A DNA stretch of 64,000 bases from Candidatus Daviesbacteria bacterium RIFCSPHIGHO2_12_FULL_37_16 (GTDB taxonomy: Bacteria; Patescibacteriota; Microgenomatia; Daviesbacterales; UBA10151): positions 103,097 through 167,096 of the forward strand of contig MFDF01000008.1 in the NCBI GenBank assembly GCA_001776785.1. The letters run 5' to 3'. Below are positions 1 to 64,000 of this stretch, piece after piece. Under the pieces are notes generated by a model, which did not search any database, had not been told where the DNA came from, and worked only from the letters and a program-made list of their open reading frames with translations. The position numbers were made by a program, and so were the translations under genes. How positions within the stretch are numbered: position 1 is the stretch's first letter; every line of letters begins with the position of its first letter.

Positions 1-342
1 AACTCAATTGATTATGAAGTTTCGGAGAAAGCCAGTAACATTGTAGTTATTCCTGGAGATTTTGACTGGTCAGACGTAGGGGACTGGAAAGTGGTTTATG
101 ATTTAAAAGAAAAAGACTCAAATGGAAATGTGGTGGTTGAAAAGGGCACAGATTTTGTTAATATAGGCTCAAGTAACTCACTAATTGAGGCAAATGGTAA
201 ACTAATTGCCCTGGTTGGATTAGAAGATGTAATTATTGTAGACACAAATGATGCATTATTAATAGTAGCAAAGGATAAAACCCAGGATGTTAAAAAAGTT
301 GTGGAAAAGCTAAAGGAAGAAAAAAAAGATAAATACCTGTAA
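1..342 (+). CDS. mannose-1-phosphate guanylyltransferase / mannose-6-phosphate isomerase family, C-terminal fragment (5' end lies outside the window)
   Basis: Frame 1 is open from base 1 and reads NSIDYEVSEKASNIVVIPGDFDWSDVGDWKVVYDL..., which matches the conserved C-terminal WSDVGxW region of GDP-mannose pyrophosphorylases. The ORF track lists only the internal Met at 91. Stop at 340-342. Confidence 0.55.
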   Translation, partial: NSIDYEVSEKASNIVVIPGDFDWSDVGDWKVVYDLKEKDSNGNVVVEKGTDFVNIGSSNSLIEANGKLIALVGLEDVIIVDTNDALLIVAKDKTQDVKKVVEKLKEEKKDKYL

Positions 343-1290
343 ATGGAAAGAATTGTCAGGTTTGATGACCCAATATTGAAAGCCCCTAGCCCTACAAGCT
401 TTCCTACTTATTATCCGCGTCATGTTACGGTTTCTGACTCGTTAATGGAAGCAACAGAACGCTTTAGAGGAGGAAATACCCAATTTCTGTTTGTTTATGG
501 TTCGTCACTATATAAAGAGGGGCAAACTAGTGGAATGCTTGATTTAGGAGTCTTTATAGATAATAGCCGGCAATTCCATGAAGAAAATTTGGCAAATAAT
601 TCTCCAGATTATGGTTTTCCCCATTGGTTGATGTTTCATGAACTTTATAACAAAAGAGGTCCTAGTTTTTATCATACAAGTTTAAATTTAGGTGGTGAAG
701 TTAAACCCGCAAAATATTTTTCTATCCAATTTAACCAAGCATTAGATGAATTGAATAGTTGGAAGATTTACCTTTCTGGAAGATTTCATAAACCCATGAT
801 CGTTCCACTGGTTGAGCCTTTTGATCCAAAAAAGAAAGAACAACTTGACCGGGGAATAAACCAATCTAGGATTAATGCAGCAATTTTAGCATTGGCTCTT
901 ATGGAGGAAGAATTTACATTTAGAGATTTTGCAGAAACGGAGGCTCAAATAAGCTATCTTGGAGACAAAAGAGGTAAGTATGAAAAAGACAATAAACATG
1001 TAATTATAGTAGAAGAATGTTGGAGTGAATTTAACGATATGTTGCCCCCTGTAATGGAAGTTTTAGAAGGAGCTGGGATGATTGAAGAAACAGGAAATGG
1101 AAGGTTTGCCAAAAAAGTTTCACTTTGTAGACAAGAAGTAGAGAATTTTCTAGAAAGAAGTAATAAATATGCCAAAATAATGAATATTAGCAACGCACTG
1201 ACCGTTGGTTTAGGAAGATCATTAAACTATATTAAAAGTAAAGAAAAAAGGGCAGAGACTTCAAAAATTCCAGAATCAAAAATAGCTTAG
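343..1290 (+). CDS. Tam41/Mmp37-family nucleotidyltransferase-like protein (putative phosphatidate cytidylyltransferase-like)
   Basis: FLFVYGSSLYKEGQ...DLGVFIDN...FHEENLANNSPDYG...YLSGRFHKPMIVPL resembles, from my memory of the yeast Tam41 sequence, FVFGYGSGVFEQ...IDIILGV...NMRQNPQHY...YLAGRLQKPVKIL. Start codon abuts the preceding stop. Confidence 0.4.
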   Translation: MERIVRFDDPILKAPSPTSFPTYYPRHVTVSDSLMEATERFRGGNTQFLFVYGSSLYKEGQTSGMLDLGVFIDNSRQFHEENLANNSPDYGFPHWLMFHELYNKRGPSFYHTSLNLGGEVKPAKYFSIQFNQALDELNSWKIYLSGRFHKPMIVPLVEPFDPKKKEQLDRGINQSRINAAILALALMEEEFTFRDFAETEAQISYLGDKRGKYEKDNKHVIIVEECWSEFNDMLPPVMEVLEGAGMIEETGNGRFAKKVSLCRQEVENFLERSNKYAKIMNISNALTVGLGRSLNYIKSKEKRAETSKIPESKIA

Positions 1291-2027
1291 GGTTTTTTTG
1301 CAGCAGCAGGGCTGGCTGTTTGTTTATCTGACTCACCTGTCCCTGGTGAAACAAAGTATATAAACCTTGACCTTATTGCTCCATCATCTCCTTCTACACC
1401 CTTTGACACTATTGCAGCATCTTTTTTAGCATCTGTTAAGCTTGCTTCCTCACTTCCTTTAAAAAACTTAGTTATACCAGAAGTAATTAAATCTAAAAAC
1501 TTATCTTCAGGTGTTTGTATATGAACAGTATAACTCTCTCTTGATGTTACAGCTCCCCAAACTACTTTAGCAGAATCAGTTGCAACACTATCAAGTTTAA
1601 TTAATTTTTTAGCTACCAAAACTTTTTTATCATCAATATCCCCAAGCCCTGCAATATAATCACCTTCTGCAATATTTTTAATGCTTAGCTTGGTTTTTGG
1701 TTTAACTTTAGTTTTAGATTCAAAATTTGTGTATTCATTTGTAGAAATATTTTTAATACCCCCTATTGTCTGAAGCTTAATCTGACTACCTTCATTTAAT
1801 AAAACTGTCCCCACATAAGCTTTATTTTCTAATTTTTTATTAACCTCTAGTTTAATCTGGGCTGCTTTTGAAGCAATTTCTTTTTTTAAATCCTCAAGTT
1901 TTGAAGATAAACTAGATGATTCAGTTGCTGTTTGGGTGGCAGTTTTATCCTGGGCAAAAACTGGAACAATGAACAATGAACAATTAACAATTAACAATGA
2001 AACAACAATTGCCTTGATGATTCGCAT
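1287..2027 (-). CDS. secreted hypothetical protein (signal peptide MRIIKAIVVSLLIVNCSLFIVPVFAQ)
   Basis: Long ORF with a hydrophobic N-terminus followed by AQ, Lys-rich mature part. Translationally coupled (4-nt overlap at 2027) with the upstream minus-strand gene. Confidence 0.5.
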   Translation of the reverse strand: MRIIKAIVVSLLIVNCSLFIVPVFAQDKTATQTATESSSLSSKLEDLKKEIASKAAQIKLEVNKKLENKAYVGTVLLNEGSQIKLQTIGGIKNISTNEYTNFESKTKVKPKTKLSIKNIAEGDYIAGLGDIDDKKVLVAKKLIKLDSVATDSAKVVWGAVTSRESYTVHIQTPEDKFLDLITSGITKFFKGSEEASLTDAKKDAAIVSKGVEGDDGAIRSRFIYFVSPGTGESDKQTASPAAAKKP

Positions 2028-2608
2028 TATATTTTCTCCTCAGAGTAATAAACTACCTTTTCTACAGTTTTACTCCCGCCCCTGGAATCTAAAGCTGTAA
2101 TCGTAAAGGTATTAGCCCCTGATGTTAATGTAACTATTTTAGAAAAATCCCCCTTTTTATTACTTTCAAACCCTAAATCAGCCCCATTTATAGTTACTAT
2201 AAGCACTGCACCAGGCATAGTTTTTCCTGAAATAACTAAATTTTTATCAAAAACTAAAGAGTCATCATCAGGGTTATTGACCTCCAGAGTTAAACTTTTT
2301 GGTGCCTGGGTTAATGGAGCCATATTTTTCCAGTCATCTGACGCATCTCCATAGAGGTAATAATAAAGACCAACAATAGCCAGGAGTGAAATTAAAAGTA
2401 AGAAAAAGTGGGATAAAATAAAAGTTTTTGTTGAAATCTCTTTGTCGATTAAAGATTGTTTGTATTTATCGGAAAACTCAGAATGACTCAGTTTACCAGA
2501 AGTATCAGTTTTTTCAGATAAATCAGATTTCTGATTTTCTGGATCACTGGCTTTCTGTTTATCTGAGTTCTCAGAGTGTTCTGAAATTTTTTTCATAGGC
2601 AGAGGCAT
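2027..2608 (-). CDS. membrane-anchored protein with disordered Ser/Lys-rich N-terminus and C-terminal Ig-like (Big-type) domain
   Basis: TM helix FILSHFFLLLISLLAIVGLYYYL, then TLEVNNPDD...ISGKT...TFTITALDSRGGSKTVEKVVY, a beta-sandwich pattern. Confidence 0.45.
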   Translation of the reverse strand: MPLPMKKISEHSENSDKQKASDPENQKSDLSEKTDTSGKLSHSEFSDKYKQSLIDKEISTKTFILSHFFLLLISLLAIVGLYYYLYGDASDDWKNMAPLTQAPKSLTLEVNNPDDDSLVFDKNLVISGKTMPGAVLIVTINGADLGFESNKKGDFSKIVTLTSGANTFTITALDSRGGSKTVEKVVYYSEEKI

Positions 2609-2660
2609 TCTTTTGCTCTAGTAGTATATGTTAAAAAGATCTTGTTTGTAAATTCTGATT

Positions 2661-3326
2661 TTGCTAAGATTCCACAAGATGGATATTATTTGGTTTGGTC
2701 AAGCCATGTTTAAACTTAAAGGAAAACAGACTCAGGCTATTATTGACCCTTTTTATTCTGAATTTACAGGCCTTAAACTTCCAAAGCCATCAGAACTTAT
2801 TGCAGATTTAGCCTTAAAAACCCATGACCATGAAGATCACTCTAACTTAAAAGCTATTGAGGGTAATTCTGTTAAAATTGAAGGGCCTGGAGAATATGAA
2901 GTAAAAGGAGTCGCAGTCACAGGGGTATCTGTTTTCCATGACAGCAAAAATGGTGAGGAAAGAGGCAGGAATACAGTTTATAACATAGAAATAGATGGAG
3001 TCTCAGTGCTTCATTTGGGTGATTTAGGCCACACTTTAACCCAGGAGCAATTAGAAGAAATTGGCCCGGTGGATATAGTCTTAATCCCTGTAGGTGGAAC
3101 TTACACCATTGATGCACCTGTAGCAGCTCAGGTTGTCTCACAGCTTGAACCAAAAATTGTTATTCCAATGCACTTTAAAATTGATGGGTTAAAATTTCCT
3201 CTGGACGGGGTGGACTTATTCCTAAAAGAAATGGGGGTTGGCAGCATTGAACCTCAAAATAAATTCTCAATTACAAAAGACAAACTGCCTGATGAAACAC
3301 AGGTAATTGTTTTAAACAAAGTTTAA
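2661..3326 (+). CDS. MBL-fold metallo-hydrolase
   Basis: H-x-H-x-D-H zinc motif (THDHEDHSN), a downstream HLGD and a further His in PMHFK, typical of the beta-lactamase fold. Confidence 0.7.
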   Translation: MLRFHKMDIIWFGQAMFKLKGKQTQAIIDPFYSEFTGLKLPKPSELIADLALKTHDHEDHSNLKAIEGNSVKIEGPGEYEVKGVAVTGVSVFHDSKNGEERGRNTVYNIEIDGVSVLHLGDLGHTLTQEQLEEIGPVDIVLIPVGGTYTIDAPVAAQVVSQLEPKIVIPMHFKIDGLKFPLDGVDLFLKEMGVGSIEPQNKFSITKDKLPDETQVIVLNKV

Positions 3327-3361
3327 AAAATTTAAAATTTTAAATTGAAAATTCCTAAATC

Positions 3362-4786
3362 ATGGCAACCCAATCAACTATCAGATCAATCAAAAAACCA
3401 CAACCTATTAGCATGGGGACTACCATTAAGCTTCCTCCTCAAAATATAGAAGCAGAACAATCCCTTCTGGGTGCCCTTTTAATAGACAAAGATGCAGTGG
3501 TAGAGGTTGCAGAAATTTTAAAACCTCATCATTTTTATAAAACTGAGCAGCACGGCAACATCTTTAATGCTGTAGTTGAACTGTTTGAAAAAAGAGAACC
3601 AATTGATTTAGTCACTGTCACAGAGAAATTAAAACAAAATGGGGTTTTAGACAGAGTAGGGGGAAGTGCCTATTTAGCAGAGCTTGTTAATATGGTCCCA
3701 ACCTCAGCTCATGTCCTTTCCTATGCCAGAATTATTGCAGAACATGCTTTAAGAAGAACCCTAATTTCCTCATCAACTAAATTTGTAGAGATGGCATATG
3801 ATGAAAGATCAGCCATTAATGAAATTATTGAAGAGTGTGAACAGTCTATATTTGCTCTCTCCCAGGCCCACACAAAAAGGGATTTTATCCAGCTTAAAGA
3901 TGCCCTGGCCCAGTCTTTTGACAGGTTAGATGAGATTCAAAAATCTGCAGGAAAACTAAGGGGCATTCCAACAGGCTTTAAAGATTTAGATAATAAATTA
4001 GCAGGGCTCCAGGACTCTAACTTAATAATTTTTGCAGCCCGCCCTGGTATGGGAAAAACTTCATTTGCCCTAAATATAGCCCAGCATGTTGCAGTTAATG
4101 CAGGAGTTCCAGTTGGGATTTTTTCTTTGGAGATGTCTCAGGAAGAGCTTGTGGACAGGCTTTTAGTAGCCCAGGCAGATATAGATGCCTGGAAATTAAA
4201 AACAGGCAGATTAGATGATAAAGATTTTGACAGGCTCTCCCATGCCATGGGACAGTTAGCAGAAGCACCATTATTTATAGATGACACCCCAGGTGCATCC
4301 CTCTCAGAGATTAGGACCAAAGCCAGAAGGCTTCAGGCAGAGCATGGATTAAAATTAATTGTAGTGGATTATCTCCAGCTAATCAGAGGCAGGAATTTGG
4401 AAAACAGGGTCCAGGAAGTTTCAGAAATATCCCAGGGCTTAAAAAATCTGGCCAGGGAATTAAAGGTCCCTGTTTTTGCCCTCTCCCAACTTAATAGGTC
4501 TGTAGAAAATAGGGGAGGCACAAAAAAGCCCCAGCTTGCAGATCTAAGGGAATCTGGTGCAATTGAACAGGATGCAGATGTGGTTATGTTTATCTATAGG
4601 GAAGACCCTGATCAAATGGAGCAGGTGACTCTGGCCATTGAAAAACACCGAAATGGTCCCACAGGTGAGATCCCACTAATCTTTCGGGCTGACAGGGTCA
4701 AGTTTTATGGCATGGAAAAAACCAGAAAACCAGCAACTCCCAAAGAAGAGTCTGCAGCAAAAACCCCTGCCGCCGCAGCAGCATAA
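3362..4786 (+). CDS. dnaB: replicative DNA helicase DnaB
   Basis: N-terminal EAEQSLLGALLID, Walker A GMGKTSFALNIA, RecA-like C-terminal domain, 474 aa. Confidence 0.9.
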   Translation: MATQSTIRSIKKPQPISMGTTIKLPPQNIEAEQSLLGALLIDKDAVVEVAEILKPHHFYKTEQHGNIFNAVVELFEKREPIDLVTVTEKLKQNGVLDRVGGSAYLAELVNMVPTSAHVLSYARIIAEHALRRTLISSSTKFVEMAYDERSAINEIIEECEQSIFALSQAHTKRDFIQLKDALAQSFDRLDEIQKSAGKLRGIPTGFKDLDNKLAGLQDSNLIIFAARPGMGKTSFALNIAQHVAVNAGVPVGIFSLEMSQEELVDRLLVAQADIDAWKLKTGRLDDKDFDRLSHAMGQLAEAPLFIDDTPGASLSEIRTKARRLQAEHGLKLIVVDYLQLIRGRNLENRVQEVSEISQGLKNLARELKVPVFALSQLNRSVENRGGTKKPQLADLRESGAIEQDADVVMFIYREDPDQMEQVTLAIEKHRNGPTGEIPLIFRADRVKFYGMEKTRKPATPKEESAAKTPAAAAA

Positions 4787-4829
4787 ATTCATCTTTTAAT
4801 TTTTACCTTCATAAAATATACTTGAGTCT

Positions 4830-5768
4830 ATGGATATTCTTTCAATTTTTCTTGTAGTTGGAGGACTTGTTTTATTTGAAACAGTCTCTTCAATTGATAA
4901 TGCAGTTATCAATGCAGAAGTCCTCTCTACCATGTCCCAGCGGGCCAGAAGATGGTTTTTAATATGGGGGATGCTTATTGCAGTATTTGTAGTCAGAGGA
5001 GTTCTGCCTTTTTTGATAGTTTTTCTAACAGTTCCAGAGCTTGGCCCCATTGGTGCAATTACTGCTACATTTTCTTCAGACCCAAAGGTAGTGGAAGCCA
5101 TTAATAAATCTGCCCCAATGCTTTTAGTTGGAGGTGGGACATTTCTGTTATTTTTATTCTTTCACTGGCTTTTTTTGGAAGAAAAAAATTTAGGTTTAAA
5201 AGGAGAAAAGTTTTTCTTTAAACAAGGAGTTTGGTTCTATGCAGTAGTTTCAGTTCTTTTATCAATTATTGTCTGGTTTGCACTAAAAGATAATCCGCTG
5301 ATAGCTTTTGGGGCAGTTATTGGTTCCACAGCTTTTTTTATAACCCATGGTTTTAAAGAAAATGCAAAAGAGGCAGAAGAAAAATTGTTGTCAGGAAATT
5401 CTGCCCAATCTGATTTATCTAAAATATTTTACCTTGAAGTAATAGATGCAACCTTTTCTATAGATGGAGTTTTGGGAGCATTTGCTTTTACTTTTTCAAT
5501 CCCATTAATTTTACTAGGAAATGGTTTGGGGGCAGTAGTTGTCAGGCAATTGACTATTGGAAATATAGAAAGGATTAAAAGATATGTTTTTTTAAAAAAT
5601 GGTGCAATGTATTCAATCCTGGCTTTGGGAACAATTATGGTCTTGGAGGGTTTCCACTGGCACATCCCGGAGTGGCTCTCGCCAATTGTGACTGTTATTA
5701 TTATTGCTTACTTCTTTTTAAAATCCCAAAAAACAGATTTAAATAATGTTGTTACAATTGGAGAGTAG
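4830..5768 (+). CDS. DUF475-family integral membrane protein
   Basis: Multiple TM helices. N-terminal LVLFETVSSIDNAVINAEVL is characteristic of the DUF475 family. Confidence 0.45.
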   Translation: MDILSIFLVVGGLVLFETVSSIDNAVINAEVLSTMSQRARRWFLIWGMLIAVFVVRGVLPFLIVFLTVPELGPIGAITATFSSDPKVVEAINKSAPMLLVGGGTFLLFLFFHWLFLEEKNLGLKGEKFFFKQGVWFYAVVSVLLSIIVWFALKDNPLIAFGAVIGSTAFFITHGFKENAKEAEEKLLSGNSAQSDLSKIFYLEVIDATFSIDGVLGAFAFTFSIPLILLGNGLGAVVVRQLTIGNIERIKRYVFLKNGAMYSILALGTIMVLEGFHWHIPEWLSPIVTVIIIAYFFLKSQKTDLNNVVTIGE

Positions 5769-6318
5769 AATAAACCTCTTTTATCTTTTTTTTAAATTTA
5801 TCCAAGCTCCCATTATTCTCTAATTTGATATCTGCCCTTGCCCCAATTTTAGGAATTAAAAGCTCATTTTTAGCTTTTTCTTCTTTTAAAAATTGTTTAA
5901 AACTCATTGACCCTTCACCCACCTTTGAATTCCTTTTTTTTAATCTGTCAAATCTTTTTTTAACATCAGCAGTTATATAAATAAGTAAATTATTTGGAAA
6001 TTGCCTAACTAAAGTTACATCAGATTTCCACCTGACTCCGTCTAAAATCACTAAATCTGCATTAAGCTTTTTTGCCCTTTCAAAAGTTGCATAAGAGAGT
6101 GCATCTTTATTAAAAAATTTGACAAATAAAACTGCCAGATCCTGAAGGTTTTTTCTGGTTTGGGGAATATTCCAAAGTTCCAAAGTTTCCTTTAAAATAT
6201 CTGAAAAATGAATCCTAACTATCATTTCATCTTTAGCAATTTCCATTAAAAAGTTCCCAAATGTCTCCTTACCTGAACCCTTTTCACCCACCAGCCCAAT
6301 CACGAGTTTATTTTTCAC
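5752..6318 (-). CDS. P-loop nucleotide kinase, phage-T4-dNMP-kinase-like
   Basis: N-terminal LVIGLVGEKGSGKETFGNFL Walker A directly after a beta strand, similar to T4 gp1 dNMP kinase (LIFLSGVKRSGKDT). About 188 aa. Confidence 0.5.
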   Translation of the reverse strand: MKNKLVIGLVGEKGSGKETFGNFLMEIAKDEMIVRIHFSDILKETLELWNIPQTRKNLQDLAVLFVKFFNKDALSYATFERAKKLNADLVILDGVRWKSDVTLVRQFPNNLLIYITADVKKRFDRLKKRNSKVGEGSMSFKQFLKEEKAKNELLIPKIGARADIKLENNGSLDKFKKKIKEVYSTLQL

Positions 6319-6941
6319 TGTCCAGTTTTTGTAACAAAAGGATAGGGGTAAGTCAATTGACCGGTTTTCTTAAGCCAGTACAATATCTCATGAGCCCTGT
6401 GGCGCAGTTCTCTTTCTTTCGTACCATTATTTATGACAATTGAGTCAGCATATTTCTCCAAAGTAGCTGTAAACCTTTCGTTGCCTTCCATGTCCTGTAT
6501 CTGAAACATTTTCCTGGAAATATTTCTTTCATCAGCTCGCTGTACTCCAGCCCTCGCCCTCTGAAATCTGACATCAAACTGTGCACTCATATAGACAAAA
6601 AAATTATTATCAAATTCTCTTAACATCCTGACTGTTTTTAGAAATCTAAGTCCATCTACTACAACAATATCAGCCCCAGATACCCTTGCTCTGTTGAAAG
6701 TAAATCTTTCTAGAGCATCATCGTCATAAGTCCTTTGTAACTCTCCATAGAGCAAGAGATTATTATCCTGAGTAGAGGGAATGCCCCTTTTTGCATGGAT
6801 TTTATCCAGGATTTCTGAGAATCTAATTACCTGGACAGAATAGGGGAAGGCAACATCTGTTAAAAGCTTGGCAAAAGTACTCTTACCGCTCCCTCTTTCA
6901 CCGGATATACCTATAATAAGTTTTCCCTCTGGTGAATTCAT
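6315..6941 (-). CDS. P-loop nucleotide kinase, paralog of 5752..6318 (dNMP-kinase-like)
   Basis: LIIGISGERGSGKSTFAKLL. The ORF track starts at a TTG at 7028; the first ATG (MNSPEGKLIIG...) is at 6941, so I use that. Tandem with and paralogous to the downstream kinase. Confidence 0.5.
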   Translation of the reverse strand: MNSPEGKLIIGISGERGSGKSTFAKLLTDVAFPYSVQVIRFSEILDKIHAKRGIPSTQDNNLLLYGELQRTYDDDALERFTFNRARVSGADIVVVDGLRFLKTVRMLREFDNNFFVYMSAQFDVRFQRARAGVQRADERNISRKMFQIQDMEGNERFTATLEKYADSIVINNGTKERELRHRAHEILYWLKKTGQLTYPYPFVTKTGQ

Positions 6942-7028
6942 ACCCCATAGTTTAACAGAATAGACAAATAAAGGCAATAATTTTCTTATTTTCGTGAAGA
7001 AAGCATTAGATAGAAGTAGGGGAGTCAA

Positions 7029-7334
7029 TTAAGAAATTTTTTCAGAAGAAGGAAAGACAGTAATCCCAATTTGGGAAAACACCATGGATAAAGTTCTTTT
7101 AAGGTTGTCAGTTAGTGGCAGACTTGCTATATGTACCCCGTTTGAGATTCCTAAAAATTCAACCCCAAAAACTCCTAAATCCACAATTGTTTTAGGGTTC
7201 ACTTCCTTGCTGTAGTCAACATAGTAGCGTTTTCTAGGTAAACTTAAATAAGCACAATCAATATCATCATGAATATCTAACATAACTCCACGCTTTATAC
7301 CTATTCCAGATTCAATTCCCTGAATTCTCTCCAT
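7029..7334 (-). CDS. hypothetical protein
   Basis: 101-aa ORF between the tRNA and the kinase pair, with no recognisable motif. Confidence 0.3.
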   Translation of the reverse strand: MERIQGIESGIGIKRGVMLDIHDDIDCAYLSLPRKRYYVDYSKEVNPKTIVDLGVFGVEFLGISNGVHIASLPLTDNLKRTLSMVFSQIGITVFPSSEKIS

Positions 7335-7379
7335 AAAACTTTATACACCTTTTAATTTATTTAGTAAAGCTGATTCTAG

Positions 7380-7462
7380 TGCCGAAGGTGGGAGTCGAAC
7401 CCACACAGCCTTGCGGCTAGTAGTTTTTGAGACTACCGCGTATACCATTCCGCCACTTCGGC
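7380..7462 (-). tRNA. tRNA-Leu (anticodon CAA), class II with long variable arm
   Basis: The minus-strand sequence GCCGAAGTGGCGGAATGGTATACGCGGTAGTCTCAAAAACTACTAGCCGCAAGGCTGTGTGGGTTCGACTCCCACCTTCGGCA shows an anticodon stem GTAGT/ACTAC with loop CUCAAAA, a T-arm GGGTTCGACTCCC and a 7-bp acceptor stem. CCA is not encoded. Confidence 0.85.
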
Positions 7463-7622
7463 AAATAAGCCTGTAAATTATATCAATTAATGAACTTGAC
7501 CTCAAATAACTGTCTTGACCTGTATTGAACAATATAGATAAGTATATTAGATTATAAATTAAAAATATAACAAATATTTGTAGGTACGCAAAATTGTTAT
7601 AATTTACAATCTTGTAAATTAA

Positions 7623-8162
7623 TTGATGGAAAACAAAAAAGAGGTGGCTAAAAATATTCTAATGGCTTTAGGAATACTGGGTATTATACCTATGGTTATG
7701 TTAGCTCCTGGTCTTGCTAAAATATTGCCACTACTTCAAAAGATTGACACAGCAAGGATTAATCAAGAACTAAAAAGGCTCCATAAGCGGGGTTTGGTAG
7801 AAATAATAAAACACAAAAATGGGATAACTTCAATTAAGCTCACAAAAAAAGGCAAAGAGAAGCTCAAAAGATATGAAATTGACAACTTAAAGACAGAAAA
7901 ACCTACTAAATGGGACAAAAAATGGAGGATTATTATTTTTGATATTTCAATAAAAAAGAATTTTGCTAGAGATTTATTAAGAAGAAGAATGAAAAAACTT
8001 GGATTTTATAAACTGCAAAGTAGCGTGTTCGTCCATCCATACCCATGTTATGAAATAGTAATCTTTATAAGGGAGTACTTTGATGTTAATGATGAAGTAA
8101 AGTATATTGAAGCAGAAAAAATTGAAAACGATGATAAACTGATAGAATATTTCTTCACCTAA
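7623..8162 (+). CDS. PaaX-like protein: N-terminal TM segment plus winged-helix, C-terminal VapD/Cas2-like fold domain
   Basis: KRLHKRGLVEI...ITSIKLTKKG looks like a wHTH. KWRIIIFDISIKKNFARDLLRRRMKKLGFYKLQSSVFVH has a Cas2/PaaX_C-like pattern. No cas genes are nearby. Confidence 0.4.
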   Translation: MMENKKEVAKNILMALGILGIIPMVMLAPGLAKILPLLQKIDTARINQELKRLHKRGLVEIIKHKNGITSIKLTKKGKEKLKRYEIDNLKTEKPTKWDKKWRIIIFDISIKKNFARDLLRRRMKKLGFYKLQSSVFVHPYPCYEIVIFIREYFDVNDEVKYIEAEKIENDDKLIEYFFT

Positions 8163-8237
8163 CAAAAATCCGTACGTACGCATATAAGTTATATTAAATC
8201 CTTGCATATAATCGGTTTGAACAATAAAATACATCCG

Positions 8238-10769
8238 ATGATTAAAAAATCTGCTAGGCTACCAGCTCATATTAAACCAGAAAGATATGAAATTTTTCTA
8301 AAACCTGATTTAGAAGGTTTTACATTCACTGGTGAAGAAACAATGTGGCTGAGCTTGGATAAGCCATCAAAAGCAATTACCTTGCATGCTGCAGAACTTG
8401 AAGTTTTTTCTGAAGATGCAAATGTTTCATATGACCAGGCTGCAGAAACTGTTACCCTGACCTTTAAAAAACCTATATCTGGAAAACAGAAAATAAAGCT
8501 TAAGTTTACAGGTATATTAAATGATCAGATGAGAGGTTTTTACAGGTCAAAATATATCCATAATGGAGAAGAAAAATATTTAGCTACTACCCAGTTTGAA
8601 TCAACAGATGCCAGAAGGGCTTTTCCATGTATAGATGAACCATCTGCAAAAGCTGTCTTTGATGTAACTTTAATGGTCCCAAAAGAAAAAACAGTTATCT
8701 CAAATACCATAGAATCTGAAGTTTTAGAGCATGATGGGGGATATAAGTCAGTCAAATTTGAATCTACCCCCAGGATGTCTACCTATCTTTTGGCTTTTAT
8801 AGTTGGAGACTTTGAATACATTGAGAAAAAAACAAAAGGTGGGGTAATGGTCAGGGTTTTTGTAACTCCAGGTAAAAGTTTGCAAGCTAAATTTGCACTT
8901 GATGTGGCAGTAAAAACTCTGGATTTTTATGAAGATTATTTTGATATAAAATACCCACTTCCTGTTTCAGACCTGATAGCCATCCCTGACTTTGCAGCAG
9001 GTGCAATGGAAAACTGGGGAGCTGTAACTTATAGGGAATCTGCTATTTTAGTTGATCCAGAAAAATCCTCTACTGCAAATAAACAATGGGTAGCACTGGT
9101 CATTGCCCATGAGCTTGCCCATCAATGGTTTGGAAACTTAGTCACAATGGAGTGGTGGACTCATCTTTGGTTAAATGAGGGTTTTGCTTCCTTTATAGAA
9201 TATTTGGCAGTTGATAAAATTTTTCCTGAGTGGGATATCTGGACTCAATTTGTCTATTCAGACTTAGGGTCTGCCTTAAAACTTGATGCATTGGAAAATA
9301 CCCACCCAATAGAAGTAGAAGTAGTACACCCCTCTGAAATTGCAGAAATTTTTGACAGGGTTTCTTACTCAAAAGGAGCCTCAGTTTTAAGGATGCTTTA
9401 CAACTATTTGGGTGATAAAGACTTTAGGGATGGATTGAGGCACTATTTAAAAAAACATGCCTATTCAAATGCTTTAACAGAAGATCTCTGGCATTCTCTG
9501 GAAGAAGTTTCTGGTAAGCCTGTGACTAAAATAATGGGTAATTGGACAAGTAAACCAGGTTATCCACTAATCCAGGTTTTTGATTCAGGAAAAAATCTAA
9601 GATTAACTCAATCAAGATTTTATTCCAGCCCGCTCTCACGAAAATCCTCAGAAGATAAAACAGTCTGGACAACCCCAATATATTTTAAAAAATCAGGTTC
9701 AAAAAAAATTGGCCACATCTTAATCAATAAAAAAACTACAGAAATTGGTAAACCCAGTGGTTGGATTAAATTAAACTCAGGAGAAGTTAGTATCACCAGA
9801 ATTGATTACCCTTCGCAGCTTCTATTAAAACTGAAAGATCCAATATCTAAAAAAGAACTTGAAGCACCAGACAGGTTAGGGGTAATCAGAGATGCCTTTG
9901 ATCTATCCCAATCAGATCAGCTCCCCACCCATTTTGCTTTAGAACTAGCCCAGGGATATAAAAATGAAGATGATTTTACAGTTTGGGCGGAGATTACCTC
10001 GCAGCTTAATACCCTGGATAATTTAATAACTCATGAAAAGTTTTATGATAACTTCAGGCTTTATGGACAGGATCTGTATGATAGTATTGCCAAAAAAGTA
10101 GGCTGGTCAAAAAAATCTGGAGAACCTCATACAACATCACTTTTGAGAAGTTTAGTTTTATCAGCTTTAGGAGGTTTTGGCCACAGGGAAACTATCAAAA
10201 AAGCCTTTGACCTGTTTGAAGATTTAAAGATGGGGGAGAGTATGGATCCTGATTTAAGGGGGGTTGTTTTAAGATTAGTTGCAGAAAATGGTTCTAAAAA
10301 AGAACATGGAATTTTAAAAAAACTTTATGTAAAAGAGCCTTTGCAGGAAGAAAGAAACAGGTTAGCTAGAGCCCTGTCTATGTTTAAGCAGCCTGAACTT
10401 TTGAAAGATACTCTGGAATTTGCTCTCTCACAGCATGTCAGGTTCCAGGACTCTATTCATGTTATAGCTGGAGTTTGGTCAAATCCTTATGGCAGTGAAT
10501 TAGCCTGGATTTTTTTCAAAAAGAATTTTAAAAAGTTAAGAAAAATCTATGCTGGAGGCCACTTCATGTCAAGGCTTTTGGGTGCTGCAGGATCAATGGT
10601 TAAAGTCTCTCAGGCTAATGATTTGGAAAAGTTCTTCAAGAAAAACCCAGTCCCAGAAGCAACCAGGACCATAGCTCAAGCTTCTGAGCAGATCCGCTCA
10701 AACGCAGCTTGGTTAAAAAGAGACCGCAAAGGTATAGAAAAGTTTTTATCCAATACATTTTTATGTTAA
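8238..10769 (+). CDS. pepN: M1-family aminopeptidase N
   Basis: GAMEN motif (AAGAMENWG) and zinc-binding HELAHQWFGNLVTMEWWTHLWLNEGFA (HEXXH-18-E). The ORF opens at 8202; the Met at 8238 (MIKKSARLP) fits the family N-terminus better. Confidence 0.85.
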   Translation: MIKKSARLPAHIKPERYEIFLKPDLEGFTFTGEETMWLSLDKPSKAITLHAAELEVFSEDANVSYDQAAETVTLTFKKPISGKQKIKLKFTGILNDQMRGFYRSKYIHNGEEKYLATTQFESTDARRAFPCIDEPSAKAVFDVTLMVPKEKTVISNTIESEVLEHDGGYKSVKFESTPRMSTYLLAFIVGDFEYIEKKTKGGVMVRVFVTPGKSLQAKFALDVAVKTLDFYEDYFDIKYPLPVSDLIAIPDFAAGAMENWGAVTYRESAILVDPEKSSTANKQWVALVIAHELAHQWFGNLVTMEWWTHLWLNEGFASFIEYLAVDKIFPEWDIWTQFVYSDLGSALKLDALENTHPIEVEVVHPSEIAEIFDRVSYSKGASVLRMLYNYLGDKDFRDGLRHYLKKHAYSNALTEDLWHSLEEVSGKPVTKIMGNWTSKPGYPLIQVFDSGKNLRLTQSRFYSSPLSRKSSEDKTVWTTPIYFKKSGSKKIGHILINKKTTEIGKPSGWIKLNSGEVSITRIDYPSQLLLKLKDPISKKELEAPDRLGVIRDAFDLSQSDQLPTHFALELAQGYKNEDDFTVWAEITSQLNTLDNLITHEKFYDNFRLYGQDLYDSIAKKVGWSKKSGEPHTTSLLRSLVLSALGGFGHRETIKKAFDLFEDLKMGESMDPDLRGVVLRLVAENGSKKEHGILKKLYVKEPLQEERNRLARALSMFKQPELLKDTLEFALSQHVRFQDSIHVIAGVWSNPYGSELAWIFFKKNFKKLRKIYAGGHFMSRLLGAAGSMVKVSQANDLEKFFKKNPVPEATRTIAQASEQIRSNAAWLKRDRKGIEKFLSNTFLC

Positions 10770-10779
10770 AATTTTACCC

Positions 10780-11340
10780 ATGTTAAACGTCAACGACCTA
10801 AGAACGGGTATTGTTTTTAAAGAAGGCCCTATTTTGTGGCAGGTTTTAACCTATGAACACATTAAAATGGGCAGGGGATCCGGCAACATTAAAATTAAAG
10901 CCAAAAACCTGCGTACTGGTGCAATCACAGAAAAATCTTTTATTACAGGGGCCAGGGTAGATGAGGCAAATGTTTCAAAAGAAAAAACTCAGTATTTATA
11001 CAATGATGGTGAAACATATAACTTCATGGATCCTGCATCCTTTGAACAATTTTCAATCCAAAAACCAGTTTTAGGTGACTCAGCAAAATATTTAAAAGAA
11101 GGTTTAGAAGTCAATTTAATAGTCTCAGATGGAGAAGCACTGGGAGTAGAGCTTCCTAACTCAATAGTCTATGAAATTAAAGAAACAGGGCCAGGGGAAA
11201 GGGGAAACTCAGTTTCAAATGTTTTCAAAGAAGCAGTATTAGAAAATGACCTGATAGTCAAAGTCCCCATGTTTATGGGAGAAGGGGATAGAGTTAAAGT
11301 TGATACAAGAACTGGTGAATATGTTGAAAGAGTTAAATAA
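10780..11340 (+). CDS. efp: elongation factor P
   Basis: 186 aa. N-terminal MLNVNDLRTGIVFKEGPILWQVL and three OB-domain architecture typical of EF-P. Confidence 0.85.
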   Translation: MLNVNDLRTGIVFKEGPILWQVLTYEHIKMGRGSGNIKIKAKNLRTGAITEKSFITGARVDEANVSKEKTQYLYNDGETYNFMDPASFEQFSIQKPVLGDSAKYLKEGLEVNLIVSDGEALGVELPNSIVYEIKETGPGERGNSVSNVFKEAVLENDLIVKVPMFMGEGDRVKVDTRTGEYVERVK

Positions 11341-11393
11341 CCCAAACTAATTCTTGACTCAACCCCTAAAGAGTATAAAATAGTTTAGAGTAG

Positions 11394-12278
11394 ATGAAAA
11401 AGATTAGAAAAGCTTTAATTCCTGCTGCAGGGTTTGGTACCAGATTTCTTCCCCAAACAAAGGCCATGCCCAAAGAGATGATGCCTCTTGTGGACAAGCC
11501 CATTATTCAAAGGGTAGTTGAAGAATTAGTAGATGCAGGCATAGAAACTGTAGTAATAGTCACAGGTTGGAATAAAAGGTCTATTGAGGATCACTTTGAC
11601 AATAACTTTGAGCTGGAAGAAAAACTTTTAGAATCAGGCAAAACTGATGCTTTAAATATTGTCAGAGAAATCTCCAACATGGCAGAGTTTGTCTATATCA
11701 GGCAAAAAGGCATTCAGGGAAATGCCACCCCAATTTTAAATGTCCGCCACATAATGAACGATGAACCATTCTTAGTATTCTGGGGAGATGATTTTATAGA
11801 TGCCACACCCTCCAGGGCAAAACAGCTGGTTGAAGCTTACGAAAGGTATGGCTCAATAATTTTAGGTGGAATGCCAGCCCAAAGTGAGGATTACTATAAA
11901 AAATATGGTTTTGCAGGAGGAGTAAATGTAGGTAATGGAGTTATTAAAGTTGACAGGATTATAGAAAAACCTGGCAGCAAAGAAGCTTCCCCTTCAGATT
12001 TAGCTATTATTTCAGGTTATGTCTACACCTCAGACATCTATGATGCTCTGGAAAAAGCAAAAGAGAATCTTAAGGAAGGTGATGAGCTGGTTTATACTTT
12101 AGGTGTTCAAAATTTAATTGACCAGGGCAAAGCTGTTTATGCAGTTGAGCTGCAGAATGCTGTTTATAGAGACACTGGGAATAAATTGGAATATTTAAAA
12201 ACTGTTGTTGAATATGGGCTTGACCATGAAGAATTTGGTAAAGAATTTGCAAACTTCTTAAAAAAATTAGACCTCTAA
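11394..12278 (+). CDS. galU: UTP--glucose-1-phosphate uridylyltransferase
   Basis: IRKALIPAAGFGTRFLPQTKAMPKEMMPLVDKPIIQ signature N-terminus, 294 aa. Confidence 0.85.
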   Translation: MKKIRKALIPAAGFGTRFLPQTKAMPKEMMPLVDKPIIQRVVEELVDAGIETVVIVTGWNKRSIEDHFDNNFELEEKLLESGKTDALNIVREISNMAEFVYIRQKGIQGNATPILNVRHIMNDEPFLVFWGDDFIDATPSRAKQLVEAYERYGSIILGGMPAQSEDYYKKYGFAGGVNVGNGVIKVDRIIEKPGSKEASPSDLAIISGYVYTSDIYDALEKAKENLKEGDELVYTLGVQNLIDQGKAVYAVELQNAVYRDTGNKLEYLKTVVEYGLDHEEFGKEFANFLKKLDL

Positions 12279-12715
12279 AAAGCCCTTAAAATTAAAACAA
12301 CTGAGGCTACTGTAGCCACCTGGGTTAAGATTCCCCATGGAAGTTTTGTGTTGGCCTGAATTTTGTGCTGCCAGGAGTATGCAGTTGAAAAAGGGGGGAA
12401 ATCCCAGCCCCATAAAAGATACGGCATCATTAAAATGTCCCACACTTCAGAAAAGAAGATACAGCTTAAAAAATAAATAGGATTTAGATTCTGGCCAAAT
12501 ATGAAGTAAGCAACGGCTATTCCTACCGCTAAATCTAAGACAGATTCTGCAAATAGAGTGATCTTATTTTTTTTTCTCCAGCCAATGCCTAAATCCCAAT
12601 GGGGTATCATGTCTAAAATGGGGTGGGAAAGGAATGCTAAAGGGAGTCCTAATGCAGGATTGGGGATTGCTGAAGCAATTGCCCCCCCAACCAATGCGTG
12701 TGCAGTAGCGGTCAT
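12275..12715 (-). CDS. membrane protein, possibly membrane-bound metal-dependent hydrolase (YdjM-like)
   Basis: Four hydrophobic segments. His-rich loop HPILDMIPHWD. Confidence 0.35.
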   Translation of the reverse strand: MTATAHALVGGAIASAIPNPALGLPLAFLSHPILDMIPHWDLGIGWRKKNKITLFAESVLDLAVGIAVAYFIFGQNLNPIYFLSCIFFSEVWDILMMPYLLWGWDFPPFSTAYSWQHKIQANTKLPWGILTQVATVASVVLILRAF

Positions 12716-12772
12716 ACAACTTTAAAGTATACACAATTAGTCAACTAATGCCAAATTTGGTATATTAAGGTT

Positions 12773-13687
12773 GTGAAACCAGTTCTAATAAGCTTTGGCT
12801 CATATACAGTTACAACTTTGGGTGTATTTTTAGTGCTAGCCTTTATTTTAGCCTTAATTATTATATGGAGAATTATTAGGGGACTTGAGGTAGATAAAGA
12901 AAAGACAATTGACCTATATTTGTTAACCTCAGTAGTTTCCCTTTTAGGAGCCAGGGCTTATTTTGTCTTTTCAAATTCAATTCTTTCAGAAAACCCTCTA
13001 AACTTCTTTTTAGTCAATAAATACCCTGGATTTTCTTTTTGGGGAGGGTTTATTTTAGGGTTTATCTTTTTAAAGCTATTTTCAAAAAAACTGAAAATTA
13101 ACTTTTGGCAGGCTGCAGATTTAGCTATTGTTGCGCTTTTTTTAGGCATATCCACAACTAGCCTGGGTTGTCTGTTCAATAGCTGCCAATATGGTCTTGT
13201 CAGCAATCTCCCAATAGCAGTTTCACAGGTAGGGTTGGTTGGCAAAAGATTCCCCCTTCAAATCATAGAAAGTCTTTTGTTTTTCCTGGGCTTTTTAGTT
13301 TTATGGAGCAGTATAAAAAGATTTCATTTTAGTGGGTCTATTGCACTGACTGGGCTTTTTATGCTGGGCGGTTTTAAATTTTTTCTGGAATTTTTTAGGG
13401 GAGACAGCCTAAGGGTTAGTAATTTTTTATCATCAGGTCATATCTGGTCAACTCTTTTCATTTTTCTTGCAGCAATTAACTATTATAAGCTTACCAGGAA
13501 ATCATTTAAAGAAGATGTTTTAAACTTTTTAAAGGTTTTTTATATCCCAGCTAAAAGACGGTTAGCAGTATCGCGTTTGGCAAAAAGTTGGTATAATCTT
13601 AAGATTGATTTGAGAATTTCTTTAAACAAGTTTTTCAAAAACCTGATTAAAGTTTTAAATATTAAGTCAAATCCAACAAAGTTCTAA
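12773..13687 (+). CDS. lgt: prolipoprotein diacylglyceryl transferase-like membrane protein with C-terminal extension
   Basis: Polytopic membrane protein. KRFPLQIIESLL matches the Lgt (H/R)PTQLYE signature, with Gly/Phe-rich TM helices. Confidence 0.45.
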   Translation: MKPVLISFGSYTVTTLGVFLVLAFILALIIIWRIIRGLEVDKEKTIDLYLLTSVVSLLGARAYFVFSNSILSENPLNFFLVNKYPGFSFWGGFILGFIFLKLFSKKLKINFWQAADLAIVALFLGISTTSLGCLFNSCQYGLVSNLPIAVSQVGLVGKRFPLQIIESLLFFLGFLVLWSSIKRFHFSGSIALTGLFMLGGFKFFLEFFRGDSLRVSNFLSSGHIWSTLFIFLAAINYYKLTRKSFKEDVLNFLKVFYIPAKRRLAVSRLAKSWYNLKIDLRISLNKFFKNLIKVLNIKSNPTKF

Positions 13688-14031
13688 TGAATACAATTGA
13701 TAAATTTAAAAAGCTTTTATTAAGACAGCAAAAAGAAGTAGAAAAAGAAATTGAGGATCTGGAAAAAGATGACCCCATTAACTCTCTTTCCATGGCAGAA
13801 AGTTCAGAGCCCGGTACTGATTCTTGGGTGGCAGATACACATAGCAGGGTCCTGGCTGTCAAATCAAATCTGCAGATGCTTCTTGTAAGGATCAGAAAAT
13901 CCCTCCAGAATTTAAATTCAGGAAAATTTGGCAAATGTGAAAATTGCGGAAAACTCATTGAGGATGAAAGATTAAAAGCCATACCCACTGCAACTTTGTG
14001 TATTGTTTGCTCAAAAAAAGTCAAAAAATAA
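13687..14031 (+). CDS. DksA/TraR-family C4-type zinc-finger protein
   Basis: C-terminal CENCGKLIEDERLKAIPTATLCIVCSKK (CxxC-17-CxxC) after a coiled-coil. Confidence 0.6.
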   Translation: MNTIDKFKKLLLRQQKEVEKEIEDLEKDDPINSLSMAESSEPGTDSWVADTHSRVLAVKSNLQMLLVRIRKSLQNLNSGKFGKCENCGKLIEDERLKAIPTATLCIVCSKKVKK

Positions 14032-14068
14032 ACTATACTGTGATAGTTTAAGTTAGAATACAATAAAT

Positions 14069-14455
14069 ATGGCTAAAGTTTTAATCATTGATGACGATCC
14101 AAATATACTAAAGCTCTATTCTGACCCTTTAACTAAAGCTGGATATGAAGTGGAGATGGCTTTAAATGGTCAGGAAGGCCTGACAAGACTTTTTCAGGGA
14201 GGCTATGATTTTATCTTGTTGGATATTATGCTGCCGGATATTGACGGAATTAACATCTTAAAAAGGGCCAAAGACAAAATACAGGAAAATTTCTGCGGCC
14301 CGATAATTGTCCTTTCACAACTGGAAGAACCCCAAATTATAGAGTCTGCTATGCAAAATGGTGCGAGAGGTTACTTAGTAAAAGCCTCCTTTACTCCAGA
14401 CCAAATTTTATCAAAAGTCTCAGAAATCCTCCAAAAAACACCACCTGCTGTTTAA
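14069..14455 (+). CDS. single-domain response regulator (CheY-like receiver)
   Basis: VLIIDDD...DFILLDIMLPDIDGINILK...GARGYLVK. Asp pocket and conserved Lys are present. No output domain. Confidence 0.75.
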   Translation: MAKVLIIDDDPNILKLYSDPLTKAGYEVEMALNGQEGLTRLFQGGYDFILLDIMLPDIDGINILKRAKDKIQENFCGPIIVLSQLEEPQIIESAMQNGARGYLVKASFTPDQILSKVSEILQKTPPAV

Positions 14456-14516
14456 TAGTCTATCTGATCTTAACCCTCTACCTTTGAATTTCTACAGAAA
14501 TTCAGCTATGGCAACC

Positions 14517-14840
14517 TCACTGCCAGGGCAGCTTGTTCTTTGGGTTTGACCAAAAATTTGCTAAATATACCCCAACCAAAAGTGCCCCTACTAAAAATGC
14601 AATTAAGTTCATTCCTGTAAGGTTTGCATTCCAGGGAAGTGTTAGTCCTCCCATTCGACTTGCAACTCCCAATAAATAGAGTGCTATAAGTCCATTCGTA
14701 AATCCCCATAAAACATTAACAACAGGGGATGAAACCTTAGCAAAAGGTGTCATATGTTTTTGACCAGTTATCCCTTTAACAATGTGAGGAATTCCATTCC
14801 AGGTAAAAAAGCCTGCTAAAAAATACCACAATAGTGTCAC
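14517..14840 (-). CDS. small membrane protein (3 TM)
   Basis: Hydrophobic 107-aa ORF. Confidence 0.35.
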   Translation of the reverse strand: MTLLWYFLAGFFTWNGIPHIVKGITGQKHMTPFAKVSSPVVNVLWGFTNGLIALYLLGVASRMGGLTLPWNANLTGMNLIAFLVGALLVGVYLANFWSNPKNKLPWQ

Positions 14841-14920
14841 TTAATATCACCTCCCAAATATAATAATGGGGTTAAGATGAACTTATTGTCAACATTCAAA
14901 TTTTCAGATAGGATAAATGT

Positions 14921-15700
14921 ATGGTATCTGTAAAGACAGATCTAATAAGGCCTGACCACCAGCCATGGTTTAAAGGATATACAGGTGGAACTTCTAATTG
15001 GCTTTTAGATAATCCTCCCAAATGCTTTGACTGGCTATTTGAGGAAAGATTAAAAGGTCATATCCCCTCAAATGAAACAGCTTTGGATATGGGCAGCGGT
15101 AATGGCAGAAAGACTCTTTTGCTCTCTGAAGCAGGAATTGCAAATGTTATTGGTATTGACATGGTTCCAGAGGCAGTGCAGATGGCCGAAGATTTAGCCA
15201 AACATCGCCCAGCTAAAGGAAAAGTGGAGTTTATTAATTCAAAAATTTTAGAATATCTAAAAAACATACCAGACATAAGCGTTCATATGATTACTGATAC
15301 TTATGTCTTTACCCACCAAATACCAGATAAAGAAGGGGATAGGGTGGAAGATTATGTAGCGGAGTATTACAGGATACTTGTTCCGGGTGGACTATTAGCC
15401 CTGGAGCTTTTTTCTGCAGAAGATAAACACTTTTATGGAAAAAAATTAGATCAAGTGGAGCCCACACATACGCCTGAGGGAAAGTTTGCATTCAAAAGAT
15501 ATCAGTATGAATATAATCCTGAAATTGAAGAGGCAAAAGGAGCAGAAAGCTATCACAACATGCATAATATGCACTATACCCAGGATGGAATTAGATGGAT
15601 TTTAAAAGATAAATTTGAAATCCTTAGAATAGAGATACTTCCACACTCAAGGCACGATCACAGAAGGGTTCTAGATGTTTTAGCTAGAGTCACTAAATGA
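14921..15700 (+). CDS. class I SAM-dependent methyltransferase
   Basis: Motif I LDMGSGNGRKTLLL and motif II VIGIDMVPEAV. Confidence 0.65.
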   Translation: MVSVKTDLIRPDHQPWFKGYTGGTSNWLLDNPPKCFDWLFEERLKGHIPSNETALDMGSGNGRKTLLLSEAGIANVIGIDMVPEAVQMAEDLAKHRPAKGKVEFINSKILEYLKNIPDISVHMITDTYVFTHQIPDKEGDRVEDYVAEYYRILVPGGLLALELFSAEDKHFYGKKLDQVEPTHTPEGKFAFKRYQYEYNPEIEEAKGAESYHNMHNMHYTQDGIRWILKDKFEILRIEILPHSRHDHRRVLDVLARVTK

Positions 15701-16461
15701 GCAAAGCAGCATTAATTAATCTCTCTGACCCTAATCATCACAAAACTTTAGCAGAAATTTTAACAAATGGGGGAGTTGTTGGCTCAATTTGGGGCCATCA
15801 TTTATATTTTCTAGCCTGCAATGCCTGTGACCCTAAAGCTGTTGCCAAAATGAATTCACTTAAAAATAGGCCTGCTACCCAAACTTTTGTTTCTCCTGGG
15901 GCAGTAGAGGATGCGCAAGAATTAGCAGATTTAGAAAAATGCCCAGCACTTCTAAATTCCTCTCAAAAAATGGGAATGACTCCAATAAAATATCTGGAAT
16001 TTTTGTTTAAAAAATTCCCCCTTGGGGTAGAGTTAATTGCCAAAGATAATGTTCCAAATTCCCTAACATTTGCAACAGATGTTGGCAAAACCATCTGGAT
16101 TGCTGCCCATATGGGAGATAAAAATTATACAAAACTTTTGAAAGAGATAAGAAATTTAAGAAAAATTGGAAAAAAAGTAATTTTTGCTGGCACCTCCTTA
16201 AATTTAAAAGGGGCTAACACCTTAACAGTCAACCAATTAGACCAGGTTTTAAATGATTTTGGTCATAGCCTGGATGCAATATCTGTTCACCCTAAAGAAA
16301 AAAAACTAAAAAGACTTAGCTTTAATACCTCATGTTCAGTAATCAGTTTTATAAGCTCAAATCCCAAACTTTTAAGACTTGGCTGCACCAATATAAAAAC
16401 ATTAAGTAAATATATCCCTGATCTGGAAATTCCCTCAGATATTTTAAACACCCGCAAGTGA
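15697..16461 (+). CDS. YrdC/Sua5-domain protein (threonylcarbamoyl-AMP synthase-like)
   Basis: ILTNGGVVGSIWGHHLYFLACNACDPKAVAKMNSLKNRP resembles the YrdC pattern L..GG.v..PTdT.YGL.cda.n..Av.ki..iK.RP. 4-nt overlap with the upstream gene. Confidence 0.4.
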   Translation: MSKAALINLSDPNHHKTLAEILTNGGVVGSIWGHHLYFLACNACDPKAVAKMNSLKNRPATQTFVSPGAVEDAQELADLEKCPALLNSSQKMGMTPIKYLEFLFKKFPLGVELIAKDNVPNSLTFATDVGKTIWIAAHMGDKNYTKLLKEIRNLRKIGKKVIFAGTSLNLKGANTLTVNQLDQVLNDFGHSLDAISVHPKEKKLKRLSFNTSCSVISFISSNPKLLRLGCTNIKTLSKYIPDLEIPSDILNTRK

Positions 16462-16501
16462 TTGTTTAATAGCTCTGCTTTCTTTGGTATGATTTTTAAT
16501 A

Positions 16502-18001
16502 ATGCTTTACTTTCTGATTAATCCCACAACCCTCCTTTACATTACTGCAATTTCTGCCACCTTTTTTATTGGGTTGGTTCTTTTTACTGTGCGTTATGGA
16601 ATTAAATACAAAAGACTTTTAGATGAAAAAAACAGTTATCTGATAGCATTTCAAAAACTTTATACTATTATGGCATCAACTGTAACTCTGGAAGAAACAG
16701 CCCAAAAACTCACTAATGCCATTGCATTTGAACTAGGGTTCCAGGCTGGGGTCTTAACAATTATTGATAAGCAGTCAAATTCTTTAAAACGAATTGCAGT
16801 CTCCCAAACCCCGGAAGGAATTATTGGCTTAAAAATGTTCCCTGTTCCTTATAAATCTATTGGAATACCGCTTACCTACACTGGTAATTTATTAATCAGA
16901 GCGATAAACGAGAAAAAACCCTTTATTACTCACAACATGATTGATTTATTTGTACCAGTTCTTCCGGAAGTTATTATTAGCAACATACAAAAAGTTATGA
17001 AAATTAAAACTTCCTTTGTATATCCAATTTTTTATCATAATGAAGTTATAGGTGCAATGATTTTTAGTATTTCAGGGGAAGAACATGAAATACCTGACCT
17101 GCAGAGGGAAGCCATAATGAGGATAATGGAAGTTGTAGGAACTGTAATTGAGCGGGTTAAAGTCTATGAAAAATTAGCACTTACATCACAAAGTTTAGCC
17201 ATAGCCAATGAAAAGCTTAAAGAACTTGATAAAATAAAAGATGATTTTGTTTCAATTGCCTCACATGAGCTGCGTACCCCCATGACTGCTATCCGCTCAT
17301 ATGCCTGGATGGCACTAAACCGCTCAGACATTCCTCTTTCCGCCAAACTAAAAAAGTACCTGGAACGAACTCTTATATCAACTGAAAGGCTGATTCATCT
17401 GGTCAATGATATGTTAAATGTTTCAAGGATTGAATCAGGCAGGATCCAAATCAGTCCAGAAGTATTTGATCTGCAGTCACTAATTCAGGATGTGGTATCT
17501 GAAGTGGAATTAAAAGCTGGTGAAAAAAGTATAAGTCTTAAAGTAAACTATACAAACCTTCCTAAAGTTTTTGCTGATCTTGAAAAAATTCACCAGGTAT
17601 TACTAAATCTAATTGGAAATGCATTGAAATTTACACCCAAAAATGGCAATATTGTGTTGTCTCTTATGTCTGATGGTATGTTTATTCAAACCACAGTTGC
17701 AGATAACGGGGTAGGGATCTCAAAAGACGACATCTCTAAGTTATTTCAAAAATTTGGAAGGCTGGACTATTCATATACAGCCGCGGCTGCTACGGGAGGA
17801 ACAGGTCTGGGGTTATATATTTGCAAAAAATTAATTGAATCAATGGGAGGAAAGATTTGGAGTACCTCAGAAGGTATGGGGAAAGGTTCACAGTTTCACT
17901 TCACACTCCCAATTGCTTCAAAGCAAGTTATAAACCAGGCTTCTGTTAACCAAACCTTAAGGGAAGATGGAATGATGCCTTTGGAACCTACTGCTATATA
18001 A
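16502..18001 (+). CDS. sensor histidine kinase (N-terminal TM, GAF-like region, HisKA + HATPase_c)
   Basis: H-box FVSIASHELRTPMTAIRSY, N-box LLNLIGNALKFT, G-box GTGLGLYICKKLIESMGGKIW. Confidence 0.8.
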   Translation: MLYFLINPTTLLYITAISATFFIGLVLFTVRYGIKYKRLLDEKNSYLIAFQKLYTIMASTVTLEETAQKLTNAIAFELGFQAGVLTIIDKQSNSLKRIAVSQTPEGIIGLKMFPVPYKSIGIPLTYTGNLLIRAINEKKPFITHNMIDLFVPVLPEVIISNIQKVMKIKTSFVYPIFYHNEVIGAMIFSISGEEHEIPDLQREAIMRIMEVVGTVIERVKVYEKLALTSQSLAIANEKLKELDKIKDDFVSIASHELRTPMTAIRSYAWMALNRSDIPLSAKLKKYLERTLISTERLIHLVNDMLNVSRIESGRIQISPEVFDLQSLIQDVVSEVELKAGEKSISLKVNYTNLPKVFADLEKIHQVLLNLIGNALKFTPKNGNIVLSLMSDGMFIQTTVADNGVGISKDDISKLFQKFGRLDYSYTAAAATGGTGLGLYICKKLIESMGGKIWSTSEGMGKGSQFHFTLPIASKQVINQASVNQTLREDGMMPLEPTAI

Positions 18002-18105
18002 TAGTTGAATAAAAAGTTAAAATCATGATAATAAGAAACAATGGATAAACAAGAGAGAAAAATTTTAAAGTTTTTGCGAAGCAAAAAGGCAAGCAGGCTT
18101 TTTTA

Positions 18106-18501
18106 ATGGATACAGTAAAAAAGATTCTTATAGTTGAAGATGACCAGTTCTTAAGGGAGTTCTACCAGGAGCTTTTAACAACAGAGGGGTTTTTAACTGA
18201 AACAGCCCAGGAAGGAGAAGAGGCTGCTTCAAAGATTAAAAAGGGAGGATACGACCTGATACTTTTAGATATAATGCTTCCTAAAAAAGACGGTCTGCAA
18301 ATTCTTGAAGAGCTGAAAAATAACCCCCCATCCACTCCTAATGGACCTATTGTTGTCTTAACTAATATTGGTCAGGACGCAACAATTCAAAAATGCTTTG
18401 ACTTGGGAGCTACAGGATATATGGTAAAATCAGCGCTTAATCCTGACCAGGTATTGGTAGAGATTAACAATTACCTAAAAACTGCAAAAAATCCTGCTTG
18501 A
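18106..18501 (+). CDS. single-domain response regulator (CheY-like receiver), paralog of 14069..14455
   Basis: ILIVEDD...DLILLDIMLPKKDGLQILEEL...GATGYMVK. Confidence 0.75.
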   Translation: MDTVKKILIVEDDQFLREFYQELLTTEGFLTETAQEGEEAASKIKKGGYDLILLDIMLPKKDGLQILEELKNNPPSTPNGPIVVLTNIGQDATIQKCFDLGATGYMVKSALNPDQVLVEINNYLKTAKNPA

Positions 18502-19295
18502 TGGTAAATTTATCAATAATTTTCGAAGATGACTTCCTGGTGGTTATAGATAAACCGCCTAATGTTTCAGTAACAGATGAGGGAGTTAAAGCTGGTGAAG
18601 AAACCATAGCCTCAATTCTTGCTAAAGAGTTAGGTATAAAAGCTGAAAGGGGAGGGATAGTCCACAGGCTAGACAAAGCTACCTCCGGGCTTTTACTGGC
18701 AGCCAAAACCAATGAGGTAGCCCAAAAATTAAAAGACCAGTTCAAAGGCAGGACTATTAAAAAAACCTATCTGGCTTTGGTCCATGGCATAGTTCAAGAT
18801 GGTGGGGTTATCGAAGGATCTATCCGGAGAAACCCTGAAAACAGGTTTAAATTTACAGTAGATGATAGTGGAAGAGATGCTGTAACTGAGTATAAACCCT
18901 TACAACAATTTCAAATTTCGTTTTTCGAAAGAAAATTTGCTAAAGCAAACAATTTAAAATTTAAAATTATATTACAGGAATTAAATAAAAGAGAAATCAA
19001 CAAGCTAGAGCTTCAAAATTATAACCAATTCACTCTCCTTGAATGTTACCCAAAAACTGGACGTACTCACCAGATTAGGGTACATTTAAAGTACATTGGT
19101 TTTCCAATAGTAGGGGACGAAAAATACGCTGGAAGAAAGACTGCCAGGTTAGATCACCATTGGTGTCCCAGGCAATTTCTCCACGCAGCAAAATTAGAAT
19201 TTGATCACCCTGTAACAGGGGAGCGGATGGTTTTTGAAAGTCAATTGCCAAGTGACTTAAAAAAGGTTTTGGATGTTTTAGGACAATTAAGATAA
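18498..19295 (+). CDS. RluA-family pseudouridine synthase
   Basis: Catalytic motif HRLDKATSGLLLAAKT. The C-terminal half has the usual layout, including the conserved Arg (TGRTHQIRVHL). Confidence 0.8.
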   Translation: MMVNLSIIFEDDFLVVIDKPPNVSVTDEGVKAGEETIASILAKELGIKAERGGIVHRLDKATSGLLLAAKTNEVAQKLKDQFKGRTIKKTYLALVHGIVQDGGVIEGSIRRNPENRFKFTVDDSGRDAVTEYKPLQQFQISFFERKFAKANNLKFKIILQELNKREINKLELQNYNQFTLLECYPKTGRTHQIRVHLKYIGFPIVGDEKYAGRKTARLDHHWCPRQFLHAAKLEFDHPVTGERMVFESQLPSDLKKVLDVLGQLR

Positions 19296-19353
19296 TTAAT
19301 TTACAATTTTTAATTTTCAATGAAAATTTCAAATTTAAAATTTCAAATTTAGA

Positions 19354-21012
19354 ATGGATAATATATTCTTACAGCTAGCCATAGTCTTATCCCTATCCTC
19401 CCTCTTTGGCTACCTGGTATACAGGTCAAAACTTCCTTTAGTGGTAGCGTACCTTTTAGCTGGTGTATCACTTTCTTTAATAACCTTTTTTGATATAAAA
19501 AACCTGGAAGTTTTCCACTTTCTTCCTGAAATAGGCATAGCCTTTGTACTTTTCCTTATTGGAATGGAGCTTGACCTGAGAGAAATTAAGGCACTTGGTA
19601 AGCCCATAATTTTTGCTTCACTGGGTCAGATAATTATTTCAGCTTTAGCAGGATATGCAATAGCAGGAGCTTTAGGTTTTAATTCAATAGAAAGCTTTTA
19701 TTTAGGCATTGGCCTTTCTTTTTCGTCAACTTTAGTTGTTATTAAAATGCTTCTTGAAAGAAGGGATCTGGCTTCTTTGTACGGCAAACTTTCTATTGGA
19801 ATCCTTCTTTTAGAAGACCTTGTTGCAGTTGCTTTACTTATGGTTATCTCTGTTTCCTCCTCTGCATTTTCTTTTGGTTTTCAGCAAAGCCTTCCTCTTT
19901 TAACACTTTTTCTAAAAGCCATAGGCCTATTCCTGGCAACTTTTGTCCTCTCAAAATTTGTTTTAGAAAAGCTTTTTGATGCTGTTGCTAAAAATGGGGA
20001 ACTGCTTTTTCTATCAGCTATAGCCTGGTGTTTTGTCTTTACCACGTTGGCTATTCTTACAGGTTTCTCAGTAGAGATAGGTGCATTTCTTGCAGGTGTA
20101 GCACTGGCATCTTCTCCTTACCATCTCTCAATTCAGGGTAAAATCCGCTCCCTTAGGGATTTTTTTGTTACCCTCTTTTTTGTCTATTTAGGGACTCAGG
20201 CTAAAGTTGCAGACATAATTCAATATTGGCCGGCAGTAGTTGTATTTACCTTCTATGCGCTTGCCCTTAAACCTCTAATCTATCTTTTGATACTGGGAGT
20301 CTTCGGGTTTAGAAAGCACACCCTTTTTCAAACAGCCCTTAACCTGTCACAAATTTCAGAGTTCTCGCTTATTCTTCTGCTGGTTGGATCAAAAACAGGC
20401 CTGGTTTCAACATCAGCTTTGTCCATCATGTCAGCAGTTGCAGTCCTTTCGATCATTTTTTCATCTATCATGATTTCTTACGCCAAAAAACTTTATCAAA
20501 TCCTTGCACCATTTATCGTTTTCTTTGAGAGAAAAAATAGTTCCCATATCTTAGAGTCAAAGCTGGATGAGGAGATGGAGGACCATGTAATTTTGGTTGG
20601 TGCACACAGGGTAGGGGGGCCTGTTGTTGAGTATCTTCAGAAAACTAAAATCCCATTTGTTGTTATGGACTTTAATCCCCATGTAGTGGAACAGCTTGCC
20701 AAAAAAGGCCTGAAGGTTGTTTATGGAGATCTTGGGGATACAGAAATTTTGGACTCACTCAGCTTAGAAAAAGCTAAGCTGATAATTTCCACCTCAAGGG
20801 ATATGGATGATAATGAAATTTTATTAGATGAGTGCAAAAGACGCAAAGTAAAAGCTAAGATTGTGGCCAGGGCTCTGGATGATTCCCATGCAAAAGCCTT
20901 AAAAGCTTTAGGAGCAGATTATGTAATTATGCCAGAGCAGGTTTCAGGTGACTTTTTAGTTACTCAATTAAAGTCCCATTGGCCAAACATTAGCTTCCCA
21001 GGCCTTGATTGA
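19354..21012 (+). CDS. Kef-type (CPA2) monovalent cation:proton antiporter with C-terminal RCK/TrkA-N domain
   Basis: About 12 TM helices. Rossmann HVILVGAHRVGG followed by an RCK domain. Confidence 0.75.
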   Translation: MDNIFLQLAIVLSLSSLFGYLVYRSKLPLVVAYLLAGVSLSLITFFDIKNLEVFHFLPEIGIAFVLFLIGMELDLREIKALGKPIIFASLGQIIISALAGYAIAGALGFNSIESFYLGIGLSFSSTLVVIKMLLERRDLASLYGKLSIGILLLEDLVAVALLMVISVSSSAFSFGFQQSLPLLTLFLKAIGLFLATFVLSKFVLEKLFDAVAKNGELLFLSAIAWCFVFTTLAILTGFSVEIGAFLAGVALASSPYHLSIQGKIRSLRDFFVTLFFVYLGTQAKVADIIQYWPAVVVFTFYALALKPLIYLLILGVFGFRKHTLFQTALNLSQISEFSLILLLVGSKTGLVSTSALSIMSAVAVLSIIFSSIMISYAKKLYQILAPFIVFFERKNSSHILESKLDEEMEDHVILVGAHRVGGPVVEYLQKTKIPFVVMDFNPHVVEQLAKKGLKVVYGDLGDTEILDSLSLEKAKLIISTSRDMDDNEILLDECKRRKVKAKIVARALDDSHAKALKALGADYVIMPEQVSGDFLVTQLKSHWPNISFPGLD

Positions 21013-21055
21013 CAACGTCTGCAGGCTCATTTACAATATATATTGAGCCTAATAA

Positions 21056-21238
21056 ATGAAAAACCTCTATAAACTTTTTTTAGTTTTAGTTTTAATTTTT
21101 GTAGGCTTCTTGTTGCTTTTGGCTGGACTTAAACTTATTGAACTTGCATTAAATCTGATTTTGTATTTAGGTATAGCACTACTTACTTTGGCAGTTATTT
21201 ATTATTTTATATATCCTAATGAGAAAGGAGGGGAATAA
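21056..21238 (+). CDS. small hydrophobic protein (2 TM)
   Basis: 60-aa ORF LFLVLVLIFVGFLLLLAGL... Confidence 0.3.
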   Translation: MKNLYKLFLVLVLIFVGFLLLLAGLKLIELALNLILYLGIALLTLAVIYYFIYPNEKGGE

Positions 21239-21432
21239 GACATGGGATTTGGAGACTATTACAAGGGGGATACTAAGAAAAAAAAGAAAGGACAGGGGGG
21301 CAAACAAATTTCTATAGCTCCGGTTTTTACCCCCCCAAAAGTTGCCCCTAAGGGCAAAGATAAATTCTAACGCTTTAAAGCAGGCGTTTTTCCATAGAGC
21401 AGATTAAGACGGAAGAGAGGGGTCTATACCCG

Positions 21433-22470
21433 GTGTGGAAGAAATATCAAAAACAAAATAAACAGTCCAGGCAAATTAAACTCGCCTTTTTAGCGCTTGG
21501 ATTTCTACTTTTGCTGCTTTTAGTGGCAAAACTTTTTTCTGTATTCTCATCTCTCTTCCAGCCCTTTAATTCAGCTATTGATTCATCTAAAAAATACTCC
21601 TGGGATGGCAGTTCTTCAATTAATGTTCTAATTTATGGTCCCAGGATTTCATTAATAAATTTGCATCCCCAAAACAAAAACATGACTATTCTGCATATCT
21701 CTGATGATGTCTTTATGGAGCTTCCAAAAGGGTATGGCAGCTGGAAAGTAGGAAGTATTTATGATCTTGGTCAGGAGGAAAAACCTCAAATAGGATCTAA
21801 TCTTTTAAAGCTTTCCATCTCAAAATTAGTCGGTCTGCCAATAGATGGACTTATAATTCAAAAAGATTTAAGTCAGCCTTCAGTTGAAGACTTGGTTGGA
21901 GGCTGGCGCAAAAATCCATTTAACCGGTTAACCTTTTTAAGATCAATTTCAACGGATCTAACACCGATAGAATTGTATAAATTTATTAAGTCAAGCTCGT
22001 CTGTCCGTCCTGACCAAATCACATCTTTGAATTTAGCGCAGTCAAATATAACCCGCTCCCAGCTTCTGCCTGATTCCTCCAGGGTGCTTGGGGTAGATAC
22101 AATAAAGCTGGACACTTTTATCAGGGATAATATTTCTGACCCAACTTTATCTGAAGAAGATTTAACATTAGCAATCTTTAATGCAACACCTCATCCGGGT
22201 TTAGCCCAGCAAGCTCAAAGGATTATGACAAACCTGGGGATGAATGTAATTATTTTGGCAAATACAGAAAAAGTATTAGAAAAATCATTGGTATTGTCTA
22301 AAGAAGATAAGTTAAGAGAAACTGTTACCTTTAAAAAATCTGCACAGTTTTTTGCTCCCTCATGTATTAAAAAGACTTGCATAAGTAATGACTCAAAAAT
22401 TGATTCATCCAGAGCCCAAATTACCATAGTCCTGGGTGAGGATTTTTACAATTTATGGTATAGCAAATAA
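21433..22470 (+). CDS. LytR-CpsA-Psr (LCP) family cell-envelope transferase
   Basis: N-terminal TM anchor, NVLIYGPR...MTILHIS core pattern, and a C-terminal LytR_C-like AIFNATPHPGLAQQAQRIMTNLGMNV. Confidence 0.5.
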   Translation: MWKKYQKQNKQSRQIKLAFLALGFLLLLLLVAKLFSVFSSLFQPFNSAIDSSKKYSWDGSSSINVLIYGPRISLINLHPQNKNMTILHISDDVFMELPKGYGSWKVGSIYDLGQEEKPQIGSNLLKLSISKLVGLPIDGLIIQKDLSQPSVEDLVGGWRKNPFNRLTFLRSISTDLTPIELYKFIKSSSSVRPDQITSLNLAQSNITRSQLLPDSSRVLGVDTIKLDTFIRDNISDPTLSEEDLTLAIFNATPHPGLAQQAQRIMTNLGMNVIILANTEKVLEKSLVLSKEDKLRETVTFKKSAQFFAPSCIKKTCISNDSKIDSSRAQITIVLGEDFYNLWYSK

Positions 22471-22504
22471 ATTTATGGTAATCTCTCCCTAACTTTTCTA
22501 CAAA

Positions 22505-23245
22505 ATGATTTACGTTATTTTATTCATTGCAGTCTTAGTTATCTCATTTTTTCTAGCCTACCGTTCTATGAGCTCATTCCAGCAATATCCTTCAAAGCTT
22601 CAAAGTTATTCACTGTATCTGATTAAAAATATTAAAGAATTAAATTTGGATACATTAGAAAAACTCCATAATCTTTCACTTAGTTCCCAGCACCAGTTTT
22701 CACTGGAAGTGCTTTTTAAAGGCAATCAGGCAGCCCTCGCCCTCTATGCGCCTGCAACCTTCGCTCAGGCTACCCAGCTGCAGCTTTTAGAAATTGAAGA
22801 TTATTTAGAATCAAATAGTTTAAATCTTCCTGCAAACAAAACAACAGTTAATGAGATTTATGGGTGGGTAATTGCACCAAAGAATAATCCTAAAAAAATA
22901 TTAAATGTTTCCCAGGATTTTTTAAGGATGATAGATTTAGAAGCAAGTCAAAAATTCTTTTGGCAAATGGTTTTGCTGGCAGTAAAAAATGGGCAAAGCA
23001 AACAGTATCAGGCAACAATCAGGGTCATGGTAGCGGAATCAGATCCAATAAAAAGGGTAGAGCTTGCCAAAGCCATGGACAGAGAAATTGAGCAGCATAC
23101 AGGCCTGGTTAAAAATCCAAAAGCCTCATCAGCCTCTTTTGTTTTTGAAGCTTATTCTAAAAGAACTCTGGTACCAAAAGAAGTTTCTCCATTCATTCTG
23201 CAAATTGAAGAAGTATTTAACCTGCTTGGAAAATTAACCCACTAA
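22505..23245 (+). CDS. hypothetical membrane-anchored protein
   Basis: N-terminal TM helix, no recognisable domain. Confidence 0.4.
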   Translation: MIYVILFIAVLVISFFLAYRSMSSFQQYPSKLQSYSLYLIKNIKELNLDTLEKLHNLSLSSQHQFSLEVLFKGNQAALALYAPATFAQATQLQLLEIEDYLESNSLNLPANKTTVNEIYGWVIAPKNNPKKILNVSQDFLRMIDLEASQKFFWQMVLLAVKNGQSKQYQATIRVMVAESDPIKRVELAKAMDREIEQHTGLVKNPKASSASFVFEAYSKRTLVPKEVSPFILQIEEVFNLLGKLTH

Positions 23246-23275
23246 TCTATCTATATTTTTTGGTACACTAAATCT

Positions 23276-24694
23276 ATGCAGTCTTGGTCTCAAAAAGGTT
23301 ACATAAGTGTATTTGTCATAATTTTTCTCCTGGTTCTATCTTTTGCTCTTTATCCGCTTAAATACCCAAAATCAGAGCCCGTTTCAACGTCAAACTGTCC
23401 CATTATTGGTATAGCACCCAGTTACAATCCACCTTTTATCACTCAATTTCCAGAAAACAGAGGCAATAGACAGGTTATGGTTGACTATATATTAGTTCGG
23501 GAAAATGTGATTCTTGGAGGCCGTGAGCTAATCTTAAATGCCCCTCAGGGAGAACATGCATCTGAGTGGCCAAATCATCTGACAGAACCCATCACTAAGC
23601 CAGATGGTACCACTAAACTATACAGGCCCATGTTGGCAGATGATTGGGGAGAGCTAGGCGCAAAAGATGAATTTCAGGCAGTTGGATATAACAACTTTGA
23701 CCAAGATGGCACCAAAGGAGGTGGCAACAGGATCTATAATTTTAATAAAGAAGGTTATGTCTATGCTATGCATCTAACAGATACAGGTACACCTATAACT
23801 GTAGATTTGGACCCAACTGGCCCCGGCGGAGAACCACCATTTGCCCAGATTGTTGATCTATATCAAATGAAATCCATCTATGATGATCCGAGCAGGGCTT
23901 ATGATGACGATGGAAAAATTTTTGTCTGCCCAAAAAATAGTAGGTTTTTAAGTAAAGACCTTACTTATGCTGGCTCAAGCAATGACCAGGATATATCTAT
24001 TCCAACTCAGGCTTCTAGCTCGGGTCAACAGCTCCAGCTGCAATGGTTTAAGTTTAATTTTTCCAGCAATTCACTTCTTGATGTCACTTGTAAACCTGCA
24101 ATATATCTTTATCCCAAAGAAAAGAGCTTAGTCAATGTCAAAGTTAATACTAAAGGGTTGTTAAGTTATGTAGATCCGCCATATGATCAAAAGTTTGGTT
24201 GGAATATCACAGCCTACCCTGATGGAACGATCACAACTCTGAACTCTGAACTCTTAACTCAATCCTACCCCTATCTTTACTATGAAAGCAAAATCCCGGA
24301 TCAACTTATTAAAAAACCAGATACAGGTTGGGTAGTGGAAAAAACTAAACTTATAAGCCTTCTTAATGAAAACTTACCAAAACTTGGTTTAAATTCTACC
24401 CAGACTAAAGACTTTATAGAATATTGGGAAAAAGCTTTACCTGATTCCCCATATTATTTTGTAGGAATTATAGATCAGGAGAATATAGATAATGTAGAAC
24501 CCCTGGAGATAACTCCCAAACCAGATTATATAAACAGAGTTAGGGTCTATTTTGAGACTCTAGACCAACCTAAAAAAGTCCAAGCTCCTGTCTTAACTAA
24601 TAACTATCAACTAACAACTAATAACTTTTCTGTAGTGGAATGGGGTGGAATGGTAAAAAGGGATAAAAATCACCCCTTTATTTGCAGTGAGTAG
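23276..24694 (+). CDS. hypothetical exported protein
   Basis: N-terminal signal anchor, 472 aa, Asp/Gly-rich, no motif recognised. Confidence 0.4.
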   Translation: MQSWSQKGYISVFVIIFLLVLSFALYPLKYPKSEPVSTSNCPIIGIAPSYNPPFITQFPENRGNRQVMVDYILVRENVILGGRELILNAPQGEHASEWPNHLTEPITKPDGTTKLYRPMLADDWGELGAKDEFQAVGYNNFDQDGTKGGGNRIYNFNKEGYVYAMHLTDTGTPITVDLDPTGPGGEPPFAQIVDLYQMKSIYDDPSRAYDDDGKIFVCPKNSRFLSKDLTYAGSSNDQDISIPTQASSSGQQLQLQWFKFNFSSNSLLDVTCKPAIYLYPKEKSLVNVKVNTKGLLSYVDPPYDQKFGWNITAYPDGTITTLNSELLTQSYPYLYYESKIPDQLIKKPDTGWVVEKTKLISLLNENLPKLGLNSTQTKDFIEYWEKALPDSPYYFVGIIDQENIDNVEPLEITPKPDYINRVRVYFETLDQPKKVQAPVLTNNYQLTTNNFSVVEWGGMVKRDKNHPFICSE

Positions 24695-24738
24695 AGATTC
24701 TTATCTGCCTTGCCCAACAAAGCTTCAGCGGAGTTGGG

Positions 24739-25530
24739 TCAGAGTGAGCTGTCAGAAGCTTCTTCACCTGTGTCATCCTCAGGCATTTCTTTCATTAAAG
24801 AAATATTATCTGAAGAATAGGCTAAAACTCTTGATTCATCCAAAAATGAAGCCTGGTTTTTAAACTTTTTAGATCTGAAAACCTCTCTTATTAATATAGA
24901 AAGTCCATTGTTTTTAACAGATTTAATAATAACCTGGTATTTATTTCCTCCGGAAATTAATTTTTGCAGGTGGTGGGCACTATCATCAGGCAGGGCTCCC
25001 AGATACTGATTATAGGAATCTACTACTGATATACCCCTTTTTTTTGCTATCAAATTAACAATAGAACCGGGGGAGAGGGTTAAAAGTTTTTGCGGTTCAG
25101 CCACCTTTACTAAATTAACAATTTTTGTAACCCCTGGTTCTTCTAAAAATAGGGAAGGGGAGAGTGATGCTTTTAAAAGCCCGTTGCCACCTCCATTGTG
25201 GTTTAGTCCATTAGCATTTTTCTTAAATGAACTTATCTTTTTTATGTTTTTCTGGGCAATAGTGTTATAGGGGTCTATCTCCAAAACCTGGGAATATATT
25301 TTCTTGGCCAGGGTATATTTACCCAATTCAAAATAAGATTTTGCCAGTCTGTTTAAACACTCAGTATTTCCCGGCAATAGTTTAGAAAGCCTTAAATTTA
25401 TCTCTAAAGCTTTATCCCAATCACAATTCAACGCAGCATCTAAAGCTTGTCTGTAGAGATCATCACAAGTGGAGTCAGTAGCCATTTGATAGACACAAAG
25501 TATATGGTAGTCACAATACCTTGTCAACAT
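24739..25530 (-). CDS. TPR-repeat protein
   Basis: Tandem 34-aa TPR-like units (LAKSYFELGKYTLAKKIYSQVLEIDPYN). Confidence 0.55.
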   Translation of the reverse strand: MLTRYCDYHILCVYQMATDSTCDDLYRQALDAALNCDWDKALEINLRLSKLLPGNTECLNRLAKSYFELGKYTLAKKIYSQVLEIDPYNTIAQKNIKKISSFKKNANGLNHNGGGNGLLKASLSPSLFLEEPGVTKIVNLVKVAEPQKLLTLSPGSIVNLIAKKRGISVVDSYNQYLGALPDDSAHHLQKLISGGNKYQVIIKSVKNNGLSILIREVFRSKKFKNQASFLDESRVLAYSSDNISLMKEMPEDDTGEEASDSSL

Positions 25531-25595
25531 ATCAACTTATCCCAAAACCACCCCAACCGTTCTAATCTTCTAAATTTATTGTATAATCTTTTTCT

Positions 25596-26348
25596 ATGTC
25601 AGGGCATTCTAAGTGGTCAACTATAAAAAGAGCAAAAGGTGCAGCAGATATTAAAAGGGGACTTACTTTTACTAAAGTTGCCAACGCTATTACCATTGCT
25701 GCAAAACTGGGAGGGTCCGCTGATCCATCCTCAAATCCCAGGCTCAGGATGGTACTTGAACAAGCAAGGTCTGTAAATATGCCTAAAGACAATATCCAGA
25801 GGGCAATTGACAAGGGCCTCGGAAATCTTCCAGGTCAGGAAGTGGAAGAGGTTTTATATGAAGGTTTTGGTCCTGGAAAAATTGCTATTATTGCAGAGGG
25901 GGTAACAGATAATAGGTTAAGGACCAACCAGGAAGTAAAAAACCTATTTGAGCGCTCAGGCGGACATTTAGGCGGGCAGGGAAGTGTTTTATATATGTTT
26001 GATAAAGTTGGGGAGATAAAAACTACTTCTAAAGGTGGGAACTCTGAAGATGAAATGTTGGAACTCATGGACACAGGTGCGCAGGATTTAGAAGATTTTG
26101 AAAGTGATGGGGTTAAAAATTATCTTTTGTACACATCCCCAACTAAGTTGTTTGAAGTGAGTAATAAAGTTGCTCAACTAGGCTATTCTGTAGATACAGC
26201 TGAGCTTGTTTATAAGCCAAATCTAACAACCAAAATTACTGAGAAAGAGACAGCAGAAAGAGTAATAAATTTTATCGAAAGATTAGAAGAAAATGATGAT
26301 GTCCAAAAAGTATATGCAAATTTTGAATTTGAAGACAACTTATTGTAA
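25596..26348 (+). CDS. YebC/PmpR-family DNA-binding regulator
   Basis: Invariant N-terminus MSGHSKWSTIKRAKGAADIKRG. Confidence 0.85.
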   Translation: MSGHSKWSTIKRAKGAADIKRGLTFTKVANAITIAAKLGGSADPSSNPRLRMVLEQARSVNMPKDNIQRAIDKGLGNLPGQEVEEVLYEGFGPGKIAIIAEGVTDNRLRTNQEVKNLFERSGGHLGGQGSVLYMFDKVGEIKTTSKGGNSEDEMLELMDTGAQDLEDFESDGVKNYLLYTSPTKLFEVSNKVAQLGYSVDTAELVYKPNLTTKITEKETAERVINFIERLEENDDVQKVYANFEFEDNLL

Positions 26349-26360
26349 AGTTTATCTCTG

Positions 26361-26912
26361 ATGAAAATTCTTGGTATTGATCCTGGAACAGCCTCCACAG
26401 GTTATGGAATTATTACTGTCCCTGATGACATCATGGGGAAGGAGTTTGATTACAATATTGAACTTATAGATTATGGCTTTGTCCAAACCCCAAAAGATAC
26501 ACTAATGGAAAAAAGGCTGGTTCAGCTATACTCAGAAATGAACTCAGTCATAGAAAAACACAAGCCTGATGCTATTGTCATAGAAATGCTTTTTTTTGGG
26601 GCAAATACCAGAACAGCAATTTCTGTGGGTCAGGCTAGGGGAGTGATCATGCTTTGTGCAGGCTTTCATAGTGTTTCTATAACAGAATATTCAGGGCTTA
26701 CAGTGAAGTTAATGGTTGCAGGTGCAGGCAGGTCAGACAAAAAACAAGTCCATGAAGGAGTCAGAAACTTTTTAGCCAAAATGAAAGGGGAAAAAGCAGC
26801 AGAATTATCAAGGCCTATGGCAGGTACTAAAAGGAAAAAGAGCTGGGATGATAATGCAGTAGATGCAGTAGCAATTGCCATATGCCATGTCCTAAAGTTG
26901 GCGGCGAAGTAA
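26361..26912 (+). CDS. ruvC: crossover junction endodeoxyribonuclease RuvC
   Basis: MKILGIDPGTASTGYGII and the acidic catalytic residues D7, E66 and D154 of the RNase-H fold. Confidence 0.85.
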   Translation: MKILGIDPGTASTGYGIITVPDDIMGKEFDYNIELIDYGFVQTPKDTLMEKRLVQLYSEMNSVIEKHKPDAIVIEMLFFGANTRTAISVGQARGVIMLCAGFHSVSITEYSGLTVKLMVAGAGRSDKKQVHEGVRNFLAKMKGEKAAELSRPMAGTKRKKSWDDNAVDAVAIAICHVLKLAAK

Positions 26913-26962
26913 AACGAAGCCGCCATCCTGAGGAGCCATTAAGGCGACGAAGGATCTAATAT

Positions 26963-27784
26963 ATGAAAACATACCTTGCATCAGTTAAAGATTATTCAGG
27001 ATATCTGCAGCTTAGCAAACGTCAAAAAATTATCATTGCCTCAATTTTAGTAACACTAGGTTTGATTGTTTCAACCCAAACTGTAAGCTTTTTATATGCA
27101 AAGTTTAGACTAATTTTTGTACTGGGAATTATTGGTTACCTTTTATCTTTATGGGCACTTTGGGAGGGAATGTCAAAGTCAAAGGCTTTAATTTTATTAA
27201 TATTACCAACGCTTTATACAGTTTCTGTCACCAGCTTTTATTTTCTTCTTCCTATAAGGTGGTTAACCAGGCTCCCAATAGCAGTTTTATTTGCAATCTC
27301 TTTTTATACACTTTTGCTGTCACAAAATGTATTCAATGTTGCAAGTTTGAGGACGATCCCTTTATATAGGGCTGCCTCAACCTCAAGCTTCCTTTTTACA
27401 ATCATCACATCTTTTTTTCTATATAATGTTGTCTTTGCTCTTAACTTACCATTTTACTGGAATGGGGTAGTAGTGGCATTTTTAAGCTTTCTTTTGATAA
27501 TTCAGGTCCTTTGGTCTGTAAAAATGGAAAAGATAACAGGACAAATAATAACCTATTCTTTAATACTTGGTTTGTTAATAGGTGAGGGGGCAGTGGCCTT
27601 GTCATTTTGGCCTGTTGCCCCAACTATCTGGTCCCTGGCTCTTTCTACGTATCTTTATATATTATTGGGTGTAGTGAATGATTACCTAAGGGATAGGCTT
27701 AATAAAAGACACCTCAGGGAATATATTTTTGTAGCTGCAACAGTTTTAACATTTAGTTTTTTAGTAACATCCTGGTCAGGCTAG
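26963..27784 (+). CDS. polytopic membrane protein
   Basis: At least 7 hydrophobic helices, no motif recognised. Confidence 0.4.
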   Translation: MKTYLASVKDYSGYLQLSKRQKIIIASILVTLGLIVSTQTVSFLYAKFRLIFVLGIIGYLLSLWALWEGMSKSKALILLILPTLYTVSVTSFYFLLPIRWLTRLPIAVLFAISFYTLLLSQNVFNVASLRTIPLYRAASTSSFLFTIITSFFLYNVVFALNLPFYWNGVVVAFLSFLLIIQVLWSVKMEKITGQIITYSLILGLLIGEGAVALSFWPVAPTIWSLALSTYLYILLGVVNDYLRDRLNKRHLREYIFVAATVLTFSFLVTSWSG

Positions 27785-28212
27785 GGAAGTGGAGAAGTCT
27801 GCCACAGGGTAAAAAAAGGATTCGAATAATTCCCGAAACTATAGGACATATCGTGAAAAGAAAGTGATATAGTGTGATATAGTTACAGCGTTAACAATAG
27901 CAAACTATAGGGTCTACTGACCCTGCGAGAACTTCACATACTCCAAAGATCGTTGTCTTGGAGTGCTTCGTTCTCTAAAGTCTAGAGGGAGTGGACTACA
28001 CTTTCTAAGGACCTACTTGTGGATAACTTTAGCAGTTCTTACATAAGATTGTTAACCGTATTTTCATGCGTGAAAAATAAAGCGACATCATTTAGCAGAG
28101 GAGTATGGATATTAAATTATCATAAGCATGAGTGTAGAGGCATACTTTTGCTTCCTGCATCCCTGTCCCTACTAGTATTTACCTCTACTTTATTGACAAC
28201 AAGACTGCCCAT

Positions 28213-28233
28213 ATCCACTATGTCGCACAATGT
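28213..28233. repeat. direct repeat copy 1 (ATCCAyyTTGTCGCACAATrT-like)
   Basis: The GC-containing 11-mer TGTCGCACAAT (28221-28231) recurs at 28702-28712; flanks extend the match to about 17/21. Confidence 0.5.
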
Positions 28234-28693
28234 AGCTTATACGACATTCAGGATGCGTCTTTGCCGGAGGAGTGGTTAAACCCAATATAAAATATTAAAG
28301 ATAAAAAATCAAAAATATTTAAGCGTGGTTATTTGTGCCCGTTTTTTGTCATTTTTACTTTTTAATTTTTACTTTTTAATTTTTCCCATTACTAAAATAA
28401 CAATGTTGGGTTTGGACTGCTATATAGACCTAATCTTAAGATTACCAATTGCACCTCTCCCCTCTGCAAAAGCCGTTTTAGGGGACTTTTTGCGCCTTGT
28501 GCAAAAAGGCACCGGTATGAGTTAAATTTATTTGATCAACTAGAAAGTTGAATTCTTTCTTTTCCAAATAAACCACATCTTCTTGCCAAACTAATAGATC
28601 AGTAAATGTTTGTATTTTTCCATCTTTCATATTCTTTAATCATAAATCTTTAATCTTAAATCCACTATATGAATTATCAACCTTTTATGAACT

Positions 28694-28714
28694 ATCCATC
28701 TTGTCGCACAATAT
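28694..28714. repeat. direct repeat copy 2, 60 bp upstream of the giant-gene start
   Basis: See copy 1. Spacing is 481 bp. Confidence 0.5.
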
Positions 28715-28773
28715 TAAGTTTATTTCCGAGCTCCTCGTTGACTATTTACTAATAATATCTGAAGATATATTTA

Positions 28774-31700
28774 ATGGACTCAGTTCGGGAACTTCTGCAC
28801 AATAAAAAAACCCTCATTACCCTGCTCCTAGTTGGAATCCTGATTTTGGCAATACCTCTGGGGATAAGTCTTGTAAAATACCAGCAAAGGTTGTCCTCCC
28901 AGGCAGCAGTACCTGGTATAGAAGTGACCGAGGGAGATTGTGTTAAGTTAAAAAATGGAGTTAAAGTCTTAACCTGCGGCTTTGTTCCATTAAAGCTTAA
29001 TTTCCCGGCCACCCCAACCCCAACTCCTTCCCCAACCCCTACCCCAACGAGTTCCCCTACTCCCACCAGTTCAATTACGCCATCTCCTACTGGTACAACA
29101 GCATCCGTAAACCTGACCATAAATAACCAGGATGGTCCTATACATGTTGATAGTGGTGCTACTTTGGTTCTGAAGTGGGTAACTAATCAAGTCAGAGCTT
29201 GCTCAGCCTCTGAAGCATGGTCTGGAAGTAAAAATGATGATGGTGCATCAGAGACAATATCAAATATTCTTAGCCCTAAAACATTTGTACTGACATGCGA
29301 ACAAAGGGGTAATCCTGATAACAAAATTTCTGACTCCATAACTGTTGTAGTAGGTAATGGGAATTCGAACCTTAGACAAACTGATCCTGCTAAATTTGAA
29401 GCCGATTTAAAAACCATTAGAGATCTAGGAGGGGGTGTTTTGTACATTCCAGCTGGTAGTTATACTTTGCCTAAAGGCTTTACCATATACTCAAATACAA
29501 CCCTTATGGGAGATGGTAAAGGACAGACCAAATTAAAGTTGCCTTCTGGAGTTGATTCAAAAGTAATCTCTTCCTCTGGTGAGGGGAATAACTCAAATAT
29601 AGTGATTAGGGACTTATCAATTGAAGGTCCAGGTGTAAGTGGTCCCAAAGATGACTGTTGCTATGGAATTAGACTTAGAAATATTAAAAACTCTTATTTA
29701 ATTAATGTTGAGGTGTCCGGTTTTAGTCAAGATGGAATTTATTTAGGTCAAGTTAGTAACAAAGGAGTAGATAGTACAAGAATTACAGGGTGTAGTGTTT
29801 TTGGAAATGGTCGTAACGGTATATCAATAGTTCATGGTCAAGGAAATGTTATAGATGGTTGCAGTATAAATGAAAATGGGTCGAGAGAAGCAGTCTCGGC
29901 TATAGACTTAGAACCCGATGGGGGGTTAAATGTTTCCAATAATGTCATAATGAATAATTCGATTGGAGGAAATGCAGGTAATGGTATTGGTCTAGGCGAT
30001 AATCCAAATGATCCAGGAGGGATTGTGTCAAACAATGGGGTTTGTGGAAATACCTTTTCTGGTAACGGTTTTGCAGAGATTGCTCAGAGTAACGATCAAG
30101 GTACATATACTTCTGGTTGTTCAATTCCTTCTGGTCTGTCAAATCTCCCTGCAGCTCCCTCAAGGCCCTCTGCCAATTCTGGCAGTAGTTTATTTGCAAA
30201 ACTTAAAAACCTTATTCCCACTGTATATGCCCATAATATCCCCCCTCAAATAAGTGGTGTTGACTGTTCCAAACCAAGTGTCTTTGTATCATGGGTAATT
30301 GACCCAAATGACAATCACGATATGGATATATTCCGCGATGGGGTCAAAGTAGGTGAAGCAAATGGATTTTTTGAGGACACTACTGTTACCAGAGGTAGAT
30401 TTTATGCATATTCTATTGGTCATGGAGCAAGTGGAACTAATACCAGTGTATGGGCTGATGTAACCTGTGCCACTACCCCACCACCAACCCAACCTCCCAC
30501 AACACCCCCAACTGCCTCACCTACCCAACCTCCCACCCCACCACCTACCTCTCCTCCAACCTCGCCTCCAACTACACCTCCTGGAGGTCCACAGTGCTCT
30601 GATGATATAAACAATGACTTTGATGGCCTGATTGACATAGAAGACCCACAGTGCCATACGGATGGTGATGCAGATAACCCGGAAACCTATGATCCAACTA
30701 TTAAGTTTGAATCCAGACAGTACAGGCTGGCTGAATCAGAATCTGAACTTCAATTCACCCTTTGGAGTGACTACAGAGAAGATCCCCTTCTTACAGAATT
30801 TGGTCTAACAGATGATTCACCAGGGATCAAGCAAATTTGGGTTGAGTTTAAAGAAACTGATGGTAAAACTACAAAAGACAAAGTTACTATTGAACTTGTG
30901 GAACCGGATCCGGTTATTAAAAGCGCCAGGTGTGATTTTGATTCTATAAACAAACAAAACCTCAAGGTTACCATAAAAGGAGAAAGATTCGGAACAAAAG
31001 AAAGCTCTGTTTTTATGGGTTTAGATCTGTCTGAGGAAGATCTTGACCCAAAGAAAAAACCCTTCTCAGGTGCAGAAGTTTTGGAATGGAATGATAAAGA
31101 AATTACACTTCTTATAAGAAGCTTTAAGACATTTTTATTAGAAAGTGTAAGGCTTAAGATGTCTGTTTTTCGCTCAGACCAATCATTCTCAAACATTGCC
31201 TCCTGTGACATTGGTGCATCAATGATTTCACTGGGAGCCCGGGTTTTCTGCAGGGAGCCTGGAAAATTTGACACAGAAAATGTTAAAGTAACTGTCTTTG
31301 ATAAAGACTCAAAGACTGGCAAAATAAACAAGGCTGAAGAAACTGTAAAGATTGACAAAGATGGAGTTATTACTGGATTAAAAACCATTCTGCAGACTGG
31401 CAAAAATTATGCATTATCGATCAAAGCTCCAAACTCGCTCAGAAGGAATGCCACCTTTGTGGCTGAAGAAGGAACAACTATTGTCACAAGACCAAATGAT
31501 CAGGACTTTATCCTGCCCATTGGAGATATTGCCCCAACCCAAAGCCCTGATGGAAAAATTAACACAGTTGATAAAGCAGAATTAACAAGACAGTGGAGAA
31601 TTTTTGGGGAAAATATAAAAGCTCAGACTGGTGACTTTAACAGGGACACCAAAGTTAACTCCTTTGACTGGGCCTGCATGAGGTATGACTTTAATGCAGA

Positions 31701-32292
31701 AGATGACCCCATACCTACAGATATAGAGCAAATTGCACCAATTTCCCAAAACAATTCTTCCGACGCATCAACTCCTGTTAAGCTGGCTAGTACAGGCGGA
31801 GGATCCTCCTCTATTCAACAAACTCCTGTACCTTTATCAGAAGCTTATTTTTCTTTTATCCCTTTTAAAAGCACAGTAAAAAAAAATTGTGATCACGCTG
31901 TAAATATTTATTTAGATACAGGAGGGAAATTTATTGATGGCGTTGATGTAATTATAAAATTTAATCCAAATGTAATAGCAGATACTACCTTTTTTGACGG
32001 CGTGCTTCCATTTGATAAGTATGAGGTAAATGATGATAATACTAGAGACTTTATAACTATTTCAGCCCCTACTCCAACAAATAAACCATTTAGAGGATCT
32101 GGAATATTTGGCCGAATTGTCTTTAAGGTAAAGCCAAACCCTCCTGTCTCTACTTTAGATTTAAGTTTTGATTTTGATCCCAATGATAAAGGCAAAACTA
32201 CTGATTCAAATATTGTTGAAGATAAGACTCTCAAAGATATCCTTAGCTATGTAGTCAATGGAAATTACCAGATTACATCAGGATCCTGCTAA
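28774..32292 (+). CDS. giant surface protein 1 with the following domains: N-terminal signal anchor; Pro/Thr linkers; right-handed beta-helix (pectate-lyase fold); FN3-like module; one thrombospondin-type-3-like calcium-binding repeat; conserved C-terminal module with a dockerin-like duplicated segment; C-terminal cohesin-like domain
   Basis: 1172-aa ORF. Beta-helix repeats: NVEVSGFSQDGIYLG / CSVFGNGRNGISIVHGQGNVIDGCSINENG. TSP3-like CSDDINNDFDGLIDIEDPQCHTDGDADNPETYDP. Dockerin-like GDIAP...DGKINTVDKAELTRQWRIFG...GDFNRDTKVNSFDWACMRYDF. Cohesin-like AVNIYLDTGG...IIKFNPNVIA...GIFGRIVFKVKPN...FDFDPNDKG. Confidence 0.75.
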   Translation: MDSVRELLHNKKTLITLLLVGILILAIPLGISLVKYQQRLSSQAAVPGIEVTEGDCVKLKNGVKVLTCGFVPLKLNFPATPTPTPSPTPTPTSSPTPTSSITPSPTGTTASVNLTINNQDGPIHVDSGATLVLKWVTNQVRACSASEAWSGSKNDDGASETISNILSPKTFVLTCEQRGNPDNKISDSITVVVGNGNSNLRQTDPAKFEADLKTIRDLGGGVLYIPAGSYTLPKGFTIYSNTTLMGDGKGQTKLKLPSGVDSKVISSSGEGNNSNIVIRDLSIEGPGVSGPKDDCCYGIRLRNIKNSYLINVEVSGFSQDGIYLGQVSNKGVDSTRITGCSVFGNGRNGISIVHGQGNVIDGCSINENGSREAVSAIDLEPDGGLNVSNNVIMNNSIGGNAGNGIGLGDNPNDPGGIVSNNGVCGNTFSGNGFAEIAQSNDQGTYTSGCSIPSGLSNLPAAPSRPSANSGSSLFAKLKNLIPTVYAHNIPPQISGVDCSKPSVFVSWVIDPNDNHDMDIFRDGVKVGEANGFFEDTTVTRGRFYAYSIGHGASGTNTSVWADVTCATTPPPTQPPTTPPTASPTQPPTPPPTSPPTSPPTTPPGGPQCSDDINNDFDGLIDIEDPQCHTDGDADNPETYDPTIKFESRQYRLAESESELQFTLWSDYREDPLLTEFGLTDDSPGIKQIWVEFKETDGKTTKDKVTIELVEPDPVIKSARCDFDSINKQNLKVTIKGERFGTKESSVFMGLDLSEEDLDPKKKPFSGAEVLEWNDKEITLLIRSFKTFLLESVRLKMSVFRSDQSFSNIASCDIGASMISLGARVFCREPGKFDTENVKVTVFDKDSKTGKINKAEETVKIDKDGVITGLKTILQTGKNYALSIKAPNSLRRNATFVAEEGTTIVTRPNDQDFILPIGDIAPTQSPDGKINTVDKAELTRQWRIFGENIKAQTGDFNRDTKVNSFDWACMRYDFNAEDDPIPTDIEQIAPISQNNSSDASTPVKLASTGGGSSSIQQTPVPLSEAYFSFIPFKSTVKKNCDHAVNIYLDTGGKFIDGVDVIIKFNPNVIADTTFFDGVLPFDKYEVNDDNTRDFITISAPTPTNKPFRGSGIFGRIVFKVKPNPPVSTLDLSFDFDPNDKGKTTDSNIVEDKTLKDILSYVVNGNYQITSGSC
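29008..29090 (+). repeat. Pro/Thr/Ser-rich low-complexity linker coding repeat (PTPTPSPTPTPTSSPTPTSS)
   Basis: ccaaccccaactcc... periodic CCn-ACn codons. A second linker lies at 30472-30590. Confidence 0.7.
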
Positions 32293-32377
32293 AATCCATC
32301 ATCCTAAACGTTTGTATTTTTTCTATAGCTGACTGGTTGACTTTAGTAAAATCTTCCTTCACTATTATATTAAGACA

Positions 32378-35300
32378 TTGCAGGAATACTTAGAAATTTT
32401 TAAAGGTAAAAAAGTTATAACCAGTTTAGTGGTTCTCCTTTTTTTGGTCATAAGTATCCCACTAGCTTTAAATCTTTTTAATTCAAGGCTTAAACTGTTT
32501 TCCAGGGCAGCTTTAGGAGACCCAATTGAACTTTTAGCAGGAAGGTGTGTTGTTTCTGTTGAAGGTAAAAAGATTAACTGCGAAGAGATACCTTTGAAAT
32601 TACTCTCCCCTCTTGGACCTCCCATTCAAAAACCTCCAGCACCTCAAAACCTGGTTGTAGAATCCTCAAGCTGTGAGATCAACTCTCCAGTCATTAAACT
32701 AAAGTGGGACCATGTTAGTGGAGTTTCGGGCTACAGTGTGATTAGGCGGTGGGGAGATAATGACGGGATTGAAGTCTTTGATTTGGACCCTAATTCCAAT
32801 ACCTTTAATGATTCCCCGGCGTCTGACGGTATTGTCTCAGGTACTGAGGTAAAATATCAGGTTTTAGCAGGCAGTGATATTCAGTCAGACCCATCAAATG
32901 AGGTGACTACCCAAGTCGCACTCTGTGGGGTCCCATCCCCACCCCCCACCGCCTGCAATCCCAGGCCAAATGTTATCAGAAACCTCCAGCTTCTCTCAGC
33001 TGACAGGTACAAAGTTACTGCAACAGTGGGAACAAATACCAGTACCCCTACAAATAGTTTTACCAAAGTTAAATTTAACAGCTTAAGTAATGGAAAAATA
33101 GAAATTGGTGGTACTCCTGGTAGGGCTGCTCCATTTGAATATGGACTCAATGGAGCCCAATCTTATTCATTTGAAGTAAAACTGGATAGGCCCTGCCAGG
33201 AATCAACAACGATTTTTGAACATTTTGATGCCTGTGGAAGCTTTCCTGATTTTCAGGGATCTGGAGCTGGCCCTACTGGTTTTGGCCAATTCCCTCAGTG
33301 TCAAACAAGTACACCTGCCCCAACCCCAACAGCAGTCCCTTTACCAACTCCCCTTCCAGGTGTGACATCCTCAACAGTAACCTCAACTGGAGACTTCAGG
33401 CTTATAGGTTCTGGACAATGCACTGGAGGCTCTCCAACTATAGATCTTGTTTGGGATAGGACAGACGGGGGGCCATATACAATAGAAAAAACTCCTGTCC
33501 CAATCCCGGGCCAGCTTGCAGGTCAGCTAACATTGAGGCCAATATTATCAACCTTTGGAAATTATATTGCACTAAACACGACCTACAGTATCTATATTCA
33601 GTCAGTAAATGGTCCTAAATCAGACACTATCTCTATTGCCTCTCCAGCAACCTGTTCTGGAGCATCACTAATTTTTAAAAATAACTTTTCTTTAACAAGC
33701 ATTTTAAATATTCTTAAACCATTTATTGAAAACACCAAAAATATATTTGGTTCACCTGCGTATGCTATTGATCCAGGTGATACAGGTCCTGGTGACCTGC
33801 AGTTAGGTGTTAGCGGCCGCTGTGACTCATCTTTCAGACCGTACGTAAGTGTTGACTGGAATACTAATGGATATTATTACCATATTTTAAGAAACGGCTC
33901 TGAAATAGCCTGGACACCTGCTGCGATGAGTGATTATGGTGTGCAGTCTGGACAAACTTATACTTACCAACTGATTAAAACAGGAATTGATGAACCTGCT
34001 TCCCCAACACAATCTACATCAGTTCCAACCTGTGTAGCTCCAACTCAGGTTCCAACTCAAGCTCCAACACAAGCTCCAACTCAGGCACCAACTCAAGCTC
34101 CAACTCAGGTTCCAACTCAGCTACCCACTCAGGCTCCTACAACTGTTCCTACTTCAACACCAACTGCATATTACCTCTATCCCCCAACTACTCAGACTGT
34201 TGCTACTTCAAACTGCACTGATATAAGAACAACTAAGGTTTCCTGGGATAGTGTGACTGATTCAGGAGGAAATCATAATTACACTAAAACTTTCACTAAA
34301 GCTGCGCTTGACCAAACCTATCCTCAATGGATAATAGGTGCAGGTCTTGATGGAAATAAGGACTTTCCTGCAACAGTTACTATTGCAGGTCAGTCATACA
34401 CTATTCAGCCTGGTGTCTGGAGTTCACATGATGATACCTATCTTGAGTTTTATTACACAGGTGCATTTAGAAAAATACATGGGATAACTGCAGATAATTT
34501 TACTGTTGCAGGATCAGGAACAATTGCAGTGCCAGCAACAATTACTGTGACTGGAAGCAGTCTAAGTTCATATAACAGTACCCCTGTTCCTCCCAATACA
34601 GGTGTAGATATTAAATATTGTGCTGCAGCTGCTCCTACTCCACAGTGCTCCGATTCGTTGGATAATGATTCAGATGGCAAAATTGACTCTGCCGATCCAG
34701 GTTGTCACACAGATGGTAATCCAAATAATCAAGGTTCATATGATCCAAATGACAATGATGAAAGCAATATTACTGAATGTAATGACACAATAGATAATGA
34801 TGGGGATGGTAAAATAGATTCTGCTGACCCACAGTGCCATACAGATGGTAATGCTGACAATCCATCCTCATACGACCCCAATATCCCTTCTGAAGGCGAA
34901 CCACCCCCAGGCAACTTTACAGTCAAATACAGGCTTGCAGAAACAGAAGAAGGTCTAAGCAGTGCAGAATTCAAGCCATATACTCAGGAGCCTATAATAA
35001 CATCCTTTATACTGCAAAACATAGGTCCTGGGCCAAAGCAGGTTTGGGTAGAATTCGTGGACTCAAATGGAGGTTCAAGAGTTGAGAATATAAACCTTAC
35101 CTGGGTTGAACCTGACCCCACAACTGATGCTGTTTCATGCACATTTGATATTTCCAAAGAAAATGTCAAAGTAGTGATTAAAGGAACCGGATTTACAGCA
35201 ACGCCAGGCAGGATCAGTGTTGATGGTAAAGATGCAGAAATTCTGGAATGGAAAACTGATTTGATAACTGCCTTAGTGAGAAAACCAAGCCTGCCAGCCG

Positions 35301-35917
35301 GTGGATCTAAAAGGTTTGCAATTCAGGTTCTCAGGGCAGACGGCAAGGTTATTACTACTGCCCCCTGTGAAATTGATAGGTCATTAATCTATCTTGGCGC
35401 CCGGGTCTTCTGTAGGGAGGAAGGTAAATTTGATGTAGAAAAAGTCCAAATAAGAGTCGTTGATGATGTAAAAAACAAAGTTGATGAAACTGTCTCAATT
35501 GACAAAGATGGTGTAGTCAAAGGGCTTAAAACTTCAATCCAGGCAGGCAGAAGGTATGGCCTCTCTATAAAAGCTCCAAAATCTGTCAGAAGAAATGTTT
35601 TCTTCACTGCTCAGGAAGGCACAACTATAGTTTCCAATCCAGACGGCAGCCAATTTATCCTTCCGGTTGGTGATATTGCCCCTGCAATTCAGGCTGATGG
35701 TAAGATAAACACACTTGATAGGGCTGAACTAACCAGGCAATGGAGAATCTTTGGTACTCCAAAAGAGCCCCAATCTGGAGACTTAAAGATAGATACCAAA
35801 GTTAACTCTTTTGACTGGGCTTGTCAGAGGTATGACTTTAACGCTCAAGATGATCCTATTTTGAATGAAGTTGAGGCTACACAATCTGCAAGTATTATGA
35901 GTAATAACTTGCAATGA
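32378..35917 (+). CDS. giant surface protein 2 (paralog) with the following domains: N-terminal signal anchor; FN3-like modules; (PTQA)n linker; two TSP3-like calcium-binding repeats; conserved C-terminal module with dockerin-like segment
   Basis: 1179-aa ORF. Its N-terminal module GRCVVSVEGKKINCEEIPLKL parallels giant 1 (GDCVKLKNGVKVLTCGFVPLKL). The C-terminal ~330 aa align closely with giant 1 (IYLGARVFCREEGKFD..., GDIAPAIQADGKINTLDRAELTRQWRIFG...DTKVNSFDWACQRYDF). Confidence 0.75.
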   Translation: MQEYLEIFKGKKVITSLVVLLFLVISIPLALNLFNSRLKLFSRAALGDPIELLAGRCVVSVEGKKINCEEIPLKLLSPLGPPIQKPPAPQNLVVESSSCEINSPVIKLKWDHVSGVSGYSVIRRWGDNDGIEVFDLDPNSNTFNDSPASDGIVSGTEVKYQVLAGSDIQSDPSNEVTTQVALCGVPSPPPTACNPRPNVIRNLQLLSADRYKVTATVGTNTSTPTNSFTKVKFNSLSNGKIEIGGTPGRAAPFEYGLNGAQSYSFEVKLDRPCQESTTIFEHFDACGSFPDFQGSGAGPTGFGQFPQCQTSTPAPTPTAVPLPTPLPGVTSSTVTSTGDFRLIGSGQCTGGSPTIDLVWDRTDGGPYTIEKTPVPIPGQLAGQLTLRPILSTFGNYIALNTTYSIYIQSVNGPKSDTISIASPATCSGASLIFKNNFSLTSILNILKPFIENTKNIFGSPAYAIDPGDTGPGDLQLGVSGRCDSSFRPYVSVDWNTNGYYYHILRNGSEIAWTPAAMSDYGVQSGQTYTYQLIKTGIDEPASPTQSTSVPTCVAPTQVPTQAPTQAPTQAPTQAPTQVPTQLPTQAPTTVPTSTPTAYYLYPPTTQTVATSNCTDIRTTKVSWDSVTDSGGNHNYTKTFTKAALDQTYPQWIIGAGLDGNKDFPATVTIAGQSYTIQPGVWSSHDDTYLEFYYTGAFRKIHGITADNFTVAGSGTIAVPATITVTGSSLSSYNSTPVPPNTGVDIKYCAAAAPTPQCSDSLDNDSDGKIDSADPGCHTDGNPNNQGSYDPNDNDESNITECNDTIDNDGDGKIDSADPQCHTDGNADNPSSYDPNIPSEGEPPPGNFTVKYRLAETEEGLSSAEFKPYTQEPIITSFILQNIGPGPKQVWVEFVDSNGGSRVENINLTWVEPDPTTDAVSCTFDISKENVKVVIKGTGFTATPGRISVDGKDAEILEWKTDLITALVRKPSLPAGGSKRFAIQVLRADGKVITTAPCEIDRSLIYLGARVFCREEGKFDVEKVQIRVVDDVKNKVDETVSIDKDGVVKGLKTSIQAGRRYGLSIKAPKSVRRNVFFTAQEGTTIVSNPDGSQFILPVGDIAPAIQADGKINTLDRAELTRQWRIFGTPKEPQSGDLKIDTKVNSFDWACQRYDFNAQDDPILNEVEATQSASIMSNNLQ
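34038..34140 (+). repeat. about 8 tandem copies of a 12-bp unit (caagctccaact) encoding (PTQA/V)n
   Basis: The linker sequence ...VAPTQVPTQAPTQAPTQAPTQAPTQVPTQLPTQAPTTVPT...; the nucleotide units are near-identical. Confidence 0.8.
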
Positions 35918-35957
35918 ATAAGGAGAATAATTTAATCTAGAGAAAGTAGGGATAAAA

Positions 35958-36773
35958 ATGGAAGTATCTGCCAAACCATTAATATATGTAACTAAAGATT
36001 CTGAGATAAAACTTGAACCTAAAAGCCTGCTTAAACGCAGCTTCCTGAAGATTCTTTTCATAATTTTGGGTGTCATTATTATCGGTGAACTTATTTGGGG
36101 AGTCCGTTCAATAATCTCCTCGCAAAACGCACTTATTCCGTCTGTTTCTGAACTTTCTGAAGGGTCTATAATAGTTGATTCCCCAAAAGTTAATTATCAG
36201 GTTGGTGAAGCAGTCCCTATAACTATCAGGGTGGCCACAGGAGGAAAATTAACTGATGCTGCAGATCTAATCCTAAAATATGACCCCAGTGTTTTAAGCC
36301 TTGTAAGCTCTGATATAAAAATAGGCCAAATCTACAAAGATTACCCGGTTGCAGATAATGACCAGTCCTTTGGAGAAGTTAAAGTCTCAGGAATTACCCC
36401 TCCTGGTGAAACAGGTTTTGGTGGAATTGGTGAACTAGCCAGTCTTCAGTTTAAAGCCCTATCATCTGGCAAAACAGTAGTTTCTGTAGATTTTCAAAAA
36501 GATTCAACAATAGATTCAAATATTGTAGAAGCAAATACCACTCATGACATGCTGGGGGTAGTTTATAATAAAGAACTTTTTATTGGTTCTTCACAGTCAA
36601 CCGCGGTTGAAAAAGATAACAAAAACCAGTGCCAGGGCTACATTCAGCTTTGTCAGACATCTGAAAACCAAACAGGAAGGCAGTTCTGCCAACAGGGAAG
36701 GATACAAGGCAACCAGTGTAAATTTGATCCAAATCTGACAATCAGCTGTGATGAATGCAGGGTTTCACAATAA
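35958..36773 (+). CDS. cohesin-like domain protein, N-terminally membrane-anchored, with C-terminal Cys-rich module
   Basis: TM LKILFIILGVIIIGELIWGV. Cohesin-like VPITIRVATGG...LILKYDPSVLSL...GELASLQFKALSSGKTVVSVDF. The C-terminus has 7 Cys (CQGYIQLCQTSENQTGRQFCQQGRIQGNQCKFDPNLTISCDEC). Confidence 0.6.
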   Translation: MEVSAKPLIYVTKDSEIKLEPKSLLKRSFLKILFIILGVIIIGELIWGVRSIISSQNALIPSVSELSEGSIIVDSPKVNYQVGEAVPITIRVATGGKLTDAADLILKYDPSVLSLVSSDIKIGQIYKDYPVADNDQSFGEVKVSGITPPGETGFGGIGELASLQFKALSSGKTVVSVDFQKDSTIDSNIVEANTTHDMLGVVYNKELFIGSSQSTAVEKDNKNQCQGYIQLCQTSENQTGRQFCQQGRIQGNQCKFDPNLTISCDECRVSQ

Positions 36774-36822
36774 ATTTTTAGCTGACCTTGACTTTAAACC
36801 TTATTGTGCACACAATAGATAT

Positions 36823-37548
36823 ATGGGTAGATTAAAATACATTTTAATGTCCTTCCTGGCCTTAGTAATATTCTCAAGCCCGGCATTGGCCCAGGCTGCA
36901 ACCCTTTCATTAAATCCTTCCGCAGGTACATTTAATAGGGGTTGTGTTTTAGGGGTCAATATTGAGCTTGATACTCAGGGCGGCCAAACTGATGGTACAG
37001 ATGTGATCCTAATTTTTGATCCCACAAAGCTTTCAGTTAAAACCTCTGATATTACAAATGGCAAAATTTATCAGGACTACCCTGGCAACTCTGTAGATGC
37101 CCAATCCGGCAAACTTTCTATATCGGGTATCTCCTCAGTTTCAGAACCCTTTACAGGCAAAGGCACTTTTGCCACAGTCCAATTTCATGTTTTGGAAAAT
37201 GCCCCAACTGGTGCAACTTTAATCAGGTTTGATTTTGATCCCAATGATAAAACCAAAACTACAGACACCAATGTAGTTGAAAGAGGCACAATAGCTGACC
37301 TGTTAAGTAGTGTAACTGATGGAAATTATACTGTTGGTACTGGTTCTTGTGTAAGCCAGGGTCAGGGCGCTGCTGGCACTACCATTGGGGGGCAGGGTCA
37401 GGTTGGTACAGTTTCTGCTACTCCCCTGCCTACTAAAGTTCCTTTAAAAGAGTTACCACAGGGAGGGATATTTGATAATACAATAATTATTGCAGCAATT
37501 GGTACAGTTTTAACTATTATTGGCATTGCAGGCCTGGCAATGCTGTAA
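36823..37548 (+). CDS. cohesin-like domain protein with cleavable signal peptide, Gly/Thr linker and C-terminal LPQGG + TM anchor
   Basis: Signal peptide MGRLKYILMSFLALVIFSSPALAQA. Cohesin-like GVNIELDTQGG...ILIFDPTKLSV...GTFATVQFHVLENAPTGATLIRFDFDPNDKTKTTDTNVVE. C-terminal KELPQGGIFDNTIIIAAIGTVLTIIGIAGLAML. The ORF track opens at 36748; I prefer the Met at 36823, which avoids overlap with the upstream gene. Confidence 0.6.
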   Translation: MGRLKYILMSFLALVIFSSPALAQAATLSLNPSAGTFNRGCVLGVNIELDTQGGQTDGTDVILIFDPTKLSVKTSDITNGKIYQDYPGNSVDAQSGKLSISGISSVSEPFTGKGTFATVQFHVLENAPTGATLIRFDFDPNDKTKTTDTNVVERGTIADLLSSVTDGNYTVGTGSCVSQGQGAAGTTIGGQGQVGTVSATPLPTKVPLKELPQGGIFDNTIIIAAIGTVLTIIGIAGLAML

Positions 37549-37572
37549 TTTTCTCACATCACACTTCTCAAT

Positions 37573-38499
37573 ATGACAAAATCCATCCCCTCCCTAATTA
37601 CTGACTTCTTAGAATATTTGGAGCTTGAACGCAACTCATCCCAGCGCACTATTAGAAATTACGACCATTACTTAAAAAGGTTTGCTGACTTTGCAGGGGA
37701 AATTACCCCAAAAGATATAAATCTGGAAGTTATAAGAAAATACAGGCTTCATCTTGCTAGATATACAGACCCTAAAACTAAAGCTCCCTTAAAAAGAAAA
37801 ACCCAAAACTTTTTTATGATTGCCTTAAGGGCATTTCTAAGGTATCTTACCAGGTTAGATATTCAAACCCTTTCTGCAGAAAAAGTTGAGCTTGGTGAGC
37901 AAGACCCCTCCCCACTTAAAGTTTTAGATGAAGAAAGCCTGCAAAGGCTTTTAGATGCTCCTGACACCTCTTCAAAAGAAGGGATCAGGGATAAAACTAT
38001 TTTAGAAATGCTTTTCTCAACAGGTCTGAGAGTCTCAGAGCTTGCCTCACTAAACAGGGAGCAGGTTAACTTAGACAGAAAGGAGTTTGGGGTTGTGGGC
38101 AAGGGTGGTAAGGAAAGAGTTGTCTTTTTATCAGATACAGCCTGTCAGTGGATAGAAAGGTACTTAATGATAAGAAAGGACAGTTTTAAGCCTCTTTTTA
38201 TCCGCTACCAGGGGCGTGTTGCCCCGGAAGATAATGGTGAGTATATGAGGCTTTCAACCCGCTCAATAGAAAGGATAGTAGAAAAATATGTTAAAGCTTG
38301 TGGACTCTCAGTTAAAGCTACTCCCCACACCCTGCGTCATAACTTTGCAACTGATCTTTTAATAAACGGAGCGGATATAAGAAGTGTTCAGGAAATGCTT
38401 GGTCATTCGAATATTTCAACAACCCAAATCTACACCCATGTCACCAACAAGCACTTAAAAGATGTTCACAAAGCCTTTCATTCTAAAAATAAGGAATAA
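37573..38499 (+). CDS. tyrosine recombinase, XerC/XerD-type
   Basis: N-terminal SAM-like core-binding domain (LEYLELERNSSQRTIRNY). Catalytic R...HTLRHNFATDLLINGADIRSVQEMLGHSNISTTQIYTHV with the terminal Tyr. Confidence 0.8.
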   Translation: MTKSIPSLITDFLEYLELERNSSQRTIRNYDHYLKRFADFAGEITPKDINLEVIRKYRLHLARYTDPKTKAPLKRKTQNFFMIALRAFLRYLTRLDIQTLSAEKVELGEQDPSPLKVLDEESLQRLLDAPDTSSKEGIRDKTILEMLFSTGLRVSELASLNREQVNLDRKEFGVVGKGGKERVVFLSDTACQWIERYLMIRKDSFKPLFIRYQGRVAPEDNGEYMRLSTRSIERIVEKYVKACGLSVKATPHTLRHNFATDLLINGADIRSVQEMLGHSNISTTQIYTHVTNKHLKDVHKAFHSKNKE

Positions 38500-38557
38500 A
38501 TTCCCACCTCGGGCGTGTGCTAGCTAGACACCCTGGGATATTTTCTAACAATCGTGC

Positions 38558-38908
38558 CTACTTCTTAGCTACATCTTTAGCTAGCATAGAAAGTACTGTT
38601 GAAACAACAGATAAAACAATAGCTGCAAGAATTGCTGGTAATACCCCCTCAATTGTTAACCCTGGTACTATTGCTGCTGCTAACCATAAAATTACTGCAT
38701 TTATAACAAAGGTAAAAAGTCCCAAAGTTAAAATATTTAAAGGCAGGGTTAAAAGTAAAAGTATAGGTTTGATAAAAGTATTTATTACTCCTAAAATAAT
38801 TGCTGCTAAAATAGCTGTTGCAAAACTATCTACTCTAAATCCTGGTACAATATAGGCTGTGATAATTAGCGCTGCTGCATTAAGTAAAAGTGCTATTAAT
38901 AAATTCAT
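38558..38908 (-). CDS. DUF360 / phage-holin-4_2 family membrane protein (YvlD-like)
   Basis: LNAAALIITAYIVPGFRVDSFATAILAAIILGVINTFIKPIL...LTLGLFTFVINAVILWLAAAIVPGLTIEG matches the family pattern. The plus-strand ORF 38517..38855 is antisense noise. Confidence 0.5.
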   Translation of the reverse strand: MNLLIALLLNAAALIITAYIVPGFRVDSFATAILAAIILGVINTFIKPILLLLTLPLNILTLGLFTFVINAVILWLAAAIVPGLTIEGVLPAILAAIVLSVVSTVLSMLAKDVAKK

Positions 38909-38979
38909 ACTTCACCTCCCAATTTATTGTACTCACAACCACAGTTCTCGAGTCAAGGACTTTCTGGTAAGATGGTAGT

Positions 38980-39543
38980 ATGGATACAAAGGACAAAAAA
39001 CTTCTCCTTGATGCATTAATTTTGATACTATCTGTTACCTTTGCAGTCTGGACTATTAATTCAGGTTTTATAGATAAAGTATTTGAAACACTCCTACCAG
39101 TTCAGTTTTTAGCAGAATTCTTTGCAGGCATGCTCTTTACCTCTTTTTTGACCACTCCCCTTTCCCTGGCCTTTATTTATGTTTTATCAGAAAATACAAA
39201 CCCAATGGTTATTGCACTTGTTGGTGCTTTAGGGGCTGCAGCTGGGGATTTCTTCATAGTAAAACTTTTTAGGGATTCAATTTTTCAGGATTTCTCCACA
39301 CTCTCCAGAGACTTAAAGTTAAAAAGATTTCTGCATTTTTTCAGGCATTCCCATTTCAACCATTTAGCCCCCCTGATGGGGATGCTGGTTATTGCATCCC
39401 CATTCCCTGATGAAATAGGTTTGATGCTTTTAAGTGCCAGCAAACTCCAATACTCCCAACTTTTTCTGCTAACATATTTATTGAATGCATTGGGAATTTT
39501 TCTTTTTGCCAGTTCTTTTAACCTGCTCATATGGAAAATGTAG
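38980..39543 (+). CDS. hypothetical membrane protein
   Basis: 4-5 hydrophobic helices. Confidence 0.35.
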   Translation: MDTKDKKLLLDALILILSVTFAVWTINSGFIDKVFETLLPVQFLAEFFAGMLFTSFLTTPLSLAFIYVLSENTNPMVIALVGALGAAAGDFFIVKLFRDSIFQDFSTLSRDLKLKRFLHFFRHSHFNHLAPLMGMLVIASPFPDEIGLMLLSASKLQYSQLFLLTYLLNALGIFLFASSFNLLIWKM

Positions 39544-41912
39544 GATTAACATCTGTTCAGGCAAGAGAAAGACTTGCCCAATACGGTCTAAACCAATTGC
39601 CCGGCAAATCCGGGTCTAACATCTTGTTCCTGCTGCTTTCCCAATTTAATAACTTCCTGGTCTGGCTTTTGCTTGCAGCAGCTGGGTTATCTTTTTTTGT
39701 AGGAGACTTTATAGACGGCTTTTTAATTCTGGTTATTCTTCTTTTAAATAGCGCATTAGGTTTTTGGCAGGAATTTAAAGCCTCTAAAGAACTTGAAGCT
39801 TTGCGGGCAATGGAAGTTTCAGTAAGCAGGGTTTTGAGGGATGGTACCCAAATTGAAATTTCCTCATATGAAATTGTCCCGGGTGATGTAGTTATTGTAG
39901 AAAGTGGTGACAAAATCCCTGCTGATGGCCATCTGATTGAATCCTTTGACCTTGCTGCCAATGAAGCGGCATTAACAGGAGAATCACTTCCTGTTGCCAA
40001 AACTGCCTCCAAAGATGATGGGGTTTTATATTTTGGATCAACAGTTTCTTCAGGAAGGGGGAAAATTCTAATTGAACAAACAGGTATAAATACCCGCTTT
40101 GGTAAAATTGCCCTGACACTTTCAAACATTTTAGAAGAACCCACTCCCCTTGAAAACTCCCTAAAAGACCTGGCTTTAAAAATTGGGATTCTGGCAGTAA
40201 TTATCTCCATATTTCTGGCAGCCCTAAGATATTTTCAGGGAGAGCAAATTCTGGAGGTAATATTTACCTCAATCGCCATGATGGTGGCAGCAGTTCCGGA
40301 AGGGCTCCCCGCAGTTATAACAGTCCTTTTAGCTTTAGGTGTCAGAAGAATGTATAAGAAAAAAACAATAGTTAGAAAACTATCCGCAATAGAATCTTTA
40401 GGTGCAACCTCTGTTGTCTTAACAGATAAAACAGGAACCTTAACTAAAAACCAGATGTCTGTTAGAAAAATTTTTACAGATAAGTCAAATCTTTCAGAGA
40501 TGTTAAGAGGCTCTGTTATCTGCAACAGTGCTTCCCTTGTAATGAAAGAGGACTTGCCTGGCCGGCAGGCAGGCCATGGAGGTTATGATATTTTAGGTGA
40601 CACCACAGAAGGTGCTCTATTAATTTATGCAAAAAATAAAGGTTTGGATATAGAAGAAGTCCGTTCTTCTGGAAAGATAGAAATGGAGCTGCCCTTTGAT
40701 TTAAAAAGAAGAAGGATGAGTGTACTTTGGGCTGAAGGAAATAAATTATCACTCTTTTGCAAAGGTGCTCCCGAAGTTATCTTATCTCTTTGTAAGCTTA
40801 CTCCTTCAAAACACAAAGAATTAACTACAATTTTTGAAACTTTTGCCAAAGAAGGATTAAGGGTAATTGCGGTTGCCAAGAGGGATAATTTAGTTAAAGG
40901 TGTAGAAAAAGATTTGGAAAAAAATCTTAAGTTTTTAGGTTTTATAGCTATTGCAGATGCTCCAAGGGAAGAAGCAAGTTTGCAAATTGAAAAATTAACA
41001 AAAGCCGGAATCGCAGTAGTTATGATTACGGGAGACAATGAGTTAACGGCTAAAGCCATAGCGGAAGAGGTTGGTCTTTTAAGGATGGGAGATGAAGTTA
41101 TGACTGGCGCACAGCTCGATGAACTCTCAGATGATAAGCTTCTGGAAAAACTTCCAACCATTAAAGTTTTTGCAAGAGTAGTCCCTGAACACAAACTAAG
41201 GGTTGTTACTGCTTACCAACAGTTAGGAAAAGTTGTGGCAGTCACAGGAGATGGGGTCAATGATGCACTTGCCCTAAAAGCAGCCCATGTTGGCATAGCC
41301 ATGGGAGATACAGGGACTGATGTGGCCAAGCAGGCAGCAGACATAGTTATCCTTGATGATAATCTAACTACTATTGTTGATGCTGTTGAGCAGGGAAGGT
41401 TAATATATTCAAACATTATAAAAACAGTCAAATTTTTAATGACAGGAAATCTTTCTGAAGTTCTGGTTATTGTAGGAGCAGCAGTAATAGGGTTCCCCAC
41501 TCCCCTCCTGCCTGCCCAAATATTGTGGATTAACTTTGTTACAGACGGCTTCCCTGCCCTGGCCTTATCTGCAGATGAAGCCTCAGATCACATTATGAGG
41601 GCAAGCCCAAGAGATCCAAATAAATCTATATTAGATCAAAGCAGTTTGAAATTTATTCTTGGTTTTGGAATTTCCATAGCTGTAATTAATTTAGCTGGTT
41701 TTACTTATCTGTATAACTTTTATAATTTAGATGCTGCCCGCTCATTTGTCTTTACAGGAATAGTTATTACTCAAATGATAATGATTTTTATAATGCGCCG
41801 CCACCACTCAATTTGGTCTAATAAATACTTACTAGCAGCAGTTGGATTTGTCCTTCTAATGCAGCTTGCTATCATAACTATTCCCCAGCTGAGAGTACTT
41901 TTTAGTCTTTGA
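39531..41912 (+). CDS. P-type ATPase, type IIA (Ca2+/cation-transporting)
   Basis: Cation-ATPase N-terminus MENVGLTSVQARERLAQYGLNQLP, phosphorylation site DKTGTLT, hinge TGDGVNDALALKAAHVGIAMG, PEGL motif (AAVPEGLP). Confidence 0.85.
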   Translation: MENVGLTSVQARERLAQYGLNQLPGKSGSNILFLLLSQFNNFLVWLLLAAAGLSFFVGDFIDGFLILVILLLNSALGFWQEFKASKELEALRAMEVSVSRVLRDGTQIEISSYEIVPGDVVIVESGDKIPADGHLIESFDLAANEAALTGESLPVAKTASKDDGVLYFGSTVSSGRGKILIEQTGINTRFGKIALTLSNILEEPTPLENSLKDLALKIGILAVIISIFLAALRYFQGEQILEVIFTSIAMMVAAVPEGLPAVITVLLALGVRRMYKKKTIVRKLSAIESLGATSVVLTDKTGTLTKNQMSVRKIFTDKSNLSEMLRGSVICNSASLVMKEDLPGRQAGHGGYDILGDTTEGALLIYAKNKGLDIEEVRSSGKIEMELPFDLKRRRMSVLWAEGNKLSLFCKGAPEVILSLCKLTPSKHKELTTIFETFAKEGLRVIAVAKRDNLVKGVEKDLEKNLKFLGFIAIADAPREEASLQIEKLTKAGIAVVMITGDNELTAKAIAEEVGLLRMGDEVMTGAQLDELSDDKLLEKLPTIKVFARVVPEHKLRVVTAYQQLGKVVAVTGDGVNDALALKAAHVGIAMGDTGTDVAKQAADIVILDDNLTTIVDAVEQGRLIYSNIIKTVKFLMTGNLSEVLVIVGAAVIGFPTPLLPAQILWINFVTDGFPALALSADEASDHIMRASPRDPNKSILDQSSLKFILGFGISIAVINLAGFTYLYNFYNLDAARSFVFTGIVITQMIMIFIMRRHHSIWSNKYLLAAVGFVLLMQLAIITIPQLRVLFSL

Positions 41913-42771
41913 GAGAATTAAGAATTTTAACATTCTCCTCATCTGGGCCATTTCCTGAAAATCCAGGTACTTCTAAAATAAAAGAAATATCTTTAAGTTT
42001 GGGGTGGTTTATTAAATTTTTAAAACCATCAATTCCAATAAAACCTTCACCAATATTTGCATGTCTGTCTATATGTGAATTAAGTTCTGTTTTAGAATCA
42101 TTAGCATGAATTGCAGCTAAATTGGAAAGTCCAATTTCTTTATCAAACTCCTCTAAAGTTTTATCTATTCCCTCAGCAGTTTTTAAATCATATCCTGCAG
42201 CAAAAGCATGCTGGGTATCCATGCAAACTTTCAGTCTGTCATCCTGAACTTGTTTCAGGATCTCTCCCATTTCTGAAAATTTATCTCCAATTACATTTCC
42301 AGCCCCGGCTGTTGTTTCAAGTATAAGCAAAGGCCCGCCATCCACGTTCCCACTCGACATGTGGGAACTCGTTTCATTTAAAATCTTCTTTAATGCCTCA
42401 GTAACTTGGGGTAAAATTTGATGGTAACCTACACCCTTATGAGAGCCTAAATGAAAAATAACTCCCTCGATCCCAAGCTTATCTGCATAGGACAGCGCAT
42501 ATTTAAGCCACTCAATGGATTTTTCTAAATGTTCAGGGTTTGGAGTTCCTAAATTTATTAAATATGTCCCATGGATAAAATTTGGCCTAATCCCTGTTTT
42601 ACTCTTAATATCCTTATATCTTAATATCTCTTCTTTCCCATGTTCAGTAAATCCCCACTTTCTTGGTGGGGAAATAAAAATTTGGGTACACTGCGCCCCA
42701 ATATTTTTTGCCTTTTCAAAACTAGTTTCTAAGGATACTGCTGCACTAACATGCGCTCCAACCTTTGGCAT
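41902..42771 (-). CDS. nfo: endonuclease IV (AP endonuclease family 2)
   Basis: MPKVGAHVS...GIEGVIFHLGSH...LILETTAG..., a TIM-barrel Nfo pattern. Convergent 11-bp overlap with the ATPase. Confidence 0.75.
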   Translation of the reverse strand: MPKVGAHVSAAVSLETSFEKAKNIGAQCTQIFISPPRKWGFTEHGKEEILRYKDIKSKTGIRPNFIHGTYLINLGTPNPEHLEKSIEWLKYALSYADKLGIEGVIFHLGSHKGVGYHQILPQVTEALKKILNETSSHMSSGNVDGGPLLILETTAGAGNVIGDKFSEMGEILKQVQDDRLKVCMDTQHAFAAGYDLKTAEGIDKTLEEFDKEIGLSNLAAIHANDSKTELNSHIDRHANIGEGFIGIDGFKNLINHPKLKDISFILEVPGFSGNGPDEENVKILNSLKD

Positions 42772-43664
42772 TAATGTATTTCCCCTGATATTTCTGTCCC
42801 AATAAACTCTGGATTAAAGGTATTCTTTACTCTTAAAACTATTTTAGTATCCATCAAAGGCTCAACAGTTTTTTCGTATAAAACCCTAGCTCCATTTCTG
42901 GCCATTATATCAGCTTCTTCATACGTCAGGTGAGGTATTATTCGAGCATTAGGATCCTTAGCAGGATCAGTTGAATATACTCCATCAACATCTGTCCAAA
43001 TCCAAACTTCTTTTGCATCTAGAACTCTTCCCAATATTGAAGCTGTGTAATCCGATCCTCCCCTCCCCAAAGTTGTAGGCCTATAATCTTTGGTGGCCCC
43101 CACAAAGCCCGTTACAATCGGCACAACCCCTTTTGCCAGAAGTGAGAGAACCTTCCTCTTGCTATAAATTTCTGTTTTTTCAATATCAGGATTAGCATTC
43201 CCAAAATTATTATCTGTCTCAATAATTTCCGTTGCATCCACAGCTTCAGATTTAATTCCTTGGTAATTTAATGCACTAGCAACAATATGGCAATTAATCC
43301 TTTCCCCCAGCCCTGTAATTAAATCTTTTACTTCCGGAGTAAACCTTGTTGTTCTGCAGGTATTAGCCAGTGTATCAAAATAGAACTTTAAATGATCTTC
43401 TAGAGAATCTTTGTATGGTCGTGAGAGCTCAAGATCCCCAATCACTAAATTATGCTTTGAGGTAATATCTTCAAGCTCAAGTTCAACATCCTGTGGTTTG
43501 TCGCTCTCCAGATAGTTACATACTCTAACTAGAGAGTCTGTAACTCCTCTTATTGCAGAGACAACTACAACAATATCCCCAACCTCTGCTCTCTCATTTG
43601 CAATAATCCTTCCTGTTTTTTCAATCGCTTGAGCGTTTCCAACAGAAGTTCCGCCAAACTTCAT
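42771..43664 (-). CDS. aspartate kinase, catalytic (amino-acid-kinase) domain only; no ACT regulatory domains
   Basis: VMKFGGTSVGNAQAIEK... and C-terminal GARVLYEKTVEPLMDTKIVLRVKNTFNPEFIGTEI. The ORF track extends to a TTG at 43733. The ATG at 43664, preceded by GAAGGAA, matches the family N-terminus, and a terminator hairpin lies at 43735-43757. Confidence 0.55.
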   Translation of the reverse strand: MKFGGTSVGNAQAIEKTGRIIANERAEVGDIVVVVSAIRGVTDSLVRVCNYLESDKPQDVELELEDITSKHNLVIGDLELSRPYKDSLEDHLKFYFDTLANTCRTTRFTPEVKDLITGLGERINCHIVASALNYQGIKSEAVDATEIIETDNNFGNANPDIEKTEIYSKRKVLSLLAKGVVPIVTGFVGATKDYRPTTLGRGGSDYTASILGRVLDAKEVWIWTDVDGVYSTDPAKDPNARIIPHLTYEEADIMARNGARVLYEKTVEPLMDTKIVLRVKNTFNPEFIGTEISGEIH

Positions 43665-43734
43665 AACATAAATTCCTTCATGTTTTAACTCTTCGTTTAG
43701 ACTATCAGACTTTATTTCAATCATAATTCCCAAT

Positions 43735-43757
43735 AAAAAACCCCTCTTAAAGAGGGG
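43735..43757 (-). terminator. rho-independent terminator-like hairpin downstream of the M20 peptidase gene
   Basis: On the minus strand CCCCTCTTtAAGAGGGG is followed by TTTTTT. Confidence 0.4.
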
Positions 43758-43883
43758 TAAGTTTTGCTAAAAAAACTACTGCCCCTCAGAAGAGAGTTTT
43801 TGCAGTTTTTTTAGTTGTTTTTCCAAAGTTATTCATTTTAGAATATTCTGATTCTAGTTCTTAAATCAATTATTGTCAATTAT

Positions 43884-44987
43884 TTAAAGTTTAGTCAAAT
43901 TACTCAAAAACTCTTCCTGCATCTTATTTAATTGATCAAAACTTTTAATCTCTAAATATTCATTATTAGTGTGTTCATTCCCTCCTTTGGTCCCCCAAGT
44001 AATTACTGGTATTCCCAATGTTGCCAAAACATTTTCATCCCCGACAGAGCTTCTGTAAACATATTCAACTTTTTTACCAATTCTTTTTTCAATAATTTCT
44101 TCGATCATTTCTTTAAATGGATAATCTTTAAATAGATACGGATCTAAATAAGGAGTTTTTCTATCCTTAAGTCTAATCTGGACACTTTCGTCAATTTGAT
44201 TTAACTTTTCTAATACACTTTTTTCAGTATCTCCAAAACCTAACAAAACTTCAATCTCGCAAGTAGCCAATGCAGGAACACTCATACCCACTGACTCCCC
44301 GCTTATTTTTCTGATTTGTATCCTGGAGTATTTTGATTCAAATAAAGACTTTTCTAGATCGTAAACCTTGCTCATAAATCCGGTTAGCTTATTAATAGAA
44401 TCAATTCCCTCGCTTTGATTAAATAGATGGGCTGCCTTCCCTGCGACTGTTACTTCAAAAACTCTCCTTCCAACTCTCCCATTAGTTAAAGAATTCAACT
44501 GGGCATTCATTGTAGGTTCTGATGCGATTATTAAATTTACATCTTTAAAAAATTCAGGCTTTTTTTCTAAAACAGTCCAAGCGCCTTCAGATATATTTTC
44601 CTCGTCTACAGACAGCAATATTTTTATATATCCTGGAAAGTTTTTTAATGCAGTTAAAAATGAAGAAATTCCACTCTTCATATCAGATACGCCAAGTCCG
44701 TAATAATTATTTCCTTTTTGGGTTAGTTTGAATGGATCTGTATTCCATTCTTCTGAATTTACTACGCCGACAGTATCTAAATGACCATAAAATAAAATGG
44801 CAGTATCTCCCTTTCCCCTCTTTGCTAAAATATTTTTTCGACCATTTCCTATATCAACAACATCAATATCAAAATTTAAATCTTTTAATAAATCAATACA
44901 GAAATTAGAGATTTCTTCTTCGTTGGGATATACAGAATTAATCTCTACTAATTTTTTAAGAAGTTCGTGATGGGTTAGAGTTCTCAT
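43884..44987 (-). CDS. M20-family metallopeptidase (ArgE/DapE-like deacylase)
   Basis: ILFYGHLDTVGV metal-binding motif, GLGVSDMKSG, 367 aa. Confidence 0.7.
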   Translation of the reverse strand: MRTLTHHELLKKLVEINSVYPNEEEISNFCIDLLKDLNFDIDVVDIGNGRKNILAKRGKGDTAILFYGHLDTVGVVNSEEWNTDPFKLTQKGNNYYGLGVSDMKSGISSFLTALKNFPGYIKILLSVDEENISEGAWTVLEKKPEFFKDVNLIIASEPTMNAQLNSLTNGRVGRRVFEVTVAGKAAHLFNQSEGIDSINKLTGFMSKVYDLEKSLFESKYSRIQIRKISGESVGMSVPALATCEIEVLLGFGDTEKSVLEKLNQIDESVQIRLKDRKTPYLDPYLFKDYPFKEMIEEIIEKRIGKKVEYVYRSSVGDENVLATLGIPVITWGTKGGNEHTNNEYLEIKSFDQLNKMQEEFLSNLTKL

Positions 44988-44990
44988 ATG

Positions 44991-46025
44991 CTAACCTTTT
45001 GCAAATTCGTTAAGAGTTGCCCTACTTAAAAATGCAGGTAATAGATTATTATACTCAGATATTTTAGAAGATCCAAATATTGGAACATGCTGAAGCAATA
45101 ATCCGTTAAAAGGCAGCTTCATTTTTTGAGCAGCCTCTGCTGCAAAAGTTCTTCCCTGATATCTGGCAGCTTTCAAAACACCCTGGTTATGCCCGTTGCA
45201 TTCACCGTAAACTAGATCGACACCATCTTTTATAAATGGTACAGAGCCCTTTGCAAGTTCAACTAAACCTTTTGTAGCCACCGCTGAATATAAACCTTGG
45301 CCTTGATGTTCTGTAACAGTTGCTGCCTCTGTAAGTTCAATAATTTTTAAGGTTAAATCATCTTTTTCATCCCCAATAGTTATTTTATTAAACTCCCCTA
45401 AACCAGCTGAGACAACTCTTCCTTCAAAACTAGCATAAGTCAAAAAGTTATTTGGATTTGTCAGGATCTCCTCTACTTGCTCAAGAGTCCAGTCAAAACG
45501 AGAATATATTTCTGCGAGTTGGCTAACAAGTGAGGTATCACTAATCGGTGCAGAAATAGTATTTAGTTCGTAACCTGCCTCTATTACTCTTTCAATAATT
45601 TGTGATGCCGGTAAAGATTTTTTAATATGAGCAGCCTGATAATTTTCAATACAATCCTGAAGATCTTGTACATCGGACTGTCTAGAATCTGAATTATAAC
45701 CAAGATAAAGTATAGATGTGTCTTCAAAATGTGGTGATGAACCTTGAAGAGGAATAACTGCCTCTCCATATTTATGAAGCCTAGGATTTTCAGAAGTTAG
45801 AATATTATTTTGAGTAATAGCTCTGATACTTAATCGAGTTGCTGGAACTGTATCATTGCTCACACTTTGTGCGATATATTCAACTTCAGTGAGCAAATTG
45901 TTTAGTTTTGCCTCACTATCTATAATCGATAAATCATAAAAACCTTTTATTCTCTTAAAAGATGTTTCATCTGGTGGCCATTTTGGGCCTATTGAACTAG
46001 TTATGCTTGCAGTTTCCAGTGACAT
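44991..46025 (-). CDS. hypothetical protein (possible GNAT-like C-terminal half)
   Basis: 344 aa. EAATVTEHQGQGLYSAVATKGLVELAK faintly resembles GNAT motif A. Otherwise unrecognised. Confidence 0.35.
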   Translation of the reverse strand: MSLETASITSSIGPKWPPDETSFKRIKGFYDLSIIDSEAKLNNLLTEVEYIAQSVSNDTVPATRLSIRAITQNNILTSENPRLHKYGEAVIPLQGSSPHFEDTSILYLGYNSDSRQSDVQDLQDCIENYQAAHIKKSLPASQIIERVIEAGYELNTISAPISDTSLVSQLAEIYSRFDWTLEQVEEILTNPNNFLTYASFEGRVVSAGLGEFNKITIGDEKDDLTLKIIELTEAATVTEHQGQGLYSAVATKGLVELAKGSVPFIKDGVDLVYGECNGHNQGVLKAARYQGRTFAAEAAQKMKLPFNGLLLQHVPIFGSSKISEYNNLLPAFLSRATLNEFAKG

Positions 46026-47524
46026 TAACTTATTTGTTTTGGGCGGACAGGAGGAAAATATATCACATGTCTGATATGATTTGTATCAGTAAGTAACATT
46101 GTCCATCTATCTATTGAAATTCCAATCCCAGCCTGTTGTGGCATCCCATACTCCATTGCTAAGATAAAGTCTTCATCAAATGGCATAGCTTCTTTGTCTC
46201 CATGTTCTCTTTTTAGTTTTTCTGTTTCAAATCTGGTTCTTTGGTCTCTTGGATCATTTAGTTCTGAATATGAATTTCCAACTTCCATACCAGCCACAAA
46301 AATTTCAAATCTTTCAGTAAGATCAGGATTAGTCCTATGCCTCTTAGTTAATGCACTGGTATCAGCAGGATAATCCATAACAAAGGTTGGCTGGATTAAG
46401 TCTTTCTCCCAAACCTTTTCAAAAAGTTCTACCAGAACATCGCCTCTTGTATATGTGTCTATTTCATATTGGTGAGCAATTGTCCTAAGCCTTGAATCAG
46501 ATATATTAGATGGGTCTATCCCCAACATTTCTCTAATTCCTTCATAAATTGAAACTCTCCTCCATGGAGTTTTGTAATCAATCCCAACTTCTTTTTCTTT
46601 ACCATCACCCATGGGCATTCTGTAAGGGACTTCAGTTGTGCCATGAAGTTGTCTTGCAATTCCTGACATTAAATCCTCTGTCATATCCATCATGTTATTG
46701 TAATCCCAAAAAGGCATATATAGTTCCACCTGGGTAAACTCTGGATTGTGTGTTCTATCCATTCCCTCATTTCTGAAATCTCTGGAGAACTCAAATACAC
46801 CTTCAGAAAACCCTCCTACTGTCATTCTTTTTAAATATAGTTCATTGGAAATCCTTAAATACATTTCTGTATCCAAGGCATTATGATTTGTTATAAAAGG
46901 TTTTGCTAAAGCACCTCCATATGTAGTGTCCAGCACAGGAGTCTCAACCTCCAAGGCTCCCAAGCTGTCTATAAAGTAATCTCTCATGGACTGGACTATT
47001 TTTGACCTGATTCTAAACCTATCCCTGGCATCAGGATCAACTAGGGTATGCAAATATCTTTGTCTTTGCATTATTTCTGCATCAGCAATTTTCCTTGGAG
47101 CACCTCTCAAAGCTTTTGTTAGCATTGTCATCTCCTTTGCCCATATTGAGATTTCACCTCTGTTGGTAGCTTTTAATTCACCCTTTGCACCAACGAAATC
47201 ACCCGTATCATATAAATCTTTTATAATAGGAAATTGCCCATCTAAAATCCTCTGATTCATAACTATTTGAATTTGCCCAGCCCTATCTTCTACATGTCCA
47301 AAAATGATTTTGCCATGCTCTCTTTTGCTTTGTAGTCTACCTGCGATGCTCACCTGAGAACCCTCCAATAATGAATATTGAGAAATCAATTCCTGACTGG
47401 TATGAGTTGCCCTAAAAGGTTTTGCAGGAAAGGGATCAATGCCCAAAACCTCTAGTTTTCTTGCATGTTCAAGCCTTGATTCATAATCTCCCTGTATTGA
47501 TAATTCAGTATCTTTTATATTCAT
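46025..47524 (-). CDS. lysS: lysine--tRNA ligase, class II
   Basis: OB anticodon-binding N-domain. Class II motifs FRNEGMDRTHNPEFTQVELY and C-terminal motif 3. 499 aa. Confidence 0.85.
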   Translation of the reverse strand: MNIKDTELSIQGDYESRLEHARKLEVLGIDPFPAKPFRATHTSQELISQYSLLEGSQVSIAGRLQSKREHGKIIFGHVEDRAGQIQIVMNQRILDGQFPIIKDLYDTGDFVGAKGELKATNRGEISIWAKEMTMLTKALRGAPRKIADAEIMQRQRYLHTLVDPDARDRFRIRSKIVQSMRDYFIDSLGALEVETPVLDTTYGGALAKPFITNHNALDTEMYLRISNELYLKRMTVGGFSEGVFEFSRDFRNEGMDRTHNPEFTQVELYMPFWDYNNMMDMTEDLMSGIARQLHGTTEVPYRMPMGDGKEKEVGIDYKTPWRRVSIYEGIREMLGIDPSNISDSRLRTIAHQYEIDTYTRGDVLVELFEKVWEKDLIQPTFVMDYPADTSALTKRHRTNPDLTERFEIFVAGMEVGNSYSELNDPRDQRTRFETEKLKREHGDKEAMPFDEDFILAMEYGMPQQAGIGISIDRWTMLLTDTNHIRHVIYFPPVRPKQIS

Positions 47525-47539
47525 GTTATAGGTTATTTC

Positions 47540-49003
47540 TTAACATAAAATTCTCTGTTTTACAACTAATATTTTATTCAAGGTTAAATCAGTTGCATTT
47601 ACTTTGAATTCAGAAATATTTCTAAAATTTAAATAATACTCAATTATCCGTGGAGAAATTATTTCTCCTTTAATAGTAACAGGAATCCCTGGCGGATAAG
47701 GTACAATCGATTCTGCAGAAATTCTATTTTTAGCATCTTGCATATCAATCAATTCGAAAGAATTTTGATCTAAACTTTGCAATGAATAAATTTGGCTATT
47801 GGAATTAATTTCAGGGTATGGAACCTGTATTCTCCTAACCATTTTAGCATTAGATATAATCTCCTTTAACGCATCTAAAGTTATTTGCGCATCAATAAGA
47901 TTAGACTGGAATGGAACTAAAAATAAAATCATATTGAAGTTTCTGGATTCCACAATGATTCCATATTTTTCTTCAAGCTCTTTGGCAACTCTATATCCAG
48001 ATAATCCAGTTTGGCTAACATCCACAATTATTTTTGTCTGATCTTTGTCAAATACTCCAGAATCTCTGGTTTTCAAATCAGTTAATTCAACCACTCTCAC
48101 GTCTTGAATTTTCTTTATCTTTTCCTTCATAAAATTTGATAAATCTAAAACATTGCCTATTAATATTTTCCCTCTTTTTTGCAGTTCTAGTCTTGCAGAA
48201 TCCATTGAGGCTAAAAGAATAAAGGATGGACTAGTTGTATATAGATGTCTGTAACTGTTAAGTAAAATTTGTTTGTTAATTCGGTGTCCTTTAACATGAA
48301 TCATTGATGTCTGTTGCAGTGCGCCACCTTGCTTATGGGTACTTTGGGTGCAAATATCAACTCCAGCTTCCATAGCTGAAGTTGGTAAACCGTCCGAAAA
48401 ATTCAGATGCGCCCCCCATGCTTCATCGACAAAGATAATAATATTTGGCTTTACCTCCCTTACTTTTTGGACTAAAGTTCTTAAATCCAAACATAGCCCT
48501 TCGTAAGTAGGATTAGTTAAAAATAAAACATCAGGATTATATTTCTCCAAGAACTTTAAATATTCATTAATACTATTTGGTTTAAAGATCAGAAGATTTT
48601 TATCTATATGTGCAGGTAAAAACTTTAGCTCAAGGTTATAGTCTTCGCAGGCCGCAAGAAAAGATTGATGAATATTTCTTTGTGCTAGAATTCTAGCATT
48701 AGGAATCTGCTTGCTCAAAGCTCTTAAAACAATAAAATTACTTCCTGAAGTACCATTGACAGAAAAAAGTGTAAAGTCAGAAGAGTAAGCTTTAGCTGCT
48801 TCTTCGTAAACTCTTAAGAAAATACCAGATGGGTCAGATGGGTATCCCAAAGCGTGGTATGAAATGGAGATATCACTACTATAAGGGTCAATTATCTTAG
48901 AAGCAGAAGGTATTAATGAGGGTGTGCACCAGCGTATCGTTTTTCTGGTTACTTGATTTAGAATATCAGTTAAACTAAGTTCTTTTATATTTTTGCTTAG
49001 CAT
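47540..49003 (-). CDS. Orn/Lys/Arg decarboxylase-family PLP-dependent decarboxylase
   Basis: STHKQGGALQQTSMIHVKG, the PLP-lysine region of the OKR_DC_1 major domain. Confidence 0.7.
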   Translation of the reverse strand: MLSKNIKELSLTDILNQVTRKTIRWCTPSLIPSASKIIDPYSSDISISYHALGYPSDPSGIFLRVYEEAAKAYSSDFTLFSVNGTSGSNFIVLRALSKQIPNARILAQRNIHQSFLAACEDYNLELKFLPAHIDKNLLIFKPNSINEYLKFLEKYNPDVLFLTNPTYEGLCLDLRTLVQKVREVKPNIIIFVDEAWGAHLNFSDGLPTSAMEAGVDICTQSTHKQGGALQQTSMIHVKGHRINKQILLNSYRHLYTTSPSFILLASMDSARLELQKRGKILIGNVLDLSNFMKEKIKKIQDVRVVELTDLKTRDSGVFDKDQTKIIVDVSQTGLSGYRVAKELEEKYGIIVESRNFNMILFLVPFQSNLIDAQITLDALKEIISNAKMVRRIQVPYPEINSNSQIYSLQSLDQNSFELIDMQDAKNRISAESIVPYPPGIPVTIKGEIISPRIIEYYLNFRNISEFKVNATDLTLNKILVVKQRILC

Positions 49004-49009
49004 CTTTTT

Positions 49010-49624
49010 TTAAGCTGAGTCTTTTTTAGTTGCTAGTAATCCCAAGAATGTATCAGAGCATTCAGGAAAATCATATGATATTCTAGGCTTTCCAAAGAAG
49101 TTTTCTAATACCATAAATCTTGAAGGTCTACTAATACCAGTTTGGATTCCAAAGCTTCCTGTAAAATCTCCCCCATATAAAGCCACATTACTTATTTTTA
49201 AAATTTCCCCACAAGCAGCTAGACCTTCAAATGGGGTAGCCAATCTTAAAGTTAGTTTGAGCGAATCTGCAATTTCTGGTATAGATTTTCTACCCTCGGG
49301 CCCATTGAGTCTGCTTATTACTTCTAAATGCGAGACTGAAAGGTTTGATCCAGGAGCACCTTTTGGCTGGCAAATTGGGAATTTAAAAACTGCTGGGTCC
49401 AAATCTATCTCCAGCATTGCAAGCTGTCTTATAAAATCAATCCTTTTTTCTGTAAGAGTTGGAATGCTTCCTGAAAATGTTGCTAAGGCAGTAGCTTTAA
49501 TTGCTTCGTCTTCGTATTCAGAGTTACTCATCCGTAAAGCTTTAGGGAAGCCAGCATCGATTAACTTATTAGCTTGCGCTTCAAGGATCTTAATTTCATT
49601 TCTGTCAGCTGATTCGAATAACAT
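49010..49624 (-). CDS. hypothetical protein
   Basis: 204-aa ORF, no motif recognised. Confidence 0.35.
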   Translation of the reverse strand: MLFESADRNEIKILEAQANKLIDAGFPKALRMSNSEYEDEAIKATALATFSGSIPTLTEKRIDFIRQLAMLEIDLDPAVFKFPICQPKGAPGSNLSVSHLEVISRLNGPEGRKSIPEIADSLKLTLRLATPFEGLAACGEILKISNVALYGGDFTGSFGIQTGISRPSRFMVLENFFGKPRISYDFPECSDTFLGLLATKKDSA

Positions 49625-49664
49625 ATATCTTGATTAACTGAACTTTAGATCAAATTTTGAAAAG

Positions 49665-49710
49665 TGTCAAATTTTTGACAAATATATCAAAAAATGTATA
49701 AAATTATACA
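49665..49710. promoter_or_regulatory. two perfect palindromes in the divergent promoter: TGTCAAATTTTTGACA (49665-49680) and TGTATAAAATTATACA (49695-49710)
   Basis: GTCAAA/TTTGAC and TGTATAA/TTATACA half-sites read directly. They lie between divergent genes 49010..49624 (-) and 49727..50380 (+). Confidence 0.45.
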
Positions 49711-49726
49711 AATTGTATTAAATTAG

Positions 49727-50380
49727 ATGGTCACCATCTCTGAAGTTGTTCGGGATATAGCTTCCAACTCACCCTTTCTTGAAGAGGGTTTAGCTTACGG
49801 GGTTATAAATCTTTCAGAGTTTGCCAGAAGTATCAGGTCAGAAATTGAATTAAGACTTGGCAAAGAAGTCCAAATAGGTACTATTACAACTGCCTTAAAC
49901 AGATTTTCTAAATCAGTTAATAAAAACTACCAAATTAAAAAGCTAAATCAAATCCTAAGCCATCTCTCTGATATCACCATTAGATCCAACTTAATGTCAC
50001 TTACCTTTGCCAATTCAACTACTATTAATAACAAACAATTAGTTCTCCTAAATACAATCCAAAATAAAGAAAACGTCTTTTTGACAACTTCTATTGGGAT
50101 CTATGAAACTACACTTTTTGCAGCAGATAGTCTGGATGTATTAATAGCTGAAATTTTTGCTGAAGAAATTTTAAAAATTAAAAGAACTAATCTATCTTCT
50201 CTTACAATAATGCTTCCAAAACATGCAATTAATGTACCTGGTGTTTATTATTCAATCTTGAAAAAATTAGCATGGGAAGGTATAAATTTTATAGAAATTA
50301 TCTCAAGCTATACAGAATTAACTATCTTTTTAGAAACTAAAGATATCAACAGAGCTTTCGTAGCTATAAGGAAATTCTAA
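49727..50380 (+). CDS. hypothetical protein with possible tandem ACT-like folds
   Basis: GVYYSILKKLAWEGINFIEIISSYTELTIFLETKDINRAF has an ACT-like beta-alpha-beta-beta pattern. Weak. Confidence 0.35.
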   Translation: MVTISEVVRDIASNSPFLEEGLAYGVINLSEFARSIRSEIELRLGKEVQIGTITTALNRFSKSVNKNYQIKKLNQILSHLSDITIRSNLMSLTFANSTTINNKQLVLLNTIQNKENVFLTTSIGIYETTLFAADSLDVLIAEIFAEEILKIKRTNLSSLTIMLPKHAINVPGVYYSILKKLAWEGINFIEIISSYTELTIFLETKDINRAFVAIRKF

Positions 50381-50569
50381 GCCTTCTTTTCTTACAATAG
50401 TAAAACAATTTGAAGTAACTGACCGGGTGATCTGGTTGAAAACAACTAAATTGGTTAGATTTTTTGGAAGTTTATTTAGAAGAGATAATACTTCGACAAT
50501 AAAATTAAAAATTCTTTCATGTATGTCATAATTCTTCATTTGAAATTTGACATTAGAAATTAGAAATTT

Positions 50570-50773
50570 TTATACAGGCTTACCTGCAAGGCCATAATAG
50601 AGGAGATCTTTGGTAAATCCTATTGCCTGGTAAGGCCATGTTAAAACAACAGAAAAAAATCCTGGGCTAAAATAAGAAAAAGCTGACCACCTGTAATAAA
50701 GTGCAAAAATAAATGCAAAAATAAGCCCAATTACAAAATATAAAACAGCAATAGTTGAGAGTTTCTTCTCCAT
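50570..50773 (-). CDS. small membrane protein
   Basis: 67 aa, two hydrophobic segments. Confidence 0.3.
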   Translation of the reverse strand: MEKKLSTIAVLYFVIGLIFAFIFALYYRWSAFSYFSPGFFSVVLTWPYQAIGFTKDLLYYGLAGKPV

Positions 50774-50785
50774 GAACTAATTATA

Positions 50786-53380
50786 CTACTCTTGTGTAGA
50801 AGATGAGGCATCAGATGTTTTATCTTTAGAAGAAACTACAGTTGCTGCAGCCACCTTCTCCCCTGCCCTAACCCTCATTAAAATAACCCCCTGGGTTTGT
50901 CTTTGCAGGGTTGGTACATCTTTCAGATTAAGTTTTATAAGCTGGCCCTTATTAGATGTCATAACCAAAGTATCCACATCTTTATCTATAATTTCTGCTG
51001 TAACAATCTCTCCTGTTTTATCTGTCACCTGGGCTGCTTTAATCCCAGACCCTCCCCTCCCCTGTCTTTTCCAGGCATTTATCTTAGTCTTTTTACCCAA
51101 TCCATTCTCCATAACCACTAAAAGATCTGAATTTGGATCCTCAACCTTGTTCATAGAAACTACCTCATCAGTCTTAGAGAGTGAAATTCCCCTAACCCCT
51201 GAAGTATCCCTGTGGGTTGGCCTGACTAAATGCTCTCCAAACCTAATGGATTGTCCTTTTCTTGAAACAATTATCATGTCATCTTTACCAGTTGTTGGTA
51301 CAACCCAGGATAATGTATCTCCGCTGTCAAGCTTAATAGAAATAAGTCCATTTTTTCTGATATTTGCATATTCTTCAACAGGAGTCTTTTTAACATTTCC
51401 CATCTTTGTTCCCATAAATAAAAATTTAACAGTATCCTTAGACCTTAATGTTAAAATTGCAGTAACTTTTTCTCCCTGTTCTACATTAATTAAATTAACA
51501 ATGGCCTGCCCCTTAGCTATCCTGGAAACCTCAGGGATTTCCCAGACTTTTATCTGAAATGCCCTACCCCTGTCAGTAAAAAATAATAGGTTATCTAAAG
51601 TCTTAGTATAGAAAATATGTGAAACTGCATCCTCCTCTTTTGTGGTGATGCCTGAAACTCCTTTGCCTCCCCTATTTTGGGTCCTGAAACTCATAGGAGA
51701 CTGCCTTTTTACATACCCACCCTCTGTTACTGTAACTATAGTTACTTCATCAGCAACTAAATCCTCTTCAGAAAATTCTCCAACCTTTTGTTTGTATACC
51801 CTGGTTCTCCTGTCATCAGCATATTTGTCCTTAACTTTTAAAATCTCCTCTTTTATTACTTTTAAAATTTTCTCAGGATGTGCCAGTAAATCCTCTAAGT
51901 AGGCAATCATCTGTCTTACCAGTTTTAACTCATCTTCAATCTTTTGTCTCTCCAGTGCAGCCAGTCTCCTCAGCTGCATGTCCAAAATTGCAACAGCCTG
52001 GATCTCTGAAAGCTTAAACTTCTTCATCAAATTTTCCCTGGCTGCATCAGAGTCTTTGGATTTTCTGATCGTGTCTATAACCTCATCAATATTATCAACA
52101 GCTATCTTTAATCCCTCTAAAATATGCTCTCTGGCTTTATATTGCGCCAGTTCAAACTCAGATCTTCTTCTCACAACCACCTGTCTGTGATGAATAAACT
52201 CTTCTAAAATCCTTTTAAGAGTCATTAAGCCAGGCGCCCCATCTGAGAGTGCCACCATATTTACATTAAATACAGACTGCATTGCAGTGTGTTTATAGAG
52301 ATTGTTTAAAATAGATTGTGGTTTGCCATCCCTTTTTAATTCAACCACAATCCTCATACCTCTTCTGTCTGATTCATCCCTTAAATCTGAAATTCCTTCA
52401 ATCTTTTTCTCCTTCACTAAATCAGCAATCTTAGCAATTAAAACAGCTTTGTTAACCTGATAAGGCAGTTCTGTAACAATAATGTCAAACCTTCCGCCCT
52501 TTGTTTCTTCAATCTCAGCCTTTGCTCTCATCACAATCCTGCCTTTACCTGTAGCATAAGCAGCCTGTATCTCAGTTGCATCATAAATAGATGCCCCTGT
52601 TGGGAAATCAGGTCCTTTAATAAACTTCATCAACTCCTCCACAGAAGCTTCTGAATAAAATAAATTTGGATCCCTGAAAGTCTCAGTTGTTTGTCCTAAC
52701 TTTGCCTCAATCTCACCTTCTCCATCTGATACCTTTGATACTTTTCCTTCCTTTACAACCTTTTCTTTAAATGGATGTTCAATCATATAAATTAAAGCAT
52801 CAGAAATTTCTCCTAAATTATGGGGAGGGATTTGGGTTGCCATACCAACAGCAATACCCGCTGCGCCATTTAGTAAAAGATTTGGGATAAGAGAAGGAAG
52901 CCAAATAGGTTCCTGAGCAGTACCTGAATAGTTATCAATAAAATCAACAGTTTCTTTATTAATATCCCGCAAAAGTTCATCAGATACAGCAGATAATCTG
53001 GCTTCTGTGTACCTCATGGCTGCAGGTGAATCTCCATCTACAGACCCAAAGTTGCCCTGACCATCAACCAGCGGATATCTCATTGAAAAATCCTGAGCCA
53101 TTCTAACCATAGCGTCATAAATAGAAGAGTCTCCATGAGGATGGAAATTTTTCATAACTTCACCCACAACAGCAGCAGATTTTTGATATCTGGCAGCGTG
53201 GTGAAGGCCTTGCTGGTGCATGGCATAAACTATTCTTCGCTGTACAGGTTTTAATCCATCCCTAACATCTGGCAGTGCGCGCGAAACAATAACGCTCATC
53301 GCATAATCTAAATATGAGCGCTGCATCTCCTCAATGATAGGTGCTGGTTGTATTCTGCCTATGCCTGTATCTTCTGCCAT
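50786..53380 (-). CDS. gyrA: DNA gyrase subunit A
   Basis: [22 protein letters not shown] (active-site Tyr region) and the GyrA-box [10 protein letters not shown] in the C-terminal beta-pinwheel. Confidence 0.9.
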
Positions 53381-53383
53381 TTA

Positions 53384-53402
53384 AAAAAGCCCTTTCGGGC
53401 TA
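53384..53402 (-). terminator. terminator-like hairpin after gpmA, abutting the gyrA start
   Basis: Minus strand AGCCCGAAAGGGCT followed by TTTTTT. Confidence 0.4.
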
Positions 53403-53450
53403 CTTAATTATACAGTTTTTAGAGCTCTGAAACAAGGCTTTTTGAATAAG

Positions 53451-54083
53451 TTACTGCTTTCCCGCTAAAGGGTTTTTGTTTCTTATTTCCTTATTTAAAA
53501 TGGCCCCGTTCTCATCCATCTGGTAAACATAAACCTCCCCAATCCCAAACTCTAACTTTGCAATATCCTCTTCAGGTAAATCCTCAATGTATTTAATTAA
53601 AGCCCTTAAACTATTCCCTGAAGATACTAAAATTACATCCCTGTCATCCATTAAATCCTTTAAAATACGCTCCTTGTAAAAAGGGATAATCCTTTCATAA
53701 ACCTGTTTTAAAGACTCACCATGTGGGGTTGGATAATCCCAGCTTCTTCTAAGTTTTTGAAACTCTATATCTCCAATCTCTTTTTGGACTTCCCACTTAT
53801 TTTTGCCTGTATAATCACCATAATCCCGCTCATTCACTGCAGCATCTTCTATTACTTGTATATTTTCCTGATTTAAGACTTTTAGAATTACATCCAAAGT
53901 TTTTGTAGACCTTTTTAGTGTTGCAACATAAGCTTTATCAAAATTAATATCCCCTAAAGCTTCACCAGCCCTTTTTGCATCTTCAATCCCCTTTTGGGTT
54001 AAATCCACATCAGTCCAGCCCGTCCATTTACCTAATTTATTCCACTCAGATTCGCCATGTCTTACTAAAACCAGTCTGGACAT
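53451..54083 (-). CDS. gpmA: 2,3-bisphosphoglycerate-dependent phosphoglycerate mutase (short form)
   Basis: LVLVRHGESEWNKLGKWTGWTDVDLT and the catalytic His. 210 aa. Confidence 0.8.
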   Translation of the reverse strand: MSRLVLVRHGESEWNKLGKWTGWTDVDLTQKGIEDAKRAGEALGDINFDKAYVATLKRSTKTLDVILKVLNQENIQVIEDAAVNERDYGDYTGKNKWEVQKEIGDIEFQKLRRSWDYPTPHGESLKQVYERIIPFYKERILKDLMDDRDVILVSSGNSLRALIKYIEDLPEEDIAKLEFGIGEVYVYQMDENGAILNKEIRNKNPLAGKQ

Positions 54084-55357
54084 TAACTCTTCAAACCTTT
54101 CTTAGTGTAATTACTGTTTAATTCCTCAATCCTTAGTAGTTCATTGTACTTAGCTATTCTGTCAGTCCTGGAAAGTGATCCAGTTTTTATTTGTCCGGTT
54201 CCTAGTCCAACAGACAGGTGAGCAATAGTTGTATCCTCTGTTTCACCTGACCTATGGGAAATTATTGCTTTCCATCCTGCGTTATGTGCCATCTCAACAG
54301 CCTTGATAGTTTCAGTTAAAGTCCCAATCTGGTTTAATTTAATTAATATTGCATTTGCAGTTTTTAACTTAATTCCCTTTTCTAAAAATTTGATATTTGT
54401 CACAAATAAGTCATCCCCAATAATCTGTATATTTTCTCCAAGTTCACTGGTTAATTTTACCCAGCCATCCCAATCCTCCTGGTTTAAGCCATCTTCAACA
54501 GAAACTATTGGGTATTTCTGGGAAAGCCCCTTAAGCCACTCAATCATTTGTTCTGTATCAAGCTCTTTGCCCTCTGCCTTTAAGATATATTTCCCATCCT
54601 TAAAAAACTCAGATGCAGCCACATCCAGTGCAAATACAATATCCTCACCCAATTTAAACCCTGCTTTCTTAACTGCCTCTGAAATAAACTCTAAAGGTTC
54701 TTCATTTCCGGAAACTTTTGGGGCATAGCCCCCCTCATCCCCAACATTTATTGAAAAACCCTTTTCATCTAATAATTCTCCCAGGCTATGAAATACCTCT
54801 GACCCCATCTGTATAGCTTCTGAAATGCTTTGTGCGCCAATAGGTAAGATCATATATTCCTGGATATCTGTAGCCCAATTTGCATGTCTTCCTCCGTTCA
54901 TAACATTCATCATTGGCAAAGGTAAAACTGGCTCAACTTTTTTTTGTGCCAGTGAATTTATATACATAAACAATGGGAGCTTTTGGAAGTTTGCTGCGGC
55001 ATATGCAACTGCTAAAGAAACAGAAAGTATTGCATTTGCCCCAAGATTAGATTTATTTTCTGTTCCATCAAGATCAATCAATGCCTGGTCAATCTGCTGC
55101 TGATTAGTCACCTCAAAACCATTTAACAATTTATCAATTTGACCATTTACATTTTCTACAGCCTTTAAAACTGACTTGCCGCCAAACTTTTTTGGATCCT
55201 GATCCCTAAGCTCTAAAGCTTCAAATTTGCCTGTGGATGCACCTGATGGCACAGCAGCCCTTCCTATTGTCCCATCTTCTAAAATCACATCTGACTCAAT
55301 TGTAGGATTACCTCTTGAGTCTAAAATCTGCCTTGCATGGATCCTTTTTATCTTCAC
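54083..55357 (-). CDS. eno: enolase
   Basis: [21 protein letters not shown]..., 424 aa. Confidence 0.9.
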
Positions 55358-55366
55358 AAAGTAATC

Positions 55367-55908
55367 TTACTTGGAATTTTTTGCATCATCAAGTGCCATC
55401 TCTACTAACTTTTTTGTTAAATCTGGAAATGAAATCCCTGCAGTAATTTCAACTCCTGGTAAAAATCTTTCAATAAAAAGTTTAGTATCAGCTTTTAATA
55501 CTGATGGAAAACCGAATTCTATAATTTCTCGTATTAGCTTGACACCATTAAGGTGGGAAGCTAAAATCTTCCACTTTGATGTAGGTATATTATTTGACTC
55601 ACAAAACTTCTTAAAAGAAATCTTATACCAGCCTTTTTTGAACGATCTCCAACCCCCTCCTATATATGGTTTGTTTAAAGTTTTTAAAAATTTATGAAGT
55701 TTTCCTCCCTCGCCCTCTTCACCATGAATTACAGGAAATATAACGTCAAAATTTGCAGATACATTTTTTAATTCCTGATATCCTTTCCTTAAATCAAATA
55801 TTTTTACTTTAAAATTATTTTCCTCTAAAGCTTTTTGACTTCCTTTGCAGAAATTAAGGATATTTTTCTCTCAGAAGAATCCCCTCCGCTGATTATTAAA
55901 ACCCTCAT
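55367..55908 (-). pseudogene. ddl: D-alanine--D-alanine ligase, frameshifted and C-terminally truncated
   Basis: Minus strand ATG at 55908 gives MRVLIISGGDSSERKISLISAKEVKKL then a stop. The +2 frame continues ENNFKVKIFDL...FDVIFPVIHGEEGEGGKLHKFLKTLNKPYIGGG...FGFPSVLKADTKLFIERFLPGVEITAGI and stops at 55367. That is roughly half of Ddl, missing the central ATP-grasp segment and the C-terminal catalytic region. Confidence 0.55.
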
Positions 55909-55946
55909 GAGCTTTTAATTATTAAAAACTTTGGTAAGATAGTCAA

Positions 55947-56450
55947 ATGCAAAAAATTAAAAATTATTTAGAGAAAACAAAATCTTACTCAACCTTGAGG
56001 TTTATTTTGGAGATGACTTTTTTGGCATTTTTGTTAAAAATCCTTCTTTCTTTAGTTGTGGGAATTATTTTTACAATGCTTAATATACCCAATGATCCTA
56101 ACTTAAGCTTTGAAACAGAACTTTTAAAATTTAACCCAATTTTAATTTTAATTTTTGTGGTGTTCTTTGCCTCATTTGAAACCATCACCTCCCAGTGGTT
56201 TATCCTCTGGCTCTCTTCAAAATTTACTAAAAGTATTTTTACTCAAATTATGGTTTCATCAACAGTCTTTGGAATCCTGCACTTTGACCCAGCTTTTTCA
56301 ATAATAGTTATCCCTATTGGAATGATTTTGGCCTGGAGCTTTTTAATTTACAGAAAAAAATCTCTCTGGTCTGCCCTTTGGGTCACAACAGCAATCCATA
56401 TCCTCCACAACCTGGCAGCAGCTTATCTTCTATATTTATCTATTATTTAA
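55947..56450 (+). CDS. CPBP-family intramembrane metalloprotease (CAAX-protease/Abi-like)
   Basis: Polytopic. FxxxH (GILHF) and HxxxN (HILHNLAA) motifs in the last two helices. Confidence 0.45.
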   Translation: MQKIKNYLEKTKSYSTLRFILEMTFLAFLLKILLSLVVGIIFTMLNIPNDPNLSFETELLKFNPILILIFVVFFASFETITSQWFILWLSSKFTKSIFTQIMVSSTVFGILHFDPAFSIIVIPIGMILAWSFLIYRKKSLWSALWVTTAIHILHNLAAAYLLYLSII

Positions 56451-57783
56451 AAACTCTCTCCAAAGCTTCATTGAATTTTCTCCCCCTGTCAAATTCATTT
56501 TGGAAAAGGTTAAATGATGTAGCCCCTGGAGAAAATAAAACTGTATCTCCCATTTTGACCTCAAGTCTTAGGTCTTTTAATAATTTAGTTAAGTCATCAT
56601 AGTTGCTTCTTAAAATATCCCTGTGTTTAATAAATTTTCTTAACTCATCTGTAGCATCACCCTCTAAAAAATAAACAGCTTTTGCTGATCTGTCTATCTG
56701 ATGGGCCATCTGATCATAATTAAGACCTTTGTTCATTCCCCCGCATATCAAAATTGCATTATTAAAAGTTTTTAGAGCAGATATGGCAGCATCAGGAGTT
56801 GTAGCAGCGCTGTCATTATAGATTTTAACTCCGTTAAAAATCTTAATTAGCTGGGTCCTAAACTCTACCCCTTCAAATTCTTCAAATGCAGTGATAATTT
56901 TTTCTTTGGGAATATCAAATTTCTTAGAAACTGCAAATGCAGCAGCAAAATTTTCTAAGTTATGTTCCCCCCTTAGCTTTGGTTTAAAACCTTTTGGTAA
57001 ATCTTTTTTTGAGTATTTAATTATTTTTCCATTAAAACCCTTTAAAAACTTGGGATTATTAACTGTTTTACTGTCTGCATTAATGAAAAGAAAATCTTTC
57101 TCAGTTTGATACTTCGCGATTATTCTTTTCGCACTAATATATTCATCCATATCTTTGTAATAATTTAAATGGTCTGGAAATATATTTGTAATAATTGCAA
57201 AATAAGGAGAGACTTTTTTATCTTCAAATGCTTCCAGCTGAAAAGATGAAATTTCCAAAATAACCAGGGTTTTTGGGTTAATTTTATCTAAACTATCCAA
57301 AACAGACTTCCCTATATTCCCAGCCAAAATTACATTTGTCTTGTCTGATGACTGACGTCTGATTACTGACGACTCTTTCAGCGCCTCATATATTAATGAT
57401 GCAGTTGTAGATTTTCCTTTAGTTCCTGTTACTCCAATTATCTGTTTAGGATTTACAAACTCTAAAAAAATTCCTATGTCTGTTTGAATCTCTTTCCCTT
57501 GTTTTTTTGCATATTCTAAAAATTCATTCCCGGGTTTTATTGCCTGGTTTCTAATTATCAAATCAGCCCAGTCAATATCCCCCATCCTGTGTCCCTCTAA
57601 AACATACTCAATCTCACTAAATTCAAAAAGTTTTTCTAAAGAGGGTTTTAAAACCTTTGCATCCTTTAAATCTGTAACTCTAACCCTGGCTCCAGCTTTG
57701 GCAAAAAATTTGGCAGCCCCCACTCCCCCATCATTCAATCCTAATCCCAAAATTAATACTTTTTTATCTTTATAATTCTTCAT
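56443..57783 (-). CDS. murD: UDP-N-acetylmuramoylalanine--D-glutamate ligase
   Basis: KVLILGLGLNDGGVGAAKFFAKAGARV Rossmann N-domain, P-loop GVTGTKGKSTTASLI, Mur ligase C-domain. Confidence 0.8.
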   Translation of the reverse strand: MKNYKDKKVLILGLGLNDGGVGAAKFFAKAGARVRVTDLKDAKVLKPSLEKLFEFSEIEYVLEGHRMGDIDWADLIIRNQAIKPGNEFLEYAKKQGKEIQTDIGIFLEFVNPKQIIGVTGTKGKSTTASLIYEALKESSVIRRQSSDKTNVILAGNIGKSVLDSLDKINPKTLVILEISSFQLEAFEDKKVSPYFAIITNIFPDHLNYYKDMDEYISAKRIIAKYQTEKDFLFINADSKTVNNPKFLKGFNGKIIKYSKKDLPKGFKPKLRGEHNLENFAAAFAVSKKFDIPKEKIITAFEEFEGVEFRTQLIKIFNGVKIYNDSAATTPDAAISALKTFNNAILICGGMNKGLNYDQMAHQIDRSAKAVYFLEGDATDELRKFIKHRDILRSNYDDLTKLLKDLRLEVKMGDTVLFSPGATSFNLFQNEFDRGRKFNEALERVFK

Positions 57784-58336
57784 TCTTTAAATATTCAGCT
57801 AACTTCTCTAATGCTATTCTTCTTGGTGAAGATATAAAATAATCCTTTACTTCCATCTCTGCTCTAGTTTGCTTAAATCCCTCTGGAATAAAAATTGAAT
57901 CAAATCCAAATCCATTCTCACCTCTGGGTTTGTCTGCAAGATTACCCTTAATCACACCCTGAAAGATATGAACTTTTACTCCATCATGATAACCCAAAGA
58001 TGTAGTAGCTGAAGCAGCTCTATTTCTGTTATCCAAAAGCTCACAAATCTTTTTATTGCCAATCTCCTGATGAAAATATTTAATAAAAGGACCTGGCAGA
58101 GCCCCAAATTCTTCAATAACTATAGATGTATCCTCAACCAAAACTGGAGCTTTTAATAGCTTAAATGCCTCACTAACTTTATGCTCTATTACTTCTTTTG
58201 GGTCCAGAGACTGAATTTCATGAAGTTCTAAGCTTTTATGGGAAACAGGATAACTAAGCATCTTACTCACCTGATCTGCCTTTCCCTGGTGGCTAGTTAT
58301 AAGTGTAATTTTTTTATGCTTTAAATCTTTAATCAT
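57770..58336 (-). CDS. non-canonical purine NTP pyrophosphatase (RdgB/HAM1 family)
   Basis: VLVEDTSIVIEEFGALPGP...GFGFDSIFIPEGFKQTRAEM...ISSPRRIAL, the ITPase motifs. Confidence 0.7.
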   Translation of the reverse strand: MIKDLKHKKITLITSHQGKADQVSKMLSYPVSHKSLELHEIQSLDPKEVIEHKVSEAFKLLKAPVLVEDTSIVIEEFGALPGPFIKYFHQEIGNKKICELLDNRNRAASATTSLGYHDGVKVHIFQGVIKGNLADKPRGENGFGFDSIFIPEGFKQTRAEMEVKDYFISSPRRIALEKLAEYLKNEEL

Positions 58337-58342
58337 TAATCC

Positions 58343-59650
58343 TCAATCCTCAATCACTCTTCTACCAATCTTATCAACATCTCCAGCTCCCATGAAAAAT
58401 ACTACATCCCCACCCCTTATTGCTACTTTTAAAAACCCCTCTACCTCATCTTTGGGTCCCAAGTATGACACAGTGGCCTTCCCAATTGCATCTACTAACT
58501 CTTTAGAAGATGTTAACCCTATATCTTTTTCTCTTGATGGATAGATATCAATAATAAAAGTCTGGTCAATAGGAAGATCCTGAAAAACTTTCACAAAGTC
58601 ATCAAACAAAGCTTTAGTCCTGGTAAACATATGTGGCTCATAAAGTAAAACTATCCTTTTTTCTTTAAATTTTTCTCTGGCTGCCTCCATTGTTTTTCTA
58701 ATCTCAGTTGGATGGTGACCAAAATCAGAATATATTTGTGCTCCCCTAAATTCCCCAATAAACTCAAATCTTCTGCCCAAACCTGCATAAGAAGATAAAC
58801 TTTGGGAAATTGTCTGGGGATCTAAACTTAATGATAAACCTAACTGGAATACAGCACTAGCATTTAATTTATTAAAATCCCCTGGAACCTTTAGATTTAA
58901 ATTTAGTATGTGTTTTGAATAATCTATTACTGTCACAGGAGAGTCTTTCATCACATCTTTAATAATGTCTGCAACATTAGGGTCTTCTAAATTTGCAATA
59001 ATAATTTTTTTAGTTTGAGCTAAAAAATTCCTGAAAGATTTTTTGACATCCTCTATATCTTTAAAATATTCTGGATGGTCCATTTCAATATTGGTAATAA
59101 TTGTGATATCTGGTTTGTAAAACTGGAAATTATCATTATATTCATCTGCCTCTGTTATAAAAAATTTGGATTTACCAACCCTGAAATTTTTGCCCCAACT
59201 GGGAACTATTGCCCCAAGTTCTACAGTTGGGTCCAAATTTGCATCCCCTAAAAGTTTGGCACTCATTGCAGTCACAGTAGACTTACCATGAGTCCCACAA
59301 ACTGCAATCAAAAATTTATCTTTGTGCAAATACTCCCCCATAAACTCCTGCCAGGTTAATACAGGTATATTTAATTTCTTTGCTGCTAAAAGTTCTGGAT
59401 TATTGGCATCCAAAGAAAAAATTGCTGGAGTCACAATAAGTAAATCCACTTTATTAGAAGATTCACTCCCGTAGTGGCCACTCAAATGCTCAGGACTATG
59501 GCCTTTAAACTTGACACATCCGATGTGTAAAGTAAATTCATTATCAGGCTCAAGGTCACAGCCGCTCACTTCAAATCCCTGAGCTTGAGCTATTGCTGCT
59601 GCACCAGATGCCCCACTCCCCCCAATTCCCAAAAAATGTATCTTCTTCAT
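58343..59650 (-). CDS. murC: UDP-N-acetylmuramate--L-alanine ligase
   Basis: IHFLGIGGSGASGAAAIAQAQGFEVSGCDL and P-loop AVCGTHGKSTVTAM. Confidence 0.8.
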   Translation of the reverse strand: MKKIHFLGIGGSGASGAAAIAQAQGFEVSGCDLEPDNEFTLHIGCVKFKGHSPEHLSGHYGSESSNKVDLLIVTPAIFSLDANNPELLAAKKLNIPVLTWQEFMGEYLHKDKFLIAVCGTHGKSTVTAMSAKLLGDANLDPTVELGAIVPSWGKNFRVGKSKFFITEADEYNDNFQFYKPDITIITNIEMDHPEYFKDIEDVKKSFRNFLAQTKKIIIANLEDPNVADIIKDVMKDSPVTVIDYSKHILNLNLKVPGDFNKLNASAVFQLGLSLSLDPQTISQSLSSYAGLGRRFEFIGEFRGAQIYSDFGHHPTEIRKTMEAAREKFKEKRIVLLYEPHMFTRTKALFDDFVKVFQDLPIDQTFIIDIYPSREKDIGLTSSKELVDAIGKATVSYLGPKDEVEGFLKVAIRGGDVVFFMGAGDVDKIGRRVIED

Positions 59651-59656
59651 GAAGTA

Positions 59657-59662
59657 ATTATA
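59657..59662 (-). promoter_or_regulatory. perfect -10 hexamer TATAAT 6 nt upstream of the murC ATG (likely leaderless transcript)
   Basis: The minus strand reads ...TACTATAAT TACTTC ATG, i.e. an extended -10-like TAnTATAAT with no room for an SD. Confidence 0.35.
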
Positions 59663-59718
59663 GTATTATTTAAAGGTCATTGCGAGCGTAGCGAAGCAAT
59701 CTAGCAACAAAATAAGTC

Positions 59719-60009
59719 CTATTTTTTCCAAGGATTACCAGGAGGTTCTTCACTTAACAATCCAGCCGCTTCTTCCTTATTAAGAATTTTCCAATCTACA
59801 TCTAAAAAATCTTTCGGTATCATACGTGAGCGTGTTACACCTACAAAACTGAGGATTCTATCAATATCACCGAAAAATTTAGTTACATTTTCTCCCTCTA
59901 AACATGCAATTTCACCATCTTCATATTGGTAAATTACTCGCACTAAACTTTCAGTAGGTTTTAGATCTCTGTGAGGTATTTCTCTACCTGTATTTTCTTT
60001 TTCTTGCAT
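59719..60009 (-). CDS. hypothetical protein
   Basis: 96-aa ORF between gyrB and murC. Confidence 0.3.
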   Translation of the reverse strand: MQEKENTGREIPHRDLKPTESLVRVIYQYEDGEIACLEGENVTKFFGDIDRILSFVGVTRSRMIPKDFLDVDWKILNKEEAAGLLSEEPPGNPWKK

Positions 60010-60047
60010 AACTCAATCCTGTTGAACAGATATTATTTCTAATTTAT

Positions 60048-62096
<2,049 letters not shown>

Positions 62097-62209
62097 TTAT
62101 TGCAAACTAATACATTCAAATTAGCTTGTTATATCAGTCCAAACTCAATGATTAATGATTAAAGATGAAAGATTAAGGATTCTATTCATCAATCATTATT
62201 CATTAATCT

Positions 62210-62875
62210 TTAATCACCTACTGGAAGCTCCAGCATCAAATACTCCAAAATCCCCCTTATCCCCACATTTGCCCCTGCCCACTCTTCAGCTTCTATTAGT
62301 TTTTTTGCAAACTCCAAGTTTTTTTTATCCTCCAGCTTCTCTCCTCTAAAATAATTTGTTAAAGCCCTCAAAAATCCTTCCTTATCCTCTGTTTTTTCTA
62401 CAAATTCAAATCTTTCTTCTAGAGTCATTTTCTGAAGTTTCTCAATGTCATTCTGAGCCGCAGGCGAAGAATATAAATTCATATCCTTCACTTCGTTCAG
62501 GATGACAATCTCACACCTAGACAGAATTGTTGGTATCAACTGATCTTCCTTCTCTACCCCCAGAATTATCACTGCTTCCTCAGGAGGTTCCTCTAAAGTC
62601 TTTAAAAGGGAATTTTGTGCTTCAGGAGTAAAATTTTGGGCACTTTCTATAAAAACTCCTCTTCCTTTAGTAGAGTAAGGCTTTAAACTTAAATGTTCTC
62701 TAACCCTTTTAGAAGCCTCAACCCCCAACCTTTCTTCATTATTTATATATAAAACATCAGGATGGTCTGTTTTTAAGTCATGTTCACCTAAAATCTTCAG
62801 AAACTCTTCCTGCCTTATATTAAGATCTGGAGAAATAAAAATCCTTGCAATCACAAAAAGGATTATATCACCCAA
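62210..62875 (-). CDS. DNA polymerase III delta-prime-like clamp-loader subunit (no Walker A)
   Basis: AQNSLLKTLEEPP...TILSRC, the sensor-1/SRC motif of clamp-loader subunits. The exact start is uncertain. Confidence 0.5.
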   Translation of the reverse strand: MGDIILFVIARIFISPDLNIRQEEFLKILGEHDLKTDHPDVLYINNEERLGVEASKRVREHLSLKPYSTKGRGVFIESAQNFTPEAQNSLLKTLEEPPEEAVIILGVEKEDQLIPTILSRCEIVILNEVKDMNLYSSPAAQNDIEKLQKMTLEERFEFVEKTEDKEGFLRALTNYFRGEKLEDKKNLEFAKKLIEAEEWAGANVGIRGILEYLMLELPVGD

Positions 62876-62947
62876 AAACTAATTGACACAGGAGCTTTAA
62901 AATGAGAATAATGTATATAGTCCCACCTGCCCTGGGATACTGTCCAC

Positions 62948-64000
62948 ATGGATCAATCACAAATAAACATTACTGATATTTTATTAAAATCAGGAGTTCT
63001 CAACTCTGATCAGGTTTCCGCAGTCAATTTAGAAAGTATAAACACTGGCCAGCCCATTGAAAAGATCATTTTAGACCACAAATTTGCCTCACAGGAAGAC
63101 ATTGCAAAAGCCAGGGCCCAGACTTTGGGTATCCCATTTGTATCTTCCCAGCAGATGGAAAATATAGCTATAGAGTCAGAAATCCTTAATTCAGTTCCTG
63201 AAACTGTTGCCAGAAGGTATAAATTAGTGCCTTTTAGAATGGATTCAGATGGACTAGCCATTATCATGACAGATCCGCTAGATCTCCAGGTTGTCCAGTT
63301 TATAGAAAAAAAGACTGGCAAAAAGGTCAAGCGCTACATGGGTCTTCCTGCAAATATTATTAATGTAATAAATGATCAGTACTCTCAAAATTTAACCACT
63401 GAAGTTGTCTCAGCCTTGAAAGAAGTTACATCATTAAACCCTGAAGAGAAAAAGGAGTCAGAGTTTGATACTGCTGAAGTTATCAGGGAAGCGCCAGTAG
63501 CCAACATAGTCACCCAGCTTCTGGAGTACGCAGTCCGCACCAAAGCCTCAGATATCCATATTGAGCCTGAGGAGGAACAAACCAGAGTCCGTTACAGGAT
63601 TGATGGAATCCTCCATGAAAAGATTCTGCTTCCCAGAAAAGTCCATGATGCAGTTATCTCCAGGATAAAAATTATGTCCGCTATGAAGATTGATGAAAAA
63701 AGACTCCCCCAGGACGGCAGGTTTACCTTTTCAGAAAATGATCGGGATATTGATTTAAGGGTTTCCACCCTGCCAACTGTCTTTGGAGAAAAAGTAGTTT
63801 TAAGGCTTCTGCCAAAATCAGAAAAACCACCTACCCTTGGGGATTTAGGTTTAAGGGCAGCTGCATTAAAGAACCTTGAAAGCCAAATGCTCAGGACCCA
63901 CGGAATCATTTTGATCTGCGGGCCAACTGGATCAGGTAAAACTACTTCGCTTTATTCAATTCTTTCAAAACTTTCAACCACCAGGGTCAATATCTTAACA
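62948..64000 (+). CDS. type IV pilus / type II secretion assembly ATPase (PilB/GspE family), 3' end outside the window
   Basis: ATG at 62948. The N-terminal T2SSE_N-like domain reads (RYKLVPFRMDSDGLAIIMTDPLDLQVV), followed by Walker A LICGPTGSGKTTSLYS. Missing from the ORF track because it runs off the window. The minus-strand ORFs 63010..63330 and 63592..63909 are antisense to it. Confidence 0.8.
   Translation, partial: MDQSQINITDILLKSGVLNSDQVSAVNLESINTGQPIEKIILDHKFASQEDIAKARAQTLGIPFVSSQQMENIAIESEILNSVPETVARRYKLVPFRMDSDGLAIIMTDPLDLQVVQFIEKKTGKKVKRYMGLPANIINVINDQYSQNLTTEVVSALKEVTSLNPEEKKESEFDTAEVIREAPVANIVTQLLEYAVRTKASDIHIEPEEEQTRVRYRIDGILHEKILLPRKVHDAVISRIKIMSAMKIDEKRLPQDGRFTFSENDRDIDLRVSTLPTVFGEKVVLRLLPKSEKPPTLGDLGLRAAALKNLESQMLRTHGIILICGPTGSGKTTSLYSILSKLSTTRVNILT

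What the first reader, a model, noticed from the sequence alone, without database searches (positions are those of the whole stretch)
27785..28773. About 1 kb non-coding leader before the cohesin-dockerin cluster with a pair of direct repeats and hairpins
Elsewhere in the window intergenic spacers are 0-100 bp, but here about 990 bp have no credible ORF. The region contains several distinct features:
- A 21-bp direct repeat pair ATCCAyyTTGTCGCACAATrT at 28213-28233 and 28694-28714. The GC-containing 11-mer TGTCGCACAAT is exact in both copies, 481 bp apart.
- A perfect 8-bp stem hairpin CTTTTTGCgccttgtGCAAAAAG at about 28478-28500.
- A tandem tacttttttaattt duplication at about 28355-28385.
- Several short hairpins at 27900-27990.

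I considered a structured ncRNA, a long 5' UTR, regulator-binding repeats and an integration scar. The repeats could be att-like sites bracketing an insertion whose right end lies 60 bp before the giant gene.
Basis: seen in the sequence. Interest (0 to 1): 0.5.

Follow-up and report, generated by a model that had tools for sequence, protein, structure and literature searches.

The report
Chromosome-resolution (dif-like) site in conserved leader

Summary
In detail: 27785-28773 has no credible ORF, and the repeat, hairpins and tandem duplication are all present.

The spacer is not a scar. About 700 bp of it (27836-28510) is conserved at the DNA level after the DUF5656 gene in about 40 Candidatus Daviesbacteria species. 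A compact form occurs in more distant CPR metagenome contigs, always between DUF5656 and a co-oriented Xer-family recombinase gene.

- **Repeat copy 1** is the left arm of a 28-bp palindrome, ATGTCGCACAA|TGTAGC|TTATACGACAT (28220-28247). It has the dif layout of two 11-bp arms around a 6-bp centre. It lies at the cumulative GC-skew maximum of the window, upstream of xer (37573-38499). The same palindrome occurs in 25 phage contigs with unrelated flanks.
- **Repeat copy 2** (28702-28714) is a separate conserved "solo-arm" class. It lies 15-55 nt upstream of TTGACA boxes of the cohesin-dockerin-xer operon.
- **Upstream features** are a tandem extended -10 (27865-27883) resembling the window's tRNA promoter, and a perfect DnaA box (28018-28026).

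A structured RNA is not supported: no Rfam hit, no covariation above shuffles, and fold z-scores that flip strand between species. No deletion junction between the repeats was found.

Best reading: a new, self-contained dif-xer module with a long conserved leader. Confidence is moderate.

The parts
27785..28773 (.). Whole ORF-free spacer between the DUF5656 gene (26963-27784) and the first beta-helix/dockerin gene (28774-32292).
27836..27859 (+). Operator-like composite motif: AAACTATAGG (27836-27845) plus CGTGAAAA (27852-27859). Related copies lie at 27902-27911 and 28069-28076. In distant relatives the same motif lies inverted (CCTATAATTTTCACG) in 2-3 phased copies upstream of the tandem -10.
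27864..27883 (+). Tandem GTGATATAGT x2, giving two extended -10-like boxes (TGATATAGT at 27865 and 27875). This is the most conserved block. It resembles the tRNA-Leu promoter TGATATAAT-TTACAG at 7485-7471 (-). It always points towards the palindrome and xer.
27908..28012 (+). Three hairpins in a species-variable insert. The homologous segment is 21-277 nt long in other species.
28018..28026 (+). Perfect DnaA-box 9-mer TGTGGATAA. One per element in 25 of 42 loci, always on the + strand. In compact relatives it lies 3 nt after the tandem -10.
28061..28076 (.). TTTTCATGCGTGAAAA, an imperfect copy of the 16-bp palindrome TTTTCACGCGTGAAAA conserved in relatives (block B).
28220..28247 (+). 28-bp dif-like palindrome ATGTCGCACAA | TGTAGC | TTATACGACAT.
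28266..28275 (+). Conserved GGAGGAGTGG box after the palindrome. A second GGAG-rich box lies at about 28097-28104.
28345..28386 (.). It is AT-rich in all relatives, but the repeat itself is not conserved.
28405..28510 (+). Block D, the 3' conserved block with invariant AAGCCGTTTTAGGGG (28470-28484). Conservation stops at about 28510.
28693..28714 (+). Repeat copy 2: solo arm TGTCGCACAATAT (28702-28714) of the class TTGTCGnACAATATTA, with no right arm.
28738..28743 (+). TTGACT, a -35-like box 24 nt after the solo arm. TTGAC[AT] follows most solo arms in relatives at 15-55 nt.
28774..38499 (+). Five co-oriented genes with gaps of 0-85 nt: two dockerin proteins of about 1175 aa, two cohesin proteins, and the Xer-family recombinase (37573-38499). 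GC is higher (0.40-0.42) and GC skew is near zero.

Best explanation
The spacer is the conserved non-coding control region of a self-contained Xer/dif chromosome-dimer-resolution module at the replication terminus of a Candidatus Daviesbacteria (CPR) genome.

**The core site.** The 28-bp palindrome at 28220-28247 has two 11-bp imperfectly inverted arms around a 6-bp centre. I infer that it is the recombination site (dif-like) for the Xer-family tyrosine recombinase encoded downstream (37573-38499). Two recombinase monomers would bind the arms, and strand exchange across the 6-bp centre would resolve dimeric chromosomes.

**Repeat copy 1** is simply the left arm of this site.

**Repeat copy 2** is a separate, conserved solo-arm site just upstream of the promoter of the operon that ends in xer. 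Its most likely role is as an operator through which the recombinase, or a partner, tunes its own operon. This is inferred, not shown.

**The upstream part.** It carries a tandem extended -10 promoter with a DnaA box at or just after the expected start point, preceded by operator-like repeats. I infer that it drives rightward transcription through the dif region towards xer as a long leader, possibly gated by DnaA.

**The ancestral layout.** It was DUF5656 | element with palindrome | xer. In Daviesbacteria the cohesin/dockerin genes have been inserted between the solo-arm promoter and xer.

**Phages.** Phages carrying the same palindrome probably use it as an attachment site.
For: **Shown.**
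- About 700 bp of the spacer gives syntenic nhmmer hits in 38 of 41 Daviesbacteria species, with E-values down to 4e-33, although the flanking protein is only 46-65% identical. All these loci are ORF-free there.
- The palindrome is present in 28 of 41 species with consensus atGTCGcACAATGta.cTTATgCGACgTCa.
- The variable left-arm base (C/G/T) is never compensated in the right arm, and the C/T asymmetry (ACAA versus TTAT) is constant. The arms therefore behave as two protein half-sites, not as an RNA stem.
- The right arm occurs nowhere else in 521 kb, apart from three isolated chance matches to the 10-mer that have no left arm beside them.
- Seventeen of 28 positions equal E. coli dif (GGTGCGCATAATGTATATTATGTTAAAT). 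The right arm begins TTATGCGA in the Daviesbacteria consensus (TTATACGA in this window), as in Xanthomonas dif (sequences from PMC2731167).
- The cumulative GC skew of the window peaks at 26-30 kb and then falls. Genes switch from + to - just after xer. Relatives lacking the cohesin genes show xer followed at once by convergent homologues of the window's minus-strand genes.
- The recombinase scores as XerD/XerC/XerA-like (248, 243 and 224 bits; above the XerA cut-off).
- Of 114 metagenome loci found with the tandem -10 pattern, 46 have DUF5656 and/or YebC upstream and/or a Xer-like gene downstream (Xer-like in about 24 of them; co-oriented in all but L132). Thirty-eight carry the palindrome 200-860 nt after the -10. 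In the compact form it lies about 300 nt before the xer start.
- Twenty-five IMG/VR contigs carry GTCGYACAAT-N5-TTATRCGAC (the scanned pattern, GTCGNACAATRNNNNTTATRCGAYR) with unrelated flanks.
- A large terminase gene lies 0.2-3 kb away in 5 of 5 contigs tested.
- No Xer-like recombinase was found among 251 ORFs in the 219 kb held for those contigs.
- Solo arms are all on the + strand and intergenic. Most are followed by TTGAC[AT], and they precede cohesin/dockerin or xer genes.
- The tandem -10 resembles the tRNA-Leu promoter.

**From the literature.** dif is defined as 11+6+11 bp, non-coding, palindromic and at the skew maximum. Single-recombinase systems have dif linked to xer.
Against: - No recombination was observed or can be tested here.
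- The 11-6-11 architecture alone is not rare: 21 such sites with at least 9/11 matching arms in the window, against 9-24 in shuffles.
- Only 64 kb of this genome is visible, so neither uniqueness of the site nor the global skew maximum can be shown.
- The site's G+C (36%) is not lower than the genome's, unlike proteobacterial dif.
- Thirteen Daviesbacteria species keep only the left arm at this position, with no right arm within 6 kb. If the palindrome is the essential dif, their site must lie elsewhere or differ.
- The site lies 10-13 kb from the point of gene convergence in this window.
- The roles assigned to the solo arm, the DnaA box and the tandem -10 are inferences from sequence alone. 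No -35/-10 pair passed the simple promoter scan.
- The other conserved blocks (CGTGAAAA/TATAGG repeats, block D) are not explained by this model.
- Phage contigs were seen only in part, so 'no integrase' is provisional.
Confidence: 0.55

Rival explanations
1. The conserved 0.6-0.7 kb is the gene for a new large non-coding RNA. It would be transcribed from the tandem tRNA-like promoter at about 27888 and end near 28510. The palindrome would be one of its hairpins, which phages use as an attachment site in the way they use tRNA and tmRNA stem-loops.
For: - The extended -10 boxes are nearly identical to the tRNA-Leu promoter, and both are followed by TACAG.
- The window's + strand folds far better than shuffles (z = -5.95), against -1.39 for the - strand.
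- Variable segments form species-specific hairpins, for example after CTATAGG.
- G-rich and C-rich blocks flank the AT-rich insert in compact relatives, with a few double changes.
- Conserved blocks have contiguous invariant runs, which is unlike coding sequence.
Against: - No Rfam family matches in the window or in 22 related loci, even at E up to 1-10.
- RNAalifold finds no consensus structure in the best-aligned block.
- Hand-drawn helices pair no better than column shuffles: 67.6% against 68.0%.
- No covarying long-range helices appear among conserved columns.
- The z-score asymmetry reverses in L043 (+ -1.76, - -5.00) and vanishes in L107 (-1.74, -0.80).
- The palindrome arms do not covary.
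- The CGTGAAAA/TATAGG motif flips orientation between lineages, which is DNA-site behaviour.
Confidence: 0.2
2. The palindrome and the solo arms are operators for an ordinary transcription factor that controls the cohesin/dockerin-xer operon. They would have nothing to do with recombination, and the phage copies would be operators for the same host factor.
For: - Solo arms sit 15-55 nt upstream of TTGACA boxes of several genes in the locus.
- The region is full of other repeated short motifs typical of regulatory DNA.
- The motif contains a small internal dyad, TTGT-N3-ACAA.
Against: - The 11+6+11 layout and the TTATGCGA arm match Xer sites rather than typical 14-20 bp operators.
- Linkage to a Xer gene is conserved even where the cohesin genes are absent.
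- The position is at the skew maximum.
- Identical 24-28 bp sites occur in many unrelated phages beside terminase genes and often near contig ends. That fits attachment sites better than operators.
- No regulator gene is conserved in the locus other than YebC upstream.
Confidence: 0.12
3. One reading: the two repeats are att-like duplications bracketing a roughly 480-bp inserted element (integration scar or miniature mobile element).
For: - The two copies are direct repeats 481 bp apart that share 17/20 nt.
- Degenerate dif copies with one conserved arm flank known Xer-exploiting islands such as the gonococcal GGI (PMC5357621).
Against: - The intervening segment is conserved and syntenic in about 40 species, and has a counterpart in relatives that lack copy 2.
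- The spacing varies from 430 to 830 nt with the same content.
- No deletion junction occurs in the metagenomes.
- All eight population copies are identical.
- The solo arm has its own conserved extension, so it is not a decayed duplicate.
Confidence: 0.05
4. The region is a replication-origin-like region, with a DnaA box, iteron-like tandem repeats and an AT-rich unwinding stretch.
For: - A perfect DnaA box is enriched about 170-fold in the element.
- Tandem 10-bp repeats and an AT-rich tract with 14-nt repeats are present.
Against: - GC skew runs from positive to negative, and genes converge, across this region. That is the signature of a terminus, not an origin.
- There is only one DnaA box per element.
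- No dnaA or dnaN gene is nearby.
Confidence: 0.03

Closest known systems
difSL/XerS module of streptococci and lactococci (and difH/XerH of Helicobacter/Campylobacter)
   Same: A single Xer-family recombinase gene is genetically linked to its palindromic site at the replication terminus and inherited as one module (PMC5357621, PMC2731167). Here the palindrome and xer are linked in Daviesbacteria and in distant CPR relatives.
   Different: The site here has the classical 11+6+11 layout, not the 31-bp difSL with an 11-bp centre. It lies about 300 nt (compact relatives) to about 9.3 kb (this window) upstream of xer, inside a 0.5-0.8 kb conserved element with a promoter, a DnaA box and other blocks. 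The protein scores nearer XerD/XerC/XerA than XerS.
Classical dif/XerCD of E. coli and other Proteobacteria; archaeal dif/XerA
   Same: It is 28 bp long with two 11-bp partly symmetric arms and a 6-bp centre beginning TGTA. It lies in non-coding DNA at the cumulative GC-skew maximum. The inner arm bases ..CAnAA / TTAT.. are conserved, and 17 of 28 positions equal E. coli dif.
   Different: The outer arm bases differ. G+C is not depressed. Only one Xer gene is seen near the site. The site is embedded in a conserved leader rather than in arbitrary surroundings. Nothing is known about FtsK dependence.
IMEX elements (CTX-phi, VGJ-phi, TLC-phi, gonococcal GGI with difGGI)
   Same: These are mobile genomes that carry a dif-like sequence and, as far as seen, no integrase of their own. 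Known degenerate dif copies have one good arm and one divergent arm. Here 25 phage contigs carry the palindrome and no Xer-like gene in the held flanks.
   Different: The carriers here are tailed phages with large terminase genes, not filamentous phages or islands. Integration was not observed. The chromosomal solo arm does not bound an insertion of the expected kind.
cer/psi plasmid resolution sites with accessory sequences
   Same: A Xer core site is flanked on one side by a few hundred bp of conserved protein-binding DNA.
   Different: The distance between the upstream repeats and the core varies from 200 to 860 nt among relatives. That is incompatible with the fixed geometry of cer/psi accessory sequences. 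The location is chromosomal and at the terminus.

Membership tests
dif (Xer chromosome-dimer-resolution site) | About 28 bp: two 11-bp partly inverted arms separated by a 6-8 bp central region | tested here: met
   28220-28247 is ATGTCGCACAA|TGTAGC|TTATACGACAT, with 9/11 arm positions complementary. The same layout occurs in 28 species. The architecture alone is not rare by chance.
dif (Xer chromosome-dimer-resolution site) | Located in non-coding DNA close to the replication terminus (cumulative GC-skew maximum) | tested here: met
   The site is in an ORF-free spacer. The window's cumulative skew peaks at 26-30 kb and genes converge after xer. Only 64 kb was seen, so the whole-genome maximum is not testable.
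dif (Xer chromosome-dimer-resolution site) | A cognate Xer-family tyrosine recombinase is encoded in the genome (linked to the site in single-recombinase systems) | tested here: met
   The protein at 37573-38499 scores as XerD 248, XerC 243 and XerA 224 bits. Linkage is conserved in the Daviesbacteria loci where xer falls within the held flank (a Xer-like gene in about 25) and in about 24 of the 46 syntenic metagenome loci.
dif (Xer chromosome-dimer-resolution site) | Sequence similarity to known dif, especially the XerD arm TTATGTTAAAT | tested here: inconclusive
   Right arm 7/11, centre 4-5/6, left arm 6/11, so 17-18 of 28 overall against E. coli dif. TTATGCGA is shared with Xanthomonas dif. 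No statistical model was applied.
dif (Xer chromosome-dimer-resolution site) | G+C content lower than the chromosome | tested here: not met
   10/28 = 36%, against 35-38% in the surrounding window. This criterion was derived for Proteobacteria of higher G+C.
dif (Xer chromosome-dimer-resolution site) | Single copy per chromosome, and Xer-dependent recombination between two copies | not testable with these tools
   There is one full site in the 64-kb window and one per 12.8-kb related locus. No whole genome and no experiment were available.
IMEX / att scar bracketing an insertion | Two sites flank DNA that is absent from relatives or from part of the population | tested here: not met
   The intervening DNA is conserved in about 40 species. 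No deletion junction was found. The eight population copies are identical.
Known structured RNA family (Rfam) | Match to a covariance model | tested here: not met
   No hit at gathering score. The best E-value in the region was 0.17, to an unstructured model. None was found in 22 related loci.
Structured non-coding RNA (any) | Conserved secondary structure supported by covariation on one strand | tested here: inconclusive
   RNAalifold gave none in block D. Proposed helices paired no better than shuffles. Z-scores were strand-inconsistent. The alignments were sequence-based (MAFFT), so variable hairpins could not be tested.
Chromosomal replication origin | Skew minimum, divergent genes, a cluster of DnaA boxes | tested here: not met
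   The region shows a skew maximum and convergent genes, with one DnaA box per element.

The most novel reading that the evidence does not exclude
CPR (Microgenomates) bacteria would resolve chromosome dimers with a previously undescribed self-contained module. Its dif site would be embedded in a 0.5-0.8 kb conserved leader or RNA that is driven by a promoter, carries a DnaA box, and reads into xer. That arrangement would couple recombinase supply to the replication cycle. Integrase-less tailed phages would lysogenise these hosts by carrying the same dif sequence. These would be the first dif assigned to the CPR and the first IMEX-type tailed phages. The solo-arm sites would then be a new kind of recombinase-responsive operator controlling surface (cohesin/dockerin) genes.
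Probability: 0.3. Interest if true: 0.75.

Novelty: new variant of a known kind. Interest (0 to 1): 0.6.

Why it matters
- **No dif site has been described for CPR/Patescibacteria.** Full-text searches for dif with Patescibacteria, for DUF5656, and for Daviesbacteria non-coding RNA returned nothing.
- **A practical landmark.** A recognisable terminus marker (palindrome plus xer plus DUF5656) would help in finishing and orienting CPR genomes assembled from metagenomes.
- **A route to host-phage links.** The same sequence in phages offers a direct, testable way to link uncultured CPR hosts to their phages, and suggests how phages with no integrase could lysogenise them.
- **An unexplained element.** The surrounding conserved blocks, promoter and DnaA box form a well-defined non-coding element present across a large lineage. 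Its function is open and can now be tested by binding and recombination assays with a single protein and short DNA substrates.

Tried and rejected
- **Degraded gene.** The 50-aa minus-strand ORF reminded me of the N-terminus of four-helix-bundle (23S IVS/Avd-like) proteins. It has no Pfam or NCBIfam hit even at E = 10, and conservation ends before most of it. Rejected.
- **Known RNA.** Rfam at gathering and E-value thresholds on the window and 22 related loci found nothing. There is no tRNA or tmRNA.
- **Consensus RNA structure.**
  - RNAalifold on block D gave zero pairs.
  - Hand-built helices H1-H3 were not better than shuffles.
  - An all-against-all search for covarying stacks among conserved columns found only low-complexity G-U matches.
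  - RNAalifold on nine compact homologues gave only invariant or weakly supported pairs.
- **Thermodynamic strand test.** It was strong for the window's + strand but reversed or absent in two relatives. A larger script for this timed out.
- **Excision between the repeats.** The junction search was negative.
- **Population variation.** The eight contigs are identical apart from a scaffold gap.
- **Origin of replication.** Rejected on skew and gene orientation.
- **Sigma-70 promoter and terminator scan.** Nothing above the shuffle expectation.
- **Phage-encoded Xer.**
  - No close homologue in IMG/VR.
  - No profile hit in the phage flanks.
- **Correction.** An early note said the tRNA -10 ends 7 nt before the tRNA. 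It ends 15 nt before.
Full report
**1. The observation**

The window comes from a Candidatus Daviesbacteria (CPR, Microgenomates) population of the Rifle aquifer. The flanking DUF5656 protein is encoded identically on 22 public contigs from Rifle samples. Its relatives in species-representative genomes are Daviesbacteria MAGs.

Between the DUF5656 gene (26963-27784) and a 1172-aa beta-helix/dockerin gene (28774-32292) there is no ORF of 90 aa or more. The small ORFs match no protein family.

- The repeat lies at 28212-28231 and 28693-28712 (17/20 identical), with TGTCGCACAAT exact in both copies.
- The 8-bp hairpin exists, but at 28486-28508 rather than 28478-28500.
- The 14-nt tandem units lie at 28345-28386.
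- Hairpins are predicted at 27908-28012.

The eight public copies of the spacer are identical apart from a scaffold gap, so there is no population variation.

**2. The spacer is a conserved element**

I fetched the DUF5656 locus from 41 other species, where the protein is 46-65% identical, and searched them with the spacer DNA.
- Thirty-eight loci gave syntenic nhmmer hits directly after the gene. They cover spacer positions of about 50-750 (window 27836-28510), with E-values down to 4e-33.
- Every locus has 650-1200 bp without ORFs at this position.
- The conservation profile shows these blocks:
  - 27864-27912
  - 28025-28110
  - 28220-28250
  - 28405-28505
- The variable stretches between blocks range from 21 to 277 nt.
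- Conservation ends at about 28510.

**3. What the repeat is**

The 11-mer with a free middle base (YGTCGNACAAT) occurs 73 times in 521 kb of these loci, against about 2 expected. Seventy copies are on the + strand and 63 lie within 200-1400 nt after DUF5656. Nearly every species has two copies. They fall into two classes.

*Class 1: the palindrome.*
- It is found in 28 species and in the window as copy 1.
- Its consensus is atGTCGcACAA TGTAnC TTATgCGACgt: two 11-bp arms in inverted orientation around 6 bp.
- The variable left-arm base (C, G or T) is never compensated on the right.
- The C/T difference between the arms (ACAA versus TTAT) is constant.
- The arms therefore evolve as two protein half-sites and not as an RNA stem.
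- The right arm occurs nowhere else in these loci, apart from three isolated chance matches to the 10-mer with no left arm beside them.

*Class 2: the solo arm.*
- It is copy 2 in the window, and 48 instances were found.
- Its consensus is gtTGTCGnACAATATTA. It has no right arm but has its own conserved extension.
- It is always intergenic.
- It is usually followed after 15-55 nt by TTGAC[AT], and then by a cohesin/dockerin gene or by xer.

**4. Genomic setting**

*Gene content downstream.* It is not random. It consists of members of one cohesin/dockerin family, followed by a Xer-like recombinase. In the window these are five co-oriented genes at 28774-38499 with gaps of 0-85 nt, ending in xer at 37573-38499. 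That protein scores 248, 243 and 224 bits against the XerD, XerC and archaeal XerA models.

*Terminus signature.* After xer the genes turn to the minus strand. Relatives without cohesin genes (for example L046) go straight from the element to xer and then to convergent homologues of the window's minus-strand genes. The window's cumulative GC skew rises to a maximum at 26-30 kb, drifts, and falls steeply after 42 kb. Positive-to-negative skew with converging genes marks a replication terminus.

*Distant relatives.* A metagenome scan with the tandem -10 pattern returned 114 usable loci.
- Forty-six have DUF5656 and/or YebC upstream and/or a Xer-like gene downstream. About 24 of these have the Xer-like gene, and it is co-oriented in all but L132.
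- Thirty-eight carry the palindrome, with right arm TTAT or TTTT.
- In a compact group the order is as follows:
  - tandem -10
  - 3 nt
  - TGTGGATAA
  - about 170 nt
  - ATGTCGCACAATGTATCTTTTGCGAC
  - about 300 nt
  - xer start

The ancestral module is therefore DUF5656 | element with palindrome | xer. The cohesin/dockerin genes of Daviesbacteria sit between the solo-arm promoter and xer.

**5. Comparison with dif**

Published criteria for dif are:
- 28 bp as 11+6+11;
- partial dyad symmetry;
- non-coding location;
- position at the skew maximum;
- a conserved XerD arm;
- in single-recombinase systems, linkage of the site to xer.

These come from PMC5357621 and PMC2731167.

The site at 28220-28247 meets the layout, location and linkage criteria. 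It shares 17 of 28 positions with E. coli dif. The right arm begins TTATGCGA in the Daviesbacteria consensus (TTATACGA in this window), as in Xanthomonas dif.

Two points count against it:
- It does not show a depressed G+C.
- The 11-6-11 architecture alone is common by chance.

The case therefore rests on conservation, position and linkage, not on the palindrome as such.

**6. Phages**

The pattern GTCGNACAATRNNNNTTATRCGAYR matches 25 IMG/VR contigs from many environments, including the Rifle site. Their flanks are unrelated to each other and to the chromosomal element.
- Five of five contigs tested have a large terminase gene 0.2-3 kb from the site.
- None of 251 ORFs in the 219 kb held matches a Xer-family profile.
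- IMG/VR holds no close homologue of the host Xer.
- In the eight contigs stored whole, the site lies in the outer third in seven (positions). This is as expected if assemblies break at an attachment site.

A 24-28 bp sequence shared by host chromosomes and diverse phages is most simply a recombination site. The arrangement resembles elements that exploit the host Xer system (IMEX). Only parts of these contigs were seen and no integration junction was observed, so this step is an inference.

**7. The rest of the element**

*Tandem -10.* TGATATAGT at 27865 and 27875 is the best conserved block. It resembles TGATATAAT-TTACAG upstream of the window's tRNA-Leu gene, whose -10 ends 15 nt before the mature 5' end. 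It points towards the palindrome and xer in every locus with one exception, L132.

*DnaA box.* A perfect DnaA-box 9-mer follows, once per element in 25 of 42 loci and always on the + strand. That is about 170-fold enrichment over the flanks. In the compact group it lies where transcription would start.

*Upstream repeats.* The CGTGAAAA(N)TATAGG repeats lie upstream. In the compact group they are inverted and phased at 21-22 bp. This is how protein-binding DNA behaves.

*Inference.* This is a regulated promoter reading through the dif region into xer, or in Daviesbacteria towards the cohesin-dockerin-xer operon, which also has its own solo arm and TTGACT. None of this is shown, and the simple promoter scan found nothing above chance.

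**8. Is it a structured RNA?**

Evidence against:
- No Rfam match.
- RNAalifold finds no structure in the well-aligned block D.
- Three plausible hairpins pair in 67.6% of cells, against 68.0% in shuffles.
- No covarying long-range stacks.
- Fold z-scores do not agree across species:

| Locus | + strand z | - strand z |
|---|---|---|
| Window | -5.95 | -1.39 |
| L043 | -1.76 | -5.00 |
| L107 | -1.74 | -0.80 |

Evidence for:
- The variable inserts do form species-specific hairpins.
- The promoter looks like a stable-RNA promoter.

An RNA product therefore remains a live rival, but it is not demonstrated. My alignments were sequence-based and cannot test helices in the variable parts.

**9.

- The DNA between the repeats is conserved everywhere.
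- It has a counterpart in relatives with no second copy.
- The spacing varies with the same content.
- The predicted deletion junction is absent from metagenomes that contain this organism.

I reject a recent insertion bracketed by the repeats.

**10. What remains unexplained**

- Thirteen Daviesbacteria species have only the left arm at the copy-1 position, and an extra 335-355-aa Xer-like gene right after the element.
- The function of block D, the GGAGGAG boxes and the CGTGAAAA/TATAGG repeats is unknown.
- The role of the solo arm is inferred only from its position.

**Verdict**

This is a real, conserved, non-coding element. It is a new variant of the known single-recombinase dif-xer modules, in a lineage where none has been described, with a phage connection worth following. 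Confidence in the dif assignment is moderate (about 0.55). The mechanism proposed for the surrounding blocks is weaker.

Noticed in passing
window 28774-38499: The two dockerin giants, two cohesin genes and xer form one tightly packed co-oriented block. GC is 0.40-0.42 against about 0.36 upstream, and GC skew is near zero. It looks like an island-type insertion between the solo-arm promoter and xer. Relatives vary in the number and size of these genes.
   Followed up: partly
window 7471-7485 (-) and tRNA-Leu 7379-7462 (-): The tRNA-Leu(CAA) gene is preceded by an extended -10, TGATATAAT, followed by TTACAG. The -10 ends 15 nt before the mature 5' end. TGnTATAAT occurs only five times in the window.
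   Followed up: partly
L011, L014, L016, L019, L020, L023, L024, L028, L036, L038, L045 (about +240 to +1100 after the DUF5656 gene): 'Short-variant' Daviesbacteria lack the right arm of the palindrome. Most of those whose flank extends far enough (L011, L014, L016, L019, L023, L024, L028, L036, L038, L045) carry an additional, divergent Xer-like gene (314-356 aa) directly after the element. L048, which has no copy-1 motif at all, has both this gene and the usual distal xer.
   Followed up: partly
window 28478-28630 (-): A 50-aa ORF is called as a gene in public metagenome annotations of this contig. It has no family hit and lies mostly outside the conserved part, so it is probably a spurious call.
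   Followed up: yes
L099, L118, L120, L122, L130, L151 (metagenome contigs, several from Ga0126342): These contigs hold tandem arrays (2-12 copies, mostly at 20-nt period) of TGATATAGTnTGATAYAGT. This appears to be an unrelated satellite that happens to match the promoter pattern.
   Followed up: no
L049: This is the only related locus with negative GC skew on both sides of the element (-0.12 upstream, about -0.2 downstream). It may reflect a large inversion or a mis-binned contig.
   Followed up: no
window 28061-28076 and homologous block B in L009-L049: The 16-bp perfect palindrome TTTTCACGCGTGAAAA is imperfect in the window. From memory, its half-site GTGAAA(A) recalls parS half-sites. This was not tested.
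   Followed up: no
L050 and L063 (IMG/VR contigs from Rifle sample 3300025322): Phage contigs from the same aquifer as the host carry GTCGTACAATGTGTATTATACGAC. The right arm is identical to the window's site, and the left arm differs by one base. These are candidate phages of this or a related Daviesbacteria population.
   Followed up: partly
window 38558-38908 (-), 38980-41912 (+), 41902 onwards (-): The switch of gene orientation after xer is not clean. One minus-strand membrane-protein gene is followed by two plus-strand genes (one a P-type ATPase), and then an unbroken run of minus-strand genes with strong negative skew.
   Followed up: no

What the first reader, a model, noticed from the sequence alone, without database searches (positions are those of the whole stretch)
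31521..32292. Giant protein 1 carries both a dockerin-like and a cohesin-like module on the same polypeptide
Giant 1 differs from its paralog only by a roughly 190-aa C-terminal extension, whose last about 135 aa form the cohesin-like domain after a Ser/Thr/Gly linker (ASTGGGSSSIQQTPVP). A protein with both partner modules could homo-oligomerise or chain head-to-tail. It could also act as an adaptor scaffoldin that docks onto the membrane cohesins and recruits the dockerin of giant 2. The second giant lacks the cohesin. This gives a built-in hierarchy of anchor cohesins, adaptor and cargo.
Basis: partly seen in the sequence, partly recalled or inferred. Interest (0 to 1): 0.7.

Follow-up and report, generated by a model that had tools for sequence, protein, structure and literature searches.

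The report
Surface protein carrying both dockerin and cohesin
A large secreted protein of an uncultured Daviesbacteria-type (CPR) bacterium really does carry both halves of the cohesin-dockerin "plug and socket" pair. This layout is already known from gut and cellulose-degrading bacteria and recurs in this protein's own relatives, so it is a sound but fairly ordinary find.

Summary
Partly confirmed. Giant 1 (G1, 28774-32292) has a dockerin (aa 912-979), a disordered ~35-aa linker, and a C-terminal cohesin (aa 1014-1172).

- **Dockerin:** the segment alone scores 27.2 bits against Pfam Dockerin_1. A family profile hits solved dockerins at E 7e-9.
- **Cohesin:** no direct Pfam hit, but 39% identical to the neighbouring membrane cohesin. 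The AlphaFold model has pLDDT 88, and its top 48 PDB matches are all cohesins.
- **Wrong claim:** the two giants do not differ only by this extension. They share only the N-terminal ~90 aa and a C-terminal ~390-aa module.

The four genes form an operon, giant(s) then CohA then CohB, seen in about 45 of 55 related loci, all named ones Daviesbacteria/Patescibacteria.

Dockerin plus cohesin on one chain recurs in this family: 13 of 68 homologues carry a tail cohesin. In the closest relatives a different cohesin subtype sits on the other giant.

The most likely role is a third docking site that stacks giant 2, or another G1, onto membrane-anchored G1. Ruminococcus bromii Amy4 and adaptor scaffoldins work this way.

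A strict anchor-adaptor-cargo hierarchy is not supported, because the two dockerins are nearly identical at the canonical recognition positions. Binding is untested. This is a new member of a known kind.

The parts
28774..32292 (+). G1, 1172 aa. Order of parts: N-terminal hydrophobic signal/anchor, Pro/Thr linker, Ig-like region, right-handed beta-helix head, Fn3-like region, acidic double-disulfide repeat, shared C-terminal module with dockerin, linker, cohesin.
   Evidence: ORF list; Pfam; NCBIfam; hydropathy. Sequence identical in Logan and ENA assemblies.
28804..28884 (+). G1 aa 11-37: the single N-terminal hydrophobic segment, either a signal peptide or a signal anchor. A possible cleavage site lies near SSQAA.
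   Evidence: Kyte-Doolittle scan. The N-terminal ~80 aa are conserved at 33-52% identity across the family. Cleavage is inferred, not tested.
29431..30105 (+). G1 aa 220-444: right-handed parallel beta-helix head, pectate-lyase-like. This is the variable 'cargo' part of G1.
   Evidence: Pfam Beta_helix 27.9 bits (cut-off 25.9); Pect-lyase_RHGA_epim 25.0 bits. Homologous heads occur in giant #1 of L001, L002, L004-L006.
30721..31728 (+). G1 aa 650-985: C-terminal module shared with G2 (50% identity) and with about 68 homologues. It is a set of beta-rich domains ending in the dockerin, with four conserved Cys.
   Evidence: BLASTP; alignment A2 with invariant columns; module HMM E 7e-125.
31507..31710 (+). 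G1 dockerin, aa 912-979. Loop 1 is GDIAPTQSPDGKINTVD, non-canonical with a 4-residue insertion. Loop 2 is DFNRDTKVNSFD, canonical. Each loop is followed by a helix, and an invariant Cys lies at 968.
   Evidence: Pfam Dockerin_1: 22.3 bits in the full protein, 26.7-27.2 bits on the segment. Family profile A3 hits solved dockerins: 4fl4_A at 6.6e-9, CelS 2mte at 6e-8. All 36 of 36 family members match PF00404. AF2 places helices at aa 931-942 and 963-971.
31711..31812 (+). G1 aa 980-1013: Ser/Thr/Gly/Pro-rich linker between dockerin and cohesin, predicted disordered.
   Evidence: AF2 pLDDT about 40 for aa 972-1015; composition read from the sequence.
31813..32292 (+). G1 C-terminal cohesin, aa 1014-1172 plus the stop codon. 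It is a type-B-like subtype without the membrane anchor, and ends at the conserved GxC.
   Evidence: 39% identity, E 5e-32, to CohB. Its 120 listed homologues are small proteins, 117 of them carrying PF00963. AF2 pLDDT 88.3, pTM 0.79, all-beta. The top 48 Foldseek PDB hits are all cohesins; best E 2e-9, target-normalised TM up to 0.81. Type-B HMM 136.8 bits, type-A 96.9, tail-type 5.9. There is no direct Pfam hit.
32378..35917 (+). G2, 1179 aa. Same N-terminal leader and same C-terminal module with dockerin, but an unrelated central part with two acidic double-disulfide repeats. No cohesin.
35651..35857 (+). G2 dockerin, aa 1092-1160. Loop 2 is DLKIDTKVNSFD, with Lys at ligand position 3.
   Evidence: Pfam Dockerin_1 23.0 bits; dockerin HMM E 7.6e-33; alignment A3.
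35958..36773 (+). CohA, 271 aa. N-terminal transmembrane helix (aa 23-54), type-A cohesin, Cys-rich C-terminal tail.
   Evidence: Pfam Cohesin 30.5 bits; hydropathy; type-A HMM 204 bits. It holds a conserved position after the giants in about 45 loci.
36748..37548 (+). CohB, 266 aa from the GTG start. The likely true start is the ATG at 36823. It has a signal peptide, a type-B cohesin, a Gly/Thr linker, and an LPQGG motif followed by a C-terminal hydrophobic helix.
   Evidence: Pfam Cohesin 35.8 bits; hydropathy; type-B HMM 322.7 bits. It is the last gene of the conserved operon.

Best explanation
G1 belongs to a four-gene cohesin-dockerin surface-assembly operon of a Daviesbacteria-type (Patescibacteria/CPR) bacterium.

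Proposed mechanism:
- The two giants are exported through their N-terminal hydrophobic leader.
- Their near-C-terminal dockerins plug into the extracellular cohesins of the two small membrane proteins. CohA is anchored at its N-terminus and CohB at its C-terminus. This holds the variable 'heads' (a beta-helix in G1) on the cell surface.
- The extra anchor-less cohesin at the end of G1 hangs on a ~35-aa flexible linker. It supplies a third socket, so a second dockerin-bearing giant can be stacked on an already docked G1. That second giant may be G2 or another G1.
- The two dockerins look equivalent, so the expected result is mixed stacking or short head-to-tail chains rather than a fixed adaptor-cargo order.

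What is shown: module identities, predicted fold, membrane topology (predicted from hydropathy only), operon conservation, and recurrence of the architecture.

What is inferred: export, every cohesin-dockerin pairing, and stacking.
For: - Dockerin and cohesin identities.
- Membrane anchoring of CohA and CohB, and a single N-terminal hydrophobic segment in each giant.
- The window holds exactly 2 dockerins and 3 cohesins, all in these four adjacent same-strand genes.
- The operon giant(s) then CohA then CohB is seen in about 45 of 55 related loci from species-representative genomes.
- Loci with two giants have three cohesins in 5 of 6 cases. Loci with one giant do so in 4 of 33 (Fisher p 0.0012, not corrected for phylogeny). 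The extra cohesin is either fused to a giant or a separate CohA-like gene (L022, L030).
- Dockerin followed by linker and tail cohesin recurs in 13 of 68 homologues. It also recurs with a type-B tail in P0198, P0277, P0214 and P0305.
- G1's tail keeps every invariant residue of the type-B family, including the FDFDPNDKxKTTDSN motif.
- The G1 and G2 dockerins are the same at the canonical recognition positions: sequence.
- Experimental precedent: the Amy4 cohesin binds its own dockerin and those of other enzymes, and Amy4 also docks to anchored Sca2 (PMC4611034).
Against: - No binding data exist.
- G1's tail keeps only 35 of the 57 columns that are at least 90% conserved in membrane type-B cohesins. 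Other members keep 50-57. It sits on a long basal branch. Its specificity may therefore have changed, or constraint may be relaxed.
- It gives no direct Pfam Cohesin hit.
- In the closest relatives the tail cohesin is a different subtype on the other giant, so the wiring is not conserved in detail.
- Dockerin loop 1 is non-canonical, and G2's loop 2 has Lys at a Ca ligand position.
- The family 'heads' look like adhesins or beta-helix proteins, not proven enzymes.
Confidence: 0.55

Rival explanations
1. Strict hierarchy. G1 is a dedicated adaptor. Its dockerin binds only the membrane cohesins, and its tail cohesin binds only G2's dockerin, giving anchor, then G1, then G2.
For: - One of the two giants carries a cohesin and the other does not.
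- Two-giant loci usually have a third cohesin.
- In relatives L001-L006 the dockerins of giant #1 and giant #2 carry paralog-specific signatures that could encode different partners.
- Adaptor scaffoldins are a known design (PMC12484212).
Against: - In this genome the two dockerins share the canonical recognition residues: T-V/L, T-R, I in repeat 1 and S-F, R-Y, A in repeat 2.
- They do not sort into the paralog-specific classes seen in relatives.
- In relatives the tail sits on the orthologue of G2.
- G1 is not a non-catalytic scaffold. It has its own large beta-helix head.
Confidence: 0.15
2. The tail cohesin has been repurposed or is decaying. It keeps the beta-sandwich fold but no longer binds this family's dockerin. 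It might bind another ligand such as a host-cell surface component, or act only as a spacer.
For: - Only 35 of 57 family-conserved columns are kept, against 50-57 in other members.
- The nearest non-self relative in 1.8 billion representatives is 42% identical.
- It sits on a basal long branch.
- There is no direct Pfam hit.
- Non-cellulosomal cohesin-like modules with other roles are known (my own knowledge: Peer et al. 2009, cited in PMC6487960).
Against: - The fold is predicted with pLDDT above 90.
- All nine family-invariant residues are kept.
- The same dockerin-linker-cohesin layout has been fixed independently with two cohesin subtypes. That argues for selection on a dockerin-related role.
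Confidence: 0.2
3. Intramolecular clasp. The cohesin folds back on the dockerin of the same chain, capping it until it is displaced by a membrane cohesin.
For: - A flexible linker of about 35-44 aa is long enough.
- Self-recognition of cohesin and dockerin on one chain is documented for Amy4 (PMC4611034).
Against: - AF2 on aa 905-1172 gave pTM 0.58, dockerin pLDDT 54-69 and linker pLDDT about 40. There was no confident fixed arrangement.
- This is weak evidence, because no coordinates, PAE or Ca2+ were available.
Confidence: 0.08
4. Artefact. The fusion results from a mis-assembly or a frameshift that joins a separate small cohesin gene to G1.
For: None beyond the fact that the giant #1 orthologues lack a tail.
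Against: - Identical sequence across the junction is found in a Logan assembly (8.9 kb, 0 mismatches) and an ENA contig.
- 21 contigs carry the identical G2.
- The linker is in frame and typical of intermodule linkers.
- The cohesin ends exactly at the conserved GxC module border, without anchor remnants.
Confidence: 0.02

Closest known systems
Ruminococcus bromii Amy4 (amylosome subunit with GH13, cohesin and dockerin)
   Same: - A secreted protein with its own functional head plus both a cohesin and a dockerin on one chain.
- It coexists with a cell-anchored cohesin protein (Sca2) and with other dockerin-only proteins.
- It was shown to bind its own dockerin and those of other enzymes, and so can multimerise (PMC4611034).
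   Different: - Amy4 runs head, cohesin, C-terminal dockerin. G1 runs head, dockerin, linker, C-terminal cohesin.
- Amy4's head is a proven amylase. G1's beta-helix head has no assigned activity.
- The Amy4 anchor is sortase-linked. Here the anchors are transmembrane helices.
- Different phylum: Firmicutes versus Patescibacteria.
- No binding data exist for G1.
Adaptor scaffoldins of complex cellulosomes (A. cellulolyticus ScaB; R. flavefaciens ScaA, ScaC, ScaH)
   Same: A cohesin or cohesins and a dockerin on one polypeptide, linking an anchored cohesin to further dockerin-bearing subunits (PMC12484212).
   Different: - Adaptors are non-catalytic, usually have several cohesins, and switch specificity between their cohesin and their dockerin.
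- G1 has one cohesin and a large head, and there is no evidence for a specificity switch.
Non-cellulosomal cohesin/dockerin proteins, e.g. Archaeoglobus fulgidus
   Same: - Cohesin and dockerin modules in organisms without a cellulosome, including on the same protein.
- The solved A. fulgidus cohesin 2xdh is among the structural matches (rank 13).
- References: Bayer 1999 and Voronov-Goldman 2011, as cited in PMC4611034.
   Different: - Archaeal, and a different genomic context.
- No conserved operon with two membrane cohesins has been described. That statement rests on my own knowledge and the reference lists; Peer et al. 2009 could not be read here.
Tail-cohesin giants of other Daviesbacteria (e.g. 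P0132, P0142, L001-L006 giant #2)
   Same: The same shared module, dockerin, Pro/Ser/Thr linker and ~130-150-aa C-terminal cohesin, in the same operon with CohA and CohB.
   Different: - Their tail cohesin is a separate subtype, closer to type A (hhalign 97.9% against 93.4%).
- It sits on the orthologue of G2.
- G1's tail is type-B-like and does not match their HMM (5.9 bits).

Membership tests
Cohesin module (Pfam PF00963; cellulosomal type I-like) | A beta-sandwich of about 140-150 aa with jelly-roll topology that superposes on solved cohesins | tested here: met
   AF2 pLDDT 88.3, pTM 0.79, all-beta. The top 48 Foldseek PDB hits are all cohesins, best 6kgf_C at E 2.2e-9, with target-normalised TM 0.76-0.81 for type I cohesins. 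This is a prediction, not a solved structure.
Cohesin module (Pfam PF00963; cellulosomal type I-like) | Sequence match to the family model at the curated threshold | tested here: inconclusive
   G1's tail alone gives no Pfam hit at E up to 10. It is 39% identical (E 5e-32) to CohB, which scores 35.8 bits against a cut-off of 24.1. Of its 120 listed homologues, 117 carry PF00963. The family profile hits a solved ScaB cohesin only at E 0.0015.
Cohesin module (Pfam PF00963; cellulosomal type I-like) | Binds a dockerin with high affinity | not testable with these tools
   No multimer prediction or experiment was available. The single-chain AF2 proxy was uninformative.
Dockerin type I (Pfam PF00404) | Sequence match to the family model at the curated threshold | tested here: met
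   G1 full length scores 22.3 bits, just under the 22.9 cut-off. The isolated segment scores 26.7-27.2 bits. G2 scores 23.0 bits. All 36 of 36 family dockerins match, best E 2.5e-11. Profile A3 hits solved dockerins at 6.6e-9 to 1e-5.
Dockerin type I (Pfam PF00404) | Two ~22-residue repeats, each an EF-hand-like 12-residue Ca2+ loop (D-x-N/D-x-D-G-x-x-N/D-x-x-D) followed by a helix | tested here: inconclusive
   Repeat 2 is canonical (DFNRDTKVNSFD). Repeat 1 keeps positions 5, 6, 9 and 12 but has a family-wide 4-residue insertion, GDIAPxxxxDGxINxxD. Helices are predicted after each loop, but at pLDDT 54-69.
Dockerin type I (Pfam PF00404) | Ca2+-dependent folding and cohesin binding | not testable with these tools
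   Needs an experiment.
Adaptor scaffoldin | Cohesin(s) and a dockerin on the same polypeptide | tested here: met
Adaptor scaffoldin | Its own dockerin and its cohesin have different specificities, so that it bridges two tiers | tested here: inconclusive
   The G1 and G2 dockerins are the same at canonical recognition positions and do not sort into the paralog-specific classes seen in relatives. This argues against a specificity switch, but only binding assays can decide.
Adaptor scaffoldin | A non-catalytic structural protein built mainly of cohesins and linkers | tested here: not met
   About 85% of G1 is not cohesin. It has a beta-helix head and other domains. It is closer to the Amy4 type, a functional subunit that also carries a cohesin.
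Cellulosome / amylosome (polysaccharide-degrading multi-enzyme complex) | The dockerin-bearing subunits are carbohydrate-active enzymes | tested here: inconclusive
   G1's head is a pectate-lyase-like beta-helix only at fold-family level: 25-28 bits, and the best solved-structure match is a capsule depolymerase at E 0.03. Heads elsewhere in the family are VWA, LamG, SdrD_B and TIG domains, which suggests adhesins rather than enzymes.

The most novel reading that the evidence does not exclude
The operon giant(s) then CohA then CohB may be a lineage-wide, CPR-specific surface apparatus of Daviesbacteria. In it, cohesin-dockerin pairs stand in for sortase or S-layer anchoring. Giants that carry both modules, such as G1, could polymerise head-to-tail into a non-covalent fibre or brush of adhesin or lyase heads, used to attach to or attack a host cell. 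The window's lineage would have rewired this apparatus by moving the socket from giant 2 to giant 1, using a different cohesin subtype.
Probability: 0.15. Interest if true: 0.65.

Novelty: new member of a known kind. Interest (0 to 1): 0.35.

Why it matters
Cohesin-dockerin assembly is best known from cellulosomes. Proteins carrying both modules are the elements that decide how such complexes grow, either in tiers or in self-associating chains.

This locus shows that an ultra-small, probably host-dependent CPR lineage keeps a compact, well-conserved version. It has one or two large dockerin-bearing surface proteins and two membrane cohesins. A third cohesin is added almost every time a second giant is present.

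If the pairings were measured, the system would be a minimal natural model for how surface proteins are displayed in bacteria that lack most envelope machinery. It would also be a source of new orthogonal cohesin-dockerin pairs.

The specific observation, one chain with both modules, is not surprising in itself.

Tried and rejected
- **Direct Pfam scan of the G1 tail:** no hit even at E 10. The cohesin call therefore rests on homologues and the predicted fold.
- **AF2 of the natural dockerin-linker-cohesin fragment as a proxy for cis binding:** pTM 0.58 with a low-confidence dockerin. No coordinates or PAE are returned, so it says nothing firm.
- **Literature on CPR cohesin-dockerin systems:** only a passing metaproteomic mention for Cand. 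Shapirobacterales. Peer et al. 2009 is not held.
- **Idea that the G1 tail is a recent copy of the neighbouring CohB:** rejected. It is 39% identical, sits on a basal long branch, and keeps 35 of 57 conserved columns.
- **Idea that the G1 tail belongs to the usual tail-cohesin subtype of this family:** rejected. It scores 5.9 bits against that HMM and 136.8 bits against type B.
- **Assembly artefact:** rejected.
- **Idea that the two dockerins of this genome were homogenised by gene conversion:** not supported. Their 72% identity is within the 66-71% range seen inside related genomes.
- **Function of the beta-helix head from solved structures:** only a capsule depolymerase at E 0.03.
- **Rfam on the long upstream gap:** nothing.
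- **NCBIfam for a sorting signal in CohB:** nothing.

Full report
**What is at the coordinates**

The finding (31521-32292) is the last 256 codons of a 1172-aa ORF, 28774-32292 on the + strand, called G1 here. Three same-strand genes follow it directly:
- a 1179-aa ORF, 32378-35917 (G2);
- a 271-aa ORF, 35958-36773 (CohA);
- a 266-aa ORF, 36748-37548 (CohB; the likely true start is the ATG at 36823).

The flanking genes are housekeeping: YebC, RuvC and a DUF5656 protein upstream, and a XerC-type recombinase and a P-type ATPase downstream. Further out lie gyrA, gyrB, Lgt and an M1 peptidase. The window has 33-41% G+C.

**The dockerin**

Pfam Dockerin_1 hits G1 aa 926-969 at 22.3 bits in the full protein, just under the 22.9 cut-off. 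On the isolated segment it scores 26.7-27.2 bits. G2 aa 1106-1147 scores 23.0 bits.

I aligned 36 non-redundant dockerin segments from the family (A3).
- All 36 match PF00404, with a best E of 2.5e-11.
- The profile finds solved dockerins: 4fl4_A at 6.6e-9, the CelS dockerin at 6e-8, and about 20 more below 0.01.

Repeat 2 is canonical (DFNRDTKVNSFD). Repeat 1 keeps D-G-x-I-N-x-x-D but has a family-wide 4-residue insertion after GDI-x-P. An invariant Cys follows loop 2. This is a real dockerin with a non-canonical first loop.

**The cohesin**

The 178-aa extension beyond the end of G2 has no direct Pfam hit. The other evidence is consistent:
- It is 39% identical (E 5e-32) to CohB and 31% identical to CohA. 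Both of those pass the Pfam Cohesin threshold, at 35.8 and 30.5 bits.
- Its 120 listed database homologues are 205-272-aa proteins, and 117 of them carry PF00963. Where a source names them, they are cohesin domain-containing proteins of Candidatus Daviesbacteria.
- An AlphaFold2 model built on a 51-sequence alignment has mean pLDDT 88.3 and pTM 0.79 and is all-beta.
- Against the PDB, the top 48 Foldseek matches are all cohesin modules. The best is E 2.2e-9, and target-normalised TM reaches 0.81. The closest are type I cohesins.

G1 and G2 are not near-identical paralogs. BLASTP aligns only aa 1-90 (33%) and G1 607-994 with G2 800-1177 (50%). The middle parts are unrelated:
- G1 has a right-handed beta-helix (Beta_helix 27.9 bits);
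- G2 has no recognised domain apart from two acidic double-disulfide repeats.

**Reality of the fusion**

- A Logan assembly (L056) is 100% identical to the window over 29378-38279.
- An ENA contig (L057) is identical over 31335-33225.
- Both span the dockerin-cohesin junction.
- 21 contigs carry the identical G2.

**Topology**

Each giant has a single N-terminal hydrophobic segment. CohA has an N-terminal transmembrane helix. CohB has a signal peptide and a C-terminal hydrophobic helix preceded by LPQGG. Within the window, only these four genes carry dockerin or cohesin modules: two dockerins and three cohesins.

**Family and context**

A search with G1 aa 607-1172 found 73 proteins. About 68 of them share the ~335-aa C-terminal module ending in the dockerin. 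Upstream of it they carry very different heads: beta-helix, VWA, LamG, SdrD_B, TIG.

A scan of species-representative genomes returned 55 loci. Every locus with an informative title is Daviesbacteria, Microgenomates or Patescibacteria. My ORF/HMM survey of those loci shows a conserved operon: one or two giants with the module, then a CohA-type gene, then a CohB-type gene. It appears in essentially every locus with enough downstream DNA.

**Recurrence of dockerin plus cohesin on one chain**

- 13 of 68 homologues have a 162-203-aa tail after the dockerin, made of a Pro/Ser/Thr linker and a ~130-aa domain.
- 9 of the 10 tails scanned hit Pfam Cohesin, at 17-29 bits.
- As a profile the tails align to the CohB-type family with 95.9% hhalign probability.
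- They form a third cohesin subtype, closer to type A than to type B (97.9% against 93.4%).

G1's tail is not of that subtype. It scores 136.8 bits on a type-B HMM built without the window, 96.9 on type A, and 5.9 on the tail subtype.

An exhaustive HMMER search of 1.84 billion representatives found 661 relatives. The nearest that is not the same sequence is 42% identical. Among the hits are other chains with a dockerin followed by a type-B tail (P0198, P0277, P0214, P0305). There are also cohesin-cohesin-dockerin mini-scaffoldins.

**Swapped position**

In the five closest two-giant loci (L001, L002, L004-L006):
- giant #1 has the beta-helix head and no tail;
- giant #2 carries the tail cohesin.

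By head homology, by module score and by gene order, G1 corresponds to giant #1 and G2 to giant #2. In the window's lineage the socket therefore sits on the other giant and is of another subtype.

G1's tail is strongly diverged. It keeps 35 of the 57 columns that are at least 90% conserved in membrane type-B cohesins, where other members keep 50-57. It branches basally with the other fused type-B tails in a rough NJ tree. It still keeps all nine invariant residues of the family.

**How it most likely works**

Shown: the modules, the predicted fold, the membrane anchors (predicted from hydropathy), the operon, and its recurrence.

Inferred: the giants are exported, their dockerins plug into the membrane cohesins, and G1's anchor-less cohesin is an extra socket on a flexible linker.

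Support for the extra-socket reading comes from counts in loci with complete coverage:

| Locus type | Loci with three cohesins |
|---|---|
| Two giants | 5 of 6 |
| One giant | 4 of 33 |

Fisher's exact test gives p 0.0012, not corrected for phylogeny. In L022 and L030 the extra cohesin is a separate CohA-like gene rather than a fusion.

The G1 and G2 dockerins are the same at the canonical recognition positions. Repeat 2 reads S, F, R, Y, A in both. Repeat 1 differs only V/L. This comes from the sequence and from the established type I dockerin recognition rules. I therefore expect no discrimination between them. The G1 cohesin could take G2 or another G1, as shown experimentally for R. bromii Amy4 (PMC4611034).

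In the relatives, the dockerins of giant #1 and giant #2 do carry paralog-specific signatures. The window's pair does not sort into those classes.

AF2 on G1 aa 905-1172 gave:
- a confident cohesin;
- a low-confidence dockerin (pLDDT 54-69) with two helices in the expected places;
- a disordered linker;
- pTM 0.58.

There is thus no confident cis docking. This is weak evidence, because neither coordinates nor PAE are returned.

**Comparison with what is known**

- Adaptor scaffoldins and anchoring through cohesins are textbook cellulosome biology (PMC12484212).
- Amy4 is the closest functional analogue (PMC4611034).
- Non-cellulosomal cohesin and dockerin modules, including both on one protein, have been catalogued before. 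This rests on my own knowledge of Peer et al. 2009 and Bayer 1999, which I saw only as citations in PMC6487960 and PMC4611034.
- For CPR bacteria I found only one passing report, of expressed cohesin and dockerin proteins in Cand. Shapirobacterales, read there as a cellulosome (10.1101/2021.08.21.457207). I found no description of the operon.

**Verdict**

It is a new member of a known kind, and its interest is modest. The conserved Daviesbacteria operon and the swapped socket are the more notable by-products.

Noticed in passing
window 28774-37548; loci L001-L055: A conserved Daviesbacteria operon: one or two giants ending in the shared module with dockerin, then a CohA-type cohesin anchored at its N-terminus, then a CohB-type cohesin anchored at its C-terminus. 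It is seen in about 45 of 55 species-representative loci. I found no description of it in the searchable literature.
   Followed up: partly
L001, L002, L004, L005, L006 compared with window G1/G2: In the closest relatives the tail cohesin is a different subtype and sits on giant #2. In the window it is type-B-like and sits on giant #1, while G2 ends right after its dockerin. The socket appears to have been lost from one giant and gained by the other.
   Followed up: partly
window 27785-28773: About 990 nt upstream of G1 contain no ORF longer than 86 aa and give no Rfam match. That is unusually long for this compact genome.
   Followed up: partly
window ~42000, with 37573-38499: Gene orientation flips from + to - near 42 kb, and GC skew flips from weakly positive to strongly negative. 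This looks like converging replichores, that is, a replication terminus. A XerC-type recombinase gene lies about 4 kb away.
   Followed up: no
window 38280-38343; L056 at position 8902: An otherwise 100% identical Logan assembly lacks 64 nt inside the Xer recombinase gene. There it gives a frameshifted 238-aa product instead of 308 aa. This could be a strain variant or an assembly collapse.
   Followed up: partly
window 37450-37545 (CohB C-terminus): CohB-type proteins end in LPxxG followed by a hydrophobic helix with no basic tail (ELPQGGIFDNTIIIAAIGTVLTIIGIAGLAML). This resembles a sortase signal but is not canonical. NCBIfam gives no sorting-signal hit.
   Followed up: partly
window 36630-36770 (CohA C-terminus): The window's CohA ends in a Cys-rich tail, with 7 Cys in the last 47 aa, of unknown role.
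   Followed up: no
window 30592-30663 (G1) and ~34630-34860 (G2): Acidic double-disulfide repeats (NF033662; motif C-x-D-x-x-D-N-D-x-D-G-x-x-D-x-x-D-P-x-C-H) lie just before the shared module. G2 has two copies (60.5 bits). G1 has one weak copy.
   Followed up: partly
window 31527-31572 and the same segment across the family (alignments A2, A3): The first Ca2+ loop of this dockerin family has a conserved 4-residue insertion (GDIAPxxxxDG). An invariant Cys after loop 2 may pair with the invariant Cys of the FCRE motif in the preceding beta-domain, which would make an X-Doc-like clasp. G2 has Lys at ligand position 3 of loop 2.
   Followed up: partly
proteins P0200, P0209, P0211, P0229, P0243, P0256, P0280, P0290: The representative library holds small proteins with a tail-type cohesin, a type-B cohesin and a C-terminal dockerin. 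These are scaffoldin-like architectures using the same module families.
   Followed up: no
L001, L004, L005, L007-L009 and others: Many genome records that carry this Daviesbacteria-type operon are titled 'uncultured Gammaproteobacteria bacterium' (binchicken MAGs). This is probably a placeholder or a mislabel.
   Followed up: no
window 28774-29040 and 32378-32640: The giants share a conserved N-terminal ~80 aa: a hydrophobic leader plus a two-Cys hairpin (CVKLKNGVKVLTC). It is 33-52% identical across the family, which is more than a plain signal peptide would need.
   Followed up: no
window 38558-38908 (-): A small membrane protein is annotated in L056 as Phage_holin_4_2 (PF04020). It lies just downstream of the Xer gene.
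   Followed up: no

What the first reader, a model, noticed from the sequence alone, without database searches (positions are those of the whole stretch)
29430..30100. Right-handed parallel beta-helix (pectate-lyase/tailspike fold) region in giant protein 1
The sequence shows periodic about 22-residue repeats rich in G/N/I/V with conserved Asn/Gly ladders: YLINVEVSGFSQDGIYLG, ITGCSVFGNGRNGISIVHGQGNVIDGCSINENG, NNVIMNNSIGGNAGNGIGLG. This is the PbH1 signature found in polysaccharide lyases, glycosidases, phage tailspikes and autotransporter adhesins. In this locus it may be the functional payload, for example glycan cleavage or binding on a host surface.
Basis: partly seen in the sequence, partly recalled or inferred. 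Interest (0 to 1): 0.5.

Follow-up and report, generated by a model that had tools for sequence, protein, structure and literature searches.

The report
Beta-helix sugar-binding domain, surface protein
The flagged stretch really does encode a right-handed parallel beta-helix, the fold of pectate lyases and phage tailspikes, set in a 1172-residue surface protein of an uncultured ultra-small (CPR) groundwater bacterium; it is an uncharacterised member of a well-known fold that probably grips or cuts a polysaccharide, and it sits in an unusual cohesin-dockerin gene cluster.

Summary

The domain belongs to an uncharacterised subfamily. Its conserved polar residues are D320, Y323, R347, D378, E380 and D382. 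By rung register they lie on the sheet that carries the AlgE active site, but the four AlgE catalytic residues and the GH28 motifs are absent.

At least 21 other 50%-identity clusters share the whole architecture: N-terminal anchor, beta-helix, C-terminal dockerin module. The neighbouring paralogue carries a different middle part. Two membrane-anchored cohesin proteins follow.

Best reading: a surface-displayed module that binds and possibly cleaves a glycan, docked through cohesin-dockerin contacts. The fold is certain. Enzymatic activity and substrate are unproven. This is a new member of a known kind, of modest interest.

The parts
28774..32292 (+). P1: gene for the 1172-aa modular surface protein that contains the beta-helix
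   Evidence: ORF listing and translation. The exact protein is called on 21 public contigs, including GCA_000991895.1 LBSJ01000030.1 and a 143-kb JGI groundwater contig. The start is supported by the matching N-termini of relatives.
28774..29001 (+). N-terminal hydrophobic anchor or signal peptide (aa ~13-34, possible S-Q-A|A cleavage site) plus a conserved two-Cys 'head' (aa 45-76)
   Evidence: Read from the sequence. The segment is shared with P2 (BLASTP E 1e-9) and with 21 relatives (phmmer E 1e-7 to 1e-19). Cleavage is inferred, not tested.
29098..29355 (+). Unassigned beta-rich module (aa 109-194) between the Pro/Thr linker and the beta-helix
   Evidence: No Pfam hit at E<=1. The Ig-like character is inferred from the sequence only.
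29365..30123 (+). Right-handed parallel beta-helix domain (aa 198-450): N-cap helix aa 205-217 and about 9 rungs
29731..29919 (+). Candidate functional groove on sheet PB1, rungs 5-7: D320, Y323, R347, N348, H354, D378, E380, D382
   Evidence: Conservation among 55 domain sequences: D320 41/55, Y323 36/55, R347 44/55, D378 32/55, E380 47/55, D382 45/55. Side-chain orientation is inferred from the strand register of the model's DSSP. D320, Y323 and G325 are at the alignment positions of the AlgE catalytic Y149, D152 and H154.
30241..30468 (+). FN3-like module (aa ~490-565)
   Evidence: Similar to a module of P2 (BLASTP E 1e-7). No Pfam hit above noise.
30592..30663 (+). Acidic double-disulfide repeat (aa 607-630)
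   Evidence: NCBIfam NF033662 is weak in P1 (19.8 bits, below the cut-off of 41) but clear in the aligned part of P2 (E 9e-17, 60.5 bits).
30691..31761 (+). Conserved C-terminal carrier module (aa 640-996), 50% identical to P2; it ends in a dockerin-like domain (Pfam aa 926-969, nt 31549-31680)
   Evidence: BLASTP P1 against P2, E 1e-112. Pfam Dockerin_1 22.3 bits (cut-off 22.9) in P1 and 23.0 in P2. phmmer to the CelS dockerin 2mte, E 6e-4. Two D-x-N/D-x-D-G/x-x-[IV]N loops are visible in the sequence. Sixteen clusters carry this module with varied partner domains.
31831..32289 (+). C-terminal cohesin-like domain of P1 (aa ~1020-1172)
   Evidence: BLASTP E 2e-10 to the Pfam-positive cohesin protein at 35958-36770. 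A profile that includes it hits cellulosomal cohesins in the PDB (4ums E 1.1e-6).
32378..35917 (+). P2: 1179-aa paralogue with the same head and C-terminal dockerin module but no beta-helix (FN3-like modules instead)
35958..36773 (+). Cohesin-domain protein A with an N-terminal transmembrane segment and a Cys-rich tail
   Evidence: Pfam Cohesin 30.5 bits, above the cut-off of 24.1. Sequence.
36748..37548 (+). Cohesin-domain protein B (probable start ATG at 36823) with a signal peptide and a C-terminal 'LPQGG' plus hydrophobic tail
   Evidence: Pfam Cohesin 35.8 bits, above the cut-off of 24.1. Sequence.

Best explanation
The region encodes a right-handed parallel beta-helix of about 250 residues. 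It is the exchangeable working module of a secreted or membrane-tethered surface protein of a CPR/Patescibacteria bacterium.

**Shown**
- The fold.
- Membership of the pectate-lyase-like superfamily.
- A conserved modular architecture: N-terminal anchor, beta-helix, dockerin-containing C-terminal module.
- Genetic linkage to cohesin proteins.

**Inferred**
- The helix presents a groove on sheet PB1, lined by conserved D320, Y323, R347, H354, D378, E380 and D382.
- That groove binds an extracellular glycan chain, most plausibly a cell-envelope polymer of a host or neighbouring cell.
- It may cleave the chain, either by acid/base hydrolysis or by Ca2+- and Arg-assisted beta-elimination, as in tailspike depolymerases.
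- Meanwhile the dockerin holds the protein on the membrane-anchored cohesin proteins encoded just downstream.

**My estimates:** fold 0.97; glycan-directed function about 0.7; truly catalytic about 0.4.
For: - **Homology to carbohydrate-active beta-helices.** Profile against PDB sequences: gp12 E 2e-18, AlgE6 2e-17, AlgE4 1e-15, 8ja4 3e-12, a GH87 enzyme 9e-6. PHROG tail-spike family E 1.8e-9.
- **Conserved polar cluster.** Residues on the PB1 face are conserved across 55 family members. D320, Y323 and G325 occupy the alignment columns of AlgE Y149, D152 and H154 (catalytic residues from PMC7385640). The gp12 'FEIDD' segment aligns with P1 'IDLEP'.
- **Surface location.** An N-terminal hydrophobic segment and Pro/Thr linkers.
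- **Modularity.** Twenty-one 50%-identity clusters share head, beta-helix and C-terminal module. The same C-terminal module carries PA14, TIG, DUF1554, cupredoxin or cohesin domains elsewhere. P2 has FN3-like modules instead.
- **Docking.** Dockerin. Two adjacent cohesin proteins with membrane anchors. The same beta-helix/dockerin-then-cohesin gene order occurs in relative locus L085.
- **Plausibility in CPR.** Essential envelope proteins with dockerin and FN3 domains in a cultivated Saccharibacterium were proposed to target host glycans (PMC10633639).
Against: - No characterised catalytic signature is present. AlgE Y149/D152/H154/D178 align to D320/Y323/G325/~V353. The GH28 motifs NTD, GHG and RIK are absent.
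- Identity to any solved structure is only about 16-22%.
- The geometry of the conserved residues could not be measured because the tools do not return model coordinates. Their placement rests on strand register.
- No glycan-metabolism genes are linked in the window.
- Substrate and host are unknown.
- Pfam dockerin in P1 is 0.6 bits below its cut-off.
Confidence: 0.55

Rival explanations
1. The domain is a non-catalytic adhesin or structural spacer. The beta-helix would be a rigid stalk or lectin-like binding surface, as in S. pneumoniae PfbA or S-layer and fibril components. It would attach the cell to a host or matrix without cutting anything.
For: - No known catalytic motif is conserved.
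- The protein is embedded among adhesion-type modules: FN3-like, Ig-like, dockerin and cohesin.
- P1 carries both a dockerin and a cohesin, which suits assembly of a scaffold.
Against: - A cluster of charged residues (D320, R347, E380, D382) is kept in 75-85% of 55 diverse family members, including short stand-alone secreted proteins outside this architecture. That is more typical of an active or ligand site than of a spacer.
- The nearest sequence relatives with known function are enzymes: gp12, AlgE and GH87.
Confidence: 0.3
2. The domain is an AlgE-type mannuronan C-5 epimerase or alginate lyase that modifies an alginate-like uronic-acid polymer.
Against: - All four catalytic residues (Y149, D152, H154, D178; PMC7385640) are replaced: D320, Y323, G325 and ~V353 in P1, and D/Y/G in the family consensus.
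- AlgE has extra rungs that are absent here.
- No Ca-binding R-modules are detected.
Confidence: 0.04
3. The domain is a phage tailspike or prophage remnant rather than a cellular gene.
For: The fold matches and the phi29 gp12 sequence match, and a PHROG tail-spike hit.
Against: - tblastn against 50,697 phage records finds nothing at E<=1e-3.
- Neighbours are housekeeping genes (YebC, RuvC, gyrA/B, dnaB, Mur ligases) and there are no phage structural genes.
- No intramolecular-chaperone or tail-attachment domain is found.
- The architecture is conserved in many cellular contigs.
Confidence: 0.02

Closest known systems
AlgE4/AlgE6 A-modules and the alginate epimerase/lyase 8ja4 (mannuronan C-5 epimerases)
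   Different: The catalytic Y149/D152/H154/D178 are not conserved. AlgE has additional rungs and Ca-binding R-modules. Identity is only about 19-21%. P1 is membrane- or dockerin-tethered, not secreted by a type I system.
Bacteriophage phi29 gp12 pre-neck appendage (wall-teichoic-acid-degrading tailspike)
   Different: There is no trimerisation or auto-chaperone C-terminal domain, no phage context and no tblastn similarity to any phage genome. I could not retrieve the gp12 catalytic residues, so they are not compared.
Phage tailspike and capsule depolymerases, GH87, GH28 and PL families (Pfam clan Pec_lyase-like)
   Different: None of their signature motifs is present; GH28 NTD/GHG/RIK are absent. 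No CAZy family assignment was possible with these tools.
PfbA, the beta-helix adhesin of Streptococcus pneumoniae
   Different: PfbA is sortase-anchored and binds host proteins. There is no significant sequence relationship beyond the N-terminal strands (E 2e-3).
Cellulosomal dockerin-bearing enzymes and cohesin scaffoldins
   Same: A working module joined by linkers to a dockerin. Cohesin proteins with membrane anchors are encoded alongside.
   Different: The organism is a small-genome CPR bacterium. P1 carries both a dockerin and a cohesin. The dockerin score is borderline, and no cellulases or recognised CAZymes are in the cluster.
Essential dockerin/FN3/VCBS envelope proteins of the Saccharibacterium 'Se' (Wang et al. 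2023, PMC10633639)
   Same: CPR surface proteins with dockerin and FN3 domains, proposed to target host glycans for adhesion or degradation.
   Different: A different CPR lineage. No beta-helix is reported there, and I did not test homology to those proteins.

Membership tests
Right-handed parallel beta-helix / Pec_lyase-like superfamily (Pfam PF13229 Beta_helix) | Profile score at or above Pfam's curated cut-off | tested here: met
   27.9 bits against a cut-off of 25.9, E 2.1e-6, aa 298-444.
Right-handed parallel beta-helix / Pec_lyase-like superfamily (Pfam PF13229 Beta_helix) | Three-stranded rungs coiled into a right-handed parallel helix, with an N-terminal capping helix | tested here: met
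Right-handed parallel beta-helix / Pec_lyase-like superfamily (Pfam PF13229 Beta_helix) | Stacked Asn (or Cys) ladders at the turns | tested here: met
   N311/C340/C363/N395/N426, N345/N368/N401/N431 and N358/N390/N421 align rung to rung. Most are 73-100% conserved in 55 sequences.
Pfam PF12708 Pect-lyase_RHGA_epim (gp12 / AlgE / rhamnogalacturonase A type) | Profile score at or above the curated cut-off | tested here: inconclusive
   25.0 bits against a cut-off of 27 for P1, aa 220-396. Several close relatives carry a precomputed PF12708 hit.
AlgE-type mannuronan C-5 epimerase / alginate lyase | Catalytic residues Tyr149, Asp152, His154, Asp178 (YG[FI]DPH[DE] motif) | tested here: not met
   In the profile alignment these columns hold D320, Y323 and G325. 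D178 falls at about V353 by rung register. No DPH motif is present.
AlgE-type mannuronan C-5 epimerase / alginate lyase | Ca2+-binding R-modules following the A-module | tested here: not met
   Pfam and NCBIfam scans of the whole protein detect no such repeats.
phi29 gp12-type phage tailspike | Homologous beta-helix | tested here: met
phi29 gp12-type phage tailspike | Phage genomic context and a C-terminal auto-chaperone/trimerisation domain | tested here: not met
   Neighbours are housekeeping genes. No such domain is found by Pfam. There is no tblastn match in 50,697 phage records.
phi29 gp12-type phage tailspike | Conservation of the teichoic-acid-cleaving active-site residues | not testable with these tools
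   The primary papers (Xiang 2009; Myers 2015) are not held in the library, so the residue identities could not be confirmed.
GH28 polygalacturonase | Signature motifs NTD, G/QDD, GHG, RIK on consecutive rungs (established knowledge of the family) | tested here: not met
   A string search of aa 198-450 finds none of NTD, GHG or RIK. The single DD (aa 293-294) is not conserved.
Cellulosome-like cohesin-dockerin system | Dockerin domain with duplicated Ca2+-binding loop-helix motif | tested here: inconclusive
   Pfam Dockerin_1 scores 22.3 bits (cut-off 22.9) in P1 and 23.0 in P2. phmmer to the CelS dockerin gives E 6e-4. Two D-rich loops (PDGKINTVD and DFNRDTKVNSFD) are visible.
Cellulosome-like cohesin-dockerin system | Cognate cohesin module encoded in the system | tested here: met
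   Two adjacent genes pass the Pfam Cohesin cut-off at 30.5 and 35.8 bits against 24.1. The profile hits cellulosomal cohesin 4ums at E 1.1e-6. The same linkage occurs in L085.
Cellulosome-like cohesin-dockerin system | Ca2+-dependent physical binding of the dockerin to the cohesin | not testable with these tools
   This needs pull-down or ITC experiments.
   No autotransporter domain is found in the Pfam or NCBIfam scans. The C-terminus is cohesin-like.

The most novel reading that the evidence does not exclude
This CPR bacterium, and at least 21 related lineages, may assemble a cellulosome-like surface apparatus that is not used for plant biomass. Interchangeable 'warheads' share one N-terminal head and one dockerin module, and they plug into membrane-anchored cohesins. 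In P1 the warhead is a tailspike-like beta-helix depolymerase. P1 also ends in its own cohesin, so units could chain. The apparatus would attach to and locally digest the envelope glycans of the host cell on which the episymbiont lives. In function it would be a cellular counterpart of a phage tailspike.
Probability: 0.2. Interest if true: 0.65.

Novelty: new member of a known kind. Interest (0 to 1): 0.3.

Why it matters
On its own, the finding is a correct but ordinary domain call: a pectate-lyase-like beta-helix in a surface protein. Its wider value lies in the context. How CPR/Patescibacteria episymbionts recognise and breach host envelopes is largely unknown. A conserved family of surface proteins pairs a tailspike-like beta-helix with a dockerin, next to membrane-anchored cohesins. 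That gives concrete, clonable candidates for host-glycan recognition or degradation, and for a non-cellulolytic use of cohesin-dockerin assembly. If the domain proves catalytic, its conserved D/R/E/D constellation would define a new enzyme subfamily.

Tried and rejected
1. **Related loci in reference genomes.** The search failed with the alignment and found no confirmed relative with the single domain.
2. **Cluster look-up.** The exact-sequence look-up did not find P1 or P2, so no source names were obtained. A literature search for the assembly accession found nothing.
3. **phi29 gp12 catalytic residues.** The two primary papers are not held, and the reviews and searches did not give the residues.
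4. **AlphaFold-database fold search.** Not available on the machine. The viral library was used instead.
5. **Phage origin.** tblastn against phages gave no match, so this was rejected.
6. **AlgE-type epimerase.** Rejected on catalytic residues.
7. **GH28.** Rejected on motifs.
8. **Single-sequence PDB search.** The domain alone gave only noise. The profile search was needed.
9. **The 1-kb gap upstream of P1.** No tRNA and no Rfam family. Promoter and terminator scans were at background level.
10. **Other P1 modules.** Pfam on the isolated modules (aa 109-194, 485-570, 640-925, 1001-1172) gave nothing significant.
11. **Side-chain geometry.** It could not be measured because model coordinates are not returned.
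Full report
**1. The observation**

- The flagged nt 29430-30100 lie inside one long ORF, 28774-32292 on the + strand (1172 aa). They correspond to aa 219-443.
- The segment is enriched in Gly (17.0%) and Asn (11.1%) relative to the whole protein (8.8% and 6.9%).
- The minus-strand ORFs that overlap it (28749-29120, 30771-31403) have no support. The + frame is supported by homologues along its whole length.

**2. Is it a beta-helix?** Yes, by four independent lines.

- **Pfam.** PF13229 Beta_helix matches aa 298-444 at 27.9 bits against a curated cut-off of 25.9 (E 2.1e-6). PF12708, the gp12/AlgE/rhamnogalacturonase type, matches aa 220-396 at 25.0 bits, just under its cut-off of 27. NCBIfam gives only weak generic parallel-beta-helix hits.
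- **Sequence relatives.**
  - The domain (aa 195-480) finds relatives at E down to 1.4e-45 in a 5.8-billion-protein collection, all annotated with beta-helix Pfam families.
  - A profile built from them retrieves 28,915 proteins at E<=1e-3 and 94 at E<=1e-30 from 1.84 billion representatives.
- **Structure model.**
  - An AlphaFold2 model built on that alignment is confident (mean pLDDT 87.7, pTM 0.89).
  - It shows an N-terminal helix (aa 205-217) followed by short strands in the three-per-turn pattern of a parallel beta-helix.
- **Fold comparison.**
  - These are followed by cyanophage and Acinetobacter tailspikes, GH87 alpha-1,3-glucanases, GH28 polygalacturonases, pectate lyases and the adhesin PfbA.
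  - Foldseek against the PDB and against viral models agrees.

**3. Anatomy of the domain**

- Using the first inward-facing residue of each PB1 strand as anchor (I299, I322, I350, I377, I405, I436), the rungs are 23, 28, 27, 28 and 31 residues long.
- Three ladders run through the turns: N311/C340/C363/N395/N426, N345/N368/N401/N431 and N358/N390/N421. Most positions are 73-100% conserved in a 55-sequence family alignment.
- C424 is invariant. C295-C296 is a conserved vicinal pair (73-76%).

**4. What kind of beta-helix?**

*Nearest characterised relatives*
- A profile search of PDB sequences puts the family nearest to phi29 gp12 (E 2e-18), AlgE6 and AlgE4 (2e-17, 1e-15) and 8ja4 (3e-12). Weaker links go to a phage pectin-lyase-like protein, a K1 capsule depolymerase and GH87.
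- Identity to any solved structure is 16-22%, so no characterised protein is close.

*Catalytic signatures tested*
- AlgE epimerases use Tyr149, Asp152, His154 and Asp178 (PMC7385640).
  - In the HMM alignment these columns hold D320, Y323 and G325 in P1.
  - By rung register D178 falls at about V353.
  - The family consensus there is D-G-[IF]-Y-L-G-Y.
  - The AlgE mechanism is therefore not conserved.
- The GH28 motifs NTD, GHG and RIK are absent.
- I could not obtain the gp12 catalytic residues. In the alignment, the gp12 strand 'FEIDD' pairs with P1 'IDLEP'.

*What is conserved in this subfamily*
- A polar set: K/R300 (45/55), D320 (41/55), Y323 (36/55), R347 (44/55), H354 (28/55), D378 (32/55), E380 (47/55) and D382 (45/55).
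- By the alternation of inward hydrophobic residues in the PB1 strands, these side chains point outward on PB1 and its entry and exit loops in rungs 4-7. That is the same face that carries the AlgE active site.
It fits either acid/base hydrolysis or Ca2+- and Arg-assisted beta-elimination, or simply a ligand site.

**5. The protein around it**

P1 is modular. In order, it contains:
- an N-terminal hydrophobic segment, either a signal-anchor or a signal peptide with a conserved small-x-Ala site;
- a two-Cys head;
- a Pro/Thr linker;
- an unassigned beta-rich module;
- the beta-helix;
- an FN3-like module;
- a second Pro/Thr linker;
- an acidic double-disulfide repeat;
- a module of about 350 residues ending in a dockerin-like domain (Pfam 22.3 bits against 22.9; CelS dockerin E 6e-4);
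- a C-terminal cohesin-like domain (BLASTP 2e-10 to the neighbouring cohesin protein; profile hit to cellulosomal cohesin 4ums at E 1e-6).

The next gene, P2 (32378-35917), shares the head and the C-terminal module (50% identity over 398 residues, E 1e-112). It has FN3-like modules instead of a beta-helix.

Two genes for cohesin-domain proteins follow, both above the Pfam cut-off:
- one has an N-terminal transmembrane segment;
- the other has a signal peptide and a C-terminal 'LPQGG' plus hydrophobic tail.

**6. Relatives**

- Among the 155 best representatives of the beta-helix profile, 21 clusters share the head, the beta-helix and the C-terminal module; a 22nd (P0043, 427 aa) shows only the head and the beta-helix.
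- Examples are P0022, P0021, P0032 and P0025, which keep 'DG[IF]YLG', 'G/N-x-RNG[IV]S' and 'IDLEPD'.
- In the one relative with a usable contig (L085), the beta-helix/dockerin gene is again followed by a cohesin gene. It is flanked by small T4SS-pilin-like genes.
- A search with the C-terminal module alone found 16 clusters. Their other domains include Beta_helix, PA14, TIG, DUF1554, cupredoxin and Cohesin.
- Shorter stand-alone secreted proteins (300-570 aa) with the same conserved residues occur outside this architecture. One sits among peptidase and beta-lactamase-fold genes, which is uninformative.

**7. Organism and context**

- The window is chromosomal. It carries dnaB, gyrA, gyrB, lysyl-tRNA synthetase-type, Mur ligase, ruvC and yebC genes and has 34-41% GC.
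- The exact P1 protein occurs in NCBI assembly GCA_000991895.1 and in groundwater metagenomes.
- GyrB is at most 61% identical to reference genomes. A Candidatus Gottesmanbacteria MAG and other CPR/Patescibacteria are among the top hits. DUF5656 lies upstream.
- There is no phage context and no tblastn match in 50,697 phage records.

**8. Interpretation**

- **Best reading (0.55).** A surface-displayed, glycan-directed beta-helix that binds and possibly depolymerises an extracellular or host-envelope polysaccharide. It would be held at the cell surface by dockerin-cohesin contacts.
- **Support from the literature.** In a cultivated Saccharibacterium, essential envelope proteins with dockerin and FN3 domains were proposed to target host glycans for adhesion or degradation (PMC10633639).
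- **Main rival (0.3).** A purely adhesive or structural role.
- **Rejected.** An AlgE-like epimerase and a phage remnant are effectively excluded.

**9. Verdict**

- It is a new member of a very well-known fold class, so interest is modest (0.3).
- The more interesting, still speculative aspect is the conserved CPR cohesin-dockerin surface system that carries it.

Noticed in passing
window 32378-35917 (+): P2 is a 1179-aa paralogue of P1. It has the same N-terminal head and C-terminal dockerin module (50% identity over 398 aa) but a different middle part: FN3-like modules, a long PTQA-repeat linker and two clear acidic double-disulfide repeats (NF033662, E 9e-17).
   Followed up: partly
window 35958-36773 and 36748-37548 (+): Two adjacent cohesin-domain proteins, both above the Pfam cut-off. 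The first has an N-terminal TM segment and a Cys-rich C-terminal tail. The second (probable start at 36823) has a signal peptide and a C-terminal 'LPQGG' followed by a hydrophobic tail, reminiscent of a sortase-type sorting signal. A cohesin-dockerin system in a CPR genome is unusual.
   Followed up: partly
window 31831-32289 (+): P1 ends in its own cohesin-like domain, so it carries both a dockerin and a cohesin and could in principle chain head-to-tail. None of the 21 same-architecture relatives among the top representatives matched this extension, although P0162 combines a dockerin and a cohesin.
   Followed up: partly
window 27785-28773: A gap of about 1 kb without a convincing ORF lies directly upstream of P1. 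It has no tRNA and no Rfam family (best E 0.13, noise), and promoter and terminator matches are at background level. Its function is unexplained.
   Followed up: partly
window ~41900-42800: Gene orientation and GC skew flip together here. Genes are mostly on the + strand with positive skew before about 42 kb. They are almost all on the - strand with skew of -0.15 to -0.26 after it. This convergent arrangement looks terminus-like. A XerC/D-type tyrosine recombinase lies at 37573-38499.
   Followed up: no
L085:839-1198 and 4523-4825: In a related CPR contig, the beta-helix/dockerin gene and its cohesin partner are flanked by small T4SS_pilin-like (PF18895) genes. This hints at a link between this surface system and a pilus or secretion apparatus.
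   Followed up: no
window 29656-29661 (aa 295-296): A vicinal Cys-Cys pair just before the first regular rung is conserved in about 75% of the beta-helix subfamily, and C424 is invariant. Possible disulfides, including a rare vicinal one, could not be checked without model coordinates.
   Followed up: no
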